From: an uncultured Methanoregulaceae archaeon
Lineage (GTDB): Archaea > Halobacteriota > Methanomicrobia > Methanomicrobiales > Methanospirillaceae
NCBI GenBank assembly: GCA_963705255.1
Contig: OY970061.1
Coordinates: 1,696,001 to 1,760,000 of the forward strand
Direction of reading: 5' to 3'
Length of the DNA: 64,000 nt
The position numbers and the translations under genes are program-made. Position 1 is the first letter of the stretch, and each line of letters starts with the position of its first letter. A model generated the notes under the pieces. It did no database searches. It was not told the DNA's origin and worked only from the letters and a program-made list of their open reading frames with translations. This document shows positions 1 to 64,000 of the stretch, in pieces.

Positions 1-146
1 ACGTCCGCTCCCCGCAGCCCGTAATCGATCTGGCAGAACTCGCCGACCACGATGTTCCTTAAGGTCCTGATGCTGTGCTCCTGCAGCTCGGTCCCGTCGG
101 GGAGGAGGCAGTGCTTGTGCCAGTTCTTTACGGTTCTCTCTCTCAT
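1..146 (-). CDS. 5' part of a beta-helix/bactofilin-like (COG4801-type) protein, runs off the window
   Basis: Manual translation from ATG 146: MRERTVKNWHKHCLLPDGTELQEHSIRTLRNIVVGEFCQIDYGLRGAD; lies directly downstream of apgM. Confidence 0.55.
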   Translation of the reverse strand, partial: MRERTVKNWHKHCLLPDGTELQEHSIRTLRNIVVGEFCQIDYGLRGAD

Positions 147-165
147 TCGTACCCCGGAAGTGCCC

Positions 166-1401
166 TTACGCCCCGTACTTGTGCGCCCTGTTGATGAGGT
201 CGAGGGCAATCGGCATCAGGGCAGGGCCGGTGATGCGGGAGAGGTCGCCCTTCGCGCAGGAATACTCGTCGAACCTGACCACGTCGTCCATGCGGACGCC
301 GTCCCCCCGGATGATGACCGGCACGGGGTCGGCGGAATGGTCCTTGATGGTGCACGGCGTGGAATGGTCGCCGCAGATGATGATGATGCAGTCGCGGCAG
401 GCCAGCAGGGGTTCGAGCACGGCATCGATCTTCTCGATAAAATTCCGTTTCTGTTCCGCGAGCCCGTCGTGCCCTGACTCGTCGGCGCCCTTGATGTTGA
501 CCAGCACGAAGTCCTTTGTCTCCAGTTCCTTCTGCGCTGCTGTGATCTTACCGGCGATATTGCTGTCCTGAGAACCGGTGATGCCCGGTACCGGGACGTG
601 CTCAAGGCCGACTGCCCTGCCGATGCCGGTGATGAGGCTCGCGGCAGCGATGACGCTGCCGGAGAGGCCGTACTTCCGTTCGAACGGCTCGAAGTTTCCC
701 ATCTCGCCGGCCCCCCGCATCAGGACGATGTTTGCCGGGCTGAGGCCTTTTTTCACCCGGTCCCTGTTGATAGGGTGATCGAAGAGGATCCGTGTCGACT
801 GCTTCACGAACTCGTTGCAGACCGCCGCGGTCTTCTCGTGCTCCTCTCCTTTTTTGACCGCCGTGACCGTGAGCGGTTTTACCCCCTCCACCTTGGGGTC
901 GTTTGAGGAGACGCAGTGCCCGAGACCTTCGCCTTTGAGGGCGAGCGCTGCACGGTGGCCGGCCCCGGAGCGGAACGTGAACTCTACGCCGGACTCCGAG
1001 AGATCGACCCCGTCCTGGATCGCTTTACTCAACGCAGCGGTGTCGTGGATCCGCCCGGCCCGCCGGTCGAGGACGATGCCCTCTCTGGAGACCGTGGCAT
1101 AGTTGCAGCGGAACCCGATCATGCCCGGCTCCATGTGAATCCCCGAACCTTCACATTCGAGCGGTCCCCTGCCGGTGTAATACGTGTGCGGGTCATAGCC
1201 GAGGAGGGCGAGGTGGGCCGTGTCGGACCCCGGACGGATACCGGGCGCGATGGTATCCATGATCCCGCAGATCCCTTCGGCCGCGAGTTTGTCGAGGACG
1301 GGTGTCCGTGCCGCCGCGAGCGGGGTGGTGCCGCCGAGCTCGGGACAGGGGCGGTCCGATATCCCGTCGAGGACGATGAACAGGATCTTGTGTGCCGTCA
1401 T
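166..1401 (-). CDS. apgM: 2,3-bisphosphoglycerate-independent phosphoglycerate mutase (archaeal)
   Basis: LDGISDRP, PGSDTAHL, YTGRGPLE, DESGHDG, GDHSTP and HSADPVP motifs. Confidence 0.95.
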   Translation of the reverse strand: MTAHKILFIVLDGISDRPCPELGGTTPLAAARTPVLDKLAAEGICGIMDTIAPGIRPGSDTAHLALLGYDPHTYYTGRGPLECEGSGIHMEPGMIGFRCNYATVSREGIVLDRRAGRIHDTAALSKAIQDGVDLSESGVEFTFRSGAGHRAALALKGEGLGHCVSSNDPKVEGVKPLTVTAVKKGEEHEKTAAVCNEFVKQSTRILFDHPINRDRVKKGLSPANIVLMRGAGEMGNFEPFERKYGLSGSVIAAASLITGIGRAVGLEHVPVPGITGSQDSNIAGKITAAQKELETKDFVLVNIKGADESGHDGLAEQKRNFIEKIDAVLEPLLACRDCIIIICGDHSTPCTIKDHSADPVPVIIRGDGVRMDDVVRFDEYSCAKGDLSRITGPALMPIALDLINRAHKYGA

Positions 1402-1449
1402 GCGTATGGAATGGTTGGGTGCATGGGGTAATTATGTTTCTTGATGACT

Positions 1450-1762
1450 GCCGTTCCCGCAGGGAAGGGTAGGCAGGAGAAGAACCCACAGGGTTCTTCG
1501 ACTTGACGGCGGTTGCCGCAAGGCAAGAGCTGGTTAGAGAAAAATCCGTAAGGATTTTTCGAACTGTCGAACCCTCCCTTCAGGGAGGGTGAGACAGGAG
1601 AAGACCATCAGGTCTTCGACCGAACCCGTCAGGGTTCTTCGAAATACCCACCGTTCCCATCAGTAAGGGTAAGGCAGGAGAAGAGTTCGAAGAGTTCTGA
1701 TGAACTCTTCTCGTCTTCGAAGTCCTGATGGACTTCTCAGAACCCGTCAGGGTTTTTCGATC
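1450..1762. repeat. Tandem/nested array of short palindromic (REP-like) hairpin modules
   Basis: Recurrent GAGAAG(A)-stem-loop-(T)CTTCGA units in both orientations, e.g. GAACCC-ACA-GGGTTC, AAAAATCC-GTAA-GGATTTTT, GAAGACC-ATCA-GGTCTTC, GAACCC-GTCA-GGGTTC. Confidence 0.8.
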
Positions 1763-1932
1763 TGGCTGTTGATAACGCATCCTGATGTAAATTAATTTCA
1801 GGATTTTATAATTGCTTTTTTTGGGGAAAGATTTATAAACCATATTGGATAATTTCAGATTGCCTGACATCAATGGCTGGTATTGATGAAAGGGAAAGGG
1901 TAGTGCAATTATGGTGGATGTGAGGTACTTTT

Positions 1933-2499
1933 ACGGCGGTCAAAGTAGCTGATCAGACCGCAAACCCGGCACCGCTGGGCCTTCTGGCATTCGGTATGAC
2001 CACGGTTCTTCTGAACCTGCACAATGCCGGGCTCTTTGCGATGGGATCAGCGATCTTTACGATGGGGATATTCTTCGGCGGGATTGCGCAGATCATCGCA
2101 GGTATCATGGAATGGAAGAAGAACAATACGTTCGGCACGACCGCATTCGTCTCATACGGTTTCTTCTGGATCTCGCTCGTAGGCCTGATCCTCATGCCGG
2201 TGCTCGGCTGGAGCGGCCCGCTCGAGATGAAAGCGCTCGTATCATTCCTCACCATATGGGGTTTGTTCTCATTTGTGATGTTCATCATCACGTTCAGGCT
2301 GTCAAAAGCGCTCCAGGTGGTCTTCGGGCTCCTGACGTTATTGTTCCTCCTCCTGATCGCAGGGAACGTGACCGGCAGCGTTGCTGTCCTCCAGATTGCC
2401 GGTATCGTGGGCATTATCTGCGGACTCTCCGCGATGTACACCGGCCTCGGGCAGCTGATGAATGAAGTGTACAAAGAGCCGATCATCAGACTCGGGTGA
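1933..2499 (+). CDS. satP: Acetate uptake transporter, SatP/GPR1/FUN34/YaaH family
   Basis: The ANPAPLGLLAFGMTT signature is in frame upstream of the ORF-track start; also NTFGTTAF and YGFFW. The apparent start at 1933 is ACG, after a GAGGT RBS. Confidence 0.9.
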   Translation, partial: TAVKVADQTANPAPLGLLAFGMTTVLLNLHNAGLFAMGSAIFTMGIFFGGIAQIIAGIMEWKKNNTFGTTAFVSYGFFWISLVGLILMPVLGWSGPLEMKALVSFLTIWGLFSFVMFIITFRLSKALQVVFGLLTLLFLLLIAGNVTGSVAVLQIAGIVGIICGLSAMYTGLGQLMNEVYKEPIIRLG

Positions 2500-2505
2500 T
2501 CCGGA

Positions 2506-3984
2506 ATGACGGATTTGACAGCGTATGAATATTTTTTCAAAAAAGATCCGGTAGCGCATATCATTACCGACCACGAAGGTAAAATCCTTGAAGCCAATGA
2601 AGGGTTCTGTACCATAGTCGGTACACCCATGGATCGTGTCCTGACGATCAAGATGTCTGACTTCAGGGCACAGGGAATTCTCAAGTACCTCGAGGATAAA
2701 GGAGGCTCGTTTGCGGATTGCCTGGCGAAGAAACAGGTCACCGTCGGAGAATCGACCTGGCAGGCACCCAGCGGCGTCCACACGGTGATGCGCACGAATA
2801 TCCCTCTCCTGGATGAGAAGGGGAATCTCAAGTACGTCTATGTATCCTATGTCGAGATCACAAAAGTCGTGAAAACCCGGAAATTCATGGAGCATGAAGT
2901 CGAGGAGCTTGCAAAGGCATATGCGGAGATTGCAAAGGGCGATCTGACGATACGATACGAGATTACCAAGCCTGACACCGATACAAAAGAGGTATATGAG
3001 CAGATCGTCAGGCTGCGGGATGCAGTGCGGGGCGTTATCATCAATCTCCAGATCAGCATCAAGGATGTCAACAGGCAGATGCAGAACCTGACCTCAACTG
3101 CGGGGAATGCAGCCCGCAGCATTGAAGACGGTTCCAAGGGTGTCCAGCAGATCGCTATAAATGCCGGAAAAGTGAGCGAGAACGCCGAGAAGGCATCACA
3201 GAATGTCGACCAGATCACCAAAGCCATGCAGGACATGAGTGCCGGAGTAGAAGAGATCACCTCCAGCATGGAATCCGTGTCTAACCTTACAAAAGAGACC
3301 AACGATCTCTCCAAGAAGGGCGCGGAGCTTGCCGGGAAGGCGGAAAAAAGCATGGGGGAGATCTCCGTCTCGTCGGCAAAGGTTTATGAAATTGTTGCCG
3401 ATGTAGAAAAACAGATGGGGGAGATCTCAAAGATTGTCCTCCTTATCAGGGAGATTGCAAACCAGACCAACCTGCTCGCCCTCAATGCGGCCATCGAGGC
3501 TGCCCGCGCCGGTGATGCCGGGCGGGGATTTGCCGTTGTTGCCACGGAAGTGAAATCCCTTGCCGAGGAGTCGAGGAAATCGGCAGAACAGATCGAAGAG
3601 ATGATTATCCGCCTCAAGAAGAGCACCGGGAATGCATCCAAGGCCATGGGTAATGAAAAACAGATCGTTGACCTTGGTGCAAAGATGGTGACCGAAACGC
3701 TGCAGTCGTTCAATAAAATTGCCACGGCGGTTGACAAGGTGGCAAACAGCGTCTCTGAAGTCGCCGCAGCCACTGAAGAGCAGGCGGCAACAACCGAAGA
3801 GATCACGGCGAGCGTCAACGAAGTGGCCAGCCTAGTCGAGCGGACGGCAAAAGAGGCCGGTGATGCCGCTGCAGCTACCGAAGAATCGTCTGCCGCCCTG
3901 GATGAGATCACCCGCATGGTGGAAACCGTGAACAAAGTCGCTGTCGGGGCAATGGAAGCGAACAAGAAGTTCAAGGTGGAATGA
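2506..3984 (+). CDS. Soluble PAS-domain methyl-accepting chemotaxis protein
   Basis: N-terminal PAS; [30 protein letters not shown] signalling hairpin; no TM segment seen. Confidence 0.93.
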
Positions 3985-3998
3985 GGGGGGTGCGTTAC

Positions 3999-4553
3999 AT
4001 GGCACCTGCAACGGTTGACAAGGCCCTCCAGCCCAAACCGGTGAAAGGAACAGGCACAGGGAAAAACAGCCGTGATACGATCCAGGTAGTGGAATTCCTT
4101 CTGGGCGGCGAACGCTTTGCCATCGATCTCTTTGACGTCAGGGAAGTTGTGGAATATACCTCCATAACAAAACTCCCGAACGCGTCCCCGTATGTCAGGG
4201 GAATCATTGACCTCAGGGGCGAGATCACCACTATCATCGATCTCAAGCACCGGCTCAATATCACGGAAGCGGGCGGCGTGGCGGTAGAATCATCGCGCAT
4301 CATCGTGCTGGACAATAAGAATACCGGCTCCAAGATCGGGATCCTTGTAGATGATGTCACTTCTGTTTCCACGGTTGAAGGAAACCAGGTGGATTACACA
4401 TCTGCGTCAGTGAGCAGGGAAGATACCGCAATCATCGGCATCATTAAACGGAAAGTAAAGGAAAAAGAGAAGGAGACCCATGAACTGATCATCTGGATCG
4501 ACATCAAGCAGCTCCTTCGGGATATTGATATCGGCACGAAGAAAGATGCCTGA
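3999..4553 (+). CDS. cheW: Chemotaxis coupling protein CheW
   Basis: QVVEFLLG, VRGIIDLRGEITTIIDL, IGILVDDV. Confidence 0.92.
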   Translation: MAPATVDKALQPKPVKGTGTGKNSRDTIQVVEFLLGGERFAIDLFDVREVVEYTSITKLPNASPYVRGIIDLRGEITTIIDLKHRLNITEAGGVAVESSRIIVLDNKNTGSKIGILVDDVTSVSTVEGNQVDYTSASVSREDTAIIGIIKRKVKEKEKETHELIIWIDIKQLLRDIDIGTKKDA

Positions 4554-4729
4554 CCCGGATCTCGCGGCTCGAAAATAAATTTCATGATATGGCTCTTGAA
4601 ATGTCCTACCGTGTATCACGCATTTTGCATAATGATTGCGATTAAGCCGGTGGCTCATGAAGGTCCCGGTACGGAAAAATAGGTATCGGGAAATAGTATA
4701 TCATTATCATCGAAGCAGGTGCCGGACCT

Positions 4730-5327
4730 TTGAAGCATTCGCTTGCCATTTTTTTCCTGTGCTTTCTCCTCATCATCCTGGCCGTGTACATGAACCCGGC
4801 ATCGAAGGAACATTTCACAACACAAAATCAGACCCCGGTGCAGACCCTATCCGTTCCCCCTACTGCCGCCTTCTCAACACCAGATACCGCGCCCACCCTT
4901 CAGATTCTCAGGCCCGTCTCCATCCCACAGGATATCCACGGCTGCCCGGCAACCCTCACGCATCCCCCGGAAGAATTCGTATGTCCCCGGGATTTGCCGC
5001 CAGCCCCGGAAACATACCCTGTTGCAGATCCCCTGCATCCCACGCAGCAGGAGATGGATGCGCTTCCCGTGAATTTCCCCGGGATCGAGAGGACCCTGCT
5101 CGTTACAGCGGCCCTGAAAGATCCCTGCGTGATCGAATTTCTCCAGTCCGGAGGGAATATTGAGGGAATAACCGATCAGCCGCGTCCCTCGAATGGAAAA
5201 GAGACCGTGCGATGGCCCCCGGTAGTGCTGGCCTATCGCCGTATCAACTGTACCTGAGATGATAGTGCTGTTTGACATCGATCCTTCCGCGGGAAATGTC
5301 AGCGGGATCAGGATAGAACTGAAATAG
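4730..5327 (+). CDS. Secreted/membrane-anchored hypothetical protein, frameshift near 5255
   Basis: Hydrophobic N-terminus and P/T-rich linker; continues as EMIVLFDIDPSAGNVSGIRIELK* in another frame. Confidence 0.55.
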
Positions 5328-5521
5328 TGGTCCAAGGGTAGCACCGGATGCAAGCCGATCCGGGAATTAATTTTTATTGTCACTTCCGGACCCGGCAATT
5401 TTTCAAAATACTACATTGTTGACTATGATAAAATCAAAAAATTTATTCTCATGGGATAGGGTTTGAATTCTATCCAAACCCGGTTCGAAAGATAAGGAAG
5501 TTTACCCTGTTTTTCACAATG

Positions 5522-6203
5522 TCACTCTTTTTTTCGGTTATTAAATGAGGCCGAAAGGAGAATCCCGGCAAAAATTGCAATGACCGGTACTATCACGGGG
5601 AGCGGGGTGACCTGACGGGTCGGAGAGGTACTGATCCCGATGCGTGTACCAGGTACTGGCGGAGGGAGACGGTTGCACCTGGACGGTGGTTGGAGTGGAT
5701 GTTTGATTTGGAGCGATTCTGCTTTCCGGTGAGACCATAAAAAAATGCTGTTCAGCTTCAGCAGATACGGAGGTCTCCAAGGATTCGACATACACCACAT
5801 ATTCATCGGGTGTCACATTTTCGAAGCTGGGTGTCGGATAATAATTGGGCGGTTCGGTATAAATCTCCCATCGGGATGGTATGATCGCGGCAGACCAGGA
5901 ATTGACCCCCCTTTCTCCGGGTCGTATGGACACATCTGACGTATAAAAAGATGATCCGAATCCACCGGGGTTAAAACCGGCCCATCCGATGTAAAGAAGG
6001 AGAGAATCGTTCAAAGCCACCAGATTCGTTGTCCCGTTGATAAAGAATGCATCGCCAACCCTGTGGTTCCCGATGGGATCGATTGTTATAAACGGAGTCG
6101 TGACCGGGGTTACATTGCCCTTTTCAGCCCCCGCTGCCGGGACTACTATCATCGCCGCAAGGAGTATGGTATACGATGCCAGAACTAGTATTTTCGACTT
6201 CAT
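5522..6203 (-). CDS. Surface protein with signal peptide and C-terminal anchor, frameshift near 5625
   Basis: Signal peptide; FITIDPIGNH..GD.F.INGTTNL domain; T-rich linker, then TPLP-TM-RKKE in a shifted frame. Confidence 0.7.
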
Positions 6204-6246
6204 CTCATGTACGTTCCGTTGCACATTTTTCACGGTAGTGAAAAAA

Positions 6247-7002
6247 TTATGGCACCTTCACCGGGTCTGCCGGGACTTCGGTACCGAGATCGTACACCCT
6301 GGTCATGAACCTCGCCTGGAAGGTCGAGAGGAGAGGCGCAATGATAAGGATCAGGAGAAGGAACAGGCCGAGCGCGATGAAAATATGCCCAACGAAAAAA
6401 CCCACGAAAATGACGATCATCTCGACAATGAACAGGGGAAGGCCGATGATGAGCAGGAGAACGATGAGCGCGAGGATGTAGGTCAGCCACCCGATCTTCC
6501 CGATGTGCCCGATGATTGCCCTGAAATTGAACGCCTCGAAGAAATCCCGGGTCCGGGCAAACCGGATGGAGGCTATCGGGAGGAGGATCGCGATGATGAT
6601 ATCCACGATGACCATGATCAGTATCGAGAGGAATACGAGGCCGACCGTCTGCCCGGCCGCCCCCATGTCGAACGGTTGTACGGTGCCGACCGGCGCCGGC
6701 GCCATGGCCGTGGCATGCCGGAAGAAGTAGGGAGCGAGGGCGATGATGATGACCGGGATCGCGTAGATCAGGCCGATGACCATCAGCTTCAGGCCGTCGA
6801 TGAAGAGCGCGCCCCAGTCCTCCACCGCCGGGGCCGGAGTCGCCCCCCGGTAGATCCGGATGATGTAACCGGAGAGAGGTATTCCAAGGAGGATCGTTCC
6901 GAGGATCAGCCGAACCCACCGGTCCGTTCGTTCATATACACCTTCTTTTGCATACGCAAATGCGTCGTGCACCATCATGTCGTAATCTGCCAACTGGTTC
7001 AC
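6247..7002 (-). CDS. DUF4013-like membrane protein
   Basis: GYIIRIYRG, WGALFIDGLK, ASIRFART, AFNF motifs; multiple TM helices. Confidence 0.8.
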   Translation of the reverse strand: MNQLADYDMMVHDAFAYAKEGVYERTDRWVRLILGTILLGIPLSGYIIRIYRGATPAPAVEDWGALFIDGLKLMVIGLIYAIPVIIIALAPYFFRHATAMAPAPVGTVQPFDMGAAGQTVGLVFLSILIMVIVDIIIAILLPIASIRFARTRDFFEAFNFRAIIGHIGKIGWLTYILALIVLLLIIGLPLFIVEMIVIFVGFFVGHIFIALGLFLLLILIIAPLLSTFQARFMTRVYDLGTEVPADPVKVP

Positions 7003-7308
7003 CTGTCTGCTGTGGACGCTTTGGTTACTCTATTCTGTCCGCATCGAAGTATCAGACTAAATTTATAAAAATATTTGTAATTGTGGTTCTGACGTGTTAG
7101 CGGATCTCCAGGGAATTTTAACGAGGTGAAATACGAGCCATCAACGGTATACGCACCAGAACCCCAACCTCCGGATACGGCCGGATCGAATCTCCGGCAG
7201 GCAGGCTCACAAAAATAGTGCCCGACAGAACGAATTTACACAACAGAAAGATCAGGAATTCTCACATTATCCCATAAAAAACAGACAGATTCCCGGGTGT
7301 AAAAAAAA

Positions 7309-7914
7309 TTATGCCGTCGAGATCGGTGCTGCCACCTGCTCGACCTTGGACTTGATGACCTCGACCCTGCGGGTGGGGTAGATGGTCTTGACCGCCTTGA
7401 AGAGGTCGCGGGAGATCTCGCCCGAGACGATCCCGTTCAGGAGGGTGGTCAGGTCCCATGCGGATGCCTGTGCGGCAATGCCCTGGAGGATCGCGTTCCG
7501 GATCGCGTGCTCCTGCGAGAGGTTGGCACGGGCGAACGTGTAGGTGCAGACCGTCAGCCTGACCTTCTTGCCATCCTTGGTGACGACCGGGACGATGGTG
7601 TCCACGCGGGAGCTCCGGCGCTTGACGAGCGAGCGGAGGTAGTCGCGGGTGACTTCGTGGCCCACGAACTCGGTGTATGCCGAGTCGCCGGTAACGGTTT
7701 GGATCTTAAAGCTCATCTTCATGTGCTGCTTGGCGTAGTCATTCGTGATCTCGCCGAGCGTTGCGGTCATGATGCGGCCGACAACGCTCTCAGCATCGTT
7801 TGCGATGGTGTCACCGATGTACGCCTTCCCGAGGTTGTCGGGGACGTGCACCTTGAACCAGCTCTTGGCTTTCCAGCCTTCAACTCTTCTTCCTACCTGT
7901 TTCTTCTTTGCCAT
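7309..7914 (-). CDS. rps3ae: 30S ribosomal protein S3Ae (eS1)
   Basis: WKAKSWFKV, DYLRSLVKRRSSRVD, IYPTRRVEVIKS. Confidence 0.96.
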   Translation of the reverse strand: MAKKKQVGRRVEGWKAKSWFKVHVPDNLGKAYIGDTIANDAESVVGRIMTATLGEITNDYAKQHMKMSFKIQTVTGDSAYTEFVGHEVTRDYLRSLVKRRSSRVDTIVPVVTKDGKKVRLTVCTYTFARANLSQEHAIRNAILQGIAAQASAWDLTTLLNGIVSGEISRDLFKAVKTIYPTRRVEVIKSKVEQVAAPISTA

Positions 7915-7918
7915 AGTA

Positions 7919-8158
7919 TCACCTGGTTGGTTTCCTGTTGTTGCGGAGCGAAGATGCGTCCTGTGCTACTGCAAGGTTCATCAGATAATCGTCCACTGAT
8001 GCGATGACCGACCGGAGCTGCGTCCCGGTGATCGTCGTGATGACCCGGTCTCCTTCTGCCGTTGTCGACATGCTGCGCAGGTTGTCGGGCGACAACGCGG
8101 CGGCGACGCAACCGGCATTGGTGTGCCGGGTGGTGATGGTGCCGCTGACCTGCATCAT
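7919..8158 (-). CDS. pcc1: KEOPS complex subunit Pcc1
   Basis: ALSPDN and [15 protein letters not shown] motifs; conserved rps15-DHH-pcc1-rps3ae gene order. Confidence 0.85.
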
Positions 8159-9384
8159 GCAGCAAGCGCCTCCTGCCAGCCTTTCGTAAATATCCCGATC
8201 CGATCGCAGGGGACGGTTGCACCGGCCCGGCGGTTGTGCCCGCCGCCGTTGCCCCCGCAGGCCGCTGCCAGTTCCCGGACTTTCGGCCCGATGTCTGCAT
8301 CGGAACCGGCGGGAGTGCGGGCCGAGATGCGGCACGCGCCGCCGCTCTTCGCGTAGACCAGTACCGGGCCTGCTGCGGGAATGTCGCGGGCAAGGATATC
8401 GGCGACATCGCTCGCGAGTGCCGGATCCTTCACTTCGTAGACCCCTGCAACCCCCCCGAGCGGGCGGGCATCCCTGACCGCCCCGATGACCTTCACCCGG
8501 TGCTGGCGGGCGATCTCCCATGCCCGGTCGAGATCGTGGGACGACCTCAGGCAGAGGGTTGCGCCGATATCCCCGTTCCCGCTCTTGCCGCAGGCATCGA
8601 TGACCGCGCTGAGCGCGTGGGCGTCCTCGATCACCTCCCGCTGGAGGTGGAAGGTATCGCCGTAGACTGCCTGCAGGGCGGCAGGGGTAGTTTTCGGTGC
8701 CGCTTCGAGCACCACCCGCGAGAGCAGGGTATCGAGCCGGAGGGGGTTCTCGCCGGACGCCTTGTCCCGGGCCTGGTCGATGAGGTCAGCGACGACCTGC
8801 TCGGCGCCGCTGATGCCGTCGAGGTACGGGCTGATCGCCGTGTACCAGCGCTCGGTCATGTCCCGGCCCGGCAGTTTCAGCCCCCTGTCCGGCACGATGA
8901 TCCCGTTCGCTATCCCCTCGTTGAAGATCTCGAGGTTCTTCCCCGCGATCTCCTGCCCGTCGCCGATGATGCCGGGGATCACGAGCCCGGCGAGGTCGCG
9001 GTTGTCGCCCATCTCCTGGGCAACGAAGTACGCGGTGCCTGCCGCGGAAAGTTCGCGATCGCCGTCGATACCGGAGAGCCGCGGGTTCACGTGGAGTTCC
9101 CCTTCGAAGAGCGGGAGGTGGTGGTCGACCACCATGGTCGCCGGTGGGAGGTTCTCCATGCCCGAGCCGGTATCGCAGAGAAGATATGCAGCATCCCCGG
9201 TAAGATCGGCAACGCTGACCTCCTGCCGCACCCGGAGCCGGAACCGTATCCCTGCACGGAGCATCGCGTGGCAGAGGATCGAGGCGGCTGCTATGCCGTC
9301 TGCGTCGTGGTGCGCGAACACCTCGACGAACTCCTGCTTCCGGATCGTTCCGGCAACGGTTTCTGCTGCGGTCTCAAGCGACAT
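8155..9384 (-). CDS. DHH-family phosphoesterase (RecJ/GAN-like)
   Basis: [21 protein letters not shown]; starts MSLETAA; fused to rps15 in the ORF track only because of an indel. Confidence 0.9.
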
Positions 9385-9409
9385 GGGTATGGCGGACGAT
9401 GGTGATGGA

Positions 9410-9867
9410 TTACCTGGACAGCAGGATCTCTGCGTTCTCCGGCTTGTAGACCCAGCCGGCGGGGAGCTCCTGCTTCCCGTGTAGTACTTCACGAGCCTTC
9501 TTACCTTGGACTCCATGAGCTGGAGCTGCCGCTTGTTGTGCAGATCCTTCTTATTCTCGGAGAGGTGCTTGCGCAGGCCCAGTGCCTTCTGGATGAGGTC
9601 GCGGAGGTCCTCGGGGATCTCGGACGCTGCCTTGTTCTCTTTCAGGATGTCCCCGATACGCTTGCCGGTGGCAAGTTTCACATCGGGAACGCCGTAGCGG
9701 TCCCGCAGGACCAGACCGATCTTGCTGCTCGATGCGCCTTCCTTGCGGAGTTCCAGGATGATCTTGGTGATCGCCGCGGAGTCGGTGTTCGACCACGCGG
9801 GTGCCTGTTTCCGGTACGGGCGGACTGAGCTCGACTTGCCCCTTCTTCGGGCATGCATTCGTGCCAT
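9410..9867 (-). CDS. rps15: 30S ribosomal protein S15 (uS15), one base missing near 9467
   Basis: [14 protein letters not shown]...[11 protein letters not shown]; adding one A restores [20 protein letters not shown]. Confidence 0.95.
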
Positions 9868-9879
9868 TGTAGAGCCTCC

Positions 9880-9995
9880 TAATCGACTAAACGTAAGTCC
9901 AGAAAAGTGCAGTACTGGTTACTGACTCTCTGTAATCCCAAAGCCATGCCTGAGGCAGTGCGGTGTCGCACGTCGGACTTACATCTGTCAGCACA
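9880..9995 (-). ncRNA. Putative S15 ribosomal protein leader (S15-Methanomicrobia type)
   Basis: 5' UTR of rps15 with a long closing stem GATGTAAGTCC...GGACTTACGTT upstream of the GGAGG RBS; this leader class is described in Methanomicrobia. Confidence 0.65.
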
Positions 9996-10266
9996 TGTTA
10001 AAAGTGCTGTCGTACTATTGGCGGCGGAGGGATAATAAGGGTATGGGTGGGGTGGTTGGGGCGGGAGGAAGGCAGCCCGGCACCATATCGGGAAGCAGCA
10101 GCGCGAACCGGTCTTCCTTCTGAACTGCCTGAATCATGCCGCAGATTCACCGGCCGTTCCCCGACTCGTTCGCATCTGCCTGATCGTTTTCCTCATTCGA
10201 TAATTATTTCCGTGATCCGAGTAACTACCCTCACATATATCAGCCGGCAGCCAGCACAGGAGCAGA

Positions 10267-13093
10267 ATGGGGGTGAACGGGACCGATTCAGACGGGCCGG
10301 GGACGTCCGGCACGACCGTCCTTTTTACGGGACACCCGGTCCTGCGAAAATGTGCCATCCTCTCCGGAGCCGGGACTGTCCTTATCGGAATCCTGGGAAT
10401 TATCGGGCTGTATCTCAATCTCACGGTATTGCGCAGCATCTACCCGGGATACCAGCCTATGGCATTCAGCGCCGCCGTGCTCTCCATCCTGTTCGGGGCC
10501 GTCCTGGTCTCCCACACCCTGCGGCCGTTCACGGGCAGGATGCGGGTATTCATCCAGCTGGTTGTCGCAGCTGTCGCGGTCACCGGTGCGCTGGAGCTGC
10601 CGCTCAATGTACAGGGACGCCATTTCATTGTCGAGACGGTGATGGTGCAGGCCGGTAACGCCCTCGCGGGCCAGCTCACGACGCCCATCTCTCCCGGGGC
10701 CCTGTGCATCGTGATCGCGGTCTCGATCGGGTTCTTTCTCCTGCTCATCAAGCCCACCCCGTCAAAGGAGCGGCAGCGTGAACTTGATGCGATCTGCCTG
10801 GCCGGCCTGGCGGTCGTGCTGGTGAGTTTCACCTTCCTCATGAGCTATATCTTCGGGGCCCCGTTCCTCTACGGGACACCGTTGATCCCCATTGCAGCAC
10901 CAACGACACTCGCGCTGACCTGTATCGGGATCGGCCTCGTGGCTGCCGCGGGCCCGGCAGCGTTCCCGCTCCGGTATTTCATCGGCCCCTCCACCAGCGC
11001 CCGCCTCCTCCGCACATTTCTCCCGCTGGTGCTTGCCATCGTCCTCTTGGATAGTTTTCTTGACGTCATCCTGCCGCTGTTCAACACAACCCGGTACGCC
11101 CTTGAGGTCTCGGTAACTCTTGTCGTATTTTCCGTGATCACGGGGTATGTAGTCATCAGGGTCTCCAGGGGACTTGGCATGGCGCTGGAGGCCGAGGAAC
11201 GGAAACGGAGGGAAGCCGAAGGGAAACTTGCCCGCCAAAACGAAAACCTCGCCGCCACGAACGAGGAACTCACTGCCACGGGTGAAGAACTCAGGGCAAA
11301 CCTCGATGAACTTGCCCGGAGGGAGGGGGAGTTACGGGAGAGCGAGGAGAAATACCGTTCTCTCTTTGAAAACCTGCTCGAAGGTTATGCCTACTGCCGC
11401 ATGATCTACGACGAGTCCGGGCGCCCGGACGATTTCATCTACCTCGAAGTCAACCGTGCGTTCGACGAGATCATCGGAACAAAGACTGTCACGGGGAAGC
11501 GGGTCTCTGAGGTATTTCCGGGGATAAAAGAAGAGTTCCCTGACCTGTTTGAGATTTATGGGAAGGTCGCGCTGAGTGGGAGGCCGGAGGCATTTGACAT
11601 CGATTTCAGGCCGTCCGGAAAATGGCTGCACATCTCCGTCTATTCCCCGGCAAAAGAGCACTTCGTCGCAATTTTTGAAGATATCACCGGGCGCAGGAAG
11701 GCCGAGAACGTCCTGACCCTGTACAAGATCTTCACCGAGAACGCCCACGACCTTATCCTCTTCATCCGCAAGCGTGACGGCCGGATCATCGAGGCAAACA
11801 AAGCCGCGGTCATGACGTACGGGTATACGAGAGAGGAACTGCTTGGTATGACCATCTTTGAGCTCCGGGCCTCTGACAGGAGAGAAGAGATCACCAGCCA
11901 GATGGAGAGGGCTTCCGGTGAGGGACTGGTCTTTTCGACCCTGCACCGGAAAAAAGACGGGAGCGATCTCCCGGTTGAAGTCAGTTCGGTCTCGATGGCC
12001 TTCGAGAACGAGCTGGTCCTCGTCTCCATCATCCGTGATATCTCCGAACGGAAGCGGGCGGAAGAGACACAGACCCTTCTTGCGTCGATTGTCACGAATT
12101 CGGAAGATGCGATCTACGGGAAGACCCTTGACGGCATCATCACGAGCTGGAACTCCGGCGCAGAGAAGATCTACGGGTATACGGCACAGGAAGCCATCGG
12201 TCGCCACGTCTCTTTCCTGACTCCTCCGGAATATGCTGATGATATTGAGACCATCCTGAAAACCATCGGGGAGAACCAACCGGTGCGGTACCACGAGACC
12301 GTCAGGATGCGGAAAGATGGCGGGCGCATCAACACCGCGATAAGTGTCTCACCGATAAAAAATGCAGACGGTGTCGTGATCGGTGCCTCGACCATCGCGC
12401 GGGACATCACTGAACAAAAACGGGTGGAATCCGCGCTGGTGGTTGCCAACAGGAAACTCAGCCTGCTCAACAGCATCACCCGCCACGATATCCGGAACCA
12501 GCTCCTTGCCCTGGGGGGGTTCCTTGAACTGTATCACGAAGAGTACCTGGGTGATACCAGGTTGCAGGGATACTTCGAGCGGCTGATAAAATCGGTCAGG
12601 GTGATCGGAAACCAGATCGAGTTTGCGAAATCCTACCAGGAACTCGGTGTGAAATCTCCGGAATGGTACCGGGTGGAAGAGGTTGCAGGAGTGGTTGCAG
12701 GGGCCGGCGGGTTTGGCGCGATCCCTGTCAGTACCGGGACCGGCCCGCTCGAGATATTTGCAGACCCGATGTTTGAAAAGGTGTTTTTCAACCTGTTCGA
12801 CAACGCGGCCAGGCACGGGGAGCACGTAACCCGGGTGAGCATCTCGTTTGAGCAGCGGAACGGCCGACGGCATTCTCATCGTCGCTGATGACGGAGTCGG
12901 CGTACCGCTGGCAGACAAGGAGCGTATCTTCGAGCGCGGGTTCGGGAGGAACACGGGTCTCGGCCTCTTCCTTGTGCGGGAGATCCTTGGCATCACCGGC
13001 ATGAGCATCCGGGAGACCGGGGAGCCCGGAAAAGGGGCACGGTTCGAGGTCACCGTGCCCAAAGGGATGTTCCGGCTGGGAAGCGGGGCGTAG
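10267..13093 (+). CDS. Membrane-bound multi-PAS sensor histidine kinase, frameshift near 12865
   Basis: ~7 TM helices, 3 PAS domains, ITRHDIRNQL H-box, NLFDNAARHG; DDGVG and GLGLFL boxes in the shifted frame. Confidence 0.88.
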
Positions 13094-13220
13094 GAGATCC
13101 ATCGGGAAGGGCCGTTCCGTGCTGCCACTCCTTCACCACCATTGCCGTCGGCCGGATGGCACGAAACAAATGTTTTTCCCGAGCTGCTGTGATTACCGGG
13201 ATAAAGGAGGGATAAGTATC

Positions 13221-14144
13221 ATGAAAGCGGTCCGTATTCACAAATTCGGCAATTCCGGGGTCCTGAAGTTCGAGGACGCACCGGAACCGGAGATCGGTCC
13301 TGACGAAGTACTCGTCAAAGTGTACGCCTGCGGGGTCAACCCGGTCGACTGGAAGATCCGTGAAGGGTTCATGGAGCAGATGGCGCACCACAGCCTGCCG
13401 CTCACGCTCGGGTGGGACGTTGCAGGCACCGTGGAATCGACCGGGGCTCTGGTCAAACGGTTCGAACGGGGAGACGCGGTCTTCTGCCGGCCCGACACGC
13501 TCCGCAACGGGGGGTATGCGGAGTACATTGCGGTGAGGACCATCGAACTCGCGAACGCACCGGAGAGCATTCCGCTCGATCATGCGGCCGGGATCCCCCT
13601 CGCCTCGCAGGCCGCGTGGATGGCGCTTTTCGAGGTCGCGGGTCTCAGGACCGGCCAGAAGATCCTGATCCATGGGGCATCCGGGGGGCTCGGCACCTTC
13701 GCCGTCCAGTTTGCAAAGGCTGCGGGCGCTCATGTCATCGGAACGACCTCCGCGGGAAACTTCGGGCTGGTCGAGTCGCTCGGTGCTGACGAGATCATCG
13801 ATCACACTTCGGAAGATTTCAGCAGGAAGGTGAAAGGCATGGACGTGGTGTTCGACACTATCGGCGGGGAGACGCAGGCGAAATCGTGGGGCGTTCTCAG
13901 GAAAGGCGGGGTTCTCGTCTCGAGCGTCGGAGCGGACGAAAAGGCCGCAGCGGCCCATGGTGTGAGCGGCAGGTCGTTCCTGCTCAACTCCAACGGCGCA
14001 CGGCTGCAGGAGATCGGCGGGCTTGTGGACGAGGGGAACGTGAGCGTTATCATCGAGAAAGTGCTGCCCCTTTCCGAGGCAAAGGCTGCACACGACCTGA
14101 GCCAGACAGGCCATGCGAGAGGAAAGATTATCCTGAAAGTGTGA
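13221..14144 (+). CDS. NADPH:quinone oxidoreductase (MDR family)
   Basis: MKAVRIH, GVNPVDWK, IHGASGGLG, GHARGKIIL. Confidence 0.9.
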   Translation: MKAVRIHKFGNSGVLKFEDAPEPEIGPDEVLVKVYACGVNPVDWKIREGFMEQMAHHSLPLTLGWDVAGTVESTGALVKRFERGDAVFCRPDTLRNGGYAEYIAVRTIELANAPESIPLDHAAGIPLASQAAWMALFEVAGLRTGQKILIHGASGGLGTFAVQFAKAAGAHVIGTTSAGNFGLVESLGADEIIDHTSEDFSRKVKGMDVVFDTIGGETQAKSWGVLRKGGVLVSSVGADEKAAAAHGVSGRSFLLNSNGARLQEIGGLVDEGNVSVIIEKVLPLSEAKAAHDLSQTGHARGKIILKV

Positions 14145-14226
14145 CGCCACCGCAGGCAAAACCTGACTTCTGCCTCGCCGTCACCGGAATGCTCCCCCAC
14201 CTTTTTTACCCTCGCAGGGAGAACGC

Positions 14227-14970
14227 ATGGTACGCATGGACACGATCCCCCTTGAGATGCAGAGCGAAGAGTCGGCCATCCGGTTCCGGGACTGCTTCTC
14301 TGTCAGGTATATCCAGTCTGCCGCCCTGCTCTGCAGGCTCGGGTACCAGATCGAAAAGGTTCCCCGGGAGCCTGAGCCGTCCCAGGAAGTCCTCCTCCGG
14401 CACGAGGTATTCATCCTCAATTCCGTCCTCTCCGCCGTTGCCTTCCTCGAGTCCACCATCAACGAGCTCTTTGCCGATGCTGCAGACGATGCCTATTTCT
14501 TTGCCGACGAGAAGACCGAGCTGCTTCTCAGGGCCATCCGGGAGAAGTGGAGGAACGGGAAGAACTTCGACCGTGCCCCGATGATCAGCAAGTACCAGAA
14601 GATCCTTGCAATTGCAGGCCAGCCCCCGTTCAGTGAGGACGAACCGGCGTTTTCGAACGTCAGGGAGCTGATCGGGATCCGCAACCACCTTATGCATTAC
14701 AAGCGGGAGTGGGTCGTAGTCCGGAAGACCGGCAGTGCGGGCCCGGGAGAGGAGACCATGAGCGAAAAATTCGCAAAACATCTGGGGAAGAAATTCGCCA
14801 CGAACCCGTTCGCTGCACAGAACCTGCCCTTCTTCCCGGACCAGTGCCTCGGCCACGGGTGTGCCGAGTGGGCGATCGTCAACAGCATCGTCTTCACGGA
14901 CGAGTTCTTCCGGCGGCTCGGGCTTCCGGTGCCGTACGAGGGCGTGAAGGACGAGCTGGGGACAAGATGA
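14227..14970 (+). CDS. Hypothetical protein with HEPN-like RxxxxH motif
   Basis: AFLESTINE and IRNHLMHYK motifs. Confidence 0.55.
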   Translation: MVRMDTIPLEMQSEESAIRFRDCFSVRYIQSAALLCRLGYQIEKVPREPEPSQEVLLRHEVFILNSVLSAVAFLESTINELFADAADDAYFFADEKTELLLRAIREKWRNGKNFDRAPMISKYQKILAIAGQPPFSEDEPAFSNVRELIGIRNHLMHYKREWVVVRKTGSAGPGEETMSEKFAKHLGKKFATNPFAAQNLPFFPDQCLGHGCAEWAIVNSIVFTDEFFRRLGLPVPYEGVKDELGTR

Positions 14971-14976
14971 GTATTT

Positions 14977-15125
14977 TCACGAAGCATACTTTCCGGAAAG
15001 ATGCGGCTGAGTGCCTTACGCACAAGACGATCCGGAGCCCGATGGGGCTTCTCCGCTTCGTGATTGGAGAGGTTTGTCAAAACCTCAACGAGGAGAATCA
15101 GAGAGGTTTCTTGTAAACCTCGATG
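14977..15125. repeat. Cluster of nested short hairpins (REP/MITE-like) between convergent genes
   Basis: CACGAAGC...GCTTCGTG enclosing GGAGCCC-GAT-GGGCTTC; also GAGGTTT-GTCA-AAACCTC and GAGGTTT-CTTGT-AAACCTC. Confidence 0.6.
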
Positions 15126-15214
15126 AAGAGAAGTGAGGCAATAAGCCGAACTTCGAAGGACGGCATCATCCGGCCGCCATAATGGGACTATCCCTTGTTA
15201 TATCCGCCCATATC

Positions 15215-15862
15215 TCATTTTCCAGCAATCCCCCGGATATACTCCAGCGCCGCTATCGCATCGTCCCGTTTCCGGTCGCAGGCATGATCCTTTACCCACC
15301 CGAGGAACCGGTCCCTGACACCGTCATCAAGGGTATCCCCGGCGGCTTCCGCGACCCGCCGGTAGGTCCGCTGCGGGTAAAAAACGGATTTTGCCGCAGC
15401 GAGCAGGATATCGTGATCTTCAGCGCTCAGCACTCCCTGCCGGGCAGCCTCCCTCAGGGTAAAACGGATGTTGATGAGCGGTTCGGAAAGGGTGAGCCCG
15501 GTCTCCGGGTCAAAGACAAGCGCCACCTCGTCGTCCGACTCCAGTTCCCCGCTCTTGTACATCCGGTAGACTTCGCCGACGCCCACCATCCCCAGCGTGT
15601 CCATCTCGGCAGCCCGCAGGGCGCCCATGCTGGACGAACCCACTACCATGACCCCCTTTTTCACTGCCTGGAGGATCTCCCGGTGGGCCACCGCACTCTC
15701 CTGGTGGAAGACCCCATCGATCAGCCCGATGATCGCGGCGCCGTCGTCAGCCGCCCGGAGGAGGTCGCCCCGTTTGGCGGGCGGGCGGTACTCAGCGGCG
15801 AGGATCTTCTCCGCTGACGGCCGGTCAAGACTTGGCCCGAGAAAGACGATGATCCTGTGCAT
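15215..15862 (-). CDS. tfuA: TfuA McrA-glycine thioamidation protein
   Basis: VFLGPSL, IGLIDGVF, SSMGALRAAE, DDEVA; adjacent to ycaO. Confidence 0.93.
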   Translation of the reverse strand: MHRIIVFLGPSLDRPSAEKILAAEYRPPAKRGDLLRAADDGAAIIGLIDGVFHQESAVAHREILQAVKKGVMVVGSSSMGALRAAEMDTLGMVGVGEVYRMYKSGELESDDEVALVFDPETGLTLSEPLINIRFTLREAARQGVLSAEDHDILLAAAKSVFYPQRTYRRVAEAAGDTLDDGVRDRFLGWVKDHACDRKRDDAIAALEYIRGIAGK

Positions 15863-17037
15863 TGTCCACCCGTCTGCCACGGCGTTCAGGGTCCACGGCG
15901 AACACCTCGAGGCCCGGCACGACGACCCGCACGACCGGTATACCGATCTCTTCCCGGGTCAGGTCGACAACGATGACCCGGTCCATTCCCTGTTTTCTGA
16001 GCGCGTCCAGGATGAAGCGGATGTCGTTCAGGAAATCGTCGCTGTCGAACGATTGGAGATCGTTGTAACCCACGGTCCCGCTGTCTCGGTACCAGTAGCC
16101 GTTGATCCTTTTCGCCCGTTCGTATCCCATCCTCTTCCGGAGCTCGGCGAGGGTCGTGTCCTCGCGGGCGCCGTGGATCTGCGTGAGCCTGCTCTGCGCC
16201 ACTTCGGTGAGCGCCCGCATCACGGCAATCCGTGCGCTCGTGTGCGTCCCGATGCCGATCGTCAGGAGCATCGGGTCCCTGAGGAGCACGTCATCGGAGA
16301 CGGCCGCTATCGTCGGGATCCCGATGTCGCTGGTGATGTCCCGCACTTTCACTTCTACCTGTGCAGCCGAAAATTTGCCCAGCATCTCTACGAGAGACGG
16401 ATCATCGATCTCTGCCAGGCACGGCCCGGTATCGCGGCATGCCTCCACCAGCGACCACGCGTCCCGCTCGATCACTTCCGAGAGGGCATGGAAGACGGCC
16501 TCCTCGAAGGTATTGCCGGACGCAAGGCCGTTGGTACTGGTGCGGAAGAGGGGGCGGTAATTGTGAGGGAGCGGGTGGAAGACGGCATGGGCAGGGAGAA
16601 TGACGGGCTCGTTGTTCGCAATATCGTACCCCTCCGTCCAGGCGATGAGGCGGTCGGTATCGGAACCCTCGGGCAGGATCAGGTCCTTCGGGTCGATGAC
16701 ATTGCCGTGGGCAAGCATCTCCTGGTAGGGTGCAAGGGTCACTCTCCGGTCGTGCAGTTCCGAGGAGTAGCGTTCGATCCCTTCCATGATGGCCGAGATC
16801 CGGGACTCCTCGACCGTCGCCCCTTTCCCGTTATAGACCGTGATCGCCCCGGCTTCGGCCGTAGGCCTGATGCAGGAGAAGACCGGGATGCCGATCCGGT
16901 CGAGGCTGGTGATGTCGGCGACCCGCGTGATGCCGGCGGCGGGTACTTTCGGCTCTATGCGGGCGAGGGTCTCTTCAAGGGGGACGGCACGCTGGGTCTC
17001 GTTGTTGTAGGTCTTCCTGCAGGGTCTGGAGTTGCAT
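15825..17037 (-). CDS. ycaO: YcaO McrA-glycine thioamidation protein, probable indel just after the start
   Basis: GITRVADIT.LDRIGIP, NGKG, MEGIERYS, TNGLASGN, EVIERDA, VVVPGLE; likely start ATG 17037 after a GGTGA RBS. Confidence 0.93.
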
Positions 17038-17375
17038 GGGGTCACCAGGAATCCGGGCATCTGCCAGACGGGCCGTGCATAGGAGTCTGGAGAGGGCCGG
17101 AAGGATATATTCAGTATAAAAAAGTAGAGCGTGCCGGTGTTTATACATGTTCATGTGGCGGCAACAAGAAAATCCTGCAGCACCGGCTCCGTTCATCCAT
17201 AATCATACCCGGGCACCGCGACGGGACCGGGAGCACGGTGGAGGACATGAGAGCGGCGGGGTATCCTTTCCCGGCCAAGGCCCGGGCAGGGTTTCCCTGG
17301 TAAATACTGGGGTATTGAAACAGCCCGTCAGATGAGCCGGCCATAGGGATGACAAGTGAGATTATTTGCAGAAAA

Positions 17376-17522
17376 AGCTTTGCTGAAACCCTATTTTTCT
17401 GATCATTTGCTTACTCTGCTCCAGTTAGGAGGGAGACCCCCTCTCTCCCCCAGTGGGGGAGGCATCCCAAGGGGAGCATCCCCTTGACCCCCGTTTTTTC
17501 AAGGGTTTTTCATCAACATTCT
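17376..17522. mobile_element. MITE-like element with imperfect terminal inverted repeats
   Basis: TTGCTGAAACCCT ... AGGGTTTTTCATCAA; internal GC hairpins TCCCCCAGTGGGGGA and CAAGGGG-AGCAT-CCCCTTG. Confidence 0.55.
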
Positions 17523-17668
17523 GAGGGACTATCGCAGTTTTGGGGGATGCCCGAGCGGCGGGGGTGGAGGCATAAAGTGCTGGAGCCCCCAAGAGCGACT
17601 ACTTGTTTCTCTGGTGATTTCAACCGAGCTGCCGGAACGCCCTACGCGGGCTGTCTGCAGTACCCTTC
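17523..17668. repeat. Second structured intergenic element abutting the MITE
   Basis: TCGC..TTGGGGG ... CCCCCAA..GCGA long stem; no credible coding potential. Confidence 0.4.
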
Positions 17669-17698
17669 GCCCCGGGTGAGGAAACTGCAGTTTTCCCC

Positions 17699-18391
17699 CT
17701 ATGAACCGGCAGGTCCCTGCGTTTGTGCAAACTCACGGACTTTTCCCGATGCTCCCGGGCGGAGCGGCACCCCGTGTCCCGGGAGCATGAGATCGAACTC
17801 CAGGGAGGCGATTTTCCGGACGGATTGCCGTGCCCGGTCCACGTCCACGGTGAACTGTTCCGTGGGTCCTTCAAGGGTCTTCCCGTCAAACCGGAGCGTA
17901 TCGCCCGCAAAGAACGTCCTTGTCCCTTCATCCAGGAGGCCGATGCTGCCCGGGGTGTGCCCCGGGAGATGGATGCAGACAAGGCCCTCCACACGGTCCC
18001 CGTCCCTGAGGAGGATGTCCGGCCGGAAAATGTCCGGTCTCATGAAGATGCCGAGGATGCGCACCAGCAGGCCCATGCCCCCTTTCGGTCGGGGCGGAGA
18101 TATCTTCCCCGATACATAGGCCGCGTCCGCCTCGTGCACCGCGACCTTTGCCCCCCCGCCGGAGGCATTCTTCAGTGCCGTGACGTTGCCGGTATGATCG
18201 ATGTGGTAATGCGTCAGGATGATGGTGCGGATGTCCTGAGGCTGGCGGTGCAACTGGTCCCGGATATATGCGAGGATCTTCGGACTGTTTCCCGGCAGCC
18301 CGGTATCGATAATGGTCAGCCCGTCGCGGACGATGACATAGCAGTTGCCATTGACACCGTCCACCTGGTGGATTCCCGGTAGGATCTCCAT
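17699..18391 (-). CDS. MBL-fold metallo-hydrolase
   Basis: IDTG, THYHIDHTG, PGHTPG, GD, PGHG motifs. Confidence 0.92.
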   Translation of the reverse strand: MEILPGIHQVDGVNGNCYVIVRDGLTIIDTGLPGNSPKILAYIRDQLHRQPQDIRTIILTHYHIDHTGNVTALKNASGGGAKVAVHEADAAYVSGKISPPRPKGGMGLLVRILGIFMRPDIFRPDILLRDGDRVEGLVCIHLPGHTPGSIGLLDEGTRTFFAGDTLRFDGKTLEGPTEQFTVDVDRARQSVRKIASLEFDLMLPGHGVPLRPGASGKVREFAQTQGPAGS

Positions 18392-18536
18392 GGTATCACT
18401 GAGTGCGTGGTATGGTTGTTTCAGGATATCAGGCTTGCTGGCAAGAGATGATATCTGGAGCAAAATGAAATCGTCTCTTTCATTCGAAAAATACCATGAG
18501 ACGGGCTACCGGCAGGAGGTGGCCGTGCAGGAAGTA

Positions 18537-19541
18537 TCAGCCGAACCATCCTTCGAGCGTCTTCTGGCCCGCCTTTACCGTGAACCCTTCCATTGCCTTG
18601 TTCACCCGCTCTTCCGAGAAGTCGTAGCCGTCGCAGAGCATCCTCCTGATCCCTTCCGGGTCGGGGTGCCCGGCGGCAATGGCATAGTCGTCCGTGACCG
18701 GAGGGTGAAGGAACAGGTCCATGACCGGAGTTGGATCAAAATCCGGTTGATTTTCCCGTAATTTTGCGATAAATTCGCCTTTTTGCACCAGTTTGAGCCC
18801 GGTCTTTGCACCCACGCCGTCGACTCCCTCGTTGAAATCGGTTCCTACGAGGATGCCGATCTCGATCAGCTGCTCGCGGGTGAGCTGCAGGCCGGCAAGC
18901 GTGTCGGCGAGCACGATCCGCTCCGGGCTGACGGTTATCTGCCTCCCCCGGATCTTCCGCTTGCCGCTGACCGTCAGGTTCCGGACGAGGACGGGGGCCC
19001 CGAAGAGGAGGGTGTCGTAATCCTGCGACACCACGTACCGGGCATCGCCTTTTGCCGCCATGTAGGAGGCCTGCGCCTCACCTTCACCGGGGGCCTGGAC
19101 TACGGGGATGCCCATGAGGCGGAGCAGTTCCTTCGAGGTCTCGACAACGGTGGTATCGACCCTGGTCGCCGACCGTGCCTGTTTGTAGGCTTCCTCCTCG
19201 TCTCCCCGTTCGACCGCCGCCTTCCACTTCTCGCCGGCCGCATCGCGGACCTTCCGGCGCCCCTCGATCGTTGCCTGCTTGAGCACGGCAGGCTGCCCGT
19301 CAAAGACAAAGACCGGTTTGATCCCTCTCTCCATGAAGTTCGAGACCCGGAAGAGGATGCCGGAGAGGTGGGAGGTCACCCGCCCGCGCCGGTCCATCAG
19401 CGGCGTCCCGTCCGGCTGGCGGATGATGGTCAGGAACTGGTAGAGGGCGTTGTTGGCGTCTATGGCGGCGATCCCCGCAAGCGACTCCCAGGTGACCGGC
19501 ACCTTGTAATCCGCGATGATATCGCGCAGTGGAACACCCAT
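18537..19541 (-). CDS. fen: Flap endonuclease 1
   Basis: IDANNALYQFL, SHLSG, EGEAQA, SQDYD, GTDFN; C-terminal PIP box QKTLEGWF. Confidence 0.97.
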   Translation of the reverse strand: MGVPLRDIIADYKVPVTWESLAGIAAIDANNALYQFLTIIRQPDGTPLMDRRGRVTSHLSGILFRVSNFMERGIKPVFVFDGQPAVLKQATIEGRRKVRDAAGEKWKAAVERGDEEEAYKQARSATRVDTTVVETSKELLRLMGIPVVQAPGEGEAQASYMAAKGDARYVVSQDYDTLLFGAPVLVRNLTVSGKRKIRGRQITVSPERIVLADTLAGLQLTREQLIEIGILVGTDFNEGVDGVGAKTGLKLVQKGEFIAKLRENQPDFDPTPVMDLFLHPPVTDDYAIAAGHPDPEGIRRMLCDGYDFSEERVNKAMEGFTVKAGQKTLEGWFG

Positions 19542-19566
19542 GCAGAATCACGCCATGGAAAAACGG

Positions 19567-19881
19567 TTACTTATACGCCCGCCGGGAAAATTCGGCGATG
19601 AGTTCATCGAGGTGGGAGAGGGCCATGTCATACTTGTCCACCATCCGCGTGGAGATCTCCTCGAGGTTGGTGCGCAGCATCCGTTCGCGGGTGATGACGC
19701 TCTGTTCCAGCCTTCGCATCTTGACCTGGAGCGAGAGGAAGAGCCCCCCGATTGCGAGCATCATCAGGGCCGCAGCGATCGCGATAGTGAGGTCCTGCCA
19801 GAACCGGAGGATGAGGACGAGCGTGGAAACGACCATGACGATGGTGAGGAGGATATCAACAAGGTACTCACGTATCTCCAT
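19567..19881 (-). CDS. Small two-TM coiled-coil membrane protein
   Basis: Two hydrophobic helices followed by a coiled coil; directly upstream of fen. Confidence 0.65.
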   Translation of the reverse strand: MEIREYLVDILLTIVMVVSTLVLILRFWQDLTIAIAAALMMLAIGGLFLSLQVKMRRLEQSVITRERMLRTNLEEISTRMVDKYDMALSHLDELIAEFSRRAYK

Positions 19882-19938
19882 GCTTTTAGATGATGAGAGC
19901 ACACTAATTAATCTAACGAACTCAGCAGAGACCAGACC

Positions 19939-20838
19939 ATGGACAGAAAAACCCTCCTCCCGTTTCTTGCGATGCCGATCCTCCTCCTCGCCGTGGAGAT
20001 CGGGGCAATCCTCCTCTCGCTTCCCGTGCAGGCCGCAGGCATCGTGGCGTTCCAGAACCCCACCGATGTCGTGAACCCTCTCATCTTCATCGCCATCCTG
20101 CTCGCGTTTACCGCGCTCCTGCTGGTGCTGATACGCTACAACCTGAAGAAGGTGATCGACGCGGTCATCAAGATATCCTTCTTCCTCACGTTCTGCTACA
20201 TCTTTGCGGCGCTCGTCTATGCTGCCATGGGCGCAACCGACCTGGCAACCGTCCTCGTGTTTGCCTTATCAGTCGTCGCTTCGGTTGTCCTCTTCAAGTA
20301 CCCGGAATGGTATGTCATCGACACGCTGGGTATCCTGATCGGCGCAGGTGTTGCCTCGATATTCGGGGTCTCCCTCGACATCCTGCCCGTTGTCATCCTC
20401 CTCACCCTGCTCGCGCTCTATGATGCGATCTCCGTGTACAAGACAAAACACATGATCACCCTTGCCGAGGGGGTAATCGACCTGAAGACGCCCATACTCT
20501 TTGTCATCCCCAAGCGGAAAGACTACTCGTTCATCCGGGATGGGATCGGAAAGCTGGGCGATGGTGGCGAGCGGGCGGCATTCATCATCGGCATGGGAGA
20601 CATGATCATGCCCTCCATACTCGTCGTCTCGGCCAACGTTTTTCTCAAAGGGTGGAGGCTGGCCGGGATCATCAACCTGCCGGCTATTGGGGCGATCATT
20701 GGCTCGGTTGCCGGTCTTGCGGTACTGCTGCATTTTGTCACGTCCGGAAAACCTCAGGCAGGGCTGCCCCCGCTGTGTGGCGGGACGATCCTCGGGTTCC
20801 TGATCGGATGGGCGGTTATGATGGTGATGGCCGGGTAG
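19939..20838 (+). CDS. Presenilin-family intramembrane aspartyl protease (PSH)
   Basis: YDAISV, GMGD and QAGLPPL motifs; ~9 TM helices. Confidence 0.92.
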   Translation: MDRKTLLPFLAMPILLLAVEIGAILLSLPVQAAGIVAFQNPTDVVNPLIFIAILLAFTALLLVLIRYNLKKVIDAVIKISFFLTFCYIFAALVYAAMGATDLATVLVFALSVVASVVLFKYPEWYVIDTLGILIGAGVASIFGVSLDILPVVILLTLLALYDAISVYKTKHMITLAEGVIDLKTPILFVIPKRKDYSFIRDGIGKLGDGGERAAFIIGMGDMIMPSILVVSANVFLKGWRLAGIINLPAIGAIIGSVAGLAVLLHFVTSGKPQAGLPPLCGGTILGFLIGWAVMMVMAG

Positions 20839-20845
20839 TGCCCGG

Positions 20846-21172
20846 GACTTACTCTCTCCCTGAAAAATAACTGTAGTCGAAGACTACGTCTTCTCCAGCT
20901 CTTGCTTTCCTTCGAAAAGTAATCGCTCCTTAAAATGCCCAGTTTGGCAATCGGAGCCCGATCTGAGAGGTCGGTTTTTGGAGGGTCGCGTTTTTTCGCG
21001 AATTATAGAACAGTGATTTCGAGATAAGGCTGTATTGGGGTTATTTTTCTGATTTGAGGGGCATTTCAGCCTCTGAAAAACGTCTAATTGTTGCCTTTTG
21101 GATGATCCGGGAGCCGGGATCCTGTGGAAAAGGCCGTCCGGGGAAATGGCAGGGGGTGGGATCTGTGTCCGG
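20846..21172 (+). repeat. Dispersed ~300 bp repeat, copy 1 (55 bp insert at 20873-20927)
   Basis: Shares AAAAATAACT, CCCGATCTGAGAGGTCGGTTTT, AGTGATTT.GAGATA.GGCTGTA and GATCCTGTGGAAAAGGC with copies 2 and 3. Confidence 0.9.
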
Positions 21173-21248
21173 ATGGGAGAATTACGTCGGAAAGAGAGCG
21201 TATCGAATATCTTTAAGCTCTTGCCGCTCCTACTTGGGATGCAGTACC

Positions 21249-21335
21249 TATCACTGATATGTTTATTATACTATCATAAAATACTGATATCCCATATCAC
21301 TGATAACTTTATCAGCCTATCAGTAAATACTGATA
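21249..21335 (+). promoter_or_regulatory. Array of TATCA/TGATA inverted repeats (putative operator)
   Basis: TATCACTGATA at 21249 and 21295, TATCA-N8-TGATA at 21272, TATCAGT-AAAT-ACTGATA at 21318, all immediately upstream of the AbiEi-like gene. Confidence 0.65.
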
Positions 21336-21341
21336 TAGCAT

Positions 21342-22358
21342 ATGGCGAAGCTTTCCCCTTATGACGCTGAACTGGTTGCGTTCCTCCGCTCGGAGCTGCA
21401 CTTCAGTGAAGACGCAGTGATAAAGCAGGAGAGTTCATTCAACGAAAATTATCCAATCCGGTTCGATCTGGTCGTCGAAGACAGACGGAAAACGTTCATC
21501 ATCGAGATTAAACGGATAGTCAGGTCTAACCGAGCTATCCCAGCTGGGTTTTCTGAAACACCTTCTTGCAGCTGACCGGATTGACATCGATAATGTCGAG
21601 TTTGTCATCGCAGGAAAACGGGTGACGAATGAGGCTGTGTCGGCCGGAGAAAAGATAGGCATCCGGATCATCCGGCTGCCGGCGGAAGCAGGTGTTACCG
21701 ATCAGGAAGAAAAACCGGGCGCACTACCCGTAAAAATCACGGCGGTCAAATCCTGGCAGGTCATATCCCGGCTCCTGATGATGACCCCTACCTCTATCCG
21801 GCAACTCGCGATGGCTTCCGGTGTCTGGTACGGCTGGGCTCATGCGACGGTGAAGAGCCTGATGGAAAAAGGGATCGTGTCCGATATGGGCGGATCCGTA
21901 AAGATTACCGATATCACCAAGCTCCTGAATGGCGTTGCCTGGGAACGCCCCTTCGAACGGCTCTTCTTCCGCGAGATACGCATCGCGGCCGACAGCCATA
22001 TAGCGCTTGTACAGGAGATCGGTTCCGTGTGCGAAGAGCATACTATTTCCTGCGCATTCACCAGTTTCACCGCCGCGGAATTGTATACGCATTACAGCGC
22101 CCGGCATGATTCGGTATACCTGTACGTCGAAAAGCAGAAGGCCGGGACGCTGGCGGGCATGTTCGATCTCCGTAATGAAGGAGGGATCGCGGTACGACTT
22201 TATGCGCCGGACCGGGATGTTTTCAAAGACCGCAGGACCTATACCGTACCGAACGTCCCGGTTGTCTCGCCGTCCCAGGCGCTCCTGGATTGTGCCGGTC
22301 TCGGGTACGGGGCCGGGATCTCACGCTGAAACTGGTGGAAGCCTATGGCGGAATATAA
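21342..22358 (+). CDS. AbiEi-like antitoxin/regulator: PD-(D/E)xK-like N-terminus + wHTH + AbiEi-like C-terminus; indels near 21525 and 22310
   Basis: RFDLVVEDRRKTFIIEIKR; SIRQLAMASGVWYGWAHATVKSL HTH; VVSPSQALLD...GRD. Confidence 0.65.
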
Positions 22359-23106
22359 TCCCGCACGAACTATTATAGACGCTTCGCGGGAAGAGCTCGG
22401 GTGGATATTCCGGTGGGTCCGGGATCATGGCGAAGATCTCGGATCGCCGGTTACCGTTCTTATCGGCGGATGGGCAGTCTATTGCTATAACCCGTGGTAC
22501 GGATCCGTTGACATCGATATCGTCACCAACAACCGGACACGGCAGCATCTCATGAAATTCCTCCGGGATTCACGGGGTTTTGTTCGGCAGCGCCACCCGG
22601 TCATCCGCAACACCGTTGTGAAAAATTCGCCGGAAGGGGCGATCCTCATCGATTTCGGATCCCGGGATGATGTCTGCCATTTCGAGGGAAGCCACGAGAT
22701 CTGTCCGTTCTCGCTCCTTGACGGCCAGACAGAGATCATGAGGATAGATACGGAGGAAAATTCTGTTCCGGTTGTAGTACCGACCCGTGCGTTGCTCGTT
22801 CTCTATAAGCTCAAGGCGGCATGGGACCGATCGCACCGTTTGCAGACAGCCACTTCTCCAGATGCAGAATGGGAACAGGCAAAAGTCCGCAAAGACCTGG
22901 CAGACATTCTTGCCCTTCTGGATCCGGCGGCAGGAGGAGCCGATATCGATGTCCACTACCTCGGTTCACGACTCAGTGAATTTCCGTTTCTCATGGGCGT
23001 GCTGCAGGAGATCCAGCAAAACAGCGAGGCGGTTGCGATGTACCGGAGGTTGAGCCCGGTGCAGGCCCGTGAGGTTGTCGCCCGGTTGTTAAGCCTTGTG
23101 AGGTAG
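22345..23106 (+). CDS. Nucleotidyltransferase, AbiEii/DUF2204-like toxin
   Basis: LIGGWAV, SVDIDIV, LYKLKA and KDLADI motifs. Confidence 0.75.
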   Translation: MAEYNPARTIIDASREELGWIFRWVRDHGEDLGSPVTVLIGGWAVYCYNPWYGSVDIDIVTNNRTRQHLMKFLRDSRGFVRQRHPVIRNTVVKNSPEGAILIDFGSRDDVCHFEGSHEICPFSLLDGQTEIMRIDTEENSVPVVVPTRALLVLYKLKAAWDRSHRLQTATSPDAEWEQAKVRKDLADILALLDPAAGGADIDVHYLGSRLSEFPFLMGVLQEIQQNSEAVAMYRRLSPVQAREVVARLLSLVR

Positions 23107-23144
23107 CGAAGGCCGCAGTCATATTCTTGGGGGGATCTTTTTAT

Positions 23145-23464
23145 TACCGTCGACGTGACCCCCCACCCCCTTTTCCGGGGTGGCCTCGACTTACAATCCC
23201 CGTGAAAAATAACTCCTCAATTCAGCCCCCTTTTGGCAAAATACGCCCGATCTGAGAGGTCGGTTTTTGGATAGTCGCACTTTTTGGCGAATTACAGCCC
23301 AGTGATTTTGAGATACGGCTGTAATGGGGTTATTTTGCTTATTTGAGGGATATTTTGGCCCCTGAAAAATGTCTCTTTATTGCCTTTTGGACGATCGGGG
23401 AACTTGGATCCTGTGGAAAAGGCTGGCCGGGGAAATGGCGGGGGATCCCGGATCTGGGGTTCGG
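23145..23464 (+). repeat. Dispersed ~300 bp repeat, copy 2 (no insert)
   Basis: Colinear with copies 1 and 3; begins TACCGTCGACGTGA, matching the last codons of the 62271-62742 ORF. Confidence 0.9.
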
Positions 23465-23500
23465 GATCGGGGAAGGTGGGAAAAAAATAAAAAACCCGAG

Positions 23501-24647
23501 TTACTTCGGTGTACCATAATCGAAAAGAGTTTTCGGATATTGTTTTTTACTTATCTCTTCGATGACTTTCTTGGTAGCCTCTTCTTTGGCTTTCAGATAA
23601 GACCATTCAGCGATGAGTTTCTCTTCCAACGATTTTGCGACAGTTTTAATGTAATCCCCACGACAATTCAATCTGAATGAATTTTCATCCACCGTTGTCA
23701 GAAGATCATACTTTTTGCCATATTGTATGACTTGATCCATTTTACTTTCAATAAGCTGTTTTTTAACTTCATCAGGAGCACCCAACGATATATATCGCAT
23801 CAGGGCTGCAAGGAATGTCGAGTGTTTGATTATTTTTGGATCCCCATTATTACCTATTGAGAATTGTTTCGCGTAGCAATCGCCCACAACAACCATTTTT
23901 AAAATTCTATAGGGATGTGATGAATAGCAACACGGTAGATCGAAACGATTTCCATGATCACTCTGACCAGCACCGGTTAGAAGTAATTCCGTCAGTTGAG
24001 GATTTTTATGAGTGTGTTCGTGATGAAGCTGAATAATATCCGATCGCGGTCGGTAAATCCATAAAATAATTTCATCGGGATCGTATTTTTGAGATTTTTT
24101 TGGCTTTTTCGATTGACCTTTCAGGGTATCGAGTATTTTTGACGAGTCTTTGTCATACACGCAAAGAACATATTCAATATTCTCGATATCAAGATCATCA
24201 CCAATACATTCCGATAAGTAATCGATTTTTTCTGCCACCAATTTTTTCGCGTTTTGAATCTCAATCAGTGCTTTTTTTGCTTCGGATATGGATGACTTAC
24301 AGCTGAATAAGAATTGCCTGATGAGATGTTTCATTGTAGAGCAATAAATCAAAACTACAGTTTCCTTTTTCCTCACTCCCAAATTCAATAAGTGGTTCTG
24401 CAAAATAGAATTCGTACCCAGTTTTTTTTGTAAGTTCCGTATTTGCGAACGATTTTGCACATAATCTAACGATATCCTGGTGAGCTTGGTCGGTTAGAAT
24501 ATCGTTGTTTATTCGTTCTTTAAAAGCAGGAATATTGTACTTGGTCCATTTATCAACAGATTGGGAAAATACCTCCTTTTCTTCAGGTGATAATTTCTGA
24601 ACAAAAGGGATTGGTGTGTCCATAGTCTTCTCAATGAACTCAATCAC
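23501..24647 (-). CDS. AT-rich PD-(D/E)xK nuclease-like protein, indel near 24300
   Basis: FAEPL...SFDLLLYNE...AILI(Q/E)CKSS after joining the two ORFs. Confidence 0.6.
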
Positions 24648-25729
24648 CCAACTACTGCCATTGAATCAACCGATTCAGGTACAAATTCAAAAAATCGCAT
24701 GTATGTGCTGATACCTGTTCTCTCTACGGGATAAATGCGAATACCACTCCCGTGAATGGAAATATCAAACAGCGAACCGGACATGTTGTCAATCACTCTT
24801 GCTGAAAAAGGTGATGCTGTTGATACTTCAGAATGTTCGAGTAAAGTGAAATCCCATTCGTCCTGCTCGATGTCCTGTTGGATATTCGGAATTACCGATT
24901 CATTGAATGAACTTGAAAATGCAACAGACCATGGGGTTTGGATAGTCCTTTCAAATTGTTTCTTGCCGACCTTTGTTAAGGAATATCCAGATGTTCCAAT
25001 TGCATCTTTGAGGGGGCGAATATGCTCGACGAGACGTTCGATTATATCAAAGACACTTGTAATGTCTCCTTCTTTAATCGTGATGATACCCTTATTATCA
25101 ATCCTGAAGGAAAGTTCGTTAGGTATCCTGATTTCGAGGATTTTAGGTAAGACACCGTAATAAAATTCCATTTCATCAAGTGTTTGTTTGCCGTCAATCC
25201 CTCGATAAATAATGCTACGTTCAATATTCGGTCGGTAATGTGACGATATTCTTGTATTGGGGCTCCTCTTTGCAGAAAAATAGGTTATTATCAGATCTTC
25301 ATGTTGTTTGATTAAATCATCCTTAATTTCTTTCATGATATGCGGTGAAATCCAGAGATTTGAAAGATCCCTTGTTTTTCGTAAATAATCAAATAAAATG
25401 TCTGGAATTTCATCAGACTTTTTTGCATCCGTAAGAAATAGGGGAATGTGATTCCTGTCATCAAAAAAAACATAAAAATTGACAATATCCTTTCCGTGAG
25501 CCTTTGACACCCGTAATAATTTGCCAGCGTCTTCCTCTGTTTTGAATCCATAATTTGTCAGACTTTCGACAAACTGCCTATAAGTGTCATGAGTTGACAC
25601 AGTTGGAACTAATTGGATATTCCAGAGGTTTGTTCCATCTGACTGAAGATTACTCAAGTATTCCACAAACTCTGATATATCTAAAAAATTTTTGTCCCTG
25701 ATGTTGAGGAACGTCACTGGCATCACCAC
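24644..25729 (-). CDS. AT-rich hypothetical protein, overlaps the start of the nuclease-like gene
   Basis: 361 aa ORF with a 4 bp overlap; no recognised motif. Confidence 0.75.
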   Translation of the reverse strand: MVMPVTFLNIRDKNFLDISEFVEYLSNLQSDGTNLWNIQLVPTVSTHDTYRQFVESLTNYGFKTEEDAGKLLRVSKAHGKDIVNFYVFFDDRNHIPLFLTDAKKSDEIPDILFDYLRKTRDLSNLWISPHIMKEIKDDLIKQHEDLIITYFSAKRSPNTRISSHYRPNIERSIIYRGIDGKQTLDEMEFYYGVLPKILEIRIPNELSFRIDNKGIITIKEGDITSVFDIIERLVEHIRPLKDAIGTSGYSLTKVGKKQFERTIQTPWSVAFSSSFNESVIPNIQQDIEQDEWDFTLLEHSEVSTASPFSARVIDNMSGSLFDISIHGSGIRIYPVERTGISTYMRFFEFVPESVDSMAVVG

Positions 25730-26161
25730 GCATCATATTGTTTTCTATTGGGATAGTATATCTCATTATAATAATTGTAGTTTTCTAAAAGAATGCGAAA
25801 GTGTTTTTCTGAATCTTCTCTGGTGCCACCCACACTTTCCCAATCCCGGCAAACGCCTTTTCAAAACGCTCAGCTCGCGTCCCAATATAGGAACAGCGTT
25901 GGTGAAAACTTCGGCCCGACACCATAATCACCGGAAGAACCAACAAACCGGATCCTCGCAGAAAGAAAACACACACATCATGATATCGCCGTCAACGTCC
26001 CTCATGCAACCGTCTCGGTCGCCAACTTCCAAAGTACGTCGGTTTTTTTCATTTCAGTACTAGCAATCCTCCACAAGCACAAACCCCATGATTATAAATA
26101 TTAGGTTACAAATAGGTAGGTAGATAGTTAATTTGTAAACTATCAGTTTTTTGGTGAAGGA

Positions 26162-27227
26162 ATGAGCCTGGGAGAGAGCATCAAGTCGAGGAGACAGATT
26201 CTCAGGATAACCCTGAGAGGCCTTGCGGAACAGATCGGTGTTTCGCACACGACTGTTGACAAGTATGAAAAAAACAAACTGGTCCCGGATTCACAATCCC
26301 TGATCAAATTGAGCAAAGCCTTACAGATCCCCATCGCATCCCTGCTGAGGCCGGAGAGCCAGCAGATCCAGCTGAATCATATTGCGTTCCGGACCAGGAA
26401 GATGCTGAAACGGGACGAGAAGCAGATCAACGCCGAGACGAAGGAATGGCTGGAGCGGTATCTCCAGATAGAGAACCTGACCGGACGACCCCGGGTCTTT
26501 GAGATGCCCGCAGGTTTCCCACGGACCATCTCTTCGTTTGAAGATGCGGAAGAGGCGGCACGGGATCTCCGGGCTGCGTGGGACCTCGGGACCGACCCGA
26601 TCGAGAACCTGACGTACCTGCTGGAAGACAAAGGCATCAGGATCGGGATCATCGGCGGAATTACGCAGTTCGATGCATTGTTTACCGAGTATGCCGACCA
26701 CCGGATCATCGTTGTGAAGGATAATCTTCCGCGTGCCCGCCAGCGGTTCTCTCTCGCCCACGAACTCGGGCACTGCCTTCTTGAAGCTGGAGGCGGGCTC
26801 GATGAAGAGAAGGTGATGCACCGGTTTGCCGGCGCGTTCCTCGTTCCCCGGGAGAAGGCATTCTTCGAACTGGATGAGACCCGGCATAAATTTTCCATCA
26901 AGGAACTGCTTATCCTCAAGGAAAAATATGGGCTCTCGATGGGAGCATGGCTGTTCCGCGCCATGGACCTTGGCATAATCACTCCGGAGGATTATCTCGG
27001 TATCCGGAAATTCTTTACCGCGAAGCACTGGAACCGGGAAGAGCCTGGCGATGACGTTGCAAAAAGAGAGAGACCGGCCCTCATGGAAGCGATGGTACCT
27101 GAGGGCCCATGCCGAAGGGATCATTTCCACATCGAAGGCTGCTGAGTTATTAAACCAGAGCCTCAGTACCTTCTGTTCAATAGACGGGGAATCGGATATT
27201 GAGTGCTCAGCAATACTATGTACTTGA
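26162..27227 (+). CDS. XRE-HTH + ImmA/IrrE (M78) metallopeptidase, indel near 27098
   Basis: N-terminal HTH; RQRFSLAHELGH; FAGAFLVP; shifted tail RAHAEGIISTSKAAELL. Confidence 0.88.
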
Positions 27228-27708
27228 TACAAATACGATAATTGACCTGCACTTTGGAAAGCTGCTCCATAAAGTATTCCAATTGCCCTGCAAATTTTTA
27301 GTAACCGATTTGTTGCGGGAAGAGCTGCTCAACCCCCCTTTTGACGCGCTGGCGGAGATGGGGCTGATCGCTGAACCGCTCACCTCCGAAGAGGTCGGCG
27401 AGATCCCGGTGATGATGGGGAGATATCCCAAACCGTCGTATTATGATATTTCCGTCCTGATACTTGCGAGATCGAAAAATACGATTCTCATCACCGGCGA
27501 TGAAGCCCTGCGCAATGCGGCAGCGGATAACAGTGTGGACTGTCGTGGCACGTGCTGGCTGATTGACTACCTCGCGAACAAGGGGCTCATCACCTGGTCC
27601 GAAGCGATCGCCGCGTATCATGTGATCGTGAAGAAACCAAGATATCCCCCGAAGGATGAATGCAAAGCTCTTCTTATGATGTGGAAACAACGGCAAAAAC
27701 TGGAATGA
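27199..27708 (+). CDS. PIN-domain protein (DUF3368-like toxin)
   Basis: VLDTNTIID, LITGDEALR, RGTCWL; coupled to the XRE/ImmA gene. Confidence 0.82.
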   Translation: MSAQQYYVLDTNTIIDLHFGKLLHKVFQLPCKFLVTDLLREELLNPPFDALAEMGLIAEPLTSEEVGEIPVMMGRYPKPSYYDISVLILARSKNTILITGDEALRNAAADNSVDCRGTCWLIDYLANKGLITWSEAIAAYHVIVKKPRYPPKDECKALLMMWKQRQKLE

Positions 27709-28001
27709 AGAGAGTACGTAATTGATCGGAGAGTTCCGTACATTTGGTTCTCAGCTCCGAACATATACCGTGGGAGGTCCGTTCATTTACATGAGCCCGT
27801 TATGCTGAGCTATATAATATCTCGCTGCCGGCACGTTCGAGATTTCCCGGTAGTTGCTGCACGGATCCGGATCGATCGCACCCATAGGCAATCACTACAG
27901 GAAGCACACTGTTCTTTTTATGACCGATAGACGTTTGTCACAGAAATCGTTTAAGAGTCCAGGACAATCTTCAGACTATCAGGAAAAATGATGGTGAATG
28001 A

Positions 28002-28943
28002 ATGAAAAACTGGATAAAATCATTAACCGCCCTGAATGTCCTCCTCATGCTGATGATCGTGCCGGTTGCAGCATCCGTAGCATTCACGCCGAGTTCCCCA
28101 CAGACGATTGCGAAGGGCGATACATTTACGATCAGCGGCACTAACTCGACAAACGGGACGGTCGCCATCTGGGTTATCGGCAGAAATTATTTCCGGGTAT
28201 CGACCGCCGTTCCGGATAAGACCGGGAATTTCACGATGATCGTCATGCCTGAAGATACCGGGCAATTTTCGAGCGGGCAGTACGCCTTCGTGATTCAGGA
28301 TCCTGGTACGAATGGAAAAACCGAGATCAAGTACCGCATTGCTCAGAACGGGAATATTACTATCCTGAACGTGGGAACCCCTATCACAGATATCGGGCCG
28401 AAGCAGGATATCAGGGCGAACGCCGCGCCGGTTGTGGAAAAGCTTCAGGCCGTCGCAACACTTACCGGCGTTGACGATATCTTTACACCGTATTACTTCT
28501 TTGTCGAAGAGCCGTCAATCCATTTCGACCAGAAAGCCGAAACAAATCCTGACGGACAACTTCCAAACCAGACCTCCGGCGAGAGGATCTTTTTTTCAGG
28601 AACGACGAACATGGGCATCGAAAATCCCCTGCATGCCGATATCCGGAATCTCGCTACAAACACCCTCATTCTCACAAAGACGATCCCGGTAATCGCAGGA
28701 AGTGAGAAGAACCGCTGGTCGTTCAAGCTGGACGAACCGGGGCTTCCGCCCGGCGAGTATTACATCACGGTCGGCTGGATGAAATCGAATACGACCGGCA
28801 CGGGATCCGCGATGTTTACGGTCGTGGAAAAACCCGGCTTTCCTCCCTCAAACGATAGCGGTGCGATCCCGCTTTCGGTCGTCATCGGAGGCGGGATACT
28901 GCTTGTCTTCGGCTTCGTCGTATTTGCATATTGGAAGAAATAA
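28002..28943 (+). CDS. Surface glycoprotein with C-terminal TM anchor
   Basis: Signal peptide; many NxT/S sequons; IPL-TM-KK end. Confidence 0.75.
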   Translation: MKNWIKSLTALNVLLMLMIVPVAASVAFTPSSPQTIAKGDTFTISGTNSTNGTVAIWVIGRNYFRVSTAVPDKTGNFTMIVMPEDTGQFSSGQYAFVIQDPGTNGKTEIKYRIAQNGNITILNVGTPITDIGPKQDIRANAAPVVEKLQAVATLTGVDDIFTPYYFFVEEPSIHFDQKAETNPDGQLPNQTSGERIFFSGTTNMGIENPLHADIRNLATNTLILTKTIPVIAGSEKNRWSFKLDEPGLPPGEYYITVGWMKSNTTGTGSAMFTVVEKPGFPPSNDSGAIPLSVVIGGGILLVFGFVVFAYWKK

Positions 28944-28955
28944 CCGGGTTTTCAT

Positions 28956-30275
28956 ATGAGCAGAATATGTAAGCGGTTCACTCGAATTCTGACTGGTGCA
29001 GTACGGGGACGGGCTTATGGCGTCGCGCTGATGCTCGTTCTGGCCGCGTGCTGCGGCACTGTTGCTGCTGCCGATGAAATCGCACGAGGAACTCCCACGT
29101 TTGGCATCAGCAACCACACGGCCATCATCTGGCGCTCCGCCCAGATCGACGGGGATCGGATCGTGTGGGCCGAGAGCATCACAAACACCGGGTTCGTGTA
29201 CAATATTTATCTTTACAATATCACAACCGGGAAAGAAACGCTCGTCTCACCATCATCACCCGACGAGCCACAGAATGATTACATGGGCGACGAGAATCCG
29301 GTAGCAATCTCGGGCAACCGGATAGTCTGGACGAAACACGGCGATGTCTGGATGTTTGATATTACAACGGGAAAAAGAACGGTACTGGCTCTCGATCGAG
29401 GGGAATACGGGACCGGTATCCGACGTTCTGATCCTGATATTTCCGGCGACATTGTTATCTGGAGGCAGCAGGAGATAACCGTCCAGAACTTCCGGAACCC
29501 GGATATAATCGCCTATAATATCACTTCACAAAAACAGACGACCGTATCCCACGGAAACTGGGACAAATCCCATGCAAGGATCTCCGGCTCCCGGATCGTC
29601 TGGGAAGATTATCGGAACGGCAACCCCGATATTTACCTCTACGATCTCGCAACTGGTCAGGAGCTCGTTGTCTGCAACGCTTCCGGTACCCAGTACGCAC
29701 CAAAGATCTCCGGTGACCGGATTGTCTGGGATGATCGCCGTGACGGTAACTATGATGTGCGGGTGTACGATATCACAACAGGTACGGAAACCGTAGCCGC
29801 TACCGGGATCAAAGAACAGGAAGAAGCGGATATCTCCGGGAACCTGATCGTCTGGAAAGAACTGCCGTCCATGCTTTTCTACAATCCTTATGATGAGAGC
29901 AACCGGCTGATGGTGCACGATCTTTCAACCGGAAAGGAGTACCAGGTCCTCAAAGACGTTCCCGGCATGTTCGCGCCGGCGATCTCCGGGAATCGGATCA
30001 TCTTCATGGATCTTGCGCACATTCCGGCCGACCAGCGGGATAACCCGAGGGAGAATACCGTGCAGGAGATCTCGCTGTTTACGCTTGATCCGGTTAACTT
30101 TCCGTTGCCAGTGCCCACAACCGTAACGCAGGTAAATGCAACCGCCCCGCCTGTGCGATCACCCGGAATAAATCCACCGGTTCCAACACCTGCACAGACT
30201 CCGGGTTTCGGTACCACTTGTACTTTGTGTGTTTTGGTCATCGGCATTCTCATCATCCAGGTAAGGAGGGGATGA
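28956..30275 (+). CDS. Methanogen beta-propeller repeat surface protein with PGF-CTERM
   Basis: Repeats ISG.RIVW.D.R.GN.DIYLYD; TPGF-TM-RRG end. Confidence 0.88.
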   Translation: MSRICKRFTRILTGAVRGRAYGVALMLVLAACCGTVAAADEIARGTPTFGISNHTAIIWRSAQIDGDRIVWAESITNTGFVYNIYLYNITTGKETLVSPSSPDEPQNDYMGDENPVAISGNRIVWTKHGDVWMFDITTGKRTVLALDRGEYGTGIRRSDPDISGDIVIWRQQEITVQNFRNPDIIAYNITSQKQTTVSHGNWDKSHARISGSRIVWEDYRNGNPDIYLYDLATGQELVVCNASGTQYAPKISGDRIVWDDRRDGNYDVRVYDITTGTETVAATGIKEQEEADISGNLIVWKELPSMLFYNPYDESNRLMVHDLSTGKEYQVLKDVPGMFAPAISGNRIIFMDLAHIPADQRDNPRENTVQEISLFTLDPVNFPLPVPTTVTQVNATAPPVRSPGINPPVPTPAQTPGFGTTCTLCVLVIGILIIQVRRG

Positions 30276-30368
30276 AACTGCGACGATTCTGAGATTGATG
30301 CCAGGTCAGTGACGCAAAATGACGGAGGGAAAAACACTGAAGATTTGCAACACAGCGGGAAAAAAATA

Positions 30369-31644
30369 TTAGCCGTTCGGATTTTCTACCCGACCTATGA
30401 AGAGGATAGTTCCCGTTTCGTTGTCCCGGATGAGGAATATGAATGGGTGATCTGCTCTGAATACCGGAACAGGACCATCTGCAGTGGCAGCACCTTTCCC
30501 CCACATCACAACAGCTGTGGCTGCGGCAGCCTCCGTGCCTTCTTCGTTTACATCTACGTACGCCTGGTGAATAATTTCCTGGATATAGAGATATCTCGTT
30601 CCATCGATTCCTGAGAAATCGGCATCACCAAATGCCGCCCGCATTCCCATCTCCTCAAGTGTCTTGCGCATGGTATATTTTGTTTCGAGCGTAAACTTCG
30701 GGAGGTAGACCATCACGCGCCGGGACGCTGACGAATTCTGCAGTTCAGAAAGATTTCGGGGATCTAGATACTTCTCTGCCGCTGCAAGGTCATCGTTTTT
30801 GGGAAGCAGAATAAGCATGGACAGTTCGTTTCCGTTTCCGTGTTCGTAAGGCATTCTGAGAAGCTGGATATTCCCGGTCTCTGCGTATGCGTATACGGCA
30901 TCCTCATCAGTTCTCTCCATCATCGGTACTGGAACGCTTTTACCGGAAGATATCCTGAAATCAGCATCCCGGGTTTTATTTTTATCAAACTGCCTGACCC
31001 ACGTGCCTTTGAAGTAAACCGCATCCGTTATCACCAGCCGGGTCATCGGGGTAATGGACCCGGTGGGCACCAAGTCCTTAATGGTATCACGGGTCTTTTC
31101 TTCCACCCATCGGTTGATGGTGGTCTGCGAAGTGTCCGGGTCATTGATGAAATCAAGGTTCGTGGTGTTTGCGGAGTAATACGTTCGGGCTGTATTGATG
31201 TACCCGGGAAGGAACGGATGCGTCTTTTCTGCCCAGAGAGCGTTTGCCGTAAACAGGGTATAGCTGGCATTTTGGCGGTTTATGCCCGAAATAATATTGG
31301 AATATCCCTGTCTGAGCAGGGAGGTATTCTCCGGGTAGTGGAGAACGGACCGGATTTCATCTGCGGTACTTCCCCGGGCACCCTCGTATGTTACTGCAAG
31401 GGCTGACGAGATGGAGAATGGGGAGAAGAAGAGGTTACTTCCCGCATACTTCGGATCCTTAGCCAGCTGTGAATACAGGTCAAATGCGAACCGGTTGTTC
31501 GCCTCAACGACGCTGTTTCCGCTGTCCGGAGTAGGACTGCCCGGCATTCGGCTGTGCCGGTATCGTCCCGGTACATCCTGCGAGAACCATGCTTATGACG
31601 ACAAGTGACGCGAAAGTCCAGACGCCGATCGTTTTCATCTCCAT
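30369..31644 (-). CDS. Serpin, lipoprotein (signal peptide out of frame near 31550)
   Basis: ANNRFAFDLY, FFSPFSISSAL, AVYFKG.W, EEGTEAAAAT hinge, FRADHPF; upstream MKTIG...VLAGC lipobox. Confidence 0.93.
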
Positions 31645-31860
31645 GACTGGATTTGTCTGCCCGCTGGTTAAACCTGGCGTTGAGTGCGTTTTTTTTCGCA
31701 GTTATAGTCTGACGAAAAAAGCAATCGACTTAGCATGCAGGTTGAGAGGCAAATAGGGTAATCGCAGATCACTGAATAGCCCGTTTCGATTCGTATCGGT
31801 AAGTGCCTGTATTCAACCGATGAGATTTGAGGTGAAGAAAAGCAAGTAACGAAAGAAAAA

Positions 31861-32055
31861 ATGGCCTCGCTTGACAGCCTCCTTGCGGTACTGACTGCAC
31901 TGGCATTTAAACCGGCATTTGTCACCTATGGTATCATGTCACCCACAATACTGCTGTTCCTTGCACTGATCGGACAACTGGCCTCTGAGGAACGGACCGT
32001 CCCCGTTATTTCTGGTCATGAGGTATACCTGAAGGATGACGGAGCACTTCCATGA
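31861..32055 (+). CDS. Possible small membrane protein
   Basis: 64 aa hydrophobic ORF with ATG after an A-rich stretch. Confidence 0.3.
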   Translation: MASLDSLLAVLTALAFKPAFVTYGIMSPTILLFLALIGQLASEERTVPVISGHEVYLKDDGALP

Positions 32056-32340
32056 GGCCGGGTCCTCGTGGGGGTACAGTCCTTATTGTTTCCGGGATAG
32101 TTGCCAGTCGGATCCTCATGCAGTATTGGCTGAACATAATTTTTTCCGTTCAATCATTCCCCCGCACGTCTCCCGGCCGCCACATTGCGGGAATCTCCTA
32201 AAAACCGGGCAACCAATCCCTGCCACAGTACCCTGATGAGGATCCTCCATGCAATGAATAAAAATCCTCAATGACGGGTAAATCCCCAAAAAAATCCATG
32301 AAAACCCTAGTCGCACGGGGAAGCCGGACGCGGGACTTTC

Positions 32341-33102
32341 TTACATGCTTACGAGATATTTATTCAGGTATTTCCTCGCTTCAGGATCGAGAGTGTACCG
32401 GGTGGTTTTTCCCGTTCTGGTGACCGTCAGTATTCCGGCATCGCGCAACCGGTTCATATGCCAGGTAACCGCAGCACCGGATATCCCCAGCATCGTTTCC
32501 AGATCGTGCCGGGTCGTTGCGAAGTTGTTGATCAGGTATTCGAATATCGCACGGTCCTTCTGGTTCCGTAAAAATTTCAGGACTTTCTGTTCGGTCTCGG
32601 TAAATTTCCCGGAATTTTCGAAGTACCGTATATCGGCCTCTATTACGAGTGCCGATATTTTTCCTGTCATCCGCAGGAGCGCAAGATGATACCTGAGTGT
32701 TCCCCGGTTTATCCCGGTCTTCTGGGATAATTCATTGAAATATATTCCCGGGTTGGCTTTGATTGTATCATAAATCCGTGATCTTTTCTCGCTCATGAGC
32801 ACCGTGCCGGCGGTGATTTTCCGGTATCCGAGGAAGGCAATACCCTTCAGGAGGAAGAACAGTTCGACCGGGAAGAGCAGGAGAGGGGAGATCGATAGTG
32901 CCACACTTAATGCCATCACACGAGGCGGAAGATCCCAGAATGAAACACGAACGGTGTCACCCGGGGTCAGACCCTGAATATCCGCATCGGTTGCCGGGGT
33001 GACCACATACCCGTTACCAAACAGTCCCGACATGGGTGAAGCTGCCATGAGAACAAGAAGGCAGACGACCGTAATGATGATCCCGAGATGATTCTCGTCC
33101 AT
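32341..33102 (-). CDS. Membrane-anchored double winged-HTH regulator (COG3398-like)
   Basis: Two TM segments; IKANPGIYFNEL...GTLRYHL and AVTWHMNRL HTHs. Confidence 0.82.
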   Translation of the reverse strand: MDENHLGIIITVVCLLVLMAASPMSGLFGNGYVVTPATDADIQGLTPGDTVRVSFWDLPPRVMALSVALSISPLLLFPVELFFLLKGIAFLGYRKITAGTVLMSEKRSRIYDTIKANPGIYFNELSQKTGINRGTLRYHLALLRMTGKISALVIEADIRYFENSGKFTETEQKVLKFLRNQKDRAIFEYLINNFATTRHDLETMLGISGAAVTWHMNRLRDAGILTVTRTGKTTRYTLDPEARKYLNKYLVSM

Positions 33103-33639
33103 TGGAAAGTGATTGTGAATTCCTTCGTCTTGAGTATTATGATCTGGTTTTTCCCCAGAAAATATTCGTCATCACCATCGATGTGGGTGAATATCTATTC
33201 CCAGATGATTGTCATGAACAGCTGGAAACACCGCGAGGATACCCTGCAGAATTTTTATGCCGATAGTTTCTCCTGGTTCCATACCGGTGCAGCACATGGC
33301 TGGCAGATCGCAAAAGGCCTTTATGGTTCAGCCAAGGGACCCTATCCGAACCTCACCAGCCCGGTCTGGCGGAAGGTGCTGAACCAGAGTGCCCGCCAGT
33401 GAATCCTTCCGTTAAAGGGATCCGGATTGTTTCCGTCCATGAAGATCTCCCTGTAACGGGCGGGGCAGACTCGCCGTCAATACCGGTTCCTTTGCATGCC
33501 GGTCGGCCTGTTGCCGGTGCCATGACGATGGTATCGGTATGCCGGATCCTTTCCCAATATCCTACCTGTAGAGGAAATGGCTAGAAATCGTATATAGTAT
33601 AAGATTCAAACAGGAATTTATTCAAGAGTTGAATATAAA

Positions 33640-35023
33640 ATGAACTTTAATGCAGGAAAAGGAATTTTTGTAGCCATGCTGTTGTTATTCACCATCGCTG
33701 TATGCTCTGCTACAGCAGAATCCGGAAGTATCGGAACGGTCCATGCTGAAACAATTGTTCCGGTACCCGGGGGCGAGAGTATGGGATCTCTCCCCCAGCC
33801 AACACCGGCCGGCGAGTCTTCAGGCAATTACACCCGGCTGGAAATTATGCCCACGTACATGAACTTCGTGGTTGAGCCCGGTGAGAGAAAGGAGATGACC
33901 GTAACGGTCAGGAACCGGGACACAAAAAGCGCCCATATCCAGCCCGTGGTCCGGCAGCAGCCGTATGCCGGGCCAGATATCGCAGAGAGATCCTGGATCT
34001 CCGTGAGTCCTGCAAGTGCCGATATCGCAGCCGGCGAGAGCGCGAAATTCACGGTCGTAGTTACGATGCCTGCGGGAACTCTGCGGGGGATGTACTCCTC
34101 AATGATTACGTTTACCGACGAAGCATATCCCTCCGCGTATCCCCAGCCGTTTCCCAGTTATATCCACACGCTCGGGCTCAATATCAACGTCGCCTCGTCT
34201 CCCGTGATCCAGATCTCCACTCCGTATATCAGTGACCAGCTGGAATCGGGCTCCGAGTACCTCCTACACCGTGGACGTGAAGAACAAAGGGAGCGCGCCC
34301 CTTGCCCTAAACGCGAGAATTGGCGACGACAGCTACCCGGTGTACGGACCGTACGGGCCGCAGGAACCACCGCTGAATGCACAATCCTTCACGATCAATG
34401 CGCCTTCGAGCATTCCGCCGGGCCGGAACGGGACGGTAACCCTGAAGGTGAATGTGCCGAAGAATGCCAGCGGGTACTACAACGGGAACGTGGATCTCGG
34501 TATCGATGATCCCGCAATCAGGCTGGAGGAAAGCCGGATCCAGCTCAATTTCCTGATCTGGCAACAACCCGAGGGAGGTTTCTCGAAGAAGTTCCTGGTA
34601 CCGGCACAGGAACCCATCTCCCTGGAACTCACATCGGCCATGCCCATGATGAGTCCCGTAACGGCAGCCGGAACTCCCCAGAACTTGCCCCGCAGGGAGC
34701 CCTCGTTTGATGCCACCCTCACCGGGCCGGACGGAAACGCAAACCTCGTCCTCGTGGAGAAAGTGATCAAGGGTTCAGTGAACCTTGGCACTGACCCGGC
34801 ACTCACCAACGGCGATCAGCCGGGTCAGTACCAGGAGACCGGTACCCAGTACATTTTCACGTATTCCGCACAGGGTAAACCGGGCCAGTGGACGCTTGCG
34901 GTGATGCCGAGGAACACGCAGTCCTTTGAGTACAGGATCTCGCTTGGCGGGGACAATCCGTTACTGATCCCCTCCCTGTTCACGATTCCTCCCGGGCTGA
35001 TGGGGAATGCCTCCCGTCAGTAA
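33640..35023 (+). CDS. Secreted Ig-like repeat protein, indel near 34260
   Basis: Signal peptide and VTVRN/VDVKN Ig-like strands; the two ORFs join. Confidence 0.7.
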
Positions 35024-35247
35024 ACCCGCGTGCGGAGGAATATGGCGGCCGGTCCATGTCCTCCCGGACCGGGCCGGGACCTACGGTAGGAAAAGCGCCG
35101 GGAAATCCGGTCCGGTATATGCAATAAAAACCCGGAGAACTAAAAACCCCGTCAAGAGCTACGAACCCGTATGAATGCACGAAAATTAATTGAGATCGGC
35201 TGCGGGCCCCGAGAAACCCCCTTTGCAAACAAATCCACGGAGACCCC

Positions 35248-35487
35248 ATGACTGATGATCAACCTCCGTTCACCTGCCCCCGGTGCGGTCACCAGGACAA
35301 CATCTTTCATCACATCTGTCCCGAGTGCGGGCGTCCGTTCTTCCGGGACTATCAGGACACCCGGTTTTACCCGCGTGACCCGAACCCGCAGGGAATCTAT
35401 AAAGGAAAGTTCTGGGCACGGGTCTTCCTGGTGCTGATGCTGCTGGGAATAGCCCTCGGTATTCTCGCATCGTTTCACATTATCTAG
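35248..35487 (+). CDS. Small zinc-ribbon membrane protein
   Basis: CPRC...CPEC plus C-terminal TM. Confidence 0.7.
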   Translation: MTDDQPPFTCPRCGHQDNIFHHICPECGRPFFRDYQDTRFYPRDPNPQGIYKGKFWARVFLVLMLLGIALGILASFHII

Positions 35488-35495
35488 GAGGAAAA

Positions 35496-36434
35496 ATGCT
35501 CATGAATCTTACCGACCGGAGACTATGGGAAAAAATTCTCGTTGCCGTGTGCTGCGCGATCATTATTTCATGGATTGCGCTCTTCGTCATCAGCCCGGAG
35601 CATAGAATTGTTCTCGGGACCTGCGGTCCTAATACCGTGCCGATGTATTATTCAGTGGATATCCAACCGGAATTTGCCTCGGGTTTCCTCCACGAGTTCG
35701 GGGAGCGCGAACCCGAGCGAGACCTGACCCTGCCCCCGATGAAGCGTTACGCGGAAAAGCAGCAGATCATCGACACCCTGATGGACCGGGCCGGGATCAC
35801 CGCTGCACCGGACTCCGTTATCGGCCTCTATGAATTCCCGTATGCCCGGATCCTTCTTGCCAGCCGGGATACGGGTATGGTTGAAGTGCTAGGGACACGT
35901 GAAGGGGTCAGGACATTTAACCTGACCCCGGTACCTGTGGGAAGCCGAAGGTACGGGACCAACGGGACCGTGAACCCGGTGCAGCGTGGGGCCTATAATT
36001 TTACTTCTGACTATTTTGTCGCAATTGACAGGGTTGATCTTGTGCTCCCGCCACCGGGAAATGCAACGAAGCCCTTGTATATTGTCTATAAAACCGATGT
36101 CGACCGGGTTTTTTATCCTGACGGCAGGCCCCTTGTGTCGATCACCACCCGCAGCACATTTTATGTACTCTACGGGCAGCGAATCGAACGCGTTATCGGC
36201 ATGTCTGAAATCAAACTCGACCCGGTATGGAAGCAGTGCTCTCCACGGATGGATGTATCCGGGGAAGGCAGCAGGCTTGGGGAGATACAAAATACGGTGA
36301 AACTTGCACGGTCTTCGGAACGGATTCTGTGGTCCCGCCTGATCGTCACAAGCGCCGATATCCAGCAGTACGATACCGGCGAGGAAAGCACGAGCCAGTG
36401 GATGTCCACTGACAGTTCTGGGTGCAGTTGTTGA
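35496..36434 (+). CDS. Membrane-anchored secreted hypothetical protein
   Basis: N-terminal TM; AGGAGG RBS; ends GCSC. Confidence 0.7.
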   Translation: MLMNLTDRRLWEKILVAVCCAIIISWIALFVISPEHRIVLGTCGPNTVPMYYSVDIQPEFASGFLHEFGEREPERDLTLPPMKRYAEKQQIIDTLMDRAGITAAPDSVIGLYEFPYARILLASRDTGMVEVLGTREGVRTFNLTPVPVGSRRYGTNGTVNPVQRGAYNFTSDYFVAIDRVDLVLPPPGNATKPLYIVYKTDVDRVFYPDGRPLVSITTRSTFYVLYGQRIERVIGMSEIKLDPVWKQCSPRMDVSGEGSRLGEIQNTVKLARSSERILWSRLIVTSADIQQYDTGEESTSQWMSTDSSGCSC

Positions 36435-36445
36435 AGGGAGGAACT

Positions 36446-36904
36446 ATGAAATTTCGAACGCTTATCGTCATTGCTCTGCTGCTGGCAGCGATCGTTTTGA
36501 TACCGTTCGCGAGTGCGGCAAACAGGACGACGGACCAAGCGTACTACCTGACTCATGCGGAAACCCTTGCCGGGCAGAAAGACATGTCACGGTACAGCAA
36601 TACGCCGAAGCCTGAACCGCTCCAGACCATGAACGAGTCGACTGCCCGCCTTAATCCGAATGTGATTTGGTGCGGGAACGACTGCATGGTACCGAAGCCC
36701 TGCTCCTTCCCGTTCATTCAGTGCAAGTCCCCGCTCACGGTTATGATCGTGTACAATGTGAAGGGAACAAATCCGGGTTATCCCGGCCCGGTCGTCGGGT
36801 ATGGGATGAGCGGCCGGTCATTGCAGGATACGGTTTATGGTTCGGGAACCGGGAATCCGGATCTCTTCCTGCCGTTAGAAACTCTTGCGGGGATGGTACC
36901 TTGA
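36446..36904 (+). CDS. Secreted Cys-containing hypothetical protein
   Basis: MKFRTLIV signal peptide; GGAGG RBS. Confidence 0.7.
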   Translation: MKFRTLIVIALLLAAIVLIPFASAANRTTDQAYYLTHAETLAGQKDMSRYSNTPKPEPLQTMNESTARLNPNVIWCGNDCMVPKPCSFPFIQCKSPLTVMIVYNVKGTNPGYPGPVVGYGMSGRSLQDTVYGSGTGNPDLFLPLETLAGMVP

Positions 36905-38415
36905 ACAGAAATTCAGGCCTCTTCTTCGGGCTGATCGTGTGCCTCGTTCTCGGTGCCGGGTGCGTATCGGCCCCGACACCGGCATCGACACCGGAAAATC
37001 CGACCGCACCGATAATTGCAGAGAAATTCGTACACCAGCAGGATACGATACGGGATCTCTCGGCAACTGTCGAGATCACGACGGAAGACTATCCGAACAA
37101 GGACCGGTTCGTGGTGCAGAAAAAAGATCCGCACCACTACCGGATCGAATATCTTATGTCAGGCGGAGAGGCGAACGGTACGCTGATCGTGACAAATGGC
37201 AACGTTATCTGGTGGTACTCCCCGCTGACAAAGACCGTTCGCACTACCACCCACATCGATCCGGATGAGACCTATTTCACGCAGAGGGATTACCAGAAGA
37301 TCGTACGGGATCTTTTTGAACGATACCCTCGTGCGTTTTATCTGAGCAGGATTGACGCTGGAAATAATTCATACGTGATGATCTTTTCCGCCCTGCCGAA
37401 CGAATCCTTCAGTGGTCTTCCTCAGGATTACCAGAATGCCCGGGTCTGGATAGATGCCGATTCCTGGATCGCAAAGAGAATTGAGTTTTTTAACTCCGAT
37501 TGGCCAGCACCTATGACCGTGGAATACCGGGATATCCGGGTGAACAGCGGCATTCCCGACAGCGAATTTGCGTTCGATCCCCGGACCGTGCCGAATCCGC
37601 CTGAAGAATTCCGGCATCACGATCCCGTAAGTTTTTACCTTACTCTCAAAGATTTCTATCGTAGTCTGGGTTCCGATTTCGTGGTTCCCGCCTATGTCCC
37701 AGAGGGATATTCCTATGACAGCGGTTCCTGGACCTGGGACGGGGCAGTCATACTCTGGTTTTCAAACGGCTCAAAGGGATTGCAGTACATTGATTCTCCG
37801 GTGATAGGGAAACCGTTCTCAGAATCCCTTGACGGAGACATCGCAGAAGTTACCATCAACAGGACCACCGGCCTGTTCCAGACGGGGAAAGGCAAAAACC
37901 AGCTGCAGTGGATCGAAGGCGGCCATGCATACGCGATCACCGGCATGCTGGATGAAGCGGAGATGGTGCGGATGGCAACCTCCCTTGCACACATGGACGA
38001 CCGGCTCATGGCAACGATTCCTGTGAACAAACCCAAAAACGCCCAGCCGCTGACCATCTCTGAATTGACCTCCATAGTCATGCCGGAATCCTGGGTCCGC
38101 AGTCATAACAATAGTACCACTCCGGGAATCGTCGATATCCGGCTTCCTGCCCGCGAGTTTAATGAAACGTTTTCCAAGAGTACACAGTATCCGGATTTCC
38201 TCGTGTATCGCAACACCGGCCCGGACGAACGGGTTGTGCTGTACCAGATCCCGAAGACTATGTTCGCTGCGAATAATCCGGATCCAGCGCAGGTCGTGAT
38301 GAACCATCCGGAATCGATGTTCCGGTATTACCCGGACCTGAATGCGGTCTTTCTGGACCGGTGCAGATACGACCGGATTCCGTGTCCGCCAGGAGGTGTT
38401 CAGGGAAATGCGTAA
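36901..38415 (+). CDS. LolA-like lipoprotein with DUF4367-like C-terminal domain
   Basis: TTG start; GAGC lipobox; IVTNGNVIWWY, VWID, VNSGIPDSEF; LQWIEGG..YAITG. Confidence 0.75.
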   Translation: MNRNSGLFFGLIVCLVLGAGCVSAPTPASTPENPTAPIIAEKFVHQQDTIRDLSATVEITTEDYPNKDRFVVQKKDPHHYRIEYLMSGGEANGTLIVTNGNVIWWYSPLTKTVRTTTHIDPDETYFTQRDYQKIVRDLFERYPRAFYLSRIDAGNNSYVMIFSALPNESFSGLPQDYQNARVWIDADSWIAKRIEFFNSDWPAPMTVEYRDIRVNSGIPDSEFAFDPRTVPNPPEEFRHHDPVSFYLTLKDFYRSLGSDFVVPAYVPEGYSYDSGSWTWDGAVILWFSNGSKGLQYIDSPVIGKPFSESLDGDIAEVTINRTTGLFQTGKGKNQLQWIEGGHAYAITGMLDEAEMVRMATSLAHMDDRLMATIPVNKPKNAQPLTISELTSIVMPESWVRSHNNSTTPGIVDIRLPAREFNETFSKSTQYPDFLVYRNTGPDERVVLYQIPKTMFAANNPDPAQVVMNHPESMFRYYPDLNAVFLDRCRYDRIPCPPGGVQGNA

Positions 38416-40585
38416 TCTTGTATGGCTGGTAGCCCTGGCACTGGCGGTCGTTGTTGCAGCCGGGTGTGTGGGTTTTTTTGGCCAGGGGGCACCGCAGCGA
38501 TCCCATGAAGAGATCAACCAGACAATTGCCGATTCGAACCCCGTCATATCTGCCGTATCCCGGGAAACCGATCCCAACCTCGTTCCGATCCCCACCGCCT
38601 TCAACCAGTCTCTCGCAGAGTTCTGGTCGTTCACCATCGACGGTCCCTATAGCTCCGATCCGAACTGGACCACTGCTGCTCTCGATGCTGAACCGGTCAT
38701 CCTCTTCGATATCAACGGCACGCCGCAGTACTACGAGTTTTATCTCCGTAATGGGGGAACTATCCCCGGGTATTTCTGGACGTCAGCAAACAAACTCATG
38801 GGTCACGGGGTCTTCCGGCTCTACCAGGGAGCTCCGTCGTACAATCATTCGCAGATCGCGTTGGATGCGGAAAAGGTTGTGAAAATGCGGTACCCGGATT
38901 ACCCTCTCGTTTCGGATGTTCCCGCTCTCTATGGCGGAGGTTACCCTATGCTCTGCAGAATGATCATGATACGGAACACGAGCAACGGAACAGACGAGAG
39001 GGTCGTTGTCGATGCATTCACACTCGAAATCGTTCCGGACCACCCTTCCGAAGACTACAAGGGCAGTGAATATGCGTGGTCGTACCTGGACTCCGTCCCT
39101 CAGGGCGAATGGCCGGATCGTATTGCGCAATGGGAGCTGCAGGAATCGAACGCGAGCGGGATCGTGGCGTATGCGATGTCGCAGGGCATAGATGTCCGGC
39201 TCTCGGTCAGCCCACAGAATGCAAGTATCATCCGGAACTATTCTTCTGCTGGATCACCGGGGTCCTCACTTTCCGGACCTGACAGCACACCTGCAGTACT
39301 GGACGCCCACCCGATCACGAACGAGCTGATCCGGGAAAATGAGGTGCCGGTAGATACCGCCCGTGTCCAGGCACAATCCACCCTCTGGGACCGGCAGGTC
39401 GACCGGCCCGAGATCTCTGATGACCTGTCCTACCGGAATGCCACGATCAGCAGCCGGGAGCCTGCGATTATCGAGGATTTCAGTGGCCGGAAACTCTATT
39501 ACGTATTCGGCGTCGAACGCGACGGGGTTGCTGTCGGTGAAATTATTGTCGGGGCCAACAAGGGACTGTTTTCCCATCCCTGGGGTCTTGAGACCCCCGT
39601 TGGGGAATACGATATCGCGAATGCTGTGCAGAAAGCCCGCGATACGGCTGCGCGGGATTTTCCCGGCTCTGTCGCGCTCTCAACCCGGCCGGTCTATTCC
39701 CTTGCCGATAACTGCTGCCATAATGTTACTATCATGATGGAAGTGGAGAATCCGCAGACCCGTGAACGCAACCGGATCCTTGTCGATACGTATACCCTGA
39801 ACAGCCGGGTTGAACCGGTTACGGGTAACGAGGACACTGAGGCAAACCCGTCACTTTTTTCCCGGGTGACACCCACGGACTTTGCCGACAACACCCGGCG
39901 ATGGGAGGAAGACGATAAAAAAGACCGGGATTTCATCGCGTACGCACAATCGCAGGGAATTTACGGGGACCGGCCGCTGACCGACACCGGGATCGTGGCG
40001 CTCGGTGCGTATATTACCAGAACTTTACCCGTATACGAGCACCCTCCGGCATTCAACCCGCTTTACCCGGGACCCGCAACCCTTCCGACCCTGAGTAAGG
40101 AAACCCTTGCATGGCACGAGCAGGCAGACTGGTTCAGCGTCATCGATGTCGACACTTCGCTCAGTACCGAAGATATCGAACGGATCATCAGCAGTCACCG
40201 GATACCCTATAATTATACATTGCAGGTTTTTTCCCCTGCAATCGTGAGGCGATATTACCTCCGCGTTCCTGAAACGGACTACAACCGGACGTTTTCGATC
40301 CTGACGAGCGATGGATCTGCTGGTCCTGACCGGGAAACCACTATGTGGGATTACGTCACGTTCCTGAAGTGGGAAAACGGTACGATCACCATCCCTGTCG
40401 GGATCGACCCACCGGAGGAGGCAAACTTCCTGCGCCTGAAGGGACAGGGGGTCTTCCTGCGGCACATGAAAACAGTCTATATCAACTTTGATTCTGGTGT
40501 GAAAAAGGCCGAACGGGAAAAAATTCTCGCGGAACTCAATTGGGATGACCGGGTATTGTTTGCCCGGAGGGAGTGGCCAGGATGA
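38408..40585 (+). CDS. Lipoprotein with an internally duplicated domain
   Basis: AAGC lipobox; PVILFDING..QYYEF/PAIIEDFSG..LYYVF, ANK and VVVDAFTL/ILVDTYTL repeats. Confidence 0.7.
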   Translation: MRNLVWLVALALAVVVAAGCVGFFGQGAPQRSHEEINQTIADSNPVISAVSRETDPNLVPIPTAFNQSLAEFWSFTIDGPYSSDPNWTTAALDAEPVILFDINGTPQYYEFYLRNGGTIPGYFWTSANKLMGHGVFRLYQGAPSYNHSQIALDAEKVVKMRYPDYPLVSDVPALYGGGYPMLCRMIMIRNTSNGTDERVVVDAFTLEIVPDHPSEDYKGSEYAWSYLDSVPQGEWPDRIAQWELQESNASGIVAYAMSQGIDVRLSVSPQNASIIRNYSSAGSPGSSLSGPDSTPAVLDAHPITNELIRENEVPVDTARVQAQSTLWDRQVDRPEISDDLSYRNATISSREPAIIEDFSGRKLYYVFGVERDGVAVGEIIVGANKGLFSHPWGLETPVGEYDIANAVQKARDTAARDFPGSVALSTRPVYSLADNCCHNVTIMMEVENPQTRERNRILVDTYTLNSRVEPVTGNEDTEANPSLFSRVTPTDFADNTRRWEEDDKKDRDFIAYAQSQGIYGDRPLTDTGIVALGAYITRTLPVYEHPPAFNPLYPGPATLPTLSKETLAWHEQADWFSVIDVDTSLSTEDIERIISSHRIPYNYTLQVFSPAIVRRYYLRVPETDYNRTFSILTSDGSAGPDRETTMWDYVTFLKWENGTITIPVGIDPPEEANFLRLKGQGVFLRHMKTVYINFDSGVKKAEREKILAELNWDDRVLFARREWPG

Positions 40586-40661
40586 AACGCTGCCGGGTTG
40601 CTGCGGGAATTATAATTGGATCACTCGCGTGTGCTACATTCCTTCTCGCGAGGAGAGTAAG

Positions 40662-41870
40662 ATGATGCACGCGATGAAACGGTCTGAGTCAGAAAGATGT
40701 ATTTTCTGGTTGATGTTTTTTGCCGTATCGTTAATCATGATTGTATCCGTCCACGCCGCAACTCCAGACACATCAGCGCCAGAAAGTTTACAAAATGCAT
40801 CCGCCCCGCACTACATTTATGATCCGAAGACCGGGGCTTTGATAGGCTATGGCACGACCCCTTCCCCAGAAGAACTGAAGATCCTTAACCGGACCCGTGG
40901 TCCAGGGTATTCCCCGTTCCCCGCACCGACCCCGCTCGCGATGGACATCTCGCCGGAAAAGCCGGTCTATGCATACGGAGCACCGGTAAAAGTTAACATC
41001 ACCCTCTCCAATGCCATCGCAGATTTGTTCACCTTCCCGGGTTTTCCCCCGGCCCTTGAGGTCTCGACCCGGCCTGATGGGTGGAATAAGGGAATAGTCC
41101 GGAACCTTCCACATGGCGAAGAGACCCAGATTCTTGAACCTCACAGTACGGCAAGCACGATCCTTGCCTGGGACCAGCGTAACGATCAGCAGGTCCAGGT
41201 GGATCCGGGCGTGTACTACCTGACGGCACAAGCAAAGTTCACCCAGAATCTCACCCCGGATTCAACCATTACGTTCGGCCCGGATCCCGGGTTTATGAAT
41301 GCCCGATCAGAAGTCATCGTCCAGTACCCGCAGGGTGCGCTGGCCGGTTCCCTGTACCCCGATACGACGGTAACCGATAGCGAAGTAACCGCAAGGCTCG
41401 AATCTCTCGCACTCGACGAACGGGGGGGCTTTGCAAACCTGACAGTGATTGCACCGGCGCCCAGGAAAGGTTCTGATTCACTCCCGGGATTCTCGCAGGT
41501 GACCACTGAATACCGCGTCGACGATGGACCAGCGCGGGATTTCCGGGACACGATCTCCTGGTACGGAAATGGTGTGAACAAGGTCACATTGCATCTGGCA
41601 CCTGTCCCCTGCGATGCCCGGGAGATCCATATTACTGCAACCACGTTTGACCCATACCGCGGCCACTGGAATTTCACGGTCGATACTTCAGCGATCCGCA
41701 CCTGTGCTGTGGACAACGACACCCTGTTTTCCCGGGAGACGATGCGGAATTCCACTGCGGTAAAAACACCTACGACACCATTGCCCGCACCACTTCCTCT
41801 CACGTTCACCATTACGGCATTGGGTATCGCCGGAGTGATTTCGCTCATGCAAAAAAGATGGATGCGATAA
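40662..41870 (+). CDS. Surface protein with BsuPI/FlgD-like Ig domain and C-terminal anchor
   Basis: WDQRND...VDPGVYYL; APLP-TM-KRWMR. Confidence 0.7.
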   Translation: MMHAMKRSESERCIFWLMFFAVSLIMIVSVHAATPDTSAPESLQNASAPHYIYDPKTGALIGYGTTPSPEELKILNRTRGPGYSPFPAPTPLAMDISPEKPVYAYGAPVKVNITLSNAIADLFTFPGFPPALEVSTRPDGWNKGIVRNLPHGEETQILEPHSTASTILAWDQRNDQQVQVDPGVYYLTAQAKFTQNLTPDSTITFGPDPGFMNARSEVIVQYPQGALAGSLYPDTTVTDSEVTARLESLALDERGGFANLTVIAPAPRKGSDSLPGFSQVTTEYRVDDGPARDFRDTISWYGNGVNKVTLHLAPVPCDAREIHITATTFDPYRGHWNFTVDTSAIRTCAVDNDTLFSRETMRNSTAVKTPTTPLPAPLPLTFTITALGIAGVISLMQKRWMR

Positions 41871-41871
41871 A

Positions 41872-43581
41872 ATGATTTCTCGTCATTATTCTCTCACGAA
41901 TGGATTCTTGGTCGTATTGGTTCTGATCGCGATGCTTGCACTCGTCGCATCGGTATCAGCCGATAACAGTCAGACCATAACCGTCCCGAACTCCGGGAAA
42001 TATCCTCTCCCGCCATTGCATGTCAACAGTTCGATGGAACCGGTGATCCTGAACCAGGAACTCAGCACGGTGGAACAAACCGGTGTTTATCTGATCCCCC
42101 TCGGTTCAATCATCCTCCAGTCAGACGATGGAGTCGACCGCGTTTTTTACCCGAACGGCACCCAGTTCCTTGCCGTGTACGACACCGGCGCTCAGCATAA
42201 TCATAACGTACCAAACGGGGCGTTCGTTGATTCTGAGGGAAACATTACCTTTGTCCTTTCCGGGAACCTGTTGGTGATGACAATCATCGATGCAACAGAG
42301 AGAGGAATCGCAATGCCGACACCGGCACTGCTTGTTGCATCGTTCTCGCCCATGCCGCCGAACGAGGGAAATCCCCCCCTGAAAGTACAGTTCTCGGATT
42401 ATTCGCAGGGAACGATTACCGGTTGGAACTGGTCGTTTGGCGATGGATCTCTTTCGAGTGAACGATACCCGGTCCATACATACAGGGTCAACGGTACCTA
42501 CAACGTAACCCTTACCGTCAGCGGACCGTCAGGGACAGATACCTTCACCTACCCGGGATGCGTCACGGTCGGTCCCCGGCCACCGGTTGCACAGTTCGGC
42601 GCCGATCCCCAGCGTGCCGATTACGCACCTCTCACGGTCACCTTCAACGATAATTCCATGGGGGACATCACGGGGTGGCTCTGGACCTTCGGCGACGGAA
42701 CTACCTCGGCAGAACAAAACCCGGTGCATACCTACCAGAAACAGGGGAACTACTCAGTGGGACTGACGGTTTCCGGACCGGCTGGCACCAGTACGGTGAA
42801 AGACTGGGCCTTCATCCTCGTCGGCCCGTTCCCGCCGGTCGCTGACTTTGACGTTATTTACACTTCACATCCGGCACCATGCAGCGCTGAATTCCAGCAA
42901 TATTCCCAAGGTACGATCACGCAATGGTTCTGGGACTTCGGGGACGGAACAAAATCCACGGATAAGAAACCGGTCCATACGTACCAGAGAAATGGGAATT
43001 TCACGGTCAACCTTACCGTTACCGGCCCGGAAGGTACCAGTTCAAAGAGCCGGCCCTCCTTCATCCACATAGGCGAGCCGTTTTTTATAAGTATGGACCC
43101 GAGCGGCATCCATTCGGTTGGCGAGACGTTTAACCTGACCGGGGAAACAAACCTTCCCGTTGGTGAAGAGCTTGACTATTATGTGATGACGAGTGCCTTC
43201 AATCCGGGCGGTCCGCAGTTCGGGAACCCGAGCAATGCATCCGGGTGGATACGGGTTGTTCCGGGAACCTCCGGGAACAACAGCTGGTCGTTTCATCTCG
43301 ACACAAAGGAATTCAGGCCGGATGAATATTTCGTGGAGCTCCAGGCAACCACGTTCAATAGCGTGTACAGCATGTTCAGGTTCACACTTATCAAGGGAAA
43401 ACAAACTCCCGTAGAAACTCCACTTCTTTCACTGGTAACGCCAACGATGCAACCCCCCATGTCCGTTAATACTTCGGTTTCATCCACGACACAACCCTCG
43501 CCTGTGCCTCTTATTTTCACGCTGTCGGCATTGGGCATCATCGGTGTAATTTCGTCAATGCAAAAAAAGTGGAGAGGCTGA
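41872..43581 (+). CDS. PKD-domain (x3) surface protein with C-terminal anchor
   Basis: Three W.W.FGDG..S....PVHTY repeats; SPVP-TM-KKWRG. Confidence 0.9.
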   Translation: MISRHYSLTNGFLVVLVLIAMLALVASVSADNSQTITVPNSGKYPLPPLHVNSSMEPVILNQELSTVEQTGVYLIPLGSIILQSDDGVDRVFYPNGTQFLAVYDTGAQHNHNVPNGAFVDSEGNITFVLSGNLLVMTIIDATERGIAMPTPALLVASFSPMPPNEGNPPLKVQFSDYSQGTITGWNWSFGDGSLSSERYPVHTYRVNGTYNVTLTVSGPSGTDTFTYPGCVTVGPRPPVAQFGADPQRADYAPLTVTFNDNSMGDITGWLWTFGDGTTSAEQNPVHTYQKQGNYSVGLTVSGPAGTSTVKDWAFILVGPFPPVADFDVIYTSHPAPCSAEFQQYSQGTITQWFWDFGDGTKSTDKKPVHTYQRNGNFTVNLTVTGPEGTSSKSRPSFIHIGEPFFISMDPSGIHSVGETFNLTGETNLPVGEELDYYVMTSAFNPGGPQFGNPSNASGWIRVVPGTSGNNSWSFHLDTKEFRPDEYFVELQATTFNSVYSMFRFTLIKGKQTPVETPLLSLVTPTMQPPMSVNTSVSSTTQPSPVPLIFTLSALGIIGVISSMQKKWRG

Positions 43582-43583
43582 TA

Positions 43584-44981
43584 ATGAACTTCAGCCTTCG
43601 TTCGCTTACCAGCGGTTACTTGATCGCTGTTGTCCTGATAGCGATGATGGCATTTGTCGTACCGGTATCGGCCGATAAGAATCAGACGCCGATCATTCCT
43701 GACTCCGGAAAATTTCCCCTCCCGTCGCCAGTCCCGGCTATCGTACCCGTATGGACCTCTCCGGTTTCGTTGAACGACAGCGTTTATCCAAACGAGAGGC
43801 CTCTTTCAATTTCCGATGGTGGCGACTCGTTGGTAGGGTCATCAGATCATACCATCGATTACCTTGACCGGAATGGCACGATACTCTGGAACTATCATAG
43901 TCTAAAGGATATCCGGAATGTCATGATATCCGGCGATGGGTCCACGGTTGTCGCAGGATTCTGGGATAATTCGTTGTTGGTTTTCGACCGGAACGGCAAT
44001 CAAACCCTGAATATTCAATTTGATACCTGGATTCCGGCGATTGCGGTATCGGAAGATGGGCGTTACATCGTCGTTGGGGAAATGAATCGGACTCTTTCCG
44101 GGGGTCGTATTTCATATTTCGATCATGGCAATCCCGTTCTCTGGAATTACACAACTCCTGTTCCTATCGTGAGTATCGCAGTATCTGACGACGGGCGATA
44201 TGTGGTCGCCGGAGGATTGGGATATGATTCGTTTCTTTCCCCGGGTGATAATGATGTATACTTCATGGACAGAACCGGGCGCTTGTTGTGGGTGGACAGG
44301 ACACTCGGCGGGAATAGTGTCGCAATGACCCATGATGCGGGGTACGTCGCCGTTGCCTCTAAAGGAAGAAACCGGATAACGCTGTTTAATCGTGAGGGGA
44401 TATCCCAATGGTCCTACAAAACCGGGGCTGACATAACAGACGTGTCACTATCTTCATCGGGAGATAAACTGTCAATCGTCATCAATCCGGATCAATCACT
44501 AGGCAATCAGGAACCCTCCAAAATACTCACCTATAACCGCAGGGGCAAGCTGCTCTGGACCTGGCCGCTCGCCGGCACCAATCACGACGAGATTTCGAGC
44601 TCGGGTATCTCCGGGGACGGAAATATCGTCGCACTCGGTACCACTGGGGGAAAGATTGTCGTGCTTGATGGCAAAGGCACGGTGAACTGGACGTTTGACG
44701 CCCGGTCACGGGTTAAAAAAATCTCGCTTTCCCGGGATGGCCAGTATGTCGCAGCTACGACAGAGAATGAATTGTTCTTTTTCAACCGCAGGAACAACCA
44801 AACAATTCCTATGGTTATGATAACACCGACAGCAGTTGTTGACTTCCCAAATCAGTCTTCTACAGCGACGAAAACTCCCACAAAACCACTGCCCGCACCG
44901 CTATCGCTCTCACTCGTAACTTTTGCGATTGGGTGTGGTGGTGCAATCGCCACCATCCAAAGGAAACGGAGTGAATCCTGA
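43584..44981 (+). CDS. WD40/PQQ-like beta-propeller surface protein with C-terminal anchor
   Basis: Repeats S.DG.YVV.G...G..LW; APLS-TM-RKR. Confidence 0.85.
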   Translation: MNFSLRSLTSGYLIAVVLIAMMAFVVPVSADKNQTPIIPDSGKFPLPSPVPAIVPVWTSPVSLNDSVYPNERPLSISDGGDSLVGSSDHTIDYLDRNGTILWNYHSLKDIRNVMISGDGSTVVAGFWDNSLLVFDRNGNQTLNIQFDTWIPAIAVSEDGRYIVVGEMNRTLSGGRISYFDHGNPVLWNYTTPVPIVSIAVSDDGRYVVAGGLGYDSFLSPGDNDVYFMDRTGRLLWVDRTLGGNSVAMTHDAGYVAVASKGRNRITLFNREGISQWSYKTGADITDVSLSSSGDKLSIVINPDQSLGNQEPSKILTYNRRGKLLWTWPLAGTNHDEISSSGISGDGNIVALGTTGGKIVVLDGKGTVNWTFDARSRVKKISLSRDGQYVAATTENELFFFNRRNNQTIPMVMITPTAVVDFPNQSSTATKTPTKPLPAPLSLSLVTFAIGCGGAIATIQRKRSES

Positions 44982-45082
44982 TGAAAGTATCAGCAGATTG
45001 TCGGGATTATTGCGGGGATGGAGGGTGAACAGGAGAATCTTACATCCCTTATTCAGATTTTTAATAGGCAACTATTGTTTTC

Positions 45083-45117
45083 AAAAACTTTTATATTGTC
45101 AACATGCATACGTTGAC
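45083..45117 (+). promoter_or_regulatory. BRE/TATA promoter with a palindromic operator
   Basis: AAAAA-C-TTTTATAT followed by GTCAAC-N8-GTTGAC (45098-45117). Confidence 0.65.
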
Positions 45118-45131
45118 TTATGCTTCTGCCC

Positions 45132-45566
45132 ATGGACGAAAAACAGTTCACGTTCTGGAAGATGCGGCGCAGCGGAACCCCGAACGTCACTATCGCCAAC
45201 CTGCTGGGTATCTCCCGGCAGGCCGTGTCCAAGGCCCTCCTTGTCATGGACGGGAAGATAGAATCGGCGCTCCGCGAGATGGCGCAGGCAAACCAGATCG
45301 CAATAGAAAAGATCAACCCTGTGCGGGGAATCCTGCTCGGGCGCTCGATGCCATTCCAGACTTCGGCGATCATCTTCGTCTCCGAAAAGCACGGGATGCA
45401 GGTCTGGTACGAGCACGATGGCGACTGCGGAGCGTGCCAGCGGTACACCGAATGCATCGAGCTGCTCTGGGATTATGCAACCGAGCTTGGAATCAAAATC
45501 AGGAAGACTGCCGACCCGACGAGGATGGCTGAGGAACTTTTTGTGAAAGTGAAGGAAATTGTATGA
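45132..45566 (+). CDS. HTH regulator with C-terminal CxxC-x5-C motif
   Basis: IANLLGISRQAVSKAL; HDGDCGACQRYTEC. Confidence 0.8.
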   Translation: MDEKQFTFWKMRRSGTPNVTIANLLGISRQAVSKALLVMDGKIESALREMAQANQIAIEKINPVRGILLGRSMPFQTSAIIFVSEKHGMQVWYEHDGDCGACQRYTECIELLWDYATELGIKIRKTADPTRMAEELFVKVKEIV

Positions 45567-46576
45567 CTGCACGTGTTTCTGAAATTATCCGGGGCTGGCT
45601 CGGCTGGTGCCCGAATGCACAGCCCCTGCGAACCACACCCCCGGTTATCGCAACTCCACCGGTCACTATTCATCCTGCACAGCCCGGTGGCGGGGCCGGG
45701 AGTCCGGGACGGATCGATCGTGGGATCAAACTCGCGACGGGAAGCATACGGATCCTGTTCCGGAACCGGGGGCTTCTCTGGTTCTCGCTCCTGGCCGGCC
45801 TTGTCATGATCTTTAGTCTCGTATCGAGCCTGTACCTCCAGTTCCTCTCCGGCACTCCGCTGTTTCCAGGGACAAACCTCGTGACCGGCCCTGCTTCCGT
45901 CCTGATCGCGAGAGGGTCGCTTCCCTGGATTGTCCTGACATTCACCATCGGGCTGATAAGTGCATTTCTCAGTTACTATCTCTTGGCAGCGCTGATCGCC
46001 TGTGTTTCGCTCATCATTTCGGGCCGGGCCGCAACCATCCGCGACGGACTGGCGCATGCCGGAAGCTGCCTGAGGCCTCTTCTCAGCTGGGCGGTGATCG
46101 GGGCACTCATCGGAACGGTGTTCTCTCTTATCATGAACCCTGCCACGACGACGCCTGGTTCGACGGGAAACGTTGCCATGATTTTCATTTCCATTCCATT
46201 CGTGGCCGTTTTCTATGTTCTTACCCTGTATGTCGTGCCGCTCCTTGTCCTTGGGAATGAAAGCCTGATCAATGCAGTCACGGGATCGTTATCCCTGTTC
46301 AGGAAGACATGGAGGGAGATGCTTGTCTGTTTCATCATCTTCTTCCTGATTGCATTTGCTGTCCTGTTGACATCCCTGGTCCCCATGATCGCGATCGGGT
46401 TCAGTGCTGCGACGGCGGGTTCCATTGTTGTTATCTATATGCTGGTGATGATCGTCCTGCTTTTTATCGGCTCGACCGTCCTGGGGATCGCCATTACCGG
46501 CCTCTACACCTATGGAAAGACAGGAACCCTGTCCGCGATGTTCGAGAGAAAACGGGTTGGGGGTGAATACCCATGA
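45563..46576 (+). CDS. Multi-TM protein with N-terminal GWCP (DUF1673-like) motif
   Basis: SEIIRGWLGWCPN; ~7 TM helices; LFRKTWRE. Confidence 0.75.
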   Translation: MTARVSEIIRGWLGWCPNAQPLRTTPPVIATPPVTIHPAQPGGGAGSPGRIDRGIKLATGSIRILFRNRGLLWFSLLAGLVMIFSLVSSLYLQFLSGTPLFPGTNLVTGPASVLIARGSLPWIVLTFTIGLISAFLSYYLLAALIACVSLIISGRAATIRDGLAHAGSCLRPLLSWAVIGALIGTVFSLIMNPATTTPGSTGNVAMIFISIPFVAVFYVLTLYVVPLLVLGNESLINAVTGSLSLFRKTWREMLVCFIIFFLIAFAVLLTSLVPMIAIGFSAATAGSIVVIYMLVMIVLLFIGSTVLGIAITGLYTYGKTGTLSAMFERKRVGGEYP

Positions 46577-47673
46577 CGACTCGCGTCTCTGAAGTAATCC
46601 GGGGCTGGCTGGGCTGGTGCCCGAACAAACCGGTTATGCGCACAGCCCCGGCGATCCTCGTAGTTCCTTCGGCCACGGTAAATCCCGCGCAACCATCCGG
46701 CGGGGCCGGAGGGTCCGACAGGATCCGGCGCGGGATCGGTATCGCCACGGGGAGTATAAAGACCCTGATCAGGGACAAACGGCTGCTCTGGTTCTCGTTC
46801 CTGGCCGGCCTCGTCATCCTCTTCCTGATCGCGGCAGAAGCATGGATCGTTGCACAGAGCGGAAGCGCCATGCCATTCCTTGTATCTATTCCACTGGGAG
46901 AATCTTTCCTGGTGTTTGATACGCGGATCTTCCTCCTGCAGGTGATCTCTCTCTCCTGCTGTACCATGATCCTGGCAGGGCTGGTCCAGTACCGGGCCCG
47001 TGAAGCCGTTGCAAAGCCCCTCACGATCCGGGAGGCATTCCCTGCGATCAGCCCCTATTCCGGCACCCTTGCAGCCCTTTCGATCGCGATGGCATTCGCC
47101 GGGACTCTTCTTACGGCAATCGCTACCCAGACCCAGATTGTCGGGAAGATCGTGTTCAGCATCTCGATGGCTGTATTCTACCTGCCCTATGCGTACTACC
47201 TCCCGGACGTATTCAGTTCGGCGCTCTACTTCTCGGCGATCATCATGGCCATAACAATCCTCCAGTTCCTGCTGGCCCTCTATGTCGTACCGGGCATCGT
47301 GCGGGAGAATAAGGGATTGCTTCCTGCTCTTGCCGGGTCCGTTGCACTCATGAGAAAGACATGGCGCGAGATGCTGGGCTGCACCCTCGTCTTCGGGGCA
47401 ATCGTTCTTGGGGTCGCTGCCATAGCGCTCGTGATCGGCCAGTCGCCCCTGCTGCTCAACCATGACTACGACTTCTTCCTCTCCCCCTCGCGCGGACAAC
47501 TGCTGATGACGGTTGTCTGTTATGGTTTCATCCTTGCCTGCGGGATCCTGATGGCGGTCGGCTCCACAGTTATGGGGATAGCGGTCACGGACCTCTATGC
47601 CTGCGGAAAGACAGGTCCGGTTCACCGTATGCCGGAAACCGATACTCCCATTGTTGCGGAGCCCGCCCGATGA
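46573..47673 (+). CDS. Paralogous multi-TM protein with N-terminal GWCP motif
   Basis: SEVIRGWLGWCPN; MRKTWRE; similar to the preceding gene. Confidence 0.75.
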   Translation: MTTRVSEVIRGWLGWCPNKPVMRTAPAILVVPSATVNPAQPSGGAGGSDRIRRGIGIATGSIKTLIRDKRLLWFSFLAGLVILFLIAAEAWIVAQSGSAMPFLVSIPLGESFLVFDTRIFLLQVISLSCCTMILAGLVQYRAREAVAKPLTIREAFPAISPYSGTLAALSIAMAFAGTLLTAIATQTQIVGKIVFSISMAVFYLPYAYYLPDVFSSALYFSAIIMAITILQFLLALYVVPGIVRENKGLLPALAGSVALMRKTWREMLGCTLVFGAIVLGVAAIALVIGQSPLLLNHDYDFFLSPSRGQLLMTVVCYGFILACGILMAVGSTVMGIAVTDLYACGKTGPVHRMPETDTPIVAEPAR

Positions 47674-48427
47674 GCCGGGTCTCTGAGGTAATCCGGGGCT
47701 GGCTCGGTCTGGTGTCCGGACAGAATAGTGGCGCCGCATTCCAGAACATTTCAGGCAGACAATCCCGTGTCCTCGATACCTATCGGCAGCCGTGGATATA
47801 CGATGCAGGACGTGACCATGGATTATGGTTCAACCGGAATGTCGATACCGCTCTTTACCGCCATCCTTACCGGCACAATTGTGGGATTGTTCGCAATCAT
47901 GAAATACGGCCTTTTTGAAACCTGGTCTCAACTTGGATTGATAATGGTGAGTATCTTCATTCTTGGTGTTGCTGTGCGGATGGTTCATCAGGATATTAAA
48001 AAAGTGATTATCGAATTTAACCCGGATGCTATCACCGTCCGGTGGCCCCTCTTCAGGCCTGTCATCATTTTAAAAGACGCGATAACAACTATCGAGGTCC
48101 GGAAAAATATCCACCATTCGCACCGGTGGCTTTCTCGTGGTGCGATTGCGATCTTTTTCGTTGGTGTCATCCCTACCATTCTGTTCAGCGGGCAATCACA
48201 GTACCTTTCTCGGGTGATTTCCCGGGTCTCTTTCACGGTTTTCGTCACATACTATCTCAGCTGTCAGCGTGTTTTTCGGGTCGCTGTTCTATCGCGGGTA
48301 TATCCGATCGCGCTATTCACAGGTGCTTGCGATATCCACGAACAACAAGAAAATCGTCGGCTTGTTTGTCGATGATCCCGGCAGGATATCGGAAATGCTG
48401 TCGAAGTGGCGTGAAGTGGGAGTCTGA
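47670..48427 (+). CDS. Third GWCP-motif membrane protein, indels near 47710 and 48260
   Basis: Removing one base gives MSRVSEVIRGWLGWCPD, joining ORF 47728. Confidence 0.65.
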
Positions 48428-48429
48428 AC

Positions 48430-49043
48430 ATGTATCTTTCGCAGACAATCCGGAAATATCTCGGCTGGTGCCCGCGAACCCACGCGCTGCCGCTACATCT
48501 TCCGGTCCTGAAAGATAATTTTTCCGAAGACACTCCGGCACAGGAAGGCGGAATCCCTGCACGTACCGGATGGTCACAGCGGTACAGGAACCAGGTACTT
48601 CTCATGGCGGTTGCTTTCACTCTGGCCGCCTTCCCGGCAGTGACTTTTTTCCAGACTAACGATCCCACGAGACTGATGATGTACATCGGTACAATCACAG
48701 GACTTGGGTTGTTTGCCTTCTTTGGGCGGTGGCTCTGGAACAGTTTCGAGATGCTGGCAAAAGGTATGACGATTCAGACCGGGCCGGGGAGTACATCATT
48801 TCGTTCTTTATCGCCGGTGCAATCCCGCTCGGTGTCGTTCTCCTCATCGGAGCATTGCTCGCACTTATCCCACTTGCAGGTGCTCTCGCGTTCCCCGCGT
48901 TTGCTACGGGATTTGCCTTCGTTCCGTGGTACGTTCTTGCGCTGATACTACTGTGGGAACGACGAACCGGGTGCACGCTGATGTTCGACAAAAAAACCCG
49001 TTCATTCACCGCAGCGAGGTGCTCCGGCAATGCATATGACTGA
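48430..49043 (+). CDS. Fourth GWCP-motif membrane protein, indel near 48790
   Basis: SQTIRKYLGWCPR; TM helices; WERRTG tail in the shifted frame. Confidence 0.7.
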
Positions 49044-49284
49044 AACCATCCGGCCCCATCAACCAGGCCGGTAAGAGTCAACTCAACAATCCATCTCATC
49101 CTTATCGCCTGTATAGTATCTGTTCCGATAACTGCCCTGCTCGTATCGGCCGTCTCATCTCCGGGAGATGCAGTCTGAGATTTTCCAAAATCCCGCGAAG
49201 TCATCAGAACCTACGACCTATACATATATATTTCAAATCCCATATTCCTTGACAGAAGAATTTTGATCTGTCTGAGAGATTTCG

Positions 49285-52200
49285 ATGAAATCGGTGCTCT
49301 ATGTTGACGACGAATCCCCACTTCTCGATCTATGCAAACTCTTTCTTGAGAGGACCGGAGATTTCACTATCGATACGCACACATCTGCACAATCAGCGCT
49401 CGAAGCACTAACAAAAACCTCCTTCGATTGTATCGTTTCCGACTACCAGATGCCCGAAATGGACGGGATCCGGTTTCTGCAGGCACTCCGTTCCCAAGGT
49501 GATACCACTCCTTTCATTATTTTTACCGGTAAAGGCAGGGAAGAGGTGGCCATACAGGCACTGAACAGCGGGGCAGATTTCTATCTCCAGAAAGGAGGTG
49601 AAGCAAAAGCGCAGTTCATCGAGCTTGCCCATATGATCACCCAGGCAGTTCGCAGAAAAAGGGGAGAGGAAGCCCTGCGGGAGAGCGAGAAGCGGTATCG
49701 CAACGTTGTCGAGAGCCAGACCGAATTTATCGTCCGGTTCCTCCCTGATGGCACGCATAAGGTTGCAAATGCCGCCTACTGCCGGTATTTCGGGAAATCC
49801 TGCGAAGAGATGATCAATTCCCGGTTTATCCCAAACATCCAGGAGAAGGATAAAGAACGGGTACGACAGCACTTTGTATCCCTCACGCCGGAAAACTCTG
49901 TTGCGACCATCGAATACCGAATCGTTATGCCAGACGGCAGCGTTCGCTGGCAGCAGTGGAGCGACCGGGCGATATTTGATGCAAACGGTACCCTGCTTGA
50001 GTATCAATCGGTGGGGCGGGATATCACTGAACGCAAACGGGCCGAAGAGGAACTGCTCCGCAAGAACGAGGAACTCCAAGCTGCGTATGAAGAAGTGACC
50101 ACTGCAGAAGAGGAACTCCGGCAAAATTATGATGAACTGGTGGCAATGGAAAAAAAGTTGCGTGAAAGCGAGCAGCGGTACCGGAATGTAGTCGAGGACC
50201 AGACCGAGCTCATCTCACGATTTCTTCCTGATGGTACGCACGTCTTCGTGAATGAGGCCTATTGCCGGTATTTCAATAAAAAGAGGGAGGAGATCCTTGG
50301 GACGAAATTTATTCCTGAGATCCCTGAGGAAGACCAGTCATTTGTCAAACAGCATTTTGCATCACTGAACCGGAATACACCGGTTGCAATGATTGAACAC
50401 CGTATTGTCATGCCGGGTGGTCAGGTACGATGGCAACGGTGGAGCGACCGGGCGATCTTCGATGCAGATGGTCAGGTAACCGATGTACCAGTCGGTCGGC
50501 CGGGACATTACCAGTCGAAAAGAAGCCGAAGAGTTGTTACTAAGGAGTGAAATACGCTATCGCAGCCTCTTTGAAGGAGTTCCCGTGGGGCTCTACCGTA
50601 CGACTCCTGCAGGACAGATCCTGGATGCCAACCCGGCACTTATGCACATACTGGATTATCCGGACCGTGAATCGCTGCTGGCGATCAGCGTTCCTGATCT
50701 GTATGCAAACCCTGAGGCTCGCAAGGAGTGGCAGGCCCGTATCGGACACGAAGGGACAGTGCGCAATTTCGAAGTGCAATTCCGCACGTGTGACGGGATC
50801 ATCATCTGGGTACGGGAAACCAGCAAGCTGAGTCCGGGATACCAGCGGCCAAATAGTGTACTACGAAGGGATCCTGGAGGATATCACCGAGCGCAAGCGA
50901 GTGGAAGAGGCGCTTTTGGGACGGGAGATCCAGCTGACCAATGCGATGAATCTCGCAAACCTTGTGAACTGGGAGTATGATATCGATTCCAGAATGTTTA
51001 CATTCGATGACCGGTTCTACGAGCTGTACGGCACTTCAGCCGAAAGGGAAGGAGGCACCCTCATGCCTGCAGACATTTATTTTCGGGAATTCGTCCACCC
51101 GGACGATTTACCGACTGTTCTTAATGTGGTACGTGCAGTACAGGAAACGATCGATTCCCAGCATACCGCACAGCTGGAGCATCGCATCATCCGCCGGGAT
51201 GGCGAAGTGCGCGACATCGTTGTCCGTCTGACAGCAATCGTGAACAACGAGGGGAGGATTGTCCGGCACTTTGGAGCAAACCAGGACATTACTGACCGGA
51301 AGCGGGCCGAAGATGCGCTCCGGGAAAGCGAGGAGAAATACCGTGCGTTCTTCACCACATCCATGGATTGCGTGTTCATCACGTCGATTGACGGGAGATG
51401 GTTAGACTTCAACGATTCAGCTGTCCGTTTCTTCGGCTATGCAAGCAGGGATGAACTGCAGAAAGTCAATGTCAGGGACCTGTATGCGAATTCACGTGAC
51501 CGGAAACGCCACCTTGCCTATATCAGAGAGAAGGGATATTCAAAAGAGTACCCGGTGAATCTGAAGAAGAAAGATGGCACGATAATCAACACGCTCATAA
51601 CGACCGTTCCGCGAAAAGACAGGGATGGCATAATCATCGGTTTCCAGGGTACGATACAGGACATCACTGAAAGTAAGCAAATCGAAGAGGAACTGCGTCG
51701 CAAGAACGAAGAACTCCACGGAGCATACGAAGAATTAACCACGACCGAGGAGGAGTTGCGGCAGAATTATGACGAACTCAGCAAAGCAGAACGGAACCTG
51801 CGCGAAAGTGAGGGGAGATACCGGGTCATTTTCGAAAATACCGGGACTGCCACGGTCCTTGTCGAAGAAAATACCATCATAAGCCTTGCCAATGCCGAAT
51901 TCGAACGTCTGTCGGGGTATTCAAAGGAGGAGATCGAGGGGAAAAAGAGCTGGACGGAATTCGTGGTGAAGGAAGATCTGGATCGGATGTCCGACCAGCA
52001 TCGCCTGAGAAGGGAGAGACGAGAGGCCGCCTTAAAGCATTACGAGTTCCGTTTCATCACAAAGTCCGGCGATATTCGCGATATCCTCCTGACTGTTGAC
52101 ATCATTCCGGATTCGAAAAGAAGTGTTGCCTCCCTGATGGATATCACCGAACCTAAATTAGCAGAAAATGATCTGAAGCGTAAAAATGAAGAGCTGAATG

Positions 52201-53329
52201 CAGCCTATGAACAGCTGACCTCCACTGAGGAGGAACTCCGCCAGAATTACGAGGCGCTGACCAGGAGTGAGCAGGCACTGCGCTCAAGCGAAGAGCGGTA
52301 TCGCTCGTTATTCAGGAATATGCTTGATGGATTTGCATATTGCAGGATGATCTTTGAAAAAGAACGTCCTGTGGATTTTACCTATCTCATCGTCAACAAC
52401 GCGTTTGAAAAATTAACAGGATTGAAGAATGTCACCGGGAAAAACGTCACGGAAGTAATTCCCGGCATTCGGGAGTCCAACCCGGAGATATTCGAGATTT
52501 ACAGCAGAGTGGCGATGACAGGCAGGCCTGAGAGGTTTGAGGTTTACCTGGAATCATTGAAAATCTGGCTGTTTGTGTCGGTCTATAGTGGAGAACGCGG
52601 ATATTTTGTTGCAGTATTTGACAATATCACCAAACGAAAGCAGGATGAGGAATCTCTCCGGCATGTGAACCGGCAACTCAACCTCTTAACCAGCATTACC
52701 CGGCACGATATCCTGAACAAGACTACCGTACTGCTCGGATATCTTGATCTGGCAAAAATGGAATCCCAGATCCCCGTCAAACTTGCCGGGATGCTGGAGA
52801 AACTCGAAACTGCCACGCGGGCGATCCAATCCCAGATTGAGTTCACCCGTGTTTACCAGAATCTCGGGACACACGAGCCTCAATGGCAGAATATCAACAG
52901 GGCCATACCGCTGGAACTCGTTCCTGATACTGTCAGGATAACTACCGATCTTCCTGCAGTCGAGGTCTATGCAGACCCGATGCTCAAAAAAGTCTTTACT
53001 AACCTGCTGGACAACTCGCTGCGCCACGGTGGAAAAGTTACGACCGTGAAGGTCCTCGGGAATAAATCCCCGGAAGGCTTCATTATATTCTGGGAGGATG
53101 ACGGGATCGGTGTTGCAGCCGGAGAAAAGAAAAGATCTTCGATCTTGGGTACGGCAAAAACACCGGGCTTGGTCTTTTCTTCGCGAGGGAGGTTCTCACC
53201 ATCACCGGTATTACCATCAGGGAAACGGGAATACCGGGAAAGGGCGCACGATTCGAGATTACCGTTCCACCGGGGAAATACCGGTTCACCGATGTCGTGC
53301 CGGCACGTAACCCGGACACCATGACCTAG
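49285..53329 (+). CDS. Large REC + multi-PAS hybrid histidine kinase, indels near 50485, 50830 and 53135
   Basis: LYVDDE, SDYQMP, ~7 PAS domains, ITRHDILN, NLLDNSLRHG, DDGIG. Confidence 0.88.
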
Positions 53330-53341
53330 GCAGGTACCGCT

Positions 53342-53962
53342 ATGGAATTTACCAAAGTTCAGATGGATGCAATGCAGGAACTCGCAAATATCGGTGCTGC
53401 TCATTCAGCCACCACGCTCTCGCAGATGCTCAATACCCAGATCGACATGAGTGTGCCAGAGATGAATGTGGTGGATATTGCAAAAGTTGGAGATTTTATC
53501 AGCGATGACCTGGCCACCATGGTCGTCTTTGAGCTTCAGGGAGATATTCCCCATGGGGGCTATTTAATCCTGCATTTTCCCCGGGATTCTGCGATCCTGA
53601 CAGCAAATATTATCCAGGGTTCCACCGGGACTAATCAGCCGTTTGGCGAGATGGATCAGAGCGCCATTCTTGAGGTGGGAAATATTATGATCTCCTCTTT
53701 CCTGAGTGCTGCCTCGGATCTCCTCGGTTTCATCATGCTGCCTTCCCCACCGATGCTCGTAGTTGATATGGCACATGCCGCAATCACATCATTGATCGCC
53801 CAGATGGCTGTCGATGTAAATGATGTAATACTGTTCCGGGTCAAGCTCACCTCCGATGAGTACCATATTGCAGGCAATATCCTTATTTTCCTTGAGCTCG
53901 CCACGCTGCGAAAAGTCGCCGCAAGGCTTGAAGATCTGACAAAACCCCCATCCATATCTTGA
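53342..53962 (+). CDS. cheC: Chemotaxis phosphatase CheC
   Basis: DAMQELANIG and SAILEVGNI motifs. Confidence 0.9.
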   Translation: MEFTKVQMDAMQELANIGAAHSATTLSQMLNTQIDMSVPEMNVVDIAKVGDFISDDLATMVVFELQGDIPHGGYLILHFPRDSAILTANIIQGSTGTNQPFGEMDQSAILEVGNIMISSFLSAASDLLGFIMLPSPPMLVVDMAHAAITSLIAQMAVDVNDVILFRVKLTSDEYHIAGNILIFLELATLRKVAARLEDLTKPPSIS

Positions 53963-54083
53963 GAGAACCAGGTTGATCCGTTTGCCTTGGTTGAGTAATC
54001 CGCTTTCGTTGCGATAGCCCCGTTTCCCCCATCCAGACTCCTCCATCTCACTTGTTAACTACTGAAATACGTCATGTACCTGT

Positions 54084-54636
54084 ATGCAGGGCAGCCCCGA
54101 GGATTACCGAAAATATCGTTGCTTCAGTAAAGGTAGCCGATCATTTGGATCTCTCCGTGCTTGCCTCACATATCAAGGATGCGGAATACAACAAGAAACG
54201 GTTCCCCGGCGTTGTGATCAGGATGAAAGATCCCAAGATTGCCGCGTTGGTCTTTGGATCTGGAAAAGTTGTGCTCACCGGTGCAAGGAGTATCGACAGT
54301 CTCTCGACCGGATTAACCATTCTCGGCGACCTGCTTCGCAACCTTGGCATCGACATTCCGGGAAAACTTTCCTCCACGATCCAGAACATTGTCACTTCTG
54401 CAGACCTTGGAACGGCAATCAATCTCAACAAGATCGCGGTCGGTTTCGATCTTGACCGGATCGAATACGAGCCCGAACAGTTCCCCGGTCTTGTCTACCG
54501 GTTGGAAAACCCCAACGTTGTTGTTCTTCTCTTTGGTTCGGGAAAATTGATCATCACCGGTGGCAGGGAGCCGGAAGATGCGAAAAAAGCGGTCGATAAG
54601 ATAATCTCGGACCTTCGCGGTATTGGTTTGATGTGA
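54084..54636 (+). CDS. tbp: TATA-box binding protein paralogue, start region frameshifted near 54108
   Basis: ENIVAS, YNKKRFPG, FGSGKVVLTG, QNIVTS, YEPEQFPGLVYR. Confidence 0.93.
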
Positions 54637-54930
54637 ATAGTTTAATGCTCTTTTATGATTTTTGTAAATTTATCTCTATGAAGAAGTCATACCAGGACGA
54701 TGAAGTGGGTGAAAAGCAACTGCAAATATTGTCTTCAAGGTCTTCTGTATTTGCCACATCAGGTTTTATCCTTGCGGCTCCGGGTCCCGGGATCCCCCTC
54801 TGGTAGGGAAAATATATATCTGGATATAGAGTACCCTATTGCCCCTCAGCCAGACCCGCTCCCTCAGAGGAGTGTTTTTCTTGCTGCAGTATTCGCCGAG
54901 AGGGCAATTTCAAAAATCGGGGGAACTGTA

Positions 54931-55188
54931 ATGCAGTTTGTACTATGGTTCAGGTGGCAGCCTGAAAAAACCCGGGAATTACTCGAGCTCTGGAAGGAGT
55001 TTAAGTATCCCAAGGAGGTTACATTGATCCAGCGGTATATCATTATCGGCCGGCACACCTCCTTTGCGGTGTTTGATGCACCGGATGTGGAATCTATCAT
55101 GAAGATCACTGCTCCATTCAGTCCGTTCGGGGTTGCGAAGATAGCCCCGATCATGCCGCTGGAAAAGGCAATCGCAATGGAACTCTAA
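54931..55188 (+). CDS. DUF3303-like small protein
   Basis: MQFVLWFRWQPE...IAPIM pattern; 85 aa. Confidence 0.7.
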   Translation: MQFVLWFRWQPEKTRELLELWKEFKYPKEVTLIQRYIIIGRHTSFAVFDAPDVESIMKITAPFSPFGVAKIAPIMPLEKAIAMEL

Positions 55189-55806
55189 TTTTTTTGTAGG
55201 TATTCATCTGGAAAAAATTTTCCAAATCCTGGTGCCAGATCTTCATTTTCAATAAATGTGCAGGGTGATCCCAATATTGTTGGAGCTTCATCTGGGGGAG
55301 GCTACTTGATTCCCCCAGTAGTTAATGAAGATATAAAAGAGGAAAATCACACGTTAGTTCAAGGCTCAATTCCAACAAATGAGACGATTTTCTTCGGTTA
55401 ATCTGAATTAAAGGAGAGGGCCAACCGGGTGAATGGACCGGTCGAGGATGGACTTGGATCCAAAGATCGGATCGATCGGTTCTGAAGCATTGTTGACTTT
55501 GTGATTTAGTTCGCGATGAAGAATATCTTGTAAAGTCACGAAGATACACCAGAACCGTATTTTCTTACAAATAATACGTACAATCAGATGAATCAGCACT
55601 CAAAACAACGATAGATATACGATCGAGACGACCATATTATACAAATCATTCGCTCGCAACGAACCAGACCTGTCGGCCCTAGGGAACGCCGCTGACATGA
55701 TTACAGAAGAAATTGAGGAGATCTCATTTGAGTGCCTGGAGAGGTTGAATCCCGTGCCCGATTCAGATGAGTGCGGTCTGAAAAATTTGTTCCGGAGAGA
55801 ACAGCA

Positions 55807-56394
55807 ATGTCAGATGATGAATTAATCGAGATGTACGGGAAGATGAGTATCGCACTCGATCGAATCGAAGAGTGCCATGAATTTACGCCGCTCATTCCGG
55901 AAGTGAGATCAAACCTGGTTTTTGCACGAAAGGAGGCTAGAACACCGGAAGATGTTCTTGCAATAGATGGCAGGATAACCGTTGTAAACCATCTGCCTCA
56001 TGCCGCCGGTAGACCCCGGTTTGGGGCATCGAGCCATATGGCGCGTCTCATTATTGAGATACGAGAATATAGCTCATCCTTCCGTGCGGGGATCAATTTT
56101 GCAAATACCCCAAATCTCACCCAGTGGCTGGCAGAATACTGCAAAAAAAACAGCTGGACGTTCAGTGTCATAGACCGGCGAAATGAACCGGAGAACATCA
56201 GGCAGGCAGAAGGAGCGTCCATGGAATGGAAAGTGCGGGAGGCCATTCGCGCCGCCGGAGGGAGAACGCCAAAGATTTTTTATGAGACCGGTGCCATCGG
56301 CAAAGAACCCGTCTCCGTACTTATTGGAAGAGATCCTCTCGAAATTGCGGACCAGATATGCACCATAGCGACATTATACCATGACTCCCGGTAA
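55807..56394 (+). CDS. Stand-alone ThiN-domain (thiamine-phosphate synthase-like) protein
   Basis: LIPEVRSNL, DVLAIDGRI, FGASSHMAR, GKEP. Confidence 0.8.
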   Translation: MSDDELIEMYGKMSIALDRIEECHEFTPLIPEVRSNLVFARKEARTPEDVLAIDGRITVVNHLPHAAGRPRFGASSHMARLIIEIREYSSSFRAGINFANTPNLTQWLAEYCKKNSWTFSVIDRRNEPENIRQAEGASMEWKVREAIRAAGGRTPKIFYETGAIGKEPVSVLIGRDPLEIADQICTIATLYHDSR

Positions 56395-57424
56395 TCCAAA
56401 AATCGGAAAGATCGACCATGCATTGTTTAAAGAGTTTCTCCTCCACCGTCTTGGGAAAGATGACCCTTCCGTTTTAGTACCGCCGAGAACGGGAATAGAT
56501 GCCGGTGTGATTGACCTCGGGTATGGAAAGGTCCTGATCATCGCTGAAGATCCGATCTTTACCGTCCCAAAACAGCCTCTGGAGATGTTTGGCTGGTACG
56601 CCGTGCACATCGGAGCGAGCGATGTGGCCGTTATGGGGGTGAAACCACAGTATATGACCTACTCGCTCCTTCTTCCCCCGGAAACAAGTGATCGTGACTT
56701 CGGGACTATTGTCGATTCTATCCACAATACTGCTGTTGAGCTTGGTATTGCGATTGTTGGGGGACATACCGGGTACTATCCTGGTTTTACCTCTCCAACC
56801 ATCGGGGGCATTACTGTCTTTGCTATCGCTGATAAGGACAACTATGTTACCCCGGCAGGAGCACAGCCGGGCAATGACGTGATACTGACCAAAGGGCCTG
56901 CCATAGAGACTGCGGGTATTCTTTCCGTTCTGCGCGAGGCGGATCTGCACGGGAAATATCCGGATTCTCTTATCAAAAATGCCCAGGCACTCTGTCGGCA
57001 AATGAGCGTGGTAAAGGATGCGCTCACTGCGATGGCTGCCGGGGGGGTTACGGCAATGCATGATGCAACAGAGGGCGGAGTGATTGGCGGTCTTTTTGAG
57101 ATCGCAGATGCAAGCGGTGTCGGGATGGTTATTGACGAGTCCCGCTTTGTGTACCCAAAGGAAGTACAGATGGTGTGCGAGGCATTTGCCATCGACCCGG
57201 TCACTGCAATTGCTGAAGGATCTCTCCTTATCACGGCAAATCCGGAATATTCGGAAAAAATTATGGCTGCACTTTCACGTGCCGGTATCGATTCCTCAGT
57301 TATTGGCAGAGTGATAGAAGATCCGGATGCCAGAGTCCTGAAACGACTGAACGGAGAGGAAATTCCCCTTGCAATACCAGCACAGGATCCGTTCTGGCCA
57401 GTGTTTTTTGAGGGGCTCAGGTAA
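56381..57424 (+). CDS. AIR synthase-related (PurM-like) family protein
   Basis: IGKI, GIDAGV, EDP, SDVAVMG, VGGHT, AMHDATEGG. Confidence 0.88.
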   Translation: MTPGNPKIGKIDHALFKEFLLHRLGKDDPSVLVPPRTGIDAGVIDLGYGKVLIIAEDPIFTVPKQPLEMFGWYAVHIGASDVAVMGVKPQYMTYSLLLPPETSDRDFGTIVDSIHNTAVELGIAIVGGHTGYYPGFTSPTIGGITVFAIADKDNYVTPAGAQPGNDVILTKGPAIETAGILSVLREADLHGKYPDSLIKNAQALCRQMSVVKDALTAMAAGGVTAMHDATEGGVIGGLFEIADASGVGMVIDESRFVYPKEVQMVCEAFAIDPVTAIAEGSLLITANPEYSEKIMAALSRAGIDSSVIGRVIEDPDARVLKRLNGEEIPLAIPAQDPFWPVFFEGLR

Positions 57425-57691
57425 TCTGCTGCTGTTGTGTTTACGGTTGGTGACTACTATTTCACCTCGTTAAAATTTTCTAGCCAACCGCCAACGCATC
57501 AGGACCCCGAAGAATATGGTGCGGAGTCCATTGTAGTATCGTCTCACCCGCATGATGCGGACTCCCGTACAGCGATTCCGAATTCCGGAATTGTACGAAC
57601 GGTTTACCGTTGGAGGGCGATCTGGTCTGTTGACAATGGAAGAGCACTTCTGACCACAAAGATTTTCTTGGCACAATTTTACCTGAGCTTT

Positions 57692-58213
57692 ATGCGAACC
57701 AAGTGTGGTAGTAGCTGGAAGAGATCGCTTCTTCCGATACTTTTCGCTGGTTTGTTCATCCTTTCATTCCCTGTGCCGGCCGCGACCTCAACACCACCAT
57801 TCTTCCCGGTGCTCAGCATCACCGCACCAGATGCTCCCGTGCCGGCGGGATCCGACCTGATCATTACGGTCCACTGGGAGAGGGACTACAGTTACTGGGT
57901 TCACCCTGATCAGGTATCAGTCACCCTGTACGCACTCCCTGAGGGAACCACATATGCATCCTGGCTTCTCGACCGGCTGGAGAGTCCCGGAAAACCGGTG
58001 GGAGAAAACGCCGATTATTCCCTGACCGTCCCGGATAGGGAATTGCCCGCCGGGGCATTCATGATGATCGCGGCTGATCCGTTCAGCGGCGCGATCGCAC
58101 GAAAAGCCGTTGTACTGCATGGGTCCAAGACTTCACAGGCCGACATTCCGGCAACCTCCATCCAAAAGGATTTTCTGCACATGCCAAAGCTGAACCCCCC
58201 GCTTTTTTCCTGA
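57692..58213 (+). CDS. Secreted hypothetical protein
   Basis: Signal-peptide-like N-terminus. Confidence 0.55.
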   Translation: MRTKCGSSWKRSLLPILFAGLFILSFPVPAATSTPPFFPVLSITAPDAPVPAGSDLIITVHWERDYSYWVHPDQVSVTLYALPEGTTYASWLLDRLESPGKPVGENADYSLTVPDRELPAGAFMMIAADPFSGAIARKAVVLHGSKTSQADIPATSIQKDFLHMPKLNPPLFS

Positions 58214-58399
58214 TGCCACACGAAGTACCGCAGCTGCAGTCGAAAGGAACTTCAGTGGATGCCGGCCAAATAATCAGCATTCGTTAAGATTATGCACGAG
58301 TTCATCTACTGTCATCCCCTCCGGAAGACCCCCAAAGGACTGGCAATGGCGCCACATCGCTAAAAGTGATGGAGATGAACGAGTCTACCTGACTGCACC

Positions 58400-58493
58400 G
58401 GCCCCTTCGCATCACGCTTCGCAGTTTCCCCGTCACTGAGTACGTAACACACGCAGGCACTCAGTGACTCCGCTCGCTTCGCGTGGTCGGGGA
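58400..58493. repeat. REP-like nested hairpin between convergent genes
   Basis: GTCACTGAGT...ACTCAGTGAC inside CCCC..CACGC...GCGTG..GGGG. Confidence 0.5.
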
Positions 58494-58553
58494 TCTCCGA
58501 TTTTTCAACTCGTAAAAATTCCCTGTCAACCGACAACGCATCAAAGCTGTTTT

Positions 58554-60881
58554 TTATTTTTTCCTGGAAATTACATGTGCCCTTTCCGGTACCCTGATAT
58601 CAAACCTGGCGCCTTTTCCCGGTTCACCGGTCTCCTGGATGGACATCCCGGTAATGCCCAGGATCTCCTTCACGAGGAAGAGCCCGAACCCCCCGCCCTG
58701 ACCACTCCCCCTCTCGAAAATCCACTCCTTGCGGTTGTCAGGTATTCCGATGCCATCGTCTTCGATGGTAAGGATACCATCATTGTCGGCCGTTCGGAAT
58801 GAAACCACGATCGTAGTGATGGTCTCGCCATATCGGACGGCATTATCCAGGATGTTGTAAAGGACCTTCTGGAAAAGAGGATCGGCATACACAGAGAGGC
58901 CATCCAGTCTTGCATTCACCGTGATCTCCTTCATATCCACCTGGGATAACACCATCGCAAGTGCAGTTTCCACATCCTGCCATTCCGGGGCCTTCATCCG
59001 CATATCCTGATAATCCCGGGTGAATGCCAGGTGTTTTTCAATTATGGCCATGGCCCCATCGATCTTTTTGATATATTTTTGCAGAGTCATCGGATCCTTT
59101 GTTTCTTTGAGGAGACCGAGATAACCATTCATGGCGGTGAGTTTGTTCAGGATGTCATGGCGGGTAACTGAAGAGAGGAGAGCGAGCTTGGTATTGGCAA
59201 GCCGGAGCGCTTCTTCAGATTCGATCCGGGATGAGACATCCCGCAGAATCGAGATGATCCCGCTCGGATTCCCCTGGGCATCATGAAGCAGGGAGCAACT
59301 GATATCAGCAAAAAACAATGAGCCGTCTTTCCGCATGATCCGGTATAATGACGCACAGGGTTCTCCAGTCCCGATAAGCTTCCCGATGTGCGTTCGGGCA
59401 CTCTCCCGGTATTCCGGGGCAACCCAGTCGAGAACTGCTGTCCCGTGAACGGCCGTTTCGTCCCCTGCTTTCAGCAGTTCAACGGTTTTCGGGGATGCGA
59501 ACCTGATCTTTCCTTCGATATCCGAGATTACTATGCCATCCGGTGATGCATGGAACAGGCTGCGATAGAGCTCTTCACTCTCTCTGAGAGCATTTTCTAC
59601 CAGATTCCGTTCAATTGCCGAACCGATAAGTGCGGCTGAAGTTTTCAGGGCATCAAGTACACCAGGGAGCCACTCTTTCTTTGCCGCGGTCTCGAACCCA
59701 ATAACTCCCCAAGGTGCATTCCTGACCAGAATGGGCACGATTGCTGTATTGCAATGCTCTTTTGCCGGTGTTTCCCCGCTCATGCCCGCAAGGGAAACAC
59801 CTCCCGAATAAATAACGATCTCCCCGTTCCTCAGGCGTTTTTCATTATCGCTGTATCCCATTTCCCGGTAAGGAATCAGGTTGTGCCGGGGATTATCGAT
59901 CCATGGTTCACCACCTGGCTTCACCCACTCATACGCCAGCCTGGCAAGGGGACGATCGGGAGTCCCGGATGGAGTGTAGATGTAAACACGGTCGACACCA
60001 ACTGCCTCTCCGAGAGCGCCGAGCGTTTCAGAGATCATCCTGTCGAGGTCCCTGGCACCAATGAGTCTTCCCGCTGATATCGCGATTGCCTGGAGGATTG
60101 CATCCCGTGACCGAAGTTCCTTTTCGTTCCGTTTGCGATCCGTGATATCGAGTGCATAGGAGAGAAAAAAAGATTTTCCTCCGGTCTCGAAGATATCTCC
60201 GGAGAAGAGTTTGTTCATCCGTTCCCCATTCTTTCGTACGCATTCCATTTCGACATTCCGGATCTTCTCTCCCTTTTTGACCGTCGCGATCATCCACTCC
60301 TCAAATGAGGGATCTCCGAAAAGCCCCAGCTCCATCGCCGACCTTCCGATCACTTCATTTCGCCCGAAGTCTGAATAATCGAGAAACACCTGGTTGACAT
60401 CGATAAAGCGACCGCTCGGAAATTCACAGATAGCCATTGCGATAGGGTTGATTGAGAATGCCGTCGAAAATTTCTCCTCGCTTGCCCGGAGTGCCTGCTC
60501 GGTTTGTCTTTTCTGGACTGCTTCCTTGATCTTGTGTATGAGCTCTGCGAACTGGGCTTTTGGATCTCCCCCTTTCTGCAGGTAGAAATCGGCCCCGTTG
60601 TCAAATGCCTGGATAACAATTTCCTCCCGCCCTCTTCCGGTGAAGAGGATGAACGGGATACGGCCATGATGCTGGCGAATGTATTTGAGAAATTCAATAC
60701 CATCCATATTTGGCATCTGGTAATCTGAGACGATCGCATCATACGTTGAGGATGCAAGTATTTCCCGGGCGTCGAGCGGGGACGTGCAGGTCTCAACAGA
60801 GAATTGTCCCGTCTTTTCCAGGTACAATTTCGCAATTTCCAATAAATGCGATTCATCATCTACATACAGTATTGAGATCAT
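58554..60881 (-). CDS. REC-PAS-GAF-PAS hybrid histidine kinase
   Basis: LYVDDE, DRVYIY GAF, VTRHDILN, DNAVRYG, DDGIG. Confidence 0.9.
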   Translation of the reverse strand: MISILYVDDESHLLEIAKLYLEKTGQFSVETCTSPLDAREILASSTYDAIVSDYQMPNMDGIEFLKYIRQHHGRIPFILFTGRGREEIVIQAFDNGADFYLQKGGDPKAQFAELIHKIKEAVQKRQTEQALRASEEKFSTAFSINPIAMAICEFPSGRFIDVNQVFLDYSDFGRNEVIGRSAMELGLFGDPSFEEWMIATVKKGEKIRNVEMECVRKNGERMNKLFSGDIFETGGKSFFLSYALDITDRKRNEKELRSRDAILQAIAISAGRLIGARDLDRMISETLGALGEAVGVDRVYIYTPSGTPDRPLARLAYEWVKPGGEPWIDNPRHNLIPYREMGYSDNEKRLRNGEIVIYSGGVSLAGMSGETPAKEHCNTAIVPILVRNAPWGVIGFETAAKKEWLPGVLDALKTSAALIGSAIERNLVENALRESEELYRSLFHASPDGIVISDIEGKIRFASPKTVELLKAGDETAVHGTAVLDWVAPEYRESARTHIGKLIGTGEPCASLYRIMRKDGSLFFADISCSLLHDAQGNPSGIISILRDVSSRIESEEALRLANTKLALLSSVTRHDILNKLTAMNGYLGLLKETKDPMTLQKYIKKIDGAMAIIEKHLAFTRDYQDMRMKAPEWQDVETALAMVLSQVDMKEITVNARLDGLSVYADPLFQKVLYNILDNAVRYGETITTIVVSFRTADNDGILTIEDDGIGIPDNRKEWIFERGSGQGGGFGLFLVKEILGITGMSIQETGEPGKGARFDIRVPERAHVISRKK

Positions 60882-61136
60882 ACGGATCGGGGGATAGAAT
60901 ATATTCTTTTTTTATGTATGAGTTCATGGCTTTTCCTATTCGCTTCCGACAAGTATTTACAAAGAAGACCTCGGTGAACTGATCCCCGATTCTTTTTATG
61001 CACATAACCGGTGAGGTGACGAAATAATGGCTCTTGGAGAATTCCTCAAAGAATGCTGGTGACTTTCTCGCAGGCATCGGAAAAGGATAACGTTCAAAAA
61101 AGTATTGAACGGTGTCTTTTCTTGCGTGTCGCCGTG

Positions 61137-61478
61137 CTAATCCTGATCCCGGAACAGCGCCGGGTTCTGCCTGCGGATCCACCAGCGGCGGGCGAGCACA
61201 ATTCCCACAACCACAAGGACGATTGCCACGGCACCGATGATAATCGAACTCACCGGGAGCCCGCAAGAACCGGCCGGTGCCGGTGCTGATGCCGGAACTG
61301 CGGTGGTCTCCGTAGTTACGGGAACCGTGGTCCGGGCAGTTGTCGGGTTCTGCAGGTGCAGGTTTCCGGCCTGGGTTACTGAATCCCCGGCACAGGTGTC
61401 GGCATCCTTTGCAGAAACTCCCGATATGAGCACGATGACGCAGACCAGGATTACCAAACTTATTCCGGAGACTTTCAT
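61137..61478 (-). CDS. Small T-rich membrane protein with RRWWIRRQNPALF tail
   Basis: Signal peptide, T/P-rich linker, TM helix, basic tail. Confidence 0.7.
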   Translation of the reverse strand: MKVSGISLVILVCVIVLISGVSAKDADTCAGDSVTQAGNLHLQNPTTARTTVPVTTETTAVPASAPAPAGSCGLPVSSIIIGAVAIVLVVVGIVLARRWWIRRQNPALFRDQD

Positions 61479-61519
61479 AGTATACCGGTAAGCGGATTTC
61501 GGTATCCGCCACTTAATGT

Positions 61520-61582
61520 TTCTAACGCGATCGTCTACCGGTCAGGGGTCCGGTAGAGAGTTGCGTTAGAATCGTTATATAT
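61520..61582 (+). promoter_or_regulatory. 52 bp imperfect palindrome followed by a TATA box
   Basis: TTCTAACGC...TCTACCGG..CCGGTAGA...GCGTTAGAA, then TTATATAT at 61575. Confidence 0.65.
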
Positions 61583-61603
61583 CGGGTAACGAAATTCCAA
61601 TTC

Positions 61604-61957
61604 GTGGACAGCCGGGGGGTTGTCCCGAAAAGAAATGATGGGTTCTCCAAGCGACGAACTTCGTTGAACCCGGTCCACCCGCAGGCATGTGATCATTATC
61701 GTAAATTCTTATGAGGATTTTCCTGTGTCCGGGTTGACAGCAAAGGAAGTGATAGCATAAACTTCACATACGGAAAGCAGAACAAAACTGGCGGTGTCCG
61801 GCAGGATATCGTTCTGGTTAACGAAGGAGAGCGGCCACATACACCTGACCGGGTACTCCGGAAGACGGAGATTCTCGGCACGGGCATCCGGTCATCCTAC
61901 AGGAAAAAACCGGTGAAACCGGGTGGGGATGATGATGGCAATTAGGAGAGCCGCCAG
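61604..61957 (+). ncRNA. Candidate large structured non-coding RNA/leader of unknown family
   Basis: Starts ~25 nt after the TATA box; many local and long-range complementary segments; no credible ORF. Confidence 0.5.
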
Positions 61958-62004
61958 TGAATCGGCCGGCAGAAATCAGCCCGGGAAGCGGAGGCGGGCA
62001 CAGA

Positions 62005-62274
62005 ATGCCGAAGAGTAAATCCGTGACTGAATCTGGTATTCCGCTCTATCTCCTGCCCTGGGCAATCGCACGGCAGATCACCCGGATCGGGGACTCGGTG
62101 TACCGCATCAGCGTGAAGAGGACGCACTGGCACCACTACAACGCCTCGGTCCGGACGAAGACGCTGCCCCGCGAGCTCGCGCCGGGCAGTCTCGCCGGAT
62201 TCTCGCTGGCCACACCGCCGGACACCGGCAATCGCGGGATGGCGACAGGGGCCACCGGGGGAAGATCCGGATGA
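62005..62274 (+). CDS. Small basic hypothetical protein
   Basis: GGAGG RBS; ATGA overlap with the next gene. Confidence 0.6.
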   Translation: MPKSKSVTESGIPLYLLPWAIARQITRIGDSVYRISVKRTHWHHYNASVRTKTLPRELAPGSLAGFSLATPPDTGNRGMATGATGGRSG

Positions 62275-62742
62275 CACGCGGAAGGCCGCCGGACCAGGCG
62301 CTCAAAGAAGCAAAGGCCATCGCACGGCGGCAGGGAAAGCTCTGCGAGAATACCCGGGGACGGGGCCTGCTGTACGACTTCGCCATCCACCTCGCGTTCC
62401 TGACGATCTACATCCAGGTCCGGCGGATGAAGACGGCTGCCGAGACCGCGGACGACATCCTCTCCGTGTGTGCCCGCGACATCGCACGGATCCGCCGGGT
62501 CCCGGCGACTGCCGTCCTCATCCGGGAGCTGTCGGCCCGGTCGCCGGCCGGGGCATGGCGGTACTTCCTCGGTACTCGACGACCTTCTCGTGGAGATCCC
62601 GGCCGAGGCTATGCCGGAGAACATGGCCGGCACCCGGCTGCTGCGGGAAGATGCACCCGGGCCGGACCGGTCGTCCGTGCCAGGAGGAGCTCCGGTGGTA
62701 AGGGGAGGCTACTACTGCCCGTTCATGGTACCGTCGAAGTGA
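62271..62742 (+). CDS. Degenerate PD-(D/E)xK (YraN/Hjc-like) protein, indel near 62571
   Basis: MTRGRPP...YDFAIHLAFLTIYIQVRR (D-x12-Q-x-R)...RELSARSPAGAWRYFLVLDDLLVEI after correction. Confidence 0.55.
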
Positions 62743-63162
62743 GCCCTCCCACATCCTTTTTTCAAGGGTTCTGGGAGATACAATCCTCCTCAAAAATAAC
62801 TCCTCAATTCAGCCCCCGTTTGCCGAAATAAGCCCGATTTGAAAGGTCGGTTTTCCGGGTATCGCGTTTTTTGGCGAATTACAGCACAGTGATTTTGAGA
62901 TAAGGCTGTATTGGGGGTATTTTGCTCATTTGGGGGGCATTCTAGCCTCTGAAAAATGTCTCTTTATTGCCTTTTGGATGAGCGATTGCTGCCCAATGGC
63001 GGCAGGAGGCTGGAGAATATTGAGGAGCATCAGACTCGAAAGAGGAGAAGACCGAAGGTCTTCGACTGAATGCCGGAGGCATTCTTCGAACGATGATCCG
63101 GGAGCTGAGATCCTGTGGAAAAGGCTGTCCGGGAAATGGGAGGGGGTGGGATCTGGGTGCTG
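62729..63162 (+). repeat. Dispersed ~300 bp repeat, copy 3 (115 bp insert at 62982-63096)
   Basis: Colinear with copies 1 and 2; insert flanked by a GATGA direct repeat. Confidence 0.9.
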
Positions 63163-63271
63163 AAATTTGAGGGTCAAGCCCACTCCCGACAAAGAACAGT
63201 ACGATAATTTATCCAACCGTGATTGATAGTATTTTCGTCGGAGTCAGCGTGCCGGACCTGAAAGGAACAGA

Positions 63272-63496
63272 TTACCCCTCGTCCGACGATGGCCCGTCCT
63301 TGTCTTCCTCGTACGTGAAGACGTCGTCGATCCCGACATCGAAAACATGGGCAATACGGTACCCGAGCTTCAACGACGGGCTGTACTTGTCCTTCTCCAT
63401 GGAGATGATGGTGTTCCGCGTAACTCCGACAAGCTCTGCGAGTTGCTCCTGGGTCATTTCGTGCTCGGCACGGAGCACGCGGATCCGGTTCTTCAT
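63272..63496 (-). CDS. XRE-family HTH regulator
   Basis: MKNRIRVLRAE..MTQEQLAELVGVTRNTI..EK.KYSPSL. Confidence 0.92.
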   Translation of the reverse strand: MKNRIRVLRAEHEMTQEQLAELVGVTRNTIISMEKDKYSPSLKLGYRIAHVFDVGIDDVFTYEEDKDGPSSDEG

Positions 63497-63512
63497 TGCA
63501 AGCCTTGTGTAG

Positions 63513-64000
63513 TTAGTATTTTCTGTTGTAATAGAGATAAAATGCTCCGAACGTTGCGAGGATTATGACGAGCATGCTCCCGACGGTCATCCCGACAAGG
63601 CCCCGGTTCTCGTTCTCCCGGTAACTCTCCCGGAGGTAGGAGCAGTAATCCATGGCTTCGGATTCATTCATCGCGTTGATGTTTTTGATCGTTGTGGACC
63701 GGATGAGGTTTTCCGGTTGTTCCGGGCCGCCCGGCGGGTAGAGGTTGATGGTCATGGAACTTGTCCCGTCAGCATTCGTGGATACTTTCCCGGTTATGGA
63801 CGGGGCGAGCGGTGCACTTACCACGTAGGAATACAGGATGACCGTGGCGATGGTCCCGGCGATCACCAAGACCTCAAGGGTGCGGAGCGCAGCCTTCGAC
63901 CGGATCCGGGCCGTCCGTTCATCTGCTATCACCCCGGTTACATTCTGGCGGCAGGCGAGGACGACGATGACCCCCAGGGGAATGGCGATGACGGGGACGA
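63513..64000 (-). CDS. DUF2178-like membrane protein, 5' end outside the window
   Basis: ADERT..I..KAA..TLEV; AFYLYY tail; paired with the XRE regulator. Confidence 0.75.
   Translation of the reverse strand, partial: VPVIAIPLGVIVVLACRQNVTGVIADERTARIRSKAALRTLEVLVIAGTIATVILYSYVVSAPLAPSITGKVSTNADGTSSMTINLYPPGGPEQPENLIRSTTIKNINAMNESEAMDYCSYLRESYRENENRGLVGMTVGSMLVIILATFGAFYLYYNRKY

Follow-up and report, generated by a model that had tools for sequence, protein, structure and literature searches.

The 3' flank of a nuclease-fold gene of Methanoregula recurs beside strain-variable DNA and looks like a landing pad for gene capture

The window, by which we mean the whole analysed stretch of 64,000 nucleotides, belongs to a Methanoregula genome (G000). 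Towards its end lie a palindrome, a TATA box, a self-complementary non-coding stretch, two coupled open reading frames (ORF1 and ORF2) and a downstream flank (the tail), each found where an earlier note on this DNA had placed it when proposing that they form one mobile unit. The locus was compared with relatives (G037, G061 and G031) and with metagenome contigs (L108 and L109); at the nucleotide level 30 relatives were, paralogues excepted, too divergent for synteny to be of use, and G037 was identified only via the tail search. A metagenome locus scan returned only 2 related loci. The features at the locus are the following, in window positions.

61137 to 61478, minus strand: divergent neighbour gene (ORF listing), 113 aa, with a signal peptide and a C-terminal membrane anchor
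61518 to 61572, no strand assigned: imperfect palindrome TTCTAACGC...GCGTTAGAA (from the sequence), between the divergent promoters and directly upstream of the TATA box
61575 to 61582, plus strand: TATA box TTATATAT, with the conserved leader beginning about 25 nt downstream
61602 to 61727, plus strand: conserved 5' leader RNA motif, with hairpin P1 (61606 to 61625) and helix P3 (about 61637 to 61646 with 61665 to 61674)
61728 to 62004, plus strand: leader extension, present only in ORF1-type loci (4 copies in the window genome)
62005 to 62274, plus strand: ORF1, 89 aa, its stop overlapping the ORF2 start (ATGA)
62271 to 62742, plus strand: ORF2, with an N-terminal domain of about 118 aa, a predicted Hjc-like PD-(D/E)xK fold with a non-canonical motif, and a short subfamily-specific C-terminus
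62643 to 63200, plus strand: tail copy 3, full-length, comprising ORF2 3' codons (62643 to 62742), an AT-rich core (62743 to 63165) and about 35 nt of weaker similarity
62979 to 63094, no strand assigned: nested hairpin repeat of 116 bp, REP/BIME-like, an independent insertion inside tail copy 3

The 113-aa product of the divergent gene gave no significant Pfam match. Its 5' end and the shared promoter region recur together with the leader at two other loci, the alignment showing the start of the gene ahead of the leader copies found at genome 2057807 and 2462687. The palindrome is likely to be an operator site; it is kept in the copies at genome 2057, 2456 and 2462, with the right arm only at 2467. 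A putative transcription start site was placed by its spacing from the TATA box. The non-coding leader of about 400 nt (61602 to 62004) folded with a minimum free energy of -148.6 kcal/mol (z = -2.78), a value equalled by one of 100 shuffles. Hairpin P1 and helix P3 were predicted by RNAalifold across the motif, of which nhmmer gave 37 instances; the pair 47-77 was UA in 18, CG in 8 and UG in 8, and 92.5% of the cells in helix pairs were paired as against 23 to 62% when the partners were slid. The motif has 8 copies in the window genome and matches in 20 of 61 genomes of the genus, and no Rfam family (Rfam 15) was matched at the gathering score, the region 61450 to 63250 giving chance-level matches only (E > 3). 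The palindrome, the TATA box and the first 125 or so nt of the leader belong to one conserved 5' leader family, which is found mostly ahead of secreted-protein genes.

The leader extension is 82 to 92% identical to genome 2057807 to 2058241, 2456356 to 2456746 and 2467529 to 2467890, and a segmental duplication of 2.2 to 3.4 kb that includes the leader, ORF1 and ORF2 was seen at genome 2057880 and 2467529. The leader was not found upstream of ORF1 in any of the four orthologous or related loci (G037, L108, L109 and G061:C144), and the three paralogous leader-ORF1-ORF2 loci carry no tail. Furthermore, ORF2 copies that stand behind near-identical leaders are only 31 to 36% identical, and the leader junction is therefore a recombination product. 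Hence the structured RNA, which the earlier note had counted as part of the unit, does not belong to it and is mainly shared with secreted-protein genes.

ORF1 is present in 48 of the 61 genomes of the genus. Its homologues (206 of 207 candidates) were all annotated as 'hypothetical protein', were from Methanoregula where named and had no Pfam domain; they share a conserved 60-aa core, IPL.LLP...GD.VYRISVKRTHWHHYN.SVRTK.LP.ELAP, followed by a disordered C-terminus. An AF2 model (mean pLDDT 74, with 87 to 96 in the blocks of the first 50 residues) gave a beta-alpha-beta-beta fold with no PDB match at E <= 0.001, dodecin being the best at 0.069, and nothing was found in Pfam, PHROGs, NCBIfam or PADLOC. 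A guess from the sequence pattern that ORF1 is an AbrB/SpoVT-type antitoxin was dropped, as the beta-alpha-beta-beta model had no such structural match. The idea of a toxin-antitoxin pair fits the overlap of the two genes and their multiple copies, but was also rejected, since ORF1 is without a known fold, the partners are often apart and PADLOC gave no hit. ORF1 accompanies only 4 of the 15 or so ORF2 loci of the window genome and, by our reading, only 8 to 9 of the 49 ORF2 hits obtained from five other genomes.

ORF2 starts at 62271 and stops at 62742, ending in ..PGPDRSSVPGG..GGYYCPFMVPSK and the stop. The family comprised 196 homologues and 507 representative clusters, with named hits only in Methanoregula and with variable, disordered C-terminal tails; in the window genome there are about 15 paralogous loci, and fragments or split copies at 632552, 829004, 1307733 and 1535118. 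The AF2 model of a paralogue (pLDDT 83) consists of helix 7-21, strands 23-26, 37-40 and 45-52, helix 60-75 and strands 83-90 and 96-101. Foldseek returned four matches at E <= 0.001, all of them to A. fulgidus Hjc (TM 0.44 to 0.52), the best being 2wcw_C (E 5e-4, TM 0.52), and among language-model neighbours in the Atlas the protein lay near Hjc/Mrr_cat clusters at 0.93 to 0.94. By its predicted structure ORF2 thus has a restriction-endonuclease-like (Hjc-type) fold, as the earlier note had supposed. No Pfam family was matched at E <= 1, PF01870 (Hjc) included, a profile search against PDB sequences gave E 0.19 at best, and PHROGs, NCBIfam and PADLOC gave nothing. The D-x12-Q-x-R motif previously pointed out is present in the window copy (YDFAIHLAFLTIYIQVR). 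In the 52 sequences of alignment A1 the place of the E-x of ExK is taken by R49 and V50, each at 90% conservation or above, position 51 varies and D36 falls below 90%; the family in this alignment does not have the canonical catalytic D...(D/E)-x-K motif. Residues E86, S91, G94, W96, R97 and F99 in a later strand are invariant. The assembly has one extra G at 62571, where the frame changes, and this base is left out in near-identical metagenome contigs of runs X1, X3 and X4; the frameshift is a probable assembly error. To call this a catalytically degenerate copy was thus misleading, the Q-x-R being a variant of the family-wide R-x-(K/S/R) and the frameshift being absent from the near-identical contigs.

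The tail recurs, in the same orientation, at the two further sites in the window that had been reported, where its copies bracket a cargo.

20843 to 21215, plus strand: tail copy 1, 5'-truncated, starting at the stop codon of a presenilin-type membrane protease gene (19939 to 20838)
21249 to 23106, plus strand: cargo between tail copies 1 and 2, with 46-nt tandem repeats, an AbiEi-like gene and an AbiEii-like gene
23145 to 23500, plus strand: tail copy 2, 5'-truncated, starting with the last four ORF2 codons and the stop

The matching stretches run from 20846 to 21181 and from 23145 to 23474. Their similarity is far beyond chance (BLASTN E-values 1e-45 to 1e-66); in a gapless register of 218 nt, copies 1 and 2 show 83% and 69% identity, and the match of 13 in 14 nt that had been noted between copy 2 and the end of ORF2 is real (TACCGTCGACGTGA vs TACCGTCGAAGTGA). 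The three copies first reported are but part of a total of 9 in the window genome, and 35 were collected across six genomes. Their common 3' end was confirmed too; a more accurate form of it is GAAATGGC(A/G)GGGGG(T)GGGATC, past which a weak resemblance continues for some 35 nt. Three blocks, GTTTGCCAATCGGAGCCCGATTTGAAA, TCGCGTTTTTTTGCGAATTATAG and AAAAACGTCTAATTGTTGCCTTTTGGAT, each 20 to 30 nt long, are invariant and persist where overall tail identity is only about 70%. By our reading TCGCGTTTTTTTGCGAATTATAG combines a T-run (T7) with a BRE/TATA-like box, as in archaeal oligo-T terminators and promoters.

Solo copies that are truncated at the 5' end and share the 3' end are a true feature of these genomes, and they retain ORF2 3' codons. 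The longest (genome 2144262) is homologous back to window position 62643, about 100 nt inside ORF2, and decayed codons were read in this region as ..DDVPGPDRSSV.. and GWFYCPFI in c2144, as GGYFCPFLVPSK and stop in tail 4 of G037, and as GGFVCPFMATSK and stop in G061:C16; the coding remnants of c1763 are likewise decayed. Every tail copy that extends far enough has a stop codon (TGA, TAA or TAG) at one and the same position of the alignment, and the 5' starts lie close together, in a zone of about 190 nt around the ORF2 stop (window 62610 to 62800). Truncated copies outnumber full ones by 8 to 1 in G000, and the ratio is similar in G037 and G061. Four tails or more start where a gene of the same orientation stops, or directly past that point (the presenilin-type gene, the AbiEii-like gene, ORF2 and an HTH regulator at 2144210). 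The genes downstream follow no consistent arrangement, some being convergent and some co-oriented.

Other identities for the tail were considered and set aside. RNAalifold on the 35 copies gave no consensus structure on either strand (about 0 kcal/mol), which speaks against a structured RNA gene; candidate ORFs lay in different frames from copy to copy and were broken by the 116-bp insert, which speaks against a small-protein gene; and weak, inconsistent terminal inverted repeats make a MITE improbable, inverted arms of 13 to 19 nt (74 to 85% complementary) occurring in two window copies and having no matching arms in three others. The 116-bp hairpin repeat is absent from tail copies 1 and 2 and matches the genome in tens of short stretches, on either strand. 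Mapping of copy boundaries and empty sites, which the earlier note had advised, defined the boundaries and gave an empty site for this repeat, where a contig of run X2 skips exactly L001 6978-7095; joints at L001 5891-5989, 5911-5984 and 6854-6951 were left out because of short sides or paralogous loci. It yielded no clean empty site or target duplication for any tail (sites c2144, c1071 and c1237, compared with G037).

Linkage between tail and ORF2, as had been claimed, held at the level of the subfamily. The tail follows ORF2 in all five members (the window, G037, G061:C144, L108 and L109), the proteins of L108 and L109 being 54 to 64% identical. It did not extend to the wider ORF2 family, where an adjoining tail was found for only 3 of the 49 hits in the five other genomes and for 1 of about 15 loci in the window genome. 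A second ORF2 subfamily (genome 135808) has a tail of its own (136110 to 136610) and two truncated copies that both end at 136609/136610; a local alignment score of 25 between tails A and B, within the shuffled range of 22 +/- 3, gave no sign of kinship. Because truncated tails in one genome resemble different ORF2 alleles (those of G061 at L047 and L048 are close to the L108-type end), their sequences suggest that they arrived with foreign DNA.

In four comparisons, strain-specific DNA of 2 to 12 kb begins beside the 3' end of a tail. The tail of L109 directly adjoins the orthologue of genome 1771162; at this position G037 has cargo, tail 4 and 0.7 kb, and G000 has the same with an additional 7 kb that includes a dynamin/LeoA-like gene. 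Direct repeats here flank DNA that is absent from a relative, namely tail 3-cargo-tail 4 in G000 and G037 as opposed to a tail directly beside the core gene in L109. At the first site in the window, 11 kb of G000 are absent from G037, beginning some 115 to 160 bp after tail 1, which is itself conserved at the same site in G037; tail 1-cargo-tail 2 is present only in G000 of the two. Tail 2 lies within this segment, 39 nt past the stop of the AbiEii-like gene. The cargo has two 46-nt tandem repeats with TATCACTGATA boxes and a frameshifted AbiEi-like gene, and the AbiEii-like nucleotidyltransferase, at a Pfam E of 0.006, falls below the Pfam cut-off, so that its name is a lead only. In G000 a further 2.3 kb directly follow the tail at 541 kb, and G000 and G037 diverge just past GAAATGGCAGGG. 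Tails c2144 and c1071 are missing from the matching sites of G037, c1237 lies at a synteny break and five of the nine window-genome tails are at the same sites in G037. G000 has two direct-orientation pairs around cargo, with spacings of 2.3 and 4.9 kb, and such pairs were also seen in G037, G061 and G031, whereas about 0.14 pairs within 5 kb would be expected by chance (our own arithmetic, for 9 random copies in 2.6 Mb).

A driving enzyme was sought in the genome and its cargo. The single hit to PF00589 (tyrosine recombinase) is at 2540082, far from all tails, and the cargo proteins had no integrase, transposase or recombinase domain. The one reverse transcriptase gene (RVT_1) stands beside a Piwi gene in a defence island and is unlinked to tails. 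Y1_Tnp (HUH) gave no match in the genome, with the control positive in 6 of 14 genomes; Y2_Tnp gave none either, but its control was silent everywhere too.

Taken together, the region is a mosaic of independently distributed modules and not one element. The observations of the earlier note were confirmed, and its interpretation is only partly upheld. The flank looks like a gene-capture landing pad rather than a self-contained RNA-guided mobile element, and we tentatively favour a reading in which the ORF2 3' end with the tail could serve as an att-like, DNA-level recombination anchor for the capture of genes. The core of the mosaic is a conserved ORF1-ORF2 operon, of which the last 100 or so nt of ORF2 and the downstream flank of about 330 bp, AT-rich and unstructured, would act as the anchor. 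Accessory DNA would insert directly 3' of the resident tail, the inserted block often ending with its own partial ORF2 3' end and tail, which would leave direct repeats that share their 3' end but begin at different 5' points; solo truncated tails at the edges of variable regions would be what remains after subsequent rearrangement and decay. In the window, recombination with paralogous ORF1 loci would have grafted the promoter, the palindrome and the structured leader onto ORF1. That primary-sequence blocks are invariant in 35 tails that have no consensus RNA structure argues for an element acting at the level of DNA. We infer that recombination at tails caused the strain differences seen beside them.

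Several observations go against such an anchor. The cargo yielded no recombinase, as noted above. The flanking copies are only about 70 to 83% identical, where a recent attL/attR pair should share an identical core, clean empty sites were not seen for tails (above), and most tails are far from any ORF2, which itself is without the canonical acidic residue of the ExK motif. The differences between G000 and G037 could equally be deletions in G037, where for example one of the two 46-nt repeats bordering the 11-kb segment is still present. Since the tail pairs of G031 and G061 enclose ordinary genes (TrmO, DUF2124, DUF134 and a Kup K+ transporter) and the Kup orthologue of G000, at 786 kb, has no tails, the tails may have landed around resident genes. 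Remnants of rve-type IS abut two tails, so that some of the local variability may be due to ordinary IS activity.

One further reading, which we consider unlikely, is that the tail is a non-autonomous mobile repeat derived from the ORF2 3' flank, with its 3' end fixed and its 5' end truncated through reverse transcription of read-through transcripts or one-ended rolling-circle copying. It retains the core of the earlier idea minus the RNA leader. The excess of truncated copies, the common 3' end with differing 5' starts, the same pattern in the second ORF2 subfamily, the ordinary genes flanked in G061 and G031 and the presence of one RVT_1 gene would all suit it. However, the 5' starts fall within about 190 nt and are not spread over the 1.2-kb unit as in LINE-type truncation, the 3' end has no A-rich or otherwise distinctive terminus and terminal inverted repeats are weak and inconsistent; five of nine copies at shared G037 sites imply little recent movement, and, with the sole reverse transcriptase in a defence-type island and no Y1 HUH transposase found in the genome, no driver of the proposed RNA-mediated or rolling-circle spread was found. 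A rather improbable reading takes the tails as passive relics of segmentally duplicated ORF2 genes and flanks, their coding parts overwritten by indels, which coincide with variable DNA because both accumulate in plastic regions. Relics of this kind are compatible with the multiple, fragmented and split ORF2 copies, with the 2.2 to 3.4 kb duplication, with the IS remnants and with the decayed codons of c2144 and c1763; neutral relics should have lost the long blocks that remain invariant at about 70% tail identity, and the repeated placing of the 5' boundary in a narrow zone near the stop codon, the junctions of strain-specific DNA at the very 3' end of the tail and the recurrence of direct-orientation pairs in four genomes are likewise against them.

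There is a slim chance that the tail is a transcription module, in which two T-runs end ORF2, the BRE/TATA-like box initiates transcription downstream, giving either a small RNA without structure or read-out into the adjacent gene, and copies persist as terminators or promoters. The joining of T7 run and box in TCGCGTTTTTTTGCGAATTATAG, and the tails that start at or just past a co-oriented stop, would agree with this; the inconsistent arrangement of downstream genes would not, and the retained ORF2 codons and the strain-specific DNA at tail ends are left unexplained. Hardly probable at all is the original proposal that leader RNA, ORF1, ORF2 and tail make up one transposase-less mobile ribonucleoprotein nuclease element. 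The four parts do share one orientation in the window, leader-ORF1-ORF2 does recur at three paralogous loci and ORF2 has a nuclease fold, but the independent distribution of the modules contradicts it: the leader is missing from all four related ORF1-ORF2-tail loci and mostly heads secreted-protein genes, the three leader-bearing paralogues are without a tail, and ORF2 proteins behind near-identical leaders have diverged to 31 to 36% identity. Nothing indicates a ribonucleoprotein system.

Returning to the recombination anchor, ORF2, with or without ORF1, is only a candidate actor at the tail, because in this subfamily it always lies beside it. We think it distinctly improbable, though worth stating, that ORF2 (possibly with ORF1) is a junction-resolvase-fold protein which, after loss of the classical ExK glutamate, came to act on the flank 3' of its own gene, binding the invariant blocks and promoting strand exchange between tails, each ORF2 subfamily having its cognate tail. 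The ORF2-tail unit would then be a new integrase-free archaeal gene-capture platform, an analogue of the integron or att site, by which Methanoregula would collect defence and accessory genes. Little is known of how methanogens of peat and sediment acquire accessory and defence genes, and the tail is a sequence tag that marks sites where close relatives differ by kilobases with no classical integrase in sight. If it is a recombination site, it would provide a simple finder of gene-flux hotspots in Methanoregula metagenomes and a candidate for a new recombination system; if the tails are passive relics, the finding shrinks to a lineage-specific repeat family of local interest. Three undescribed families are defined, namely ORF1, ORF2 and the structured 5' leader ahead of secreted-protein genes. 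No description of these or of the tail was met in the titles and abstract openings of the papers listed for Methanoregula mobile genetic elements, and 'undescribed' is used here on the basis of that search and of absence from Pfam, Rfam, NCBIfam, PHROGs and PADLOC.

The modules can each be set beside known systems. Structured 5' untranslated leaders stabilise the mRNAs of abundant surface proteins, and the leader here likewise places a hairpin at the very 5' end of the putative transcript and is long, conserved and ahead of secreted proteins that share a signal peptide; unlike those leaders, it also heads ORF1-ORF2 operons and is absent from Rfam. The 116-bp repeat resembles bacterial REP/BIME repeats in being short, hairpin-rich, strain-variable and present in many copies on both strands, but it is archaeal and no RAYT-type (Y1) gene was found in the genome. 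ORF2 has in common with the Hjc/PD-(D/E)xK superfamily the alpha-beta-beta-beta-alpha-beta core, its best matches being Hjc of Archaeoglobus, Pyrococcus and Sulfolobus, and, as judged from spacing and secondary structure, D36 and the R49-V-x51 strand would take the D and ExK positions. It differs from Hjc in that arginine replaces the ExK glutamate in 90% or more of members, the lysine position varies and the family is multi-copy, with its 15 or so loci in the window genome.

Among mobile systems, the truncated copies of LINE/SINE elements and IS91/ISCR also have a fixed 3' end, a variable 5' end and more truncated than full copies; unlike these, the tail has 5' ends clustered near a stop codon, no A-tail and a G-rich 3' end, with no linked reverse transcriptase or HUH found and no target duplications seen. 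Integron cassette arrays, such as those with the Vibrio cholerae repeats, have sequence-conserved attC sites, and in them, as here, each accessory gene has behind it a copy of one conserved repeat, always in the same orientation; the tail-followed genes include a toxin-antitoxin-like pair and defence-like genes. In contrast to integrons, the genome has no IntI-type integrase, the tails lack hairpin-forming symmetry (RNAalifold, 35 copies) and carry coding 3'-end remains, and an array has at most two or three of them. Finally, the locus may be compared with genomic islands at the 3' ends of tRNA, tmRNA and protein genes. While the tail repeat is long for such an island (about 300 to 450 bp), with copies only 70 to 83% identical, many solos far from the target gene, no integrase in or near the cargo and a target that is itself a multi-copy accessory gene, it shares with islands the direct repeats of a gene 3' end and flank that stop at one 3' boundary and reach back to different points on the 5' side, the intact gene on one side with a truncated copy at the far side of the insert, as in att duplication, and the unoccupied version in a relative (L109).

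The components described in the earlier note were all present in the single 2.60-Mb contig of the source genome: a palindrome, a TATA box, a non-coding leader, measured here at ~400 nt, an overlapping gene pair (ORF1-ORF2) and an AT-rich tail, found here to comprise 3' codons of ORF2 and the downstream flank. The following window positions were read from the sequence:

61518-61572, palindrome
61575-61582, TATA box (TTATATAT)
62005-62274, ORF1
from 62271, ORF2, overlapping ORF1 by ATGA

The same-orientation repeats of the tail reported at window 20846 and 23145 were recovered by BLASTN with E-values of 1e-45 to 1e-66, and the 13/14 match of a repeat to the final ORF2 codons was exact as quoted. 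Altogether nine tail copies were found, starting at these genome positions:

541187
608989
1071197 (c1071)
1237029, minus strand (c1237)
1716846, tail 1 (window 20846)
1719145, tail 2 (window 23145)
1758643, tail 3 (window 62643)
1763583, tail 4
2144262 (c2144)

A profile built from these nine copies and used to search the source genome together with 23 loci from five other Methanoregula genomes retrieved 35 copies and one fragment. With one copy as a DNA query, matches were obtained in 15 of the 61 genomes of the genus, the tail being multi-copy in G037, G061, G031 and G050. The alignment contained three invariant blocks (GTTTGCCAATCGGAGCCCGATTTGAAA, TCGCGTTTTTTTGCGAATTATAG and AAAAACGTCTAATTGTTGCCTTTTGGAT), outside which copies were 70-85% identical, with a G+C content of 44% against 54.6% for the genome. 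On neither strand did RNAalifold detect more than a negligible consensus structure, and the tail is therefore conserved in its primary sequence. A 116-bp hairpin repeat is nested in tail 3 (window 62979-63094; 6979-7094 of locus L001) and in tail 4 (genome 1763897-1764011), with tens of short matches elsewhere in the genome on both strands; exactly these 116 bases were skipped in one metagenome contig (run X2).

The aligned copies shared a common 3' end, GAAATGGC(A/G)GGGGG(T)GGGATC, and differed in their 5' starts as had been claimed, those of the solo tails falling between approximately window 62610 and 62800. In the longest solo tail (2144262), alignment reached back to window 62643, ~100 nt inside ORF2, yet the sequence of c2144 itself is non-coding there. 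The window ORF2 ends in ..PGPDRSSVPGG..GGYYCPFMVPSK*, and variants of this C-terminus were recognisable in the translated 5' ends of tail copies:

GGYFCPFLVPSK*, tail 4 of G037
GGFVCPFMATSK*, contig C16 of G061
EGFVCPFTVPS.., contigs C144 and C210 of G061
GWFYCPFI.., c2144, where the frame breaks

All copies that extend far enough carry a stop (TGA, TAA or TAG) at one aligned position. These translations and aligned stops indicate that solo tails are front-truncated copies of an ORF2 3' end and its flank.

The proposed linkage of the tail to the ORF2 gene was borne out in one subfamily and failed in the wider family. In the source genome a tail adjoined only one of ~15 ORF2 loci, that of the window, and two further ORF2 loci had inverted tail fragments of 45-70 nt lying ~200 bp downstream; in five other genomes a tail lay within a few hundred bases of three of 49 ORF2 matches, one of these being a 35-nt fragment only. 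By contrast, a tail follows every one of the five ORF2 genes found whose product ends in the PGPD...CPF C-terminus (the window gene, its G037 ortholog, one on contig C144 of G061 and those on metagenome contigs L108 and L109), even though ORF2 of L108 and L109 was only 64% and 54% identical (nhmmer E 2e-54 and 3e-27, respectively). A second ORF2 subfamily, at genome 135808, has a 3' unit of its own (136110-136610, ~500 bp) that begins ~70 nt before the stop and has no significant similarity to the window tail. Two copies of this unit, both front-truncated and both ending at 136609/136610, lie at the following genome positions:

2559587-2560092
1170657-1171039, minus strand

The statement that an ORF2 3' end has been copied with its flank is thus true of two independent subfamilies, which of all the results speaks most strongly for the earlier note.

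G037 is a close relative, syntenic and 92-97% identical in the core genes around the window. Five of the nine tails (tails 1, 3 and 4 and those at 541 and 609 kb) were present at the matching G037 sites; tail 2 lies within DNA that G037 lacks, no tail was found at the G037 sites corresponding to c1071 and c2144, and c1237 sits at a synteny break. Beginning ~115-160 bp after tail 1, 11 kb (window 21295-32301), partly low in G+C, is present in the source genome and not in G037. This segment contains an AbiE-like pair, tail 2 and the first three genes below; the fourth lies just beyond tail 4, where the source genome has 7 kb and G037 0.7 kb:

window 24644-25729, minus strand, 361-aa protein matching the phage protein family phrog_24372 (E 3.5e-68)
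window 26162-27145, RmrA-like regulator with HTH and M78 peptidase
window 30369-31547, minus strand, serpin
genome 1764245-1766152 (12245-14152 of L001), minus strand, 635-aa dynamin-family/LeoA-like GTPase matched by PADLOC LeoA/LeoBC models

Directly after the 541-kb tail the source genome has an extra 2.3 kb, divergence from G037 setting in just past GAAATGGCAGGG. Contig L109 has the ortholog (78% identity) of genome 1771162-1773512 only tens of bases beyond the tail of its ORF1-ORF2 pair, and all of the 12 kb that separate tail 3 from gene 1771162 in the source genome are therefore additional. On contig C144 of G061, ORF1-ORF2 and its tail are followed by Kup transporter and PAS genes and then by a second tail, both cargo and genomic context differing from those of the source genome, and the two tail pairs of G031 enclose ordinary archaeal genes, such as those for TrmO, DUF134 and DUF2124. 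Remnants of an rve-type transposase C-terminus (..YYNYLRPHQGIGG..IPINL.GNRWETMIGLA) lie directly beside two tails and at the corresponding variable site of G037:

genome 2144750-2144893
genome 2148418-2148540
genome 2153964-2154086
genome 1071134-1071208, minus strand
G037 contig C12, ~36890-37030

A 46-nt repeat with palindromic TATCACTGATA boxes occurs twice in tandem (window 21249-21340) directly upstream of the AbiEi-like gene (21342-22329), which is split by a frameshift into 21342-21575 and 21622-22329; G037 has the first repeat only and none of the genes. A TIR-domain protein gene (genome 1070234-1071088, minus strand) lies directly upstream of c1071, G037 having a different, low-G+C gene there. 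A further 17-kb segment lacking from G037 (window 44969-62085) is flanked by the ortholog of genome 1740969 and by ORF1; besides sensor kinases and the leader, it contains a coding sequence with repeated domains (49676-52258; repeat families D2-D4).

ORF2 homologs (196 of 214 candidates at E <= 0.001) carried no Pfam domain, and the named ones were all Methanoregula hypothetical proteins. A library clustered at 50% identity held 507 ORF2 clusters, and among the best 150 of these the domain was N-terminal, or nearly so, in proteins ranging from 87 to 327 aa, the long C-terminal extensions being low-complexity with no Pfam match. For the intact paralog at 2468176, AF2 gave a model (pLDDT 83, pTM 0.78) with the order alpha-beta-beta-beta-alpha-beta-beta-beta. 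As the earlier note had anticipated for a nuclease fold, Foldseek gave four matches at E <= 0.001, every one to A. fulgidus Hjc (best 5e-4, TM 0.52), and lower in the ranking came other Hjc chains, the R2 retrotransposon endonuclease domain and HincII; protein atlas neighbours included Hjc/Mrr_cat clusters at 0.93-0.94. In a 52-sequence alignment, the strand expected to hold E-x-K reads R-V-x (R and V >= 90%) and D36 is conserved at < 90%, the invariant residues being E86, L87, S91, G94, W96, R97 and F99, with A18 and G22. The modelled fold of ORF2 is thus Hjc-like, but the canonical motif is absent, and ORF2 is a putative nuclease.

In this assembly ORF2 is broken by one extra G at window 62571. 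The base was missing from otherwise near-perfect contigs of three of four metagenome runs (X1 record 4, for example, spans 1257 nt with five differences and one gap), evidence that is not fully independent as one of the three may be the source sample. One G fewer in the GG at this position joins WRYFL to VLDDLLVEIP, in agreement with the family consensus. On both grounds the ORF2 frameshift either arose in assembly or is a private mutation, and ORF2 (~156 aa) is probably intact in the population.

ORF1 homologs (206 of 207 candidates, typically 87-89 aa, in 48 of the 61 genus genomes) likewise carried no Pfam domain, and those with a name were again from Methanoregula; they share the invariant stretch YRISVKRTHWHHYN, and the model, beta-alpha-beta-beta with a disordered C-terminus, matched nothing in the PDB at E 0.001. 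By our reading, an ORF2 match directly follows eight of the 13 ORF1 matches in five genomes, and a ninth lies beside ORF2 in reverse order; in the source genome ORF2 directly follows all four. A toxin-antitoxin pair was considered and disfavoured, because most ORF2 genes stand without a recognisable ORF1.

The leader folds somewhat better than its shuffles (z = -2.78; 1/100 equally good). Its first ~125 nt (window 61602-61727, starting ~25 nt past the TATA box) occur eight times in the source genome, four ahead of ORF1-ORF2 and four ahead of secreted-protein genes, and 20 of the 61 genomes of the genus gave matches, the highest count being 13 copies in G031. Copies other than that of the window lie at:

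genome 327466-327588, minus strand
genome 330475-330602, minus strand
genome 337345-337437, minus strand
genome 2462776-2462899
loci L074-L102

The source genome and 29 fetched loci yielded 37 instances. In our reading of the 34 with a gene listing, a signal peptide, ..LLALLLAAMAMVPMVSA, opens the ORF after the leader in at least 17 and follows out of frame in five more; the remainder comprised ten ORF1-type genes, one oxidoreductase-like gene and one instance without downstream sequence. The secreted proteins, of ~200-410 aa, have this signal peptide in common. RNAalifold predicted an 8-bp hairpin at the 5' terminus, and a second helix in which the changes are compensatory (UA 18, CG 8, UG 8 at one pair; AU 22, GC 4, GU 3 at another). 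When the helix was extended by hand, 92.5% of cells were paired, against 90.9% in shuffles (1/500 reaching the observed value) and 23-62% with slid partners, and 16 cells had changes on both sides, equalled by 2/500 shuffles; these statistics give the helix moderate support. A further putative helix, GGCAUG...CGUGCC, lies downstream. No Rfam family matched the leader, which is a candidate for a new cis-acting 5' leader. Elsewhere in the window, the only Rfam match above gathering score was an S15-Methanomicrobia ribosomal protein leader (RF03137, 70.3 bits; 9932-10008, minus strand).

The leader was absent upstream of ORF1 in G037, L108, L109 and contig C144 of G061, where ~80 nt are conserved instead. 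The last part of this region is a short coding sequence, ..F(E/D)..I..F(P/R)QRRW(S/L)*, with a stop that overlaps the start of ORF1; it is possibly a third coupled ORF of very small size. The ..FPQRRWS* stretch lies at:

G037 contig C1, 62620-62700
L108, ~2660-2740
L109, ~2665-2745
G061 contig C144

In the source genome, three paralogous loci match the leader and the beginning of ORF1 at 82-92% identity, whereas their ORF2 genes are only 31-36% identical; the window arrangement is therefore recombinant. A segmental duplication (genome 2057880-2060727 and 2467529-2470970, 92-97% identical) begins within the right arm of the palindrome and comprises leader-ORF1-ORF2 with ~1.8 kb downstream, its two ORF2 proteins being identical. 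The leader is thus a separate module, and neither the single mobile unit of the earlier note nor its ribonucleoprotein model with an RNA component is supported. That interpretation is partly supported overall, in that it holds for the nuclease fold, for the linkage of the tail and for the truncation of its copies.

The explanation that we tentatively prefer, at somewhat short of an even chance, is that the tails are the footprint of site-specific integration at a gene 3' end, with repeated events and decay. The observed pattern fits such a footprint: an intact gene 3' end and flank stand on one side of extra DNA, a truncated copy in the same orientation lies on the far side, the 3' boundary is common and stop codons are kept, and an unoccupied form occurs in a relative. 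Repeated events, horizontally acquired incoming copies and later decay would then leave scattered solo tails. This reading is weakened because no integrase was found in or near any cargo, the one tyrosine recombinase of the genome being at 2540082, because paired tail copies are at most 83% identical and because no clean empty sites were found for tails. It is weakened further by the housekeeping-like nature of some cargo, by the rve-type remnants adjoining two tails, and by the fact that several differences between the source genome and G037 may be deletions in G037.

Spread of the tail by a truncating copy mechanism is unlikely: the sole reverse transcriptase of the genome stands beside a Piwi-domain gene, and a Y1 HUH was not found in the genome. 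The reverse transcriptase gene (528 aa, RVT_1; within genome 313001-321000, locus L110) adjoins a short Piwi-domain gene near a KilA-N gene, a neighbourhood that looks like a defence island. That the tails are passive relics is also an unlikely account of them. The middle invariant block (TCGCGTTTTTTTGCGAATTATAG) presumably consists, to judge by archaeal transcription signals in general, of an oligo-T terminator and, after it, a BRE/TATA-like box (GCGAATTATAG). A terminator/promoter module is an improbable explanation of the tails. An integrase-free capture system, in which the resolvase-fold ORF2 would act on its own tail, is likewise improbable.

ORF1, ORF2, leader and tail had no curated family match in Pfam, Rfam, PHROGs, NCBIfam or PADLOC, and none of the papers retrieved on Methanoregula and mobile genetic elements appeared relevant by title. 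The pattern resembles the att duplications at gene 3' ends, but differs from them in that there is no recombinase, the repeat is very long and the target is a multi-copy accessory gene; the resemblance to cassette repeats is looser.

Follow-up and report, generated by a model that had tools for sequence, protein, structure and literature searches.

Riboswitch platforms and RNA thermometers that sequester the Shine-Dalgarno (SD) site represent a known layout of translational control. The c-di-GMP-I (GEMM) riboswitches are present in multiple copies upstream of genes encoding secreted, pilus and surface proteins in bacteria. Additionally, 5' hairpins are known to protect envelope-protein mRNAs in bacteria, and the leaders of E. 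coli ompA and of S-layer genes carry such stabiliser hairpins in the 5' UTRs of abundant envelope-protein mRNAs. In Mycoplasma, the vsp, vlp and vsa systems rely on a single promoter around which DNA inversion or slippage takes place. To our knowledge, only few structured cis-regulatory RNAs have been described in archaea, and we know of none that is tied to secreted proteins.

The leader motif analysed here resembles each of these systems in part. With SD-sequestering riboswitches and RNA thermometers it shares an arrangement of three parts: a pyrimidine-rich anti-SD strand at the foot of a hairpin, shortly before the start codon, can be bound either by a 5' strand or by the SD site. In contrast, it is devoid of similarity to the riboswitch and thermometer families of Rfam, archaeal, multi-copy and tied to genes encoding secreted proteins. 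Many copies per genome and a location in the 5' leaders of extracellular-protein genes are features in common with GEMM regulons, and this likeness suggests, by analogy, that a common signal governs the exported proteins as a set; in contrast to GEMM, the motif consists of three serial hairpins, and Rfam scans yielded no match to this family in sequence or structure. The stabilisers of the ompA and S-layer mRNAs likewise place a stable hairpin a few nucleotides from the 5' end (a predicted end in the present case) of mRNAs for exported proteins, but they belong to single genes and do not form a multi-copy family, whereas the motif adds two conserved hairpins and conserved loops. Near-identical 5' regions and signal peptides attached to divergent mature proteins, organised in tandem arrays, are found both here and in the vsp, vlp and vsa cassettes. 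The single promoter that is moved by DNA inversion in such phase-variable cassettes has no counterpart in the motif family, since every copy has its own TATA box, which makes promoter swapping unnecessary, and the leader displays RNA covariation. Another structured 5' leader that is lineage-restricted in the Methanomicrobia and built of serial hairpins, the S15-Methanomicrobia leader (RF03137), was detected elsewhere in the window, i.e. the whole analysed stretch of 64,000 nucleotides. This leader is, however, single-copy, autoregulatory and specific for one ribosomal protein gene, and the motif is unrelated to it in sequence and gave no RF03137 match.

Promoter, leader and three-hairpin motif

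The preliminary description had flagged 354 nt of the window (positions 61604-61957) as one large structured RNA, either a novel scaffold or a switch-like leader. As judged from sequence comparison, the flagged element is real but was drawn too large: the supported unit comprises positions 61602-61744, and the remainder is an extension of the leader, lineage-specific and weakly supported in its structure. The region 61604-62004 of the forward strand most likely constitutes the 5' leader, about 400 nt in length, of a two-gene mRNA encoding ORF1 and ORF2 (Table 1), because it combines the geometry of a TATA box with the lack of any T5+ run, an SD site and ATG that follow it and the ATGA overlap of ORF1 and ORF2. 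Oligo-T runs act as transcription termination signals in archaea, and no run of five or more T residues was found between positions 61604 and 62757. The motif is thus placed between promoter and SD site/start codon on the sense strand, in the position of a cis-regulatory leader with a predicted start. The TATA box, the lack of oligo-T before the end of the operon, the SD/ATG and a covarying 5' domain outside Rfam fit the earlier suggestion of a switch-like leader.

The inverted repeat upstream of the leader represents a mirrored promoter region, facing the leader on the forward strand and a divergent gene on the reverse strand; its left arm recurs together with the start of the divergent gene at four other places in the genome. 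The conserved element CCGGTAGA-N6-GCGTTAGAA in front of the TATA box may be a BRE-like putative transcription-factor site. Counted from the first position of the model, 58 copies show an A/T block at -27 to -21, with A/T frequencies of 79-100%, and positions -25 and -24 were occupied by A or T in 58/58 copies. This block at a fixed distance in all 58 loci points to archaeal TATA box geometry and to a start near position 61604. A transcription start at about 61604 is most likely in view of the TATA spacing and the point where homology begins.

Table 1. Positions of the features discussed in the text (numbering of the window)
Feature	Position	Strand	Basis or remark
S15-Methanomicrobia leader (RF03137)	9932-10008	-	Rfam match in the window
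Divergent gene for a small signal/membrane protein	61137-61478	-	
Inverted repeat, 46-nt arms	61496-61541 and 61550-61595		Repeat search; 74% complementary
Upstream element CCGGTAGA-N6-GCGTTAGAA	61550-61571	+	Kept across alignments of homologous loci
TATA box TTATATAT, closing the right repeat arm	61575-61582	+	22-29 nt 5' of 61604; conserved
Predicted transcription start, G after pyrimidine	61604	+	About 25 nt past the TATA box centre
Three-hairpin leader motif	61602-61744	+	Matches covariance model R1 at 128.2 bits
H1, 5'-terminal hairpin GGACAGCC/GGUUGUCC, 2-3 bp extension	61602-61628	+	MFE fold
H2, long hairpin GGGUUC...GAACCC with inner stem and loop CGACGAA	61640-61671	+	MFE fold, alignments
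H3, long irregular hairpin ACCCG-CA-GGCAUG ... UGUGUC-CGGGU (window's copy)	61673-61738	+	MFE fold, covariation
Class-B extension	61745-61894	+	Alignments of long leaders; z -2.41 (reverse strand -1.82)
Near-invariant block GGAAGUGAUAGCAUA	61745-61759	+	
Hairpin E2, 10 bp	61790-61799 with 61804-61813	+	
Hairpin E3, CUCCG-GAAGA-CGGAG	61856-61860 with 61866-61870	+	
Variable 3' part of the leader, including the SD site	61895-62004	+	z 0.02, no better than chance
SD site GGAGG	61990-61994	+	Followed by the ORF1 ATG at 62005
ORF1, 89 aa, MPKSKSVTE...	62005-62274	+	Downstream of every long-leader copy examined
ORF2, overlapping ORF1 by ATGA	62271-62831	+	Homologues of 110-158 aa
First T6 run after the predicted start	62757-62762	+	Likely archaeal terminator (predicted)

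An alignment of 33 copies (A1) provided the covariance model R1 with 34 base pairs. Homology to other loci begins exactly at position 61604 and mostly stops near 61727-61745, and comparative support is limited to the first ~143 nt (61602-61744) of the 354 nt flagged. On the forward strand this interval folds with a z value of -2.96 (0/200 shuffles as good) versus -0.88 on the reverse strand. Moreover, the same three hairpins appear in independent minimum free energy (MFE) folds of the window's copy, of a paralogue in the same genome, of a 38% G+C copy belonging to a second family and of one representing a third family (z -2.96, -3.12, -4.24 and -3.24).

The first hairpin, H1, sits 2-3 nt from the predicted 5' end, and copy L073 of the third family carries a fully compensated variant of it, GGAGAUC/GGAUCUCC. 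In its full form H2 reads (GGAC)GGGUUC ... GAACCC(G)GUCC, with the loop CGACGAA in many Methanoregula copies. The 5' block of H3, GCCCGUAGGCAUG, is conserved more strongly across the order than any other part of the motif, and the 3' base strand of H3 reads CCUCC in the common class and resembles an anti-SD sequence. An alternative pairing of GUGGAC with GUCC(C)RC, which excludes H1 and the GGAC/GUCC extension of H2, can form in 51-60 of 60 copies and varies on one side only. With respect to the 5' pairings proposed previously, an alignment of 16 homologous long leaders (A5) preserved GGACAGCC/GGTTGTCC at every pair in 16/16 sequences and GTGGAC/GTCCAC in 14-16/16, and GGGTTC/GAACCC, which ranges from 8 to 16 of the 16 leaders, was counted among the conserved local hairpins.

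Within an alignment of 60 copies, 94.0% of the cells were paired and changes on both sides were detected in 19 of the 34 pairs, compared with 6.6+-1.7 pairs in shuffles (0/500 reached 19) and 7-9 in slid controls. For H1, 97.1% of the cells were paired and 6 of 10 pairs changed on both sides; for H2, 8 of 11 pairs did so. An alignment of 24 distant copies plus one stray reverse-strand hit showed 87.8% paired cells and both-side changes in 31/34 pairs, with 15.9+-2.1 in shuffles (0/500 reached 31) and 6-14 in slid controls. These figures overstate the case, since the model guided both alignments and the copies are related as paralogues and kin. Covariation among homologues, named as a check in the preliminary description, distinguished two parts of the leader: in model-fitted alignments, compensatory structure as found in cis-regulatory leaders rose above the controls for the motif (61602-61744) and did not do so for the extension (61745-61894). 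At two positions of the motif, G-U occurs more often than any other pair among the 60 copies, and reverse-strand hits of R1 scored 18.8-31.9 bits versus 37.6-165.6 bits for forward hits. The G-U pairs, the weak reverse hits and the z value of the reverse strand indicate that the fold of the motif is strand-specific.

Distribution of the motif and associated genes

The 2.6-Mb genome to which the window belongs contains eight full-length R1 matches with scores of 128-166 bits. A scan of Methanoregula genomes yielded matches at E<=1e-4 in 61 of 108 genomes; single genomes contained as many as 26, and the total exceeded 350 matches, a minority of which are weak reverse-strand hits. When only genomes of at least 90% completeness and at most 5% contamination are considered, 33 of 50 contain the motif. 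In a sample of the Methanomicrobiales, matches were present in 24/151 genomes and in five of six families (13/29, 1/20, 4/12, 2/30, 3/30 and 0/29 per family). The architecture persists in other families at 38% G+C and about 50% sequence identity, and copies were also found in tandem arrays. A search with the exact 22-mer of H1 retrieved 41 stretches, 37 from assemblies of Methanoregula, Methanoregulaceae or Methanomicrobiales and four labelled as bacterial, and gave no match in viral contigs. The 5' domain of the flagged stretch is therefore one copy of a large multi-copy family, which is invisible from a single stretch of DNA.

A scan of the whole window with Rfam 15 (4227 models) at the gathering threshold detected only the S15-Methanomicrobia leader. 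Since this set covers RNase P, SRP, group I/II introns, OLE, GOLLD, HEARO, ROOL, riboswitches and DUF3800 motifs, the earlier remark that RNase P, SRP and group I/II intron signatures are lacking in the flagged stretch was borne out. At E<=10, positions 61400-62300 gave only a chance-level match to Pinc (16.6 bits versus a gathering score of 60), and seven other copies of the motif searched at E<=1 gave only sR55 (20.4 bits), which lies outside the motif. Full-text searches of the literature returned no description of the motif in the result listings and the opening parts of abstracts. The motifs listed with one earlier publication are reportedly deposited in Rfam, which gave no match. The main text of that publication (PMC5737381) contains no mention of Methanoregula, Methanomicrobia or signal peptide, and its supplementary motif list may bear on the novelty of the motif. 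The motif apparently represents an undescribed structured cis-regulatory 5' leader outside every named family. It is abundant, defined by covariation and old enough to be present in at least five families of the Methanomicrobiales, and is suitable for an Rfam entry as well as for the annotation of metagenome-assembled Methanoregula genomes.

In most copies, the motif ends 8-31 nt upstream of a GGAGG word and of the start codon ATG that opens a signal-peptide ORF. The rule applied to downstream genes, i.e. an SD-like word and a hydrophobic N-terminus with a start -12 to +60 nt from the motif end, was satisfied by 49/59 copies and by 17 of 20 further distant copies. The 10 exceptions are the eight other copies with a long leader, one with a weak SD site and one that is apparently disrupted. 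The link to secretion is thus not universal, because the long-leader class, with the window's copy among its members, precedes a small non-secreted protein. Strong SD sites follow the motif, with A-rich spacers at their flanks. The signal peptide of the Methanoregula copies is nearly invariant (M..K..VVLLALLLAAMAMVPMVSA), with conservation of third codon positions of 0.54-1.0 that stops at the cleavage site and could reflect homogenisation at the DNA level instead of RNA function. In other families, the signal peptide differs in sequence and the association of the motif with secretion is kept. In 41 extended sequences, RNAalifold detected no pairing of the leader with the region that encodes the signal peptide and found nothing beyond a local hairpin within the Leu/Ala-rich coding stretch.

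A Pfam scan of 20 downstream proteins identified three C39-like peptidases (Peptidase_C39_2), one Reprolysin-type protein and one DUF6345 protein, and nothing above the cut-off for the remaining proteins. Of 48 pairs of copies whose leaders are at least 85% identical, 37 lack detectable similarity between the mature proteins, which characterises the leader as a module that is kept before unrelated exported proteins. An autoregulatory, protein-binding leader of the ribosomal protein type was rejected in view of these pairs and of the diversity of the downstream proteins. The leaders L014 and L037 of one genome share a private 11-nt insertion and precede different proteins. The motif marks genes for exported peptidases and for surface proteins of unknown function in methanogens of peat and wetland; as this gene set is coherent, it provides a handle on the co-ordination of the extracellular proteome of methanogens.

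Proposed function and alternative explanations

The motif most likely functions as a cis-acting leader controlling translation or mRNA stability. The preferred reading, which we regard as probable, is that the window's copy belongs to the leader of the ORF1/ORF2 mRNA and represents an undescribed cis-acting motif that combines protection by H1 with an SD gate formed by H3 and responds to a trans-acting factor. The repeat family, the conservation of its structure, the order of promoter, motif and SD/ATG and the link to signal-peptide genes were observed directly. The existence of the RNA and its start, the stabilising role of H1, the gating of the SD site and the nature of the trigger are predicted from these data.

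According to the proposed mechanism, H1 at the extreme 5' end would shield the mRNA from decay that depends on the 5' end. H3 would act as a translational gate, the CCUCC-like 3' base strand of which could pair either with the 5' strand of H3, leaving the SD site free, or with the SD site, which would then be blocked. The balance of this gate might be set by a trans-acting factor common to these secreted-protein genes; a protein recognising the conserved H2 and H3 blocks is the most likely candidate. In the class to which the window's copy belongs, the extension would provide its own anti-SD/SD-mimic hairpin (CUCCG/CGGAG) ahead of the SD site of ORF1 (CGGAGG).

The layout of an SD gate is apparent in the 5' strand of H3 (..GUAGGC.. 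or ..GGAGGC..), which competes for the anti-SD strand. In 66 copies, the anti-SD/SD duplex had a mean energy of -6.83 kcal/mol, compared with -6.26+-0.17 for permuted partners (1/500 as low), a small margin that is influenced by the relatedness of the copies, and with -4.64+-0.24 for shuffled anti-SD sequences (0/200). Matched variants on both sides are represented by CCACC/GGUGG, CCUCCGU/ACGGAGG and CCUCCGG/CUGGAGG. A single conserved partner of the SD site was not found in 38 MFE folds, where it paired with the coding region in 19 cases, with the motif in 15 and with the spacer in 3 and was free in one; in structure ensembles the SD site is mostly paired (mean unpaired probability 0.24). As H3 is far more stable than an anti-SD helix of 5-7 bp, a switch would need a trigger, which is hypothetical.

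A more far-reaching interpretation places the motif at the head of an archaeal 'secretome regulon': as a riboswitch-like sensor RNA, it would bind either a dedicated regulator or a small signalling molecule and act through the H3/anti-SD gate. We consider this possible, though rather doubtful; if true, dozens of secreted proteases and surface proteins would be switched together at the level of translation in the Methanomicrobiales, and the motif would be the first such RNA element for archaeal protein export genes. It is unlikely that the motif is a riboswitch with H1 to H3 as the aptamer, in which binding of a metabolite or signalling nucleotide shifts the H3/anti-SD or the GUGGAC/GUCCRC balance of a secreted-protein regulon. 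The large copy number per genome, the invariant unpaired blocks beside covarying stems, the presence of an anti-SD/SD arrangement and the retained potential for mutually exclusive pairings all agree with such a role. However, no ligand is indicated, and the downstream genes have export in common and no metabolic theme. Distant copies lack H1 and the H2 loop or do not conserve them, which is unusual for the core of an aptamer, and variation in the alternative pairing is confined to one side. Neither the matched anti-SD/SD variants nor the fact that the H2 loop and the 5' block of H3 are conserved in sequence between families would be explained by a passive expression module, i.e. a stable 5' hairpin or leader that lengthens the half-life and sets a high translation of abundant secreted proteins in the absence of any switch. 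This explanation, quite unlikely in our view, does conform to the start of H1 2-3 nt past the predicted transcription start, to the strong SD sites with their A-rich spacers and to the MFE fold, in which a closed H3 leaves no dedicated SD partner.

The family could also be a cassette at the DNA level, in which promoter, leader and signal peptide were spread or homogenised by recombination or gene conversion and the folding is incidental. The tandem arrays, the leaders of 85-97% identity before unrelated mature proteins, the conserved synonymous positions of the signal peptide with their sharp end at the cleavage site and the 11-nt insertion common to L014 and L037 speak for this view; yet pairs altered on both sides outnumber those in shuffled and slid controls, G-U pairs render the fold strand-specific, the architecture survives low G+C content and low identity in other families, and every copy has its own promoter. 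A cassette with incidental folding is therefore very unlikely. The scaffold favoured by one branch of the preliminary description, a stand-alone non-coding RNA at 61604-61957 held together by long-range pairings, appears extremely improbable. Its forward strand does fold better than expected (MFE -125 kcal/mol, z -2.60, 1/100 dinucleotide shuffles as good, versus z -0.91 and 17/100 for the reverse strand), long ORFs are lacking and indels are not multiples of three. Against a scaffold stands the loss of the long-range pairs, with TTTTCCTGT/ACAGGAAAA pairing in 4-12 of the 16 long leaders (3-4 gaps) and showing no compensatory change and CTGGCGG/CCGCCAG pairing in 1-8/16 (7 gaps). Moreover, the last 110 nt fold like shuffled sequences, two homologues do without ~100 nt, no terminator-like T run precedes the ORFs, SD site and ATG follow directly, and the 5' domain stands alone before other genes in most copies. 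Accordingly, the local 5' hairpins are real and conserved, the global fold of 354 nt is not, and the large scaffold retreats to the ~143 nt that are supported. The cis-acting leader with H1 protection and an H3 gate thus stands as the preferred reading for the motif in the following.

The long-leader class and its two genes

The window's copy belongs to a long-leader class (class B), represented by 9 of the 60 aligned copies, in which the motif runs into an extension of ~260 nt followed by ORF1 and ORF2. Three further near-full copies in the same genome are 89-92% identical to the window over positions 61506-61913, and the stretch at about 61914-61961 is missing from the closest paralogues. 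The 16 long leaders of A5 share the sequence blocks GGAAGUGAUAGCAUA, E2 and E3 of the extension. The best consensus helices of this extension had 87.7% paired cells and both-side changes in 5/30 pairs, which is not above the controls (shuffles 3.5+-1.1, 105/500 as high; slid 0-6). RNAalifold applied to all 20 long leaders recovered only H1, H2, the base of H3 and a 2-bp stub in the extension.

All 24 sequence words listed in the preliminary description were found in place, exactly or with a shift of 1-2 nt, and the pairings proposed for the 3' side differed in their conservation among the 16 long leaders. The inner hairpins GGTGTCC/GGATATC (11-15/16) and CTCCG/CGGAG (11-15/16) were retained, in contrast to weak outer stems, CAGAAC/GTTCTG with 7-15/16 and TGACCGG/CCGGTCA with 6-13/16. 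The pairing CATCCTAC/GTGGGGATG around CCGGT/ACCGG falls into a stretch that is missing from 4-6 of the 16 leaders.

Two homologues lost ~100 nt at the 3' side by a deletion between two CGGAG repeats. This deletion fuses the CGGAG of E3 to the SD site, and E3 itself would therefore sequester the SD site in these two leaders.

A coding function of the leader was rejected, as no long ORF is present and the indels between copies include steps of 1 nt that are not multiples of three. The H3 loop contains an ATG that shares the frame of the downstream ORF in some copies only, and a GUG-AUA-GCA-stop mini-ORF in the extension is lost in 4/20 homologues; both were discarded as candidates. Four copies form a sub-class in which the extension holds an additional ORF of 66 aa.

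The ORF that follows the three near-full copies in the same genome is likewise conserved, at ~82%, relative to ORF1 of the window. Searches of Pfam, NCBIfam and PHROGs assigned neither ORF1 nor ORF2 to a family (best E 0.21-0.35). The AF2 model of ORF1 (pLDDT 70.8) displays a beta-alpha-beta-beta arrangement; a fold search gave no match below E 0.08 and no clear fold, and the protein atlas contained no usable match. The model of ORF2 (pLDDT 83.7) produced weak matches to the Hjc fold (E 4e-3, TM ~0.5), and its leads in the protein atlas were restricted to unnamed archaeal clusters and to clusters bearing Hjc/Mrr_cat. These matches are weak evidence that the ORF2 homologues may adopt a restriction-endonuclease/Hjc-like fold. 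The ORF2 of the window matches its homologues only up to position 62567, after which it appears to be frameshifted.

Sequence variation of the long leader and possible exchange of the 5' module

In the long leaders, the motif composed of the hairpins H1 to H3 is followed by an extension of about 260 nt and by ORF1 and ORF2. The long-leader homologues L010 and L020 of genome G092 are devoid of about 100 nt owing to a deletion between two CGGAG repeats, by which the 3' strand of E3, the CUCCG/CGGAG hairpin of the extension, is fused to the SD site of ORF1. The long leaders L011, L023, L088 and L093 constitute a sub-class that diverges downstream of the GGAAGUGUUAGCAUA block and contains an additional ORF of 66 aa (sequence given for L011), followed by a distant homologue of ORF1 with 33-38% identity.

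An 11-nt insertion, AGGAGAAAACC, in the linker between H1 and H2 is private to L014 and L037, both of which belong to genome G050; the mature proteins encoded downstream differ despite this common insertion. Moreover, the leader L049 from another genome shares 97% identity with L014. Comparison of these three sequences hints that genes have exchanged their 5' module.

The exact 22-nt word of hairpin H1 was additionally detected once each in L120, L122, L127 and L136, the assemblies of which are labelled Myxococcales, Draconibacterium, Acidimicrobiia and Chromatiaceae. Chance or mis-binned contigs are the putative cause of these matches in bacterial-labelled assemblies.

ORF2 and the repeat at the end of the operon

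The alignment of ORF2 with its homologues stops at position 62567, covering residues 1-99, and the C-terminal motif ..ILDD.LIEI.. of the homologues is located in a different frame within another ORF. Accordingly, the ORF2 copy of the window looks frameshifted near position 62570. A repeat of about 170 nt begins where the operon ends in a T-rich stretch and is present in nine other copies in the same genome (74-84% identity), two of which are located inside the window. No Rfam family matched this repeat at the gathering threshold in the scan of the window, the sole match within the 64 kb being RF03137.

Features of the window outside the leader
Feature	Position	Strand	Source or score
S15-Methanomicrobia ribosomal protein leader (RF03137)	9932-10008	-	Rfam, 70.3 bits, E 7.9e-11
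Signal/membrane protein gene, 113 aa, divergent	61137-61478	-	
Inverted repeat, 46-nt arms	61496-61595		repeat search of window
ORF2	62271-62831	+	
ORF with C-terminal motif of ORF2 homologues	62470-62742		
Repeat, ~170 nt	62720-62900; also about 20955-21024 and 23145-23313		own-genome sequence search
HTH_3 (Xre-type) regulator, 74 aa, paired with DUF2178 membrane protein	63272-63932	-	

Upstream inverted repeat and genomic islands

Upstream of the leader, the arms of the inverted repeat place a mirror image of the promoter region in front of the divergent gene. The segment 61450-61538, comprising the left arm and the start of this gene, has four further sites, all within the island at 2451-2463 kb of the same genome. 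Three of the own-genome copies of the leader motif reside in one island (L143, a stretch with leader homologues, 2450001-2470000), which looks defence- or accessory-like and includes genes for DUF6884, Schlafen AlbA_2/HATPase_c_4, DUF3800, a YhcG PD-(D/E)XK nuclease and GNAT.
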